Of a stretch of DNA of 20,000 bases, positions 1 through 20,000 are shown piece by piece. Location: positions 48,985 to 68,984 of the forward strand of contig RBNJ01000004.1 of assembly GCA_003990765.1 (NCBI GenBank), in the 5' to 3' direction. The stretch comes from Jimgerdemannia flammicorona (Eukaryota). Position 1 is the stretch's first letter, and each line of letters begins with the position of its first letter. Under the pieces are notes generated by a model that saw only the letters and a list, made by a program, of their open reading frames with translations, did no database searches and had not been told where the DNA came from. A program made the position numbers and the translations under genes.

Positions 1-575
1 CCTCTACAGTTGAAGTTGTTGAAGAATTCTTGCTCTGAATGTGTAATCTAAGCCAGATCACAATTGAGAATTTATCATGAGCTCAAGAACAACAGTCACA
101 GTATATTAACCAATACTACTGAGAAGAAATCTTTGACATTGGAGAAAAAGTTCTACTAGATATCTGAGAATACCGAGTTGACAACCTCAAGCACAAACCA
201 TCTATAAAGCTAAACAGCAAGTTCATTGGACCATTTGAAGTTATTGTATAAGTCTCCCCTACTTCCTACAAATTGGTGCTACCCAATATCATTAAGGTCC
301 ACCCAGTCTTTAATGTCCAATGTCTCAAGTGATACAATGACAATGACAATGAGCTATTCCTCAACTGGACCACCAAACCACCTGTACCTGTCATAATTAA
401 TGACCAAGAAGAGTATGAAGTTGAACAAATTCTCAACAAATGTGAAAGCAAAAACCACCCTGAGTACCTTATCAAATGGAAAGGTTACCCAATCCATGAT
501 GCCACATGGGAACTCAAGACCAACCTTCAGAATGCTACTGACTTAGTTCAGGAATATGATTCTTTGAACAACTGA
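1..575 (+). pseudogene. pol: pol 3' end: integrase GPY/F region plus chromodomain (premature stops)
   Basis: Frame 3 reads KLNSKFIGPFEVI...YKLVLPNIIKVHPVFNVQCLK* then EEYEVEQILNKCESKNHPEYLIKWKGYPIHDATWELKTNLQNATDLVQEY (from about 408), stop TGA 573-575. Confidence 0.93.
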
Positions 576-989
576 AATCCGAATACTCCGACACCTATCA
601 GTATATACTATATATTACCCCCCCAAACATTATAATTATCATAAACAAAATCAAGAACTCAGTAAAATAAGACAAGAACATTAATCTTCTAGAAAAATAG
701 CAAAACTGAAAGCCAGCCTATTCTCCCCATACCACTGGTGGGAAATGAGGCATAGATATTTAAGAAGATTCTTTAGAGGAAATTCCCCAGCAGTGAATGA
801 TGTCAGAATCACTTCTAGTGTATGGCATCAAACACATGACCCTTTAATATGTGAATCTGATGCATTAGGCAACTGTACTACAAGTGTGTCACTTTCTGAA
901 AAAATGGACTTCACCAGATTTTTGACCTTTTAATCAGTATAACAACACTAGAACAAAATTAGAAGACTCCAATGAGGACATCAAAAGCT

Positions 990-1002
990 AAGAAGGGGAG
1001 AG
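990..1002 (+). other. Polypurine tract of element A
   Basis: AAGAAGGGGAGAG, 1 nt before the TG that starts the LTR at 1004. Confidence 0.85.
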
Positions 1003-1020
1003 TTGTAAGTACACAACTCC

Positions 1021-1155
1021 TAAGCTACTGAAATCACACATAACCCTCTGAATAAGCCACCGAAATTACACACAACCTCTGAACAAATCTGGAAATCACC
1101 TGCTTAATCACGAAGCTGAGTCAAACTGAAGTCACAGTACACAAAGCTGAGTCAA
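1021..1155 (+). repeat. Short tandem duplications at the start of LTR A
   Basis: An approximately 32-bp unit taagcyacYgaaatYacacaYaacc(c)tctgaa occurs twice (about 1021-1084). AAGCTGAGTCAA occurs twice with a 31-bp period (TGAGTCA at 1117-1123 and 1148-1154). Confidence 0.75.
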
Positions 1156-1258
1156 CATGAAGTACCAATTAGGACCAAATACATATATACTGAGTATAAA
1201 GATGTGTCAAAACAGAGAACCAAAACAAACAATAACCACAACTTCCAAATACACAAAC

Positions 1259-2360
1259 ATGACCACTGAGATCTACAACCGCATCCGTACTGACATTTGG
1301 AATACTATTGTCAACCGAGCTACACTCTCTCTGCCCCTCATGAATATCCATAGCCTAGCACCCCTCTACTTCATGGAAGCCCAATGGAATGCCCTGAACA
1401 TGCTTAATGAGGCCCACCGGATTGGACAAATCTCAAGCTACTACTAGATCAGCCACCTCCTGGAAGACATGGTCAAACACCACTATGATACAGATATTAC
1501 CCAGATATCTCAACACCAGAAGCTCATCACCCGCAAACACAGAGAACTCTTTTATGAGTACAGCACCTTTATTCCTCACCTCTGAGTTACTATCAGTGAA
1601 ATGGTTGCTACCCTGTCTTATGGCCAAATTGATGACATGATATAAGAACTCAACTACAAGTACCTAGAATATGTCCAGACCACAGACAGAACCTTCCTGC
1701 ACCCTGATGACCATATCTTGCAAATGTCTCAAGTCAGATATACATATCATGAAGGATGTCTACGATATAATCTGATTTGATGAATATGAAGCAGAAGACA
1801 ATAATCCCTCTGATGCTGACATGATCTCAAGCTAAGGATCTCTACCAACTCTGATCATGCTGCCAATCTTGCTGATGAACTTACAACAATTCATAACTGT
1901 ATATGAGACTTATTGGGACAATGATCACTGATATGAATATCAACCCACATTCACTCTAAATTACTTCAACTATAATGAAGAGATCAGAGAACATAACCTG
2001 TACCTTCAGACAACCCTCAAGACTGAACCAACCACTCTACTACCTGAGCATGAGTGACATGAACCACAGCCACCAGCTTACTACAACCCTGTAACTCATA
2101 GTACTATAACCTATAAAAGGTATGTAGATAGTGAAACTGATGAAAGTGAAGACAATGTATCACTCCTTCACCCACTGATACCTTATCCAGTATACAAGAC
2201 AGATGATGCTATCCTGTGGGATGGTGATGAAGTTCCAATATATTACTACCTCAGCCAATAAGGAGAAGTAATCCATGAACTACTCTTCCTGGATAACTAC
2301 TTCATCAGAAATGATATCATTGATAATGATGTCATCGAAGACTACCCAGACAGCATCTAA
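1259..2360 (+). pseudogene. LTR-A-embedded ORF of unknown function, about 366 aa, decayed
   Basis: Runs from ATG 1259 to TAA 2358-2360 with one frameshift near 1718. All internal stops are explicable as transitions from CAG/CAA/CGA/TGG. The older copy has sense codons at three of them (TAA1833 vs CAA9245, TGA1929 vs TGG9341, TAA2259 vs CAG9670). Confidence 0.75.
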
Positions 2361-2547
2361 ACCTATAAATAGCTTAGCAGTCATAGAATAGTTAGATTAG
2401 TCTTGTATGATGTGACTGTGAACTGACTCAGCAGTCAGATGATCTTGACATATCAGATCACACTTGTACTATGTGACTGCATTCCGACTCAGCAAGGCAC
2501 TTAGTGCTATATCCATATCTAACATAGTCCAGATAGCCCCTCACTAA

Positions 2548-2555
2548 TATAAATA
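2548..2555 (+). promoter_or_regulatory. Candidate TATA box of LTR A
   Basis: TATAAATA, conserved in the solo LTR copy (about 18240-18247, minus). A second TATAAATA lies at 2365-2372. Confidence 0.5.
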
Positions 2556-2672
2556 TCCCCTCTCCCAGACCTCAGAATCTCAGACCTGAATAATCCGAAC
2601 ACAACTCCTGAGCACTTCTCCACAATATTCTTTCACACAACTACTCCTAGTATAGCAATATCATGAATAGCA

Positions 2673-2678
2673 AATAAA
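2673..2678 (+). terminator. Candidate polyadenylation signal of LTR A
   Basis: AATAAA about 120 bp downstream of the TATA, conserved in both minus-strand copies (tttatt near 18108 and 19904). Confidence 0.5.
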
Positions 2679-3036
2679 CCTATTTAATAACCCACAAACT
2701 ACTCTTAAGTAAATCTGCTCCCTGTTAGGTCTCACTCCTAACCCCATCACAAAATTTCCTAATTGGATATTGTCTGTAGCTATATGTCAATTCAACTAAG
2801 CTGGTCTTAGTTTCTTGAACTTTCTGAAATATGGAAAATCCTGAATATCTAGAACTAGTCTGGAAAAGGACTTTGGTTGAGATATCAACCCAATCTTAAA
2901 ATCAATAAGCATAGAGGATGTACTTCATACAAAATTGATCTTGATCATAAGAAAACAGTCTTCCAGAATATTCAGAACTTCCAGAAAAACCTTCCAGAAC
3001 TATGTAACAGTTATCCTAAAAAGCAACTCTCTTACA

Positions 3037-3073
3037 ATTACCCAGATATCTCAACATCAGAAACTCATTGCTT
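3037..3073 (+). repeat. Older family-A LTR (copy A0), left fragment; host of the nest
   Basis: attacccagatatctcaacatcagaaactcattgc matches 1496-1530 and continues after the LINE at 8962. Confidence 0.85.
3057..3073 (+). repeat. LINE target-site duplication, left copy (TCAGAAACTCATTGCTT)
   Basis: Identical to 8945-8961. 15 bp are unambiguous; 17 bp if the TT shared with the poly(T) is counted. Confidence 0.92.
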
Positions 3074-3156
3074 TTTTTTTTTTTTTTTTTTTTTATAGTC
3101 CCTTGGACTCCGTCTTTATTATCAATCTATGAATAAGTATACAATAACACCACCCT

Positions 3157-6100
3157 CTACCCTATCCCCATTGGGGGACCCCTCCCCACCTCTCTATGTA
3201 TAAAGACCACCCTCTCACTAATAACTCCAACTCTCCCACCACTCTGACCACAGATTTTCACCACTAAGCAGCGCCTCCGACCCCCCTGCAGCCCCCAACC
3301 AAGCCACCAGCCTGTCAAGGTATCCTCCATAAGGCACTGCCACTGTGATAACCGGCTCCCCAAGCTCTGTCACCTCCCCTCCTCAAATACAAATAGCCAG
3401 TGACTGGCCAGCCCAACTCAAATAGCCAACGCCCAGCCTAGAGTAATCCACTACTCCCCTACCCCTCCTATCAATCGATCCCTCAGATCCTCCCACCTCC
3501 CCCGTACATCATCACCCCTATGCCTTACCCCCAAGCGGTCCCCAATGGCCCACCAAAAGTCACCCAATACCTCACACTCCTCAAGCCAATGTTCTGGCAT
3601 CTGTACAAATTCTCCTTCCTGCCCTACATTATAGTATTCCTCGCAGTCAAAGCAGCCCCCTACAACAAGGTGACCTGAGCAGAAGTTAAGCATCACATTC
3701 CTCCTCAGCACCCACCACCAGACCACCCAGTACTTCGGCAGCATCCAATTTTTCACCGCAGCACTCCAGGTCCAAACCCCCTGCCAGTCCCACTCCTCAC
3801 CAATTCCAACTCCTTGCCAACTACTAGGCCACAGATCCTGGCCTGGTCCCCTTTGGCATTCGATTCCATCACCAATATTGAACTCCAGTAAAGGCATACC
3901 TCCCAGAAGAATGCCATCCCATCTCCACATTGCCAGGCCCCAAGCCCTCTCCCCCTCATCTCCTTGCCAGCAAATATCAATGCGGTGTGCCCCCTTGGCT
4001 ATCCCCAATGAGAAGCCTTTATATTACAGTTGCCCAGTATTCTGAAGCCCAACTAATGAAAGAAGATCACCAGTCAAGCCTCTTAGTGATGTCCGCCTCT
4101 CCCACACCTTCTGCAGCAGGGGAACCCAGCCCCCTCCATGCAACTCCACCGCCCTCCTAAGCCACCATGCCCTCAAGCAGTGTAGTCTTTTAGGGAAGTC
4201 CACCAGCTCAAGACCACCTCTCGCCACCAGTAGGGATAGTGTCTCCCAACCAATCTGACTCTGTCTGCCAGCCCAAATCCATCCCTTGGCCACCTTCACC
4301 AATCACTTTACCACCCAGGCTGGGAAGTCCAGATAATAAGCCAAATACCACAGTTTTGGCAGCCAGTATACATTCAAAATCGAGATCCTTCCTGCCAGAG
4401 AGAAGTGTCTTCCCCCCCAACTCCACAGGTCCTCCTCCCAAATTCCAATCCTCTGCTCCCACCACAGCCTGGGCAGAACAGACCCATAGATGGACAAAAA
4501 TATGCCCAAGTACTGCACTGCCTCTCCGGTGGGGACAATTGTTCCAATAACCTCTCTGCCCACCAGTCCATTGTCTAGCACTATCGTTTCACACTTGTGC
4601 CAATTCAGCTTCACCCCAGAGTTCTCCTCATACCACTCCACTGTCTTCTTGAGCTCCTCGACATCTGCAGTTACTCCCAAACTAACCACTATGTCATCTG
4701 CAAAGGCTCCAACTTTCCAGCCAATTCCATAGATAGAAAGCCCCACAATCTTCTGCCGAATTCGGTCCATTAGAGGCTCTAAGGAAAGTGTATACAAAAT
4801 GGAGGACAGTGGGTCCCCCTGGGGCACTTCTCTACCCAGAGGGAATGCTACCCCTCTATGCCCATTACACACGAGCGCAGCCCTACTCCTTTCCAGTAGG
4901 CTGACCATCACTGCCCGAAATGAGACTGGAACCCCAATCCTATCCAACACTTTTGCCAGCCAGACTTGCTGCACTCGGTCATAAGCCTTCTCCTGGTCTA
5001 AGAAGACAAGACACCCATCCAGTCCACAGGCTCGAGCACTCTCAATAACACCATGTACCCAGGCTGTGCCATCTCGAATAAGCTGACCCCCTATGAAGCC
5101 CCTCTGCTCAACACCCACAATTTGCTGGGCCATCTTCTGCAGCCTTGCGACCACCACCTTAGTCACTAACTTTCTGTCCATATCTAGCAACATTATTGGC
5201 TGCCAGTTTTTCCAATCCTCTTGCCTTCCCTTGTTCTTATAAAGCAGCATCATCAGCCCAAGATCCTGCTCCCCCACCCATCTCCCTGACTGCAATATGG
5301 AGTCACATAGTGCTGTCAACTCTCCCAATATGCCCGGGACTCCAACCATTCGCTTCCAGAAGTCCCAGGGGAGGCCATCCTCCCCAGGCGCCATACCTGA
5401 GGCTGTTGCGGCAAGAACCTGATGGATCTCGTCCTCTGTTACAGGCATCACCAGGTCACCTAATCCCTCAGCTCATGGAGGGCGCCAATCTTCTAATGTT
5501 TGTTCAATGGCTGTAGCATCTGCCCCACCCTCCTCCTCACTCCATAATCCACTCCATCATGTCTTCAGTATTCCAAGGATATCCTGTACACTATGCACTA
5601 GTCTACCCTCTGAGTCAAGTACCCCTTCCCACCACTGCTGTACCCTTCTCACTCAAAGTGTCCTCATAAGAAACTTGGAAGGCCTCTCCCCTTCCTTTAG
5701 CCCCTGCCAACGAAGCTGCGCCACCAGGCCTTGCACCCTTGACTCTTCCTCTTCCCACAGCACCTGTTGTAGTTCCCCAACCTCTATCTTCACTCTTGTT
5801 ATTCTCCAATCCTCTTCTCTCTCTACTACTGTCAGACTCGCCCACTCCTCCAGAAGTCTAGCCAATCTAGTAGAAGCCCAATGCACTCTCTGCCTTCGCT
5901 GCCTCCCAGCCACTCTGCCAGCCTTGCTCCAATACATCCTGGCCATCTCTTTCATCCTCCTCCACTGAACCCCAATTGTGGCCCCTTCCTGCCGCCAATT
6001 TACCATCTTCATCTGAATGTCATTTGCCCACTCCTTCCACCGGGACTCATCATCCAACAAAGAGGAATTCAGGTGCCAATGTCCAGGCTCATCACTACTT

Positions 6101-6813
6101 CCCCCAAAACACCCCTGTTCCAAAAGGCCCCAGTGGTCTGACCATGGACACCATTCTACCTCTAGCACCTTCCAAACGTCGCGGCCCCAACAGTTGGCTA
6201 TCAGAATCCAGTTAATCCTTGTCCCCAGGCCTCCAGCCCAATGTGTATATACCCTCCTGTCCCCCCAGTATTCCCTACCAGCATCCACCAGCACTCCTAG
6301 TCTTTCAACCTCCTCCCACATCACCAGCCCCCCACTCCTGCTCTCAGCACCCCGTCCTCCATCAGTTCTATCCAGCCATACATCCCAAACCATATTGAAA
6401 TTGCCTCCAAGTATATCCAACCCAGCTTCAGCAAGGATCCCACTCTCCAGGAGCCCTTTCACCCAATCCACATACTCCCCCCACACAGCAGAGCAGTAAC
6501 AGGAGCCAACTGTAACTGGCTCCCAACCTGCACGAATCCACTCACCCCAGACCAGTCTCTCCTCCCAGCTCCTCACATTCTGTATCTCCCCTCTGCCTTT
6601 CCGAATCAGAATCCCAACCTTGCTGTTCCAAATTGCCATGCCACCCCATTCCTTAGTCCATTCCATCCTATCAGAATCATCCTTGCACCTGACATCCTGC
6701 AAGAGGAAGAGATCGGCCTCCAATCCCTTCAACCAAATAAAAATGTTCCTACATCTAACTGTGCCCCTTAGCCCATTTACATTTAAAGAAAAAATGTTGG
6801 TTGTACTGTTCAT
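3157..6813 (-). pseudogene. LINE ORF2: AP endonuclease + reverse transcriptase + C-terminal Cys/His motif, with premature stops
   Basis: SLNVNGL, LLQDV, GGNFN, YTH, SDH (APE); APGEDG, LDQEKAYDRV, PQGDPLS, FADD at 4693-4704, YLG (RT); CFDC...EHWLEEC. ORF-track pieces 5653-6840, 4303-5451, 4024-4302, 3451-4008 and 3157-3363 are all in one frame. Confidence 0.93.
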
Positions 6814-6843
6814 AATAAAATATGGTTTGTTTGCAATCAATTC

Positions 6844-8859
6844 TTACTGCTCTATGCCCATCTCCTCCTGTGCCATGTCCAGATTGTATTCAGCCATCAC
6901 CTCCTCCTCTTCAGCCCTCTGAGCCTCCAGTCCAGCCAATAGCTCATTCATCTCCTCATCAGCCTTCTCCTCAAACTCCTCTCTGTACTTGATGCAAGCC
7001 TCCTGCCAAAGCTACAACCTATGACGCCTGTTCCAACAGTACTCAGCCTTCTCCCCAGCGACAACCGCCAACTCTGCCTCCCTCTCCTTGTCCACCTCAT
7101 ACCCTTCCTCCTTTAGATACACCGCAAGAATTTCCGCCTTCAGTGCCATCGCCACTCCTTCCCCCTGCAAAATTCTCGCCCAGTGCTCATCACCCATTCC
7201 ACACAAGTCCACCTCCCCCAGCTCTTCTGCCGCCAGGTTGTTTATCATCCAGCACATCCAAAGTAGGTTCCCCACCTCCTTCCCACCAGGGGTCGCTGGC
7301 CTCCCTCTGTCCAGCATTGTGGTGTCAGCTCCAGCACTCACATCCTCATCCCATACCTCTGGGACATCCTCCCTGGCCGCCACTACCTGGTCCCCATCCA
7401 ATACCTCCGGAATGCTGAATTTCACCTGCTGGGTCCCCAGCATCATCACATCCTCCCCAGATTTGTTCCTGGAAGCTGGGCCATGCCTGATAAGAGGAGA
7501 AGGGGTGGGGGAGTTCTCCCAGACTTCCTCCCAAACCTCCAAGGTGCCATCTGCATATGGGTTGCTAATCATCACCTCCTTTGCCTTCCCTGTCATTGCC
7601 CCATCATTCCCACTTCTCTCACCAGCCCAGACACTCGCTCTGGCCCCTTCTGCACCCATCTTCATGCTCGCATTCTTCTGTGGTCCATCCCCCAGTTTAG
7701 CCAGCAGATCCTTCTGCCTCTTCTGCCCCTGAGCCCTTTCCCACTGCACCTTGTCTACTTGAATTCTCTTCCCATCCACTATCTCCAGGTGTGCCGACTC
7801 CTCGAAAGTCTTCTAGGCCTTAGCACACCATTCCACAGCCCCATCCAGCTCCTCCAGTGCTTCCAATAAATCCTCCTCCTCTTCTTCACTTCCTTTCACC
7901 CATGTCACCTTGTACAGGAATGCACCCCAAACCATCGCCGAAGGCCAGTCTCTTGTCTTCTCAGTAGCCTCTTTTCTGACCAGCCGAATCCTCACATCCA
8001 TGTCCCCAGTCCTGAGTGTGGTCCCTTCCCAGACCCTGAATCTGATATCTACCACCTTGCCATACTCCGCCATGACATCCTCCACTCTCTTCCTCATCTC
8101 CATCGCCATCACCATGGGGACTCCTTTCACCAGCAGTTGGACCACCCTTGGATCTCATTTCAAACACCTCGCCATCAGAACACACATCTCTCCAACCACC
8201 AGCCCAACCCTCAGTGCCTCCTCCAGTGGTTCAACCTCCTCAAAACCCACCTCAACCCCCTCCAGTCCCTTCAGGAACTTCACCAAAGCCGCTCCAGCCA
8301 CCTGCTTAGTAATAAGCCCCAACACTATTTTCACTGTCACTGCTAAGCCCCGGAAACACAGCATGACTGCGAATGCCGAGATTGACTTCTTGAGTAACAG
8401 AGCCACCACCAGTCCCATTACACCATCTGCCAGGTCCCCAGGCCTTGTGCCCTTCCCACCATTCAGCTCACCATCAGCAGTCCCATCTAGATTTTTTTCC
8501 AGATTGCCCATCACACCCCCATCAGCAGTCCCCGCCCCAGCCGCTACCCCCTCAGCTCTACCCCTATGGCCCTCCAGAGAGGTACCCCCAAGAGGTTGCT
8601 GCCTGGCAGCCTTCATCGGTACCTTCTCCCCTCGCAGCCAGCTCTCCAGTCTAGCCCCTTGCTGACCCCCCTTCACCTTCTCTGCAAAGCTCACCCTGCC
8701 AGACCCTTGCCCTCCAGCTCTACCCCCTCCTCCACCATGGCCTCCCACCAGCAGGCCCCTCATACTTTCCCCCAAGCCAGGGCCCCTCCCCACTTGCTGC
8801 CATTCAAATGCTCCAGGGCCACCCTGCCCAGTATGCACCTCCGGATACTCATTGGTCAC
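6844..8859 (-). pseudogene. LINE ORF1, about 671 aa, RRM-like core, three premature stops
   Basis: Pieces 8155-8859, 7813-8145, 7012-7779 and the tail to TAA at 6844 share one frame. VQLLVKGVP...MAEYGKVVDIRFRVWEGTTLRTG resembles L1/Tx1 ORF1 RRM regions. Confidence 0.82.
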
Positions 8860-8944
8860 TATAATGTTAGTAGCTTTTCTCCAGAAACTGTGTTAAAAGT
8901 GTTGCCAAAGATTGTGTAACCTGAATGTTACCAGAGAAAGGTGT

Positions 8945-9775
8945 CAGAAACTCATTGCTTGTAAATACTGAGAACTCTTTTATAAGTATAGTATATCTCT
9001 GAGTTACTATTGCTGAAATATTTGCTACTCTGTTTTATGACCAAGTTGATGACATAGTATAAGAACTCAATCACAAGTATATTAAGTATATTTAAACTAT
9101 AGACAGAACCTTCTCACACCCTGATGACCACACCAATAAATGTCCCAAATTAGATATATTATAAAGGATATCTATAATATAATTTAGTTTGATAATAATG
9201 AAGCAAAAGATAATAATTTCTCTGATACTGACATGACCTCCAGCCAAGAATCCTTACTAACTCTGATCACTCTGCCAACCTTATTAATAAACTTACAATA
9301 GTTCATAACTATCTATAAGACCTATTGAGATAATGACCACTGGTATAAGTATTAATCTGCATTCACCCTAACTACTTCAACTATAATGAAAAGACTAGAG
9401 AATAAAACCTATATCTCCAGACAACTCTCAAGATTGAACTGACCACTCTACCTTCTGAATATGAATGAAACAAGCAATAGCTATCAGTATACTACAATCT
9501 TGCAACTTATAATGCTATAACCTATAGAATATATATAGACAGCAAATCTGATGAAAGTGAAGATAATACACCTCTCCTTTACTCACCAACTCCTTACCCA
9601 GTATATGAGACAGATGATGCTATCCTGTAGGATAGTGATGAGGTTTCAATATATTATTATCTGAGTAAACAGAGAGAAGTAATCTGAGAACTACTCTTTT
9701 GAGATAACTACTTCATCAGAGATAATATCATTAATAGTAATATTATCAAAGACTATCTAGACAGTATCTAAATTT
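8945..9775 (+). repeat. Older family-A LTR (copy A0), continued; begins with the right LINE TSD (8945-8961)
   Basis: Colinear with about 1516-2364 but much more AT-rich. Interrupted at 9776 by element B. Confidence 0.9.
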
Positions 9776-11220
9776 TATAATGGTGATCTCAGAATAATGA
9801 CATCATCACAGGAGATAGTCTTTCCTTATAATTCACTAGATCAGAATATAAAAAGATCATACAGCATAACTTACCCAGGCTACAAAATAAGTAATAATGA
9901 CAAACCATGAGTTATTGTGGTCACAAAACAGATATCTTGAGAAATATAAAAGAAGAATCAAGAAACTGCAATAGCAGTAACTCAAATAAGGCTTACAGAA
10001 ATAGTTCAAAAGACTTACTATAATCAAAATACCTACCCCTCACCAAACCTCAAGGTCTGGGAACCACTAAGACCCCTTAGTCTAGAAAAGTATGTTCTAA
10101 GATATCAGAAGAGCCATGAAGACCCAGTTCTAGCCTCAATCTGGATACTGGTGACTCTTATCACTATATTCTCTACTGCTATGAAAAATAAGAATCACTA
10201 TTACTATTGAATATCTCTAGATATGGTAGAAATATGAAATAGGAAACCTCCTCTGCTGGGAATTCTCTCAGATCAGTCTCCAAGAGATACAAGATACCAC
10301 TTCTATAGATACACATAAAATAAGAATAGCTAAGAAGATTTATTAGATCTTCAGACATATACTATAGTCAATTCCAATCTTAGAGTATACTAGAATCTCA
10401 GACTCCAAGGAATTGTAAGTCCACTATATCAATATACTGGAGGCTATAGTGGCTACAGAAGCCCAGTCTACTATTACTCTTAATAGTGATGAAGTAGAAG
10501 AGTTCTGGAATCCTATCCTCCAGGACAATCCAGACCAATTTCTACAAGGATTGATCTCAGAATTCCAAGGCTCCAGCATTTAAGTTAGATCTCCCTAAGA
10601 CCCCATATTTGTTTCTTATTTTGTAGAAGAAAATTTTATAGATTAGAGAGCCCCCACTGCTACTAAACAAGATGATGTCATCTATAATAACATTATTGAT
10701 AATAATATCATCTTACTAATTGGTAACATATGCAAAATATGTGAAATAGATAAAATGTTTGCCAACCTCATTTCCTTTGAAGACATCCTATCCCCAACCT
10801 CTAGCTTTGATAATAGTAATAAGAATGAAGCCTCTATGGTTCTGAACATTCTGCTTTAAGTTCTTGATAATACTAAAATCTTCTGGTATCTTTTTCTATA
10901 ACACTAAAATTTACTAGCAATCTGAACTTGTATAACTATTTGTATAGATACTTGAATTTGTACTTACAACTGAAGTTTTCTATATTCCAGTATTTTATTT
11001 AGTTATTAGAATTTATATTTAGGTTTATATCTTAGTAATTATTGAATTATATTTTGTATAAATATCTCTCTTATTTCCTTTGAAATAAAGTCAGTCAAGT
11101 TCACTTATACTTAATTCTATACAAGTAATCTAAAAAATAATAAGACAGTTTTAAAATAAGAAGTTTGAGGACTATAAGACCTTGAGAAGATACTCCAATA
11201 AGAACTTGCTTATAACAAAC
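9776..11220 (+). repeat. 5' LTR of family B (right end approximate, about 11100-11360)
   Basis: 9776-10828 aligns with 16971-17750 + 19258-19545. Starts TATAATGG (decayed TGTAATGG). AATAAA at 11084-11089. The end cannot be fixed because the matching part of the 3' LTR is outside the window. Confidence 0.75.
10092..10583 (+). pseudogene. LTR-B-embedded ORF (5' LTR copy; 11-nt and 4-nt deletions relative to the 3' copy)
   Basis: ATG 10092 ...YEIGNLLCWEFSQISLQEIQDTTSIDTHKIRIAKKIY*IF...EVEEFWNPILQDNPDQFLQGLISEFQGSSI* (TAA 10581-10583). Confidence 0.65.
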
Positions 11221-11403
11221 TTGTGATTAATCTAAGAGATATACCTTGGAGAGAATCTGATATATTTGAATCACTATGTGATAACTTGATACCCATTGGC
11301 TGGTGATTTAAGATGAATCTCTTACTTTTAAGCTGAAAAATGAATTATCACCATAATAACTACCCTGACTACAAGAGTCACCCCTGTAAGAATTCAAGAT
11401 AAG

Positions 11404-12700
11404 ATGGAAATGCATCTCCCCACATTCTATAGATATACTATTGAAGAGTCAATCCTGATCTTCATTGAAAACTTTGAACAATTTGCCACCATATGAGCCC
11501 TCAATATTAATGTACAATTGGCCCTTCTACTAGTTAGCCTCAGAGGACCTACCAGAGACAAGTTCAATATAGTCACTATTGCTGATACTAGTACAGCCAA
11601 ACTTGCCAACATAAAGACCTTTCTCAGAACTATATACTATACTGAAGATATCAAGCAAGCTCTCAAGAATCAACTCAAAACTATTTGTCAAGAACTTAGT
11701 AAAGACTCCAACTCATTCTATACCTAAATCTGCTACCAGATTGTCTTAGCTAGCTATGATGATACTCTTAAGGAATAAATAGCTAATTTAACCTTCTTTA
11801 AAGAAATTCACCCTAAAATTGCCCTCACAATCTGGTCTACCCCAGCTACTCTGACTCTTGACCAGAAAGTGGTCTTTGTATAGAGATATTGAACTATCAG
11901 ACACCCTGCTGAATACTCAATAGAGAAAATAACTGGTATCAAGATAGAGCTACAAAAACTAACCAGTATCATATCTACCATAGTCATAAACAGATAACTA
12001 TTCCCACCTACCCCCAAGGTAGCCAAAGCTAACTCAGTGAAGGAACTCACCAAGTAGTTTACCAAGATAACTATATACCTTAGTGATGTTGTTAGAGAAG
12101 TCCAAAGTGCCAACAGGAGACCAGTACAGAGATTTACAGTTGTTATAGAAGAATGCAATATTATATACTTCAAATATAAAGAAGAAGATTACTATACAAA
12201 GAGTTGTATAACTAAAATAAGATGCAAAGTCCAATCAAGCAATACTACCAGAACTAGAAAATAAATTAATATGGTAGTTATCAAGGAGATTGGTGACACT
12301 GATGATGAAGAATACTATGAAGAGTCTAAATTCTACCCTATTACTAAAGATACTAGAACCCAGTCCAAGCTCTATGATAAGAAGGGCAATAGTAAGCCAG
12401 TTAGAAGACCAAAGAAGACACCAGCTGTCACTATTTAAAGTAAGACCCAACTCAAGGAAATTGATCAAAACATAGAGTTAGATAAAGCTACCCATCAAAT
12501 CATTAAAAGTACTACTCTAGTCTTAGGAGAAAGCAAGAGCAAGAAAGAATAGAAGCTGTATATGATAAAGATTCACTAGTATAATATCTACAAGAATCTC
12601 AAAGAACAGAAGGTCAATGCTACTTTTGGATAACTAGCTGAAGTCTCTACCTTCAGATAATAGTTAAGAGTAGAACTTACAACCACTATTAAGAACTAAG
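11404..12700 (+). pseudogene. gag: gag of element B (capsid-like region plus decayed CCHC zinc knuckle); boundaries approximate
   Basis: LPTFY...FIENFEQFA...LLVSLRGPTRDKF. 12166-12207 reads YFKYKEEDYYTKSC, a C-X2-C-X4-H-X4-C spacing with TGY>TAY and CAC>TAC transitions. Confidence 0.75.
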
Positions 12701-12759
12701 AGTACAAGATCATAGAAGCTCACAATGCACAAGAAGAAACCTGAGAATTTAGGTGAAGA

Positions 12760-13140
12760 ATCTAAAGACCAGCACAAGATATCAGCCTATATCTCATATC
12801 AGATTGAAGATTATATCTTTGATACTATCATTGATACTAATGCTGGAGAATACCTCATGAGCAAGAAGACAATTGACTACCTAAGCTGGAACATTGAAGA
12901 GTCCACCAAAATGGTCTATATTACAGAAGATAGTATATAAGCTACCCTTCTAGACAAGATCCAAGAAGTCTCCATCAAGATAGAAAGAGCTACCATTCTA
13001 GTAGATGTAATTGTTATAAGTACCACTAACTATAATATCCTCATTAGCAACTATTGGCTTCATAAGACTAAGGCTGTTATTGACCTCAATGCTTAGAAGA
13101 TACAGATCAACTATAGAGAAAGAAAGATATGAGTCTCTAT
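12760..13140 (+). pseudogene. Aspartic protease domain of element B
   Basis: IIDTNAGEYLM (DTN at 12833-12841, from DTG by GGT>AAT), later YNILISNYWL...AVIDL (decayed ILG-DWL motif). Confidence 0.8.
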
Positions 13141-13470
13141 CAAGACATAGAGAAAGGAGATAAAGAGGACACAGAAGTCTTTATACACTCAATATATAAG
13201 AACAAAAACAAGATACCCAAGCTCACAGATGAGTAGTAGTATAATAAGATCATCAATAACTATACTCCTTAAGGTCAATACTCTCATGGTATCAGGATTT
13301 ACTACTTTGAATACCTGAATAACTGCTGGTTCTATATTAGTGAAGTCAGAAAACTCTATTAACAAAAGCATAAGTAAGAAGCTACTGAAGCAAAAAGGAA
13401 AGCCAAAGAAGATGATCAGCCCCCAGAGCTTTAAGCTAATAGTGATGATGAGGAGGAATAAGAACCAGAC

Positions 13471-13886
13471 ATCACTCTCAAGGTTAAGAAGTTTTATTCT
13501 GAAGCCAAGATCCCAGAATACAAGACTAAAGGAGTTATAAGAATAGATCTTACCAGTATTCAAGATACTATTCTTGAACTACAAACCATCACCTACTTGG
13601 CACTAGAATTGGAGTCAAGTTACCAGAAAACCATACCAGAATTATCAAAATCAAGAGCAGTCTGGCCAAAAGTAAAATCTCAGTTGAAGGAGGAGTAATT
13701 GACCCTAATTACACTGGTAAAATCTTCCTCATAGTCAGGAATTACAACTTCACCACTCTATTCAAAGTCAAGAAGTATAACAGAATTGACCAGATGCTGA
13801 TCCATGAAGTCAAGAAGCCTAAGATCACTAAAGCCATCAAACTCATCAAGACCAAGAGAGGAGAACAAGACTTTGAATCTACTAGA
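13471..13886 (+). pseudogene. dut: dUTPase domain of element B (one frameshift near 13595)
   Basis: All five motifs are recognisable: EAKIPEYKTKGVIRIDL; KSSLA; GGVIDPNYTGKI (13689-13724); RIDQM; RGEQDFESTR (13857-13886). Confidence 0.92.
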
Positions 13887-14069
13887 AGAGGAGCCTATAC
13901 TGCTACTAAGATTACTGAACTCAAGCACAAGAAAGACAAGGACCAGAATAAATACATATATACCATTGGAGAAAACTTTCCCCTAGAAAAACAACTTCTT
14001 AAGATTCTGTATCAGAATAAAGAAGTACTTGTTACAGACTTCAGGAATATCCACAATTAAGAATCCAAG

Positions 14070-15377
14070 TACTATCATGAAGTTGATACTAATGATACTA
14101 AGTCCATCTACCAGAAAGCCAGACCTATACCACCTGCCTACAGAGAATGACTGCAAGCAGAACTCAAGGAAATAGAAAAAGTTAGTATTGTTAAACAAGC
14201 TATTAGCCCCTGGGCTTTATTCATTATCCTCACTTCAAAGAAAGAAAGTAGTCTGGAGAGTTTGCTTCAAGACTCTGTATTGATTATAGGAAGCTTAATA
14301 TAATTACCAAGAAGAATAGGCAGCTCTTGCCAAATATTTAAGAAATTCTTACCACTCTTGGAAGTGAAGCCAAATACTATACCATCTTGGATCTGTTCTC
14401 AGGCTTCTATCAGATTGGTCTCACTCAAGAGGCCATTGAGAAATTAGCCTTCATCATATCTAATACTACCTATGTCTACCTGTGAATGTCATTTAGAATG
14501 TACAATATCCCAGTAAGTTTTTAGTAAATAATGAACAGAGTTTTTAGTAATGAGATTGGAAAATAGCTCTTTATCTATATTGATGATATGATCATCTTCA
14601 GTAATATTATATGAGAATATATCAACTATATATAGCTAACTCTCAAGATGCTCAAGGAGTATGACCTCTATATTAAGCCCAAGAAGGGTAAGTTTATAGC
14701 TCAGGAAATCACCTACCTAGGACATATTATAAACCAGACCAGAATTTATATAGACTCTATGAAGATTGAGACTGTTGCAGCCTATCTAAGATTCAGAACA
14801 ACTACAGAAGTCCATATCTTCCTTGGACTGACCTCCTACTATAGAAGATTCATTAAAGAATACTCTAACATTACAGTATCTATCTACAAGCTACTGAAGA
14901 AGGAGACCAAATTTGAATAGACCAAGGAATATTAAGAAACCTTCAATAAACTCAAGACTAGATTGATCTAAGCATCTATCCTCAGAAGACCAGATTGAAA
15001 CCTAGAGTTCATCTAGCAGATAGATGAAAATACTATAGGACTTGGAGTAGTCTTAGCTCAGAAGAAAGATAGACATAAATATATCATCTCCTATATAAGC
15101 CAAGATACTCATAGAGTAGAACAGAACTATGAGTTATATAAGCTTGAATACTTAGCAGTATTTTGGACAGTAGACAAGTTCCACTACTATCTAGCTGGGA
15201 AATACTTCACTATTTAAACAGACCATTCTGCTCTTGCCTGGCTATTCCACACTCTAAACCTCAAAGAAATATATACTAGATAGATCTACAGACTGTAAGA
15301 GTATAACTATACTGTTAAGTACTATGTACTTAGGAAGAACTAATACCAATACTGATGTACTCTCAAGGATACTCTAA
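14070..15377 (+). pseudogene. pol: Reverse transcriptase and RNase H of element B
   Basis: SPWA, RLCIDYRKLN, LDLFSGFYQI, YIDD (14576-14587), YLGH, FLGLTSYYRRFI, GLGVVLAQ, TDHSALAWL, DVLSR. Confidence 0.93.
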
Positions 15378-15402
15378 AATATCCCCATTAAGACCATTTA
15401 AT

Positions 15403-16602
15403 ATGAATAAGGAGCTATACTATAGATTAATTAGCTATCTTAGGCAGTAGAAGATATTCAACCATCTTAAACTCTAGACTATTACCATCATCAACCAGAC
15501 TTGGAAACAATTTGAACTAGACAACACTATGCTCAGAAAAGGAGAAAAGATTATAATATCTAAATACAAGATATATCAAATAATGAAGGAAGTATATGAA
15601 CAAAGATATCTAAAAGAAACTAATATATATGATAAAGTAAGAAGAACTATATAGTGGCCTAAGATGGAAGAAGATCTGTACCAATTTGTCAAAGGGTGTG
15701 ATAAGTACCAAAAACAGAAATAAGATCAGTAAGACCAGATATCTGAGTCATTAAGAATTGAGCCTATCCCCTTTTACCACATTGTAATAGATATCATTAG
15801 ACTACTACTAGTAATACTATCAGGAAACTGCTATATTATAGTTATTATAAACTTCTTTACCAAATGAATAGAAGTAGGAGTATTATAAGAAGCTAATGCT
15901 CTCTCTATAGCTAACTTCCTATACTGAGAAATCATCTGCCACTACAAGACACCAAGGTAAATCACCACAGACCATGGTATAGAATTTGTTAATAGATTCT
16001 ATAAGATAATATATGTATTATAAATATAAGATTCAGTATATCAAGACTACTGTGTATCATTTTCAAGGAAATGGACAGATAGAAAGAACCAACAAGACCC
16101 TCAAGAACATCCTGGTCAAGATCTCAGAAATATATAAGAATTGGGATAACTATCTCCCAATCACTCTCTCTGTTCTATAAGATATATGATCACAAGTACA
16201 CACTTTACCTCAAGAGAACTGCTCTTCAGAGAAAAAAATTCTGATGGAATTTCAGCCACAAATCTAGACCTAACTTGGAGATAGATTGATTCAGAAATCT
16301 GGAGACTATACTAAATTAGAAAGAAGGCTGAAGATTATATTATCAAGTTATAAGTACTAATAAGGAAAAATACAGAAAAGAATTACAAGATCCTAGAACC
16401 CATCCAAATTAGAAAAAAGGTCCTACTATATTGAAATATAGTAGAAGCCTTATAGTTGTGAAAACTGGAGCCCAAATAAGAAGAATTCTTCTATATGCAA
16501 GATATCAAGGGAACTATCTTCTGGCTTAGAAAACTCTCAGAGACTATACTTCCTACTATAATATATAGAAACAGACTTAAGAAGTACCATAAACCTATAT
16601 AG
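15403..16602 (+). pseudogene. Integrase of element B (decayed HHCC, DDE core, GPY/F region; no chromodomain)
   Basis: WPKMEEDLYQFVKGCDKYQ; PFYHIVIDII; ITTDHGIEFVN; YHFQGNGQIERTNKTLKNIL; KLEPK*EEFF; IYRNRLKKY; stop at 16600-16602. Confidence 0.9.
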
Positions 16603-16960
16603 GAAAAGTAAAACATGATGACTGCCCATGAGGTTTTAGTTTACAAATCATAATAGCATATTCCATGACCAGTAGACAATCTGTCTGAACTATTATCTAA
16701 GGGATATGGCATCAGTAACTACTCATCTATAAGACTTTCAAAGCCAGAGAAGTTTGAACTATCAACTGATTAGTCAAGATTAGAATTAAGCCCTTACTCT
16801 ATATGAAGAGAGCAAAACTTCACTATTATGCCAAAATATATAAGAAAGATATCAGTCTATAAATATTACTTTTTGATTTCCTGCCAGAGGTTATGGGATC
16901 AGCAAATTTTTCAAACTAGACCAATGAATAAGTATATTCAAGAGAATATTCTTATTCAGT

Positions 16961-16970
16961 AGGAGAAAGA
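16961..16970 (+). other. Polypurine tract of element B
   Basis: AGGAGAAAGA directly before the 3' LTR start at 16971. Confidence 0.75.
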
Positions 16971-17750
16971 TATAATGGTGACCTCAGAATGATGATATTA
17001 TCACAGAAGATAGCCTTTCCTTACAAGCTACTAGATCAGAGTATGAGAAGATCATATGGCATAACTCACTCAGGCTATAAAATGAGCAATAATGACCAAC
17101 TATGAGTCATCATGGCTATAAGACAGATATCTCAAGGAATATAAAAGAAGGATTAAGAAACTGCAGTAGTAGTAACTCAAACAAAGCTTACAGAAATAGT
17201 TCAAAAGACTTACCACAATCAAAATACCTGCTGCTCACCAAACCTCAAGGTCCAGGAACCATCAAGGTCCCTCAGCCTAGAAAAGAATATTCCAAGACAT
17301 CAGAAGAGTCATAAGGACCTACATAAGAAGGACTCCTAGCCTCAATCTGAGTACTAGTGACCCTTATCACTATATCCTCTACTGCTATGAAATGGAAATA
17401 AGGATCACTATTGCTACTGAATATCTCTAGATATAACAGGAATATAAAATAAGAAATCTTCTCTACTGGGAATTCTCTCAGACCAGTCTCCAAGAGATAT
17501 AAGATATTATTTCTATAGATATACATGAAATAAGGATAGCCAAGAAGATTTATCAGATCTTCAGACATGTACTATAGTTAATCCCAAACTTAGAGTATAC
17601 TAGAATCTCAGACTTCAAGAAATTATCAGCTCACTGTATCAATATACTAGAGGCCATAGTGATCATAGAAGCCCAGTCCACTATTACCCTCAATAGTAAC
17701 AAAGTAGAAAAGTTCTAGAATCCTATTCTCCAGAACAATCTAGACCAATT

Positions 17751-19252
17751 TATAAGAGAGTTACTTATTAGAGTAACTATTATATAGTTCTAGAAGGGTT
17801 TTCTGGAAGTTCTAGATTTTCTAGAAGACTGTTTTCTTAAGATCAAAATCAATTTTATATAGAGTATATTCTCTATACTTATTAATTTTGAGATCAGATT
17901 GATGTCTCAGCCAAAGTTCTTTTTTTGGACTAGTTCTGGATGTTCAGAATTTTCATATTTCAGGAAGTTCAAGAAACTATGACTAGCTTAGTTGAATTGG
18001 CATATCACTGCAGACAATACCCAATTAGAAAATTTCATAACAGAGTTAGGAGTGAGACCTAATAGGGGACAGATTTACTTAAGAGTAGTTTGTGGGTTAT
18101 TTAATAGGTTTATTTACTATTTATGATATTACTATACTAGGAGTAGTTGTATGAAGAGATATTGTGGAGAAGTATTCAAGATTGTTTTTGTGTATTTAAG
18201 TTTATTTAAGTCTGAGATTCTGAGGTCTGAGAGAGAAAGTATTTATACTAGTGAGGGGCTATCTGGACTATGTTAAATATGGATGTAGCACTTAGTACCT
18301 TGCTGAGTTGGAATACAGTCATATAGTACAAGTGTGATCTAATATATCAAGAGGTCATCTGACTGCTGAATTAGTTTACAGTTATATCATATAAGACTAA
18401 TCTAACTATACTATAACTACTAAGCTATTTATAGATTTAGATACTATCTGGTTAGTCTTTGATAATATTATTATTGATGATATCATCTCTAATAAAGTCT
18501 GAGTAGTTTTCTGACTTCTAATATCATTAGTTTCAAAGGTATCATTACCTCTGTTTCTTGTAAAATTAAGGCTATTCTTAGTGGTAGTGGTTGTACAAGG
18601 ATAACAGGTCTTGGTTCTCTTTTTTTTGAGACTGCTGGTATATTTATAAGGACTGACCATCCTTGTCTAGGGCAAGGGCTCTCAATGTCATGACTGAGGG
18701 TTTGAACCTCTTGAAAATGATATTTTCTATAATCTGAGGCAATTTCTAGTAGTAATATCTGTCATATGGATGGGCTTGAGATTGATTTTGATAATATTGG
18801 CTTTTTTGAGTTCAGATGAAGTATCTGTCATTCTCCAATAGAGGTGATATAAATAGAGTAAATAGAGTTGTTCAAATGTGTTTTGCCTCTGCTAAGTAAT
18901 GAGGTCTTTATATAGTTACAGTATATCTTAGTCTTAAGTTAATAAGTATAGTTTATGAATCTTTAGTAGATAAGAGAGATTCTTTTTATCTTAGTTTGAG
19001 TTTGGTACTTCAGTTTCCTTTTGTAATAGTATGGTATACCAAAACTAGTTATAGAGATATAGGATCAGTCTTATAGTTATAGTACTTCTTCTAGTATTCT
19101 TATATCTTAGCAGTAGATTCTCATGCTTGCTGATATATTTTATATAATCAGGTAATCTCTTCAGTAACTTGTTTTGTAGTCTTGCATATGGTTTTTAAAT
19201 TAGTTCTGAGGATAATATGCGATTTTAATAGCTTGGAGGTTGTACACTTACA
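17751..19252 (-). mobile_element. Solo LTR of family A (variant A2), 1502 bp, 5-bp TSD
   Basis: Minus strand TGTAAG (19252)...CTTATA (17751; decayed CTTACA). TSD CAATT 17746-17750 / TAATT 19253-19257; the empty site is visible in the 5' LTR at about 10536-10545. 17751-18497 matches about 2301-3036. Confidence 0.9.
18905..19177 (-). pseudogene. Ty3/Gypsy integrase C-terminal fragment inside solo LTR A2
   Basis: EEIT*LYKIYQQA*ESTAKI*EY*KKYY...VLVYHTITKGN*STKLKLR*KES then LIY*RFINYTY*LKT, parallel to the element B integrase tail at 16291-16600. Confidence 0.65.
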
Positions 19253-19545
19253 TAATTCCTGTAAGAATTGATCTCAGTATTTCAAGGCCCCAGTATCTAG
19301 GTTAGACCTCCCCAAGACTCTACATTTATTTCTTATTTTATAAAAGAGAATATCATAGATTGGAGAGTCTCCACTACTGTCAAATAAGATGATATCACCC
19401 ATAATGATATTATTGGTAATAATGTCATCCCACTAATTGGCAATATATATGAAATATATAAAATAGATGAAATATTTATCAACCTCATTTCCTTCAAAGA
19501 CATTCTGTCTCTGACCTCTGGCCTTGATAATAGTGACAAAGATGA

Positions 19546-20000
19546 TGTAAGAGGGTTGCTTTTTAGGGTAATCATTACATAGTTCTGGAAGGGTTTTCTG
19601 GAAGTTCTGGATGCTCTGGAAGACTGTTTTCTTATGGTCAAGATCAATTTCATATAGAGTACATCCTCTATGCTTATTGATTTCAAGATTGGGTTGATGT
19701 CTCAACCAAAGTCCTTTTTTGGACTAGTTCTGGATGTTCAGGATTTTCCATGTTTCAGGAAGTTCAAGAAACTAAGACCAGCTTAGTTGATTCGGTGTAT
19801 CGCTGCAGACAATACCCAATTCGGAAATTTCGTGATGGGGTTAGGAGTGGGACCTAATGGGGAGTAGATTTACTTAAGGGTGGTTTGTGGGTTATTAAAT
19901 AGGTTTATTCGCTATTCATGATATTGCTATACTAGGAGTAGTTGTATGAAGGGATATTGTGGGGAAGTGTTCAGGAATGTTCTTGTGTGTTCAAGTCTGA
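19546..20000 (-). repeat. Family-A LTR (copy A3), 3' end, truncated by the window edge; least mutated copy
   Basis: The reverse complement ends ...AAGCAACCCTCTTACA at 19546, matches about 2578-3036, and retains CpGs lost from the other copies. Confidence 0.92.

Follow-up and report, generated by a model that had tools for sequence, protein, structure and literature searches.

Accessory genes are rare among LTR retrotransposons and usually lie between gag-pol and an LTR. In MMTV, a vertebrate retrovirus, the superantigen gene sag (coding for a type II membrane glycoprotein) is an ORF in the U3 region of the LTR. In foamy viruses the tas/bel1 gene, which encodes a transactivator with binding and acidic activation parts, is located at the 3' end, overlaps U3 and has an internal promoter of its own.

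Here we describe two ORFs located inside the LTRs of two different Ty3/Gypsy elements in a 20,000-nucleotide stretch of the Jimgerdemannia flammicorona genome (hereafter the window, to which all positions refer): ORF-A in LTR-A of element A and ORF-B in both LTRs of element B. As coding ORFs beyond gag and pol that lie within the element boundaries, they are a variant of the known accessory ORFs of LTR retrotransposons, and one that is unusual for Ty3/Gypsy. Like sag, each is a complete sense ORF inside the LTR and is thus carried by either LTR of an element as well as by solo copies; however, sag encodes a membrane glycoprotein of a vertebrate retrovirus, whereas ORF-A and ORF-B encode acidic-tailed proteins of Ty3/Gypsy retrotransposons. 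The tas/bel1 gene resembles the model proposed below in being a 3'-end regulator gene with a dedicated promoter and a binding part followed by an acidic part, but it only overlaps U3, whereas in our case the gene lies entirely in the LTR, as does its presumed promoter, and transactivation is proposed by analogy. No relation to Sag, Tas/Bel or Nef was found in Pfam-A scans of six intact relatives or in searches of PDB sequences with A3, P0004 and P0010.

In rice, the Ty3/Gypsy elements Retrosat2, RIRE3 and RIRE8 have LTRs of >3 kb and, upstream of gag-pol, an ORF0 described as evolving more rapidly than pol and as lacking relatives beyond its own group of elements (available text of PMC3485330). 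They share with our case an extra ORF without known function in a long-LTR Ty3/Gypsy element, but ORF0 is described upstream of gag-pol rather than in the LTR, in plants, and in related families, sharing between distant lineages being unreported in that text (PMC3485330). In bdelloid rotifers, ORF3 types are common to unrelated lineages of LTR retrotransposons (some of them dUTPase-bearing), and the presence of the same accessory ORF type in different lineages of one genome points to modular exchange (available text of PMC5408684). These ORF3s differ in encoding a GDSL lipase, a DEDDy exonuclease or a fusion glycoprotein (i.e. enzymes or env-like proteins) as opposed to the orphan considered here, and the available text contains neither "within/inside/into the LTR" nor "overlap" (PMC5408684). 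For fungal Gypsy elements, a figure legend in the available part of PMC2864245 lists an "add. ORF" without known function, which can be compared by mention only, as this text gives neither position nor sequence; the PosPlaTy3-5 element of the same source has a dUTPase between PR and RT, as does element B. A description of a Ty3/Gypsy ORF inside an LTR was not found in the open full-text literature (supplements and figures excluded), which is not proof of absence.

The reading that we prefer, with a probability of roughly 60%, is that each of two different Ty3/Gypsy families carries in its LTR a complete sense-strand accessory gene, that the N-terminal domains of the two products are related, and that the copies in this window are dead.

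Host elements and LTR boundaries

The end of the element A pol gene, comprising the integrase C-terminus, a chromodomain and the stop codon, was located by translation at 333-575 on the plus strand (Pfam Chromo E 1.2e-16 on 333-572); a chromodomain at the integrase C-terminus identifies the element as a chromovirus. A polypurine tract (AAAAGCTAAGAAGGGGAGAG, 983-1002, plus strand), read directly from the sequence, ends one base before the TGTAAG that opens the 3' LTR. This LTR occupies 1004-3036 on the plus strand (2033 bp) and is bounded by a terminal inverted repeat, TGTAAG...CTTACA. Its start aligns, exactly from TGTAAG, with the start of a solo LTR (19254->17751), and its last 740 bp recur on the minus strand at 17750-18498 and 19546-19976 (blastn). 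A reading of 2299-3037 as a separate LTR family was abandoned, because the polypurine tract, the terminal TGTAAG...CTTACA and the solo LTR flanked by a target site duplication (TSD) mark out a single 2-kb LTR. Overall, LTR-A and LTR-B are much longer than the repeats within the window imply, and their limits were redrawn.

Element A inserted into an older LTR-A0, whose first piece (3037-3071, plus strand) corresponds to 1496-1530 of LTR-A (blastn 1496-1527 against 3037-3068, 94%). LTR-A0 is split by a minus-strand LINE at 3072-8943 (Pfam RVT_1 2e-27, Exo_endo_phos 9e-6), recognized at its junctions by a 23-nt poly(A) tail and a 15-bp TSD, TCAGAAACTCATTGC, with copies at 3057-3071 and 8944-8958. 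The second piece of LTR-A0 (8959-9775, plus strand, = 1531-2361) is 77% identical to 1517-2361 and contains a decayed, frameshifted copy of ORF-A, matched by P0010 (phmmer) at 9024-9158, 9089-9370 and 9364-9768 in three frames; this copy terminates at its own stop codon, where element B inserted.

The 5' LTR of element B starts at 9776 on the plus strand and is ~1583 bp long; its end is placed at ~11358 because TCACCATAATA is a 10/11 inverted match to the start, TATAATGGTGA. By blastn, 9776-10544 corresponds to 16971-17754 and 10537-10828 to 19254-19545. The polypurine tract (AGGAGAAAGA, 16961-16970, plus strand, read from the sequence) abuts the 3' LTR, which is present on the plus strand in two pieces. 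The left piece (16971-17750) has an ORF-B copy at 17224-17750 (B-profile HMM 17227-17763, E 5.9e-65) and the right piece (19255-19545, = 10537-10828) continues it (19253-19546, E 4.3e-23). They are separated by the minus-strand solo A-type LTR of 1504 bp (17751-19254), delimited by junction and start alignments and flanked by a 5-bp TSD, CAATT/TAATT; another minus-strand A-type LTR cuts the 3' LTR at 19546 and runs off the window. An interpretation of the right flank of B as an inverted fragment of A was discarded, since the flank is this solo LTR inside the 3' LTR, which resumes at 19255. Each end of element B thus has an ORF-B, one preceding gag and the other following the polypurine tract. 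Pfam domains of the element are RVP_2 (12941-13093), dUTPase (13578-14057, E 2.8e-12), RVT_1 (14636-14917) and RNase H (15017-15214), i.e. the dUTPase lies between protease and reverse transcriptase, as defines dUTPase-bearing Ty3/Gypsy elements. No chromodomain was found in element B ORFs of at least 50 aa, a region so decayed that absence is unproven. An earlier note on this DNA had assigned the two LTRs to distinct hosts, a chromovirus and a dUTPase-bearing element lacking a chromodomain; the distinction between them stands. Pfam scans of 83 window ORFs returned the expected retroelement domains and nothing further.

The LTR-internal ORFs and their relatives

ORF-A is represented in LTR-A by a decayed copy at 1259-2360 on the plus strand (~367 codons), interrupted by 8 in-frame stops and, near 1750, by one frameshift. 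This copy was delineated with the two intact relatives known (P0004 and P0010, both as protein sequence only). P0004 (128 aa) is 85% identical over 1259-1642 and has Q and R opposite the TAG and TGA of the window, and P0010 (247 aa) spans 1601-2357 in a single frame, joining two window frames, with Q opposite the TAA at 1643. The 5'-LTR copy of ORF-B lies at 10029-10859 on the plus strand (276 codons and a stop; B-profile HMM 10035-10856, E 1.9e-81); its initiation codon now reads ATA instead of ATG, and 10062-10856 contains 14 in-frame stops. Five intact B relatives (161-271 aa, 55-61% identity, E 4e-29 to 4e-77) have a sense residue opposite every window stop that falls in columns aligned with them. 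In alignment, the ORF-B start codon falls on the ATG of L001, a diverged intact relative and the single related locus recovered in a scan of metagenome contigs. The stops in the window stem from C->T/G->A transitions, which riddled both ORF copies after insertion.

The codon-position comparison covers ORF-B. Over 249 codons, L001 and the 5'-LTR copy differ at 127, 91 and 156 sites in codon positions 1, 2 and 3, a periodicity that is unchanged by a one-base shift of both sequences; between the two LTRs of element B itself the differences are even (34/31/40). ORF-B was thus constrained at the protein level as it diverged. The B alignment is unevenly conserved, a near-invariant block lying beside variable tails, and the diverged relatives P0012, P0013 and P0014 are still open at 29-47% identity to P0005. 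ORF-A and ORF-B are real genes that are open in other copies. The stretches singled out by the earlier note do lie inside the LTRs and belong to genuine coding ORFs (on the evidence of intact relatives for A and B and of codon periodicity for B): 1442-1462 and 1526-1633 within ORF-A, 10233-10253 and 10326-10433 within the 5' copy of ORF-B, and 17536-17643 within its 3' copy. The proteins are not "small", as had been claimed, but ~367 aa (A) and 276 aa (B).

A search of 1.84 billion representatives with the B profile (HMMER) gave 6 matches at E <= 1e-3 and no A-type proteins; P0015, a repeat protein matched by this profile, was a false lead. Viral contig scans with A3 and P0004 found no relative. 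All database relatives are soil-metagenome proteins from short contigs, without a name or called "hypothetical protein". In L001, the stop codon is immediately followed by a purine-rich run and then TGTAAT, so that in this subfamily the ORF may sit just upstream of the LTR instead of within it.

Similarity of the N-terminal domains

The homology of the two proteins was originally proposed from a gapless alignment of decayed window segments, and this part of the claim is within chance. All five translations were reproduced letter for letter, and the pair 1526-1633/17536-17643 does have 10/36 identities (BLOSUM62 raw score 18); against the 5' copy (10326-10433), the same A segment gives 9/36 identities and a score of 0. 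Each matched segment contains stop codons and is therefore not an ORF as it stands. The best gapless extension of the match scores 38 over 30 residues, and a score of at least 38 was reached in 35% (B5') and 42.5% (B3') of 200 dinucleotide shuffles each, with all sense-frame pairs of both LTRs searched. The decayed A copy of the window compared with the B profile gave an hhalign P of 0.075.

The proposal gains its support from intact relatives at the profile level. Comparison of the B profile with P0004, the single sequence representing the A side, improved from P 0.0028 (6 sequences) to 3.8e-4 (8 sequences including diverged members). The alignment (117 columns, 117/128 residues) covers nearly the whole intact N-terminal domain of A and recovers both the register and the two blocks seen by the earlier note, i.e. 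YQIGRLL/YEIGNLL and IARKHRELF..IP.L/IAKKIHQIF..IPNL. The original 36-residue stretch is thus in a real register but a mere fragment of a ~120-residue domain. The observed score of 31.3 was reached in none of 297 residue shuffles (null 12.9 +/- 2.4, maximum 22.2), a significance that is overstated because shuffling destroys helix periodicity. The reversed sequence scored 15.1, and none of 23 real control windows reached 31.3: 19 scored <=15.4 and the other four, all from P0015 (picked by the same B profile), up to 25.5. In Smith-Waterman tests P0004 matched P0006, P0012, P0013 and P0017 at p 0.001-0.007 in the same register, which is common to three B subfamilies; the tests with P0005 (0.041), P0008 (0.051), P0007 (0.12) and P0014 (0.67) were marginal or non-significant, and as the B sequences are mutually related these tests are not independent.

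HMMER alone gave no A/B link (B profile iE 0.1 on 1238-1639; P0004 iE 0.76 on 17335-17604), and the probability assigned to the link by hhalign itself is 36%. For the C-terminal halves no significant similarity was found (hhalign P 0.48; Smith-Waterman p 0.09-0.37). At the DNA level LTR-A and LTR-B show no similarity by blastn (word size 9, E<1e-5), as had been stated. The predicted helices of A and B coincide under the alignment, both models being of low confidence. Overall, the ~120-residue N-terminal domains of ORF-A and ORF-B are probably homologous, judging by the profile comparison.

Layout and presumed transcription of the LTR cassette

Both LTRs share a common layout. From the LTR start, ~170-190 bp lead to a TATA box and a further 58-77 bp to the ATG. 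The coding part consists of a near-neutral, predicted-helical N-terminal half and a strongly acidic C-terminal half, and its stop is followed after ~190-200 bp by a second TATA box, an AATAAA and the LTR end. In LTR-A (plus strand), a TATAAAG box with a putative promoter role is located at 1195-1201, 58 bp upstream of the start codon, and the second box, TATAAATA, at 2548-2555, 187 bp after the stop. The latter, presumably the promoter of the genomic RNA, is kept in two other A-type LTRs (its equivalent in a minus-strand copy is at 18240-18247). The presumed polyadenylation signal AATAAA (2673-2678) has positional counterparts in the two minus-strand A-type LTRs, at 18109-18114 and 19904-19909. 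In LTR-B, also on the plus strand, a TATAAAAG box at 9945-9952 lies 77 bp upstream of the ORF-B start, with a counterpart at 17140-17147 in the 3' LTR and another 73 bp upstream of the L001 ATG; the second TATA box, again TATAAATA, is at 11057-11064, 197 bp after the stop, and an AATAAA motif follows at 11084-11089. Short motifs are the basis on which promoters, poly(A) site and U3/R/U5 limits were assigned; AATAAA occurs 24 times in the window against 21 expected, i.e. without enrichment.

On this layout, ORF-A and ORF-B would be located in U3. The upstream TATA box may drive the accessory gene, with the transcript ending at the poly(A) signal of the LTR itself, and the downstream box would drive the gag-pol genomic RNA. 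If so, each LTR, even a solo one, would form a transcription unit complete in itself. The module itself may be a fast-evolving ancestral inheritance or may have been exchanged between co-resident families. The expectation that the cassette persists in solo LTRs is borne out by the solo or fragmentary LTR-A0, which has a copy, and fails for the solo LTR at 17751-19254, which lacks nearly the whole ORF and keeps only its last ~20 codons (phmmer, P0010 residues 228-247 against 18440-18505, iE 0.026); the gene is therefore dispensable for at least some copies.

Alternative explanations

It is highly improbable that no genes are involved, i.e. that base composition keeps the frames open and that the "proteins" in databases are spurious calls on T-poor repeat DNA. 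The plus strand is A-/C-rich and T-poor, which lowers the stop frequency, the relatives all come from short metagenome contigs without informative names, and no Pfam or PDB relative was found. Against this, diverged copies at 29-47% identity still have open frames. The L001 frame is open for 308 codons, with a chance of 3.6e-7 from its base composition. Differences ordered position 2 < position 1 < position 3 and tied to the frame, and a near-invariant block next to variable tails, likewise argue for coding. If the ORFs are real, they could still be of independent origin, the N-terminal likeness of two helical, fast-evolving orphans being due to chance or composition. This we consider unlikely, even though the tests restricted to the window were non-significant, HMMER made no link between the families, hhalign gave 36%, 4/8 Smith-Waterman tests of P0004 had p > 0.04, the C-terminal halves are unrelated, and the shuffle significance is inflated by broken helix periodicity. 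Against it stand a profile score matched by neither shuffles (0/297) nor real control windows (0/23), its increase once diverged B members were added, the alignment of 117/128 residues in one register across three B subfamilies, and the identical order of TATA, ATG, helical half, acidic half and second TATA.

Granted related genes, their place in the transcript could be different from the one suggested above: the upstream TATA box may be the sole promoter of the LTR and the ORF a leader in R/U5, i.e. the cistron that opens the full-length genomic RNA, comparable to the ORF0 or ORF1 of certain plant Ty3/Gypsy elements. Such an arrangement would suit the canonical TATA that precedes the ATG by 58-77 bp in A, B and L001, and also the ~170-190 bp between the LTR start and this box (a typical U3 length in LTR structure). 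We nevertheless regard it as rather improbable, given a second TATAAATA with an AATAAA downstream of the stop in both families (kept in three A-type LTRs) and the fact that it is upstream of the second TATA box that A-type LTRs vary, as would be anticipated for U3; moreover, an ORF of 0.8-1.1 kb ahead of gag would be expected to impede gag-pol translation.

Structure, function and implications

No Pfam-A family was found at E <= 1 with P0004, P0005, P0006, P0007 or P0010; the single row, ATG5_HBR for P0008 (E 0.088), is below its cut-off and was dismissed. PDB sequence searches with A3, P0004 and P0010 gave 0 matches at E <= 1. AlphaFold2 models had a mean pLDDT of 46.7 (B alignment) and 52.2 (P0004), which makes fold matches to them meaningless. 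The suggestion of a helical protein is consistent with low-confidence models of the N-terminal domains; the C-terminal halves have no detectable relation and are acidic in both A and B. ESM Atlas yielded low-scoring neighbours only (its model of P0005 has a pLDDT of 0.35). Among them, Closterovirus coat protein (PF01785) and Translat_reg (PF01818), at 0.80-0.93 and with 104-144 shared features vs 170 typical of true members, were rejected as language-model neighbours that Pfam scans do not return.

Our weak guess at function, drawn from the charge distribution and the low-confidence helices, is that the product may be an LTR-borne nuclear regulatory protein, expressed from its own promoter, in which one half is helical and serves for binding or dimerisation and the other is an acidic tail resembling an activation domain, although we think this doubtful. 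Such a regulator would act in trans on the LTR promoters of the elements themselves or on host silencing, as does Tas/Bel1 of foamy viruses. Carried further, the LTR itself would be a gene in this lineage, i.e. a promoter-ORF-terminator unit encoding a trans-acting regulator and passed as a module between families, by which elements could activate one another or counter host silencing from scattered copies; this we offer as a speculation with the odds against it. Such a reading would extend to all LTRs of two or more unrelated Ty3/Gypsy families, together with the thousands of solo LTRs that they leave.

A gene wholly within the LTR, with a presumed promoter of its own, is present in two copies per element, persists as an intact unit in solo LTRs and could act in trans through a factor made at hundreds of loci. 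Should a chromovirus and a dUTPase-bearing lineage share the same domain, the gene would be either generally useful to retroelements in this host or a mobile module. Repeat masking and LTR annotation conceal genes of this kind.

The sequencing runs listed as containing small shares of the window stretch are four soil-metagenome DNA runs and no RNA run; they show many related contigs that differ from the stretch at ~4,800 places, mostly by T>C and A>G among the 40 places listed.

Retroelement nest and decay

Self-comparison of the window, a Pfam search of 83 open frames and reading of the junctions showed that the window is a nest of retroelements. The end of the chromovirus pol of element A, a Ty3/Gypsy element, occupies positions 1-575 (chromodomain E 1.2e-16, Pfam), and a polypurine tract (983-1002) lies ahead of LTR-A (1004-3036; 2033 bp; ends TGTAAG...CTTACA). 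A solo A-type LTR (17751-19254, minus strand, flanked by the 5-bp duplication CAATT/TAATT) aligns from exactly TGTAAG and thereby confirms this start. Element A had inserted into LTR-A0, an older LTR of its own family (3037-3071 and 8959-9775). Between the two pieces of LTR-A0 sits a young LINE (3072-8943, minus strand; poly(A) tail of 23 nt, perfect 15-bp target-site duplication) that has long open frames and encodes an endonuclease and a reverse transcriptase. Element B also interrupts LTR-A0, at the stop codon of ORF-A; besides protease, RT and RNase H domains, Pfam identified in B a dUTPase that lies between protease and RT. The 5' LTR of B extends from 9776 to ∼11358, where its presumed end (TCACCATAATA) mirrors the start (TATAATGGTGA) at 10/11 places; a polypurine tract (16961-16970) precedes the 3' LTR, which runs over 16971-17750 and then 19255-19545, with the solo A-type LTR lying between the two parts and a further A-type LTR cutting the second one short. 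The LTRs of B exceed the length implied by the 770-bp repeat.

All LTR-element insertions in the window hit another LTR (junctions 3036/3037, 9775/9776, 17750/17751 and 19545/19546): A entered A0, B entered A0 directly behind the stop codon of ORF-A, and the 3' LTR of B was the target of two A-type LTRs. This suggests a targeting of repeats or heterochromatin, as would be expected of chromodomain elements.

The decay of the old elements (9776-17750, 1-3036) follows a RIP-like or methylation-driven mutation pattern. Transitions make up 325 of the 358 differences between paired copies (91%), CpG is fully lost (observed/expected 0.00 in element B), and C->T is most frequent at CpA (101/190) and G->A at TpG (80/139). 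Because the decay consists of transitions with CpG loss, the stops in the window frames derive from Q, R and W codons. GC content is ∼52% in the LINE versus 31-40% in the old elements around it, and the CpG ratio of the LINE is 0.23.

Intact relatives of the LTR-borne frames

The window frames were read through, with X at stops, and searched against 5.8 billion proteins. Over 1259-1642 the window shares 85% identity with an intact A-family protein of 128 aa (P0004), which has Q and R opposite the window TAG and TGA, and a second one (P0010, 247 aa) runs in one frame across 1601-2357, with Q opposite the window TAA at 1643, and spans a frameshift near 1750. Their combined coverage therefore defines ORF-A as 1259-2360, ∼367 codons, which is larger than the small protein supposed in the earlier note. 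The variant solo LTR (17751-19254) matches LTR-A over ∼60 nt at the start and ∼750 nt at the end. An unrelated stretch of ∼750 nt, which has semi-open frames of its own, replaces most of ORF-A, and only the last ∼20 ORF-A codons (..DDIINNNIIKD.PDSI) are retained.

For ORF-B (10029-10859, both copies in the window having ATA in place of the start ATG), the same search returned five proteins of 161-271 aa (E 4e-29 to 4e-77), and these carry a sense residue opposite every window stop that falls within an aligned column. With HMMER, the B profile matched only six proteins at E <= 1e-3 among 1.84 billion representatives, three of them diverged members with open frames, 29-47% identical to the B-family protein P0005. 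Another of the six, the 338-aa P0015, was rejected as a B relative, being a repeat protein (..LQMWRRYTLACILCYIFPDVTEIHARLLDHRP..) in which one short motif matches weakly (E 6e-4). On the metagenome contig L001, a member of 291 aa is intact, and its reading frame stays open over 308 codons (chance from base composition, 3.6e-7). All relatives of both ORFs are metagenome proteins, without a name or "hypothetical"; no related entry was found in Pfam or PDB, and Atlas neighbours gave weak leads only. By their alignment with intact relatives, the window stretches are fragments of real genes.

Between L001 and the 5' ORF-B, codon positions 1/2/3 differ in 127/91/156 of 249 aligned codons. This periodicity persists after shifting both sequences by one base and thus does not stem from the protein-guided alignment. 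Between the paired LTRs of a single B element, where differences have accumulated since insertion, the counts are even (34/31/40). Taken together, the subfamilies of ORF-B therefore diverged as protein-coding sequence, and the decay in this dead copy is neutral. The gene proposed earlier to be borne by the LTR is upheld by external evidence.

Relatedness of the A and B proteins

The earlier note had also proposed a domain common to the two families from a match within the window. Its five quoted translations are exact on re-translation, and the gapless pair 1526-1633/17536-17643 does have 10/36 identities (BLOSUM62 raw score 18); against the 5' copy (10326-10433) there are 9/36 and the score is 0. 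In-frame stops are present in every compared segment. Extended without gaps, the A/B pair attains at best 38 over 30 residues; out-of-frame pairs of the same LTRs score 28-40, and at least 38 is reached by 35% of dinucleotide shuffles of the 5' copy of LTR-B and by 42.5% of those of the 3' copy (200 trials each). Taken within the window, the match is statistically unremarkable, and on the window alone the original statistical argument would not have held.

External profiles speak for the domain. An hhalign comparison of a six-sequence B alignment with P0004 gave P 0.0028; with eight sequences, diverged members included, P was 3.8e-4 (probability 36%), B 25-144 aligning on A 9-126 over 117 columns at 20% identity, and both blocks of the original match were recovered in register. 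The score, 31.3, was attained by none of 297 residue-shuffled versions of P0004 (null 12.9 ± 2.4, maximum 22.2), and reversed P0004 scored 15.1. Among 23 windows of real proteins (128 aa), 19 scored <=15.4; the other four, all from P0015, gave the highest "real" control scores, 24.4-25.5. Smith-Waterman comparisons of P0004 gave p 0.001 (P0006), 0.0025 (P0012), 0.003 (P0017) and 0.007 (P0013), while 0.041 (P0005), 0.051 (P0008), 0.12 (P0007) and 0.67 (P0014) count against homology; these targets are mutually related, which makes the tests non-independent. No link between the families emerged from HMMER by itself (iE 0.1 and 0.76), and the C-terminal halves showed no similarity by hhalign (P 0.48). 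Weak support comes from the AlphaFold2 models, which are of low confidence (mean pLDDT 46.7 and 52.2) but have predicted helices at corresponding places, and from charge: each protein is near-neutral in its N-terminal half and strongly acidic in its C-terminal half. Overall, the N-terminal domains are probably homologous (about 0.8).

LTR layout and possible function

Retroviral genes inside or overlapping U3 include sag, tas and nef. No Ty3/Gypsy gene wholly within an LTR turned up in searches of the main text of openly available articles. Known accessory ORFs of LTR retrotransposons include ORF0 of Retrosat2/RIRE (PMC3485330), ORF3 types common to unrelated bdelloid LTR lineages (PMC5408684) and, from fungal Gypsy elements, an "add. 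ORF" (PMC2864245).

An upstream TATA box (TATAAAG at 1195 in LTR-A; TATAAAAG at 9945 and 17140 in LTR-B) lies 58 bp (A) and 77 bp (B) ahead of the ATG, and L001 carries the B box TATAAAAG 73 bp ahead of its own. The second TATAAATA (2548 and 11057) follows the stop at 187 and 197 bp, and AATAAA is found at 2673 and 11084; the second TATA box and AATAAA are kept in 3/3 A-type LTR copies. On this layout the ORF would sit in U3 and be transcribed from the upstream TATA box to the LTR's own poly(A) signal, with genomic RNA starting from the second TATA box; such a promoter and signal would make each LTR, solo ones included, a self-contained gene. Several observations count against a U3 gene: no RNA run was among the sequencing runs that matched the window, AATAAA is unenriched in the window, the ORF is lost from one A-type solo LTR, and in L001 a purine run (GGAGGGAGGA) and TGTAAT (1249-1275), which look like a polypurine tract plus LTR start, come immediately after the ORF stop. 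L001 also holds a 33-nt direct repeat (170-202/1481-1513, 82% identical, 1311 nt apart). As to function, a guess from the domain pattern would be a Tas/Bel1-like regulatory protein.

TATAAATA occurs 9 times in the window versus 1.98 expected (0/200 shuffles reach 9), several copies being at equivalent places in three A-type LTR copies. Four soil-metagenome DNA sequencing runs (X1-X4, two studies) contain thousands of short contigs 80-99% like the window elements (9762 in X1), which indicates that the host or near relatives of it are common in these soils; the contigs differ from the window mostly by T>C and A>G.
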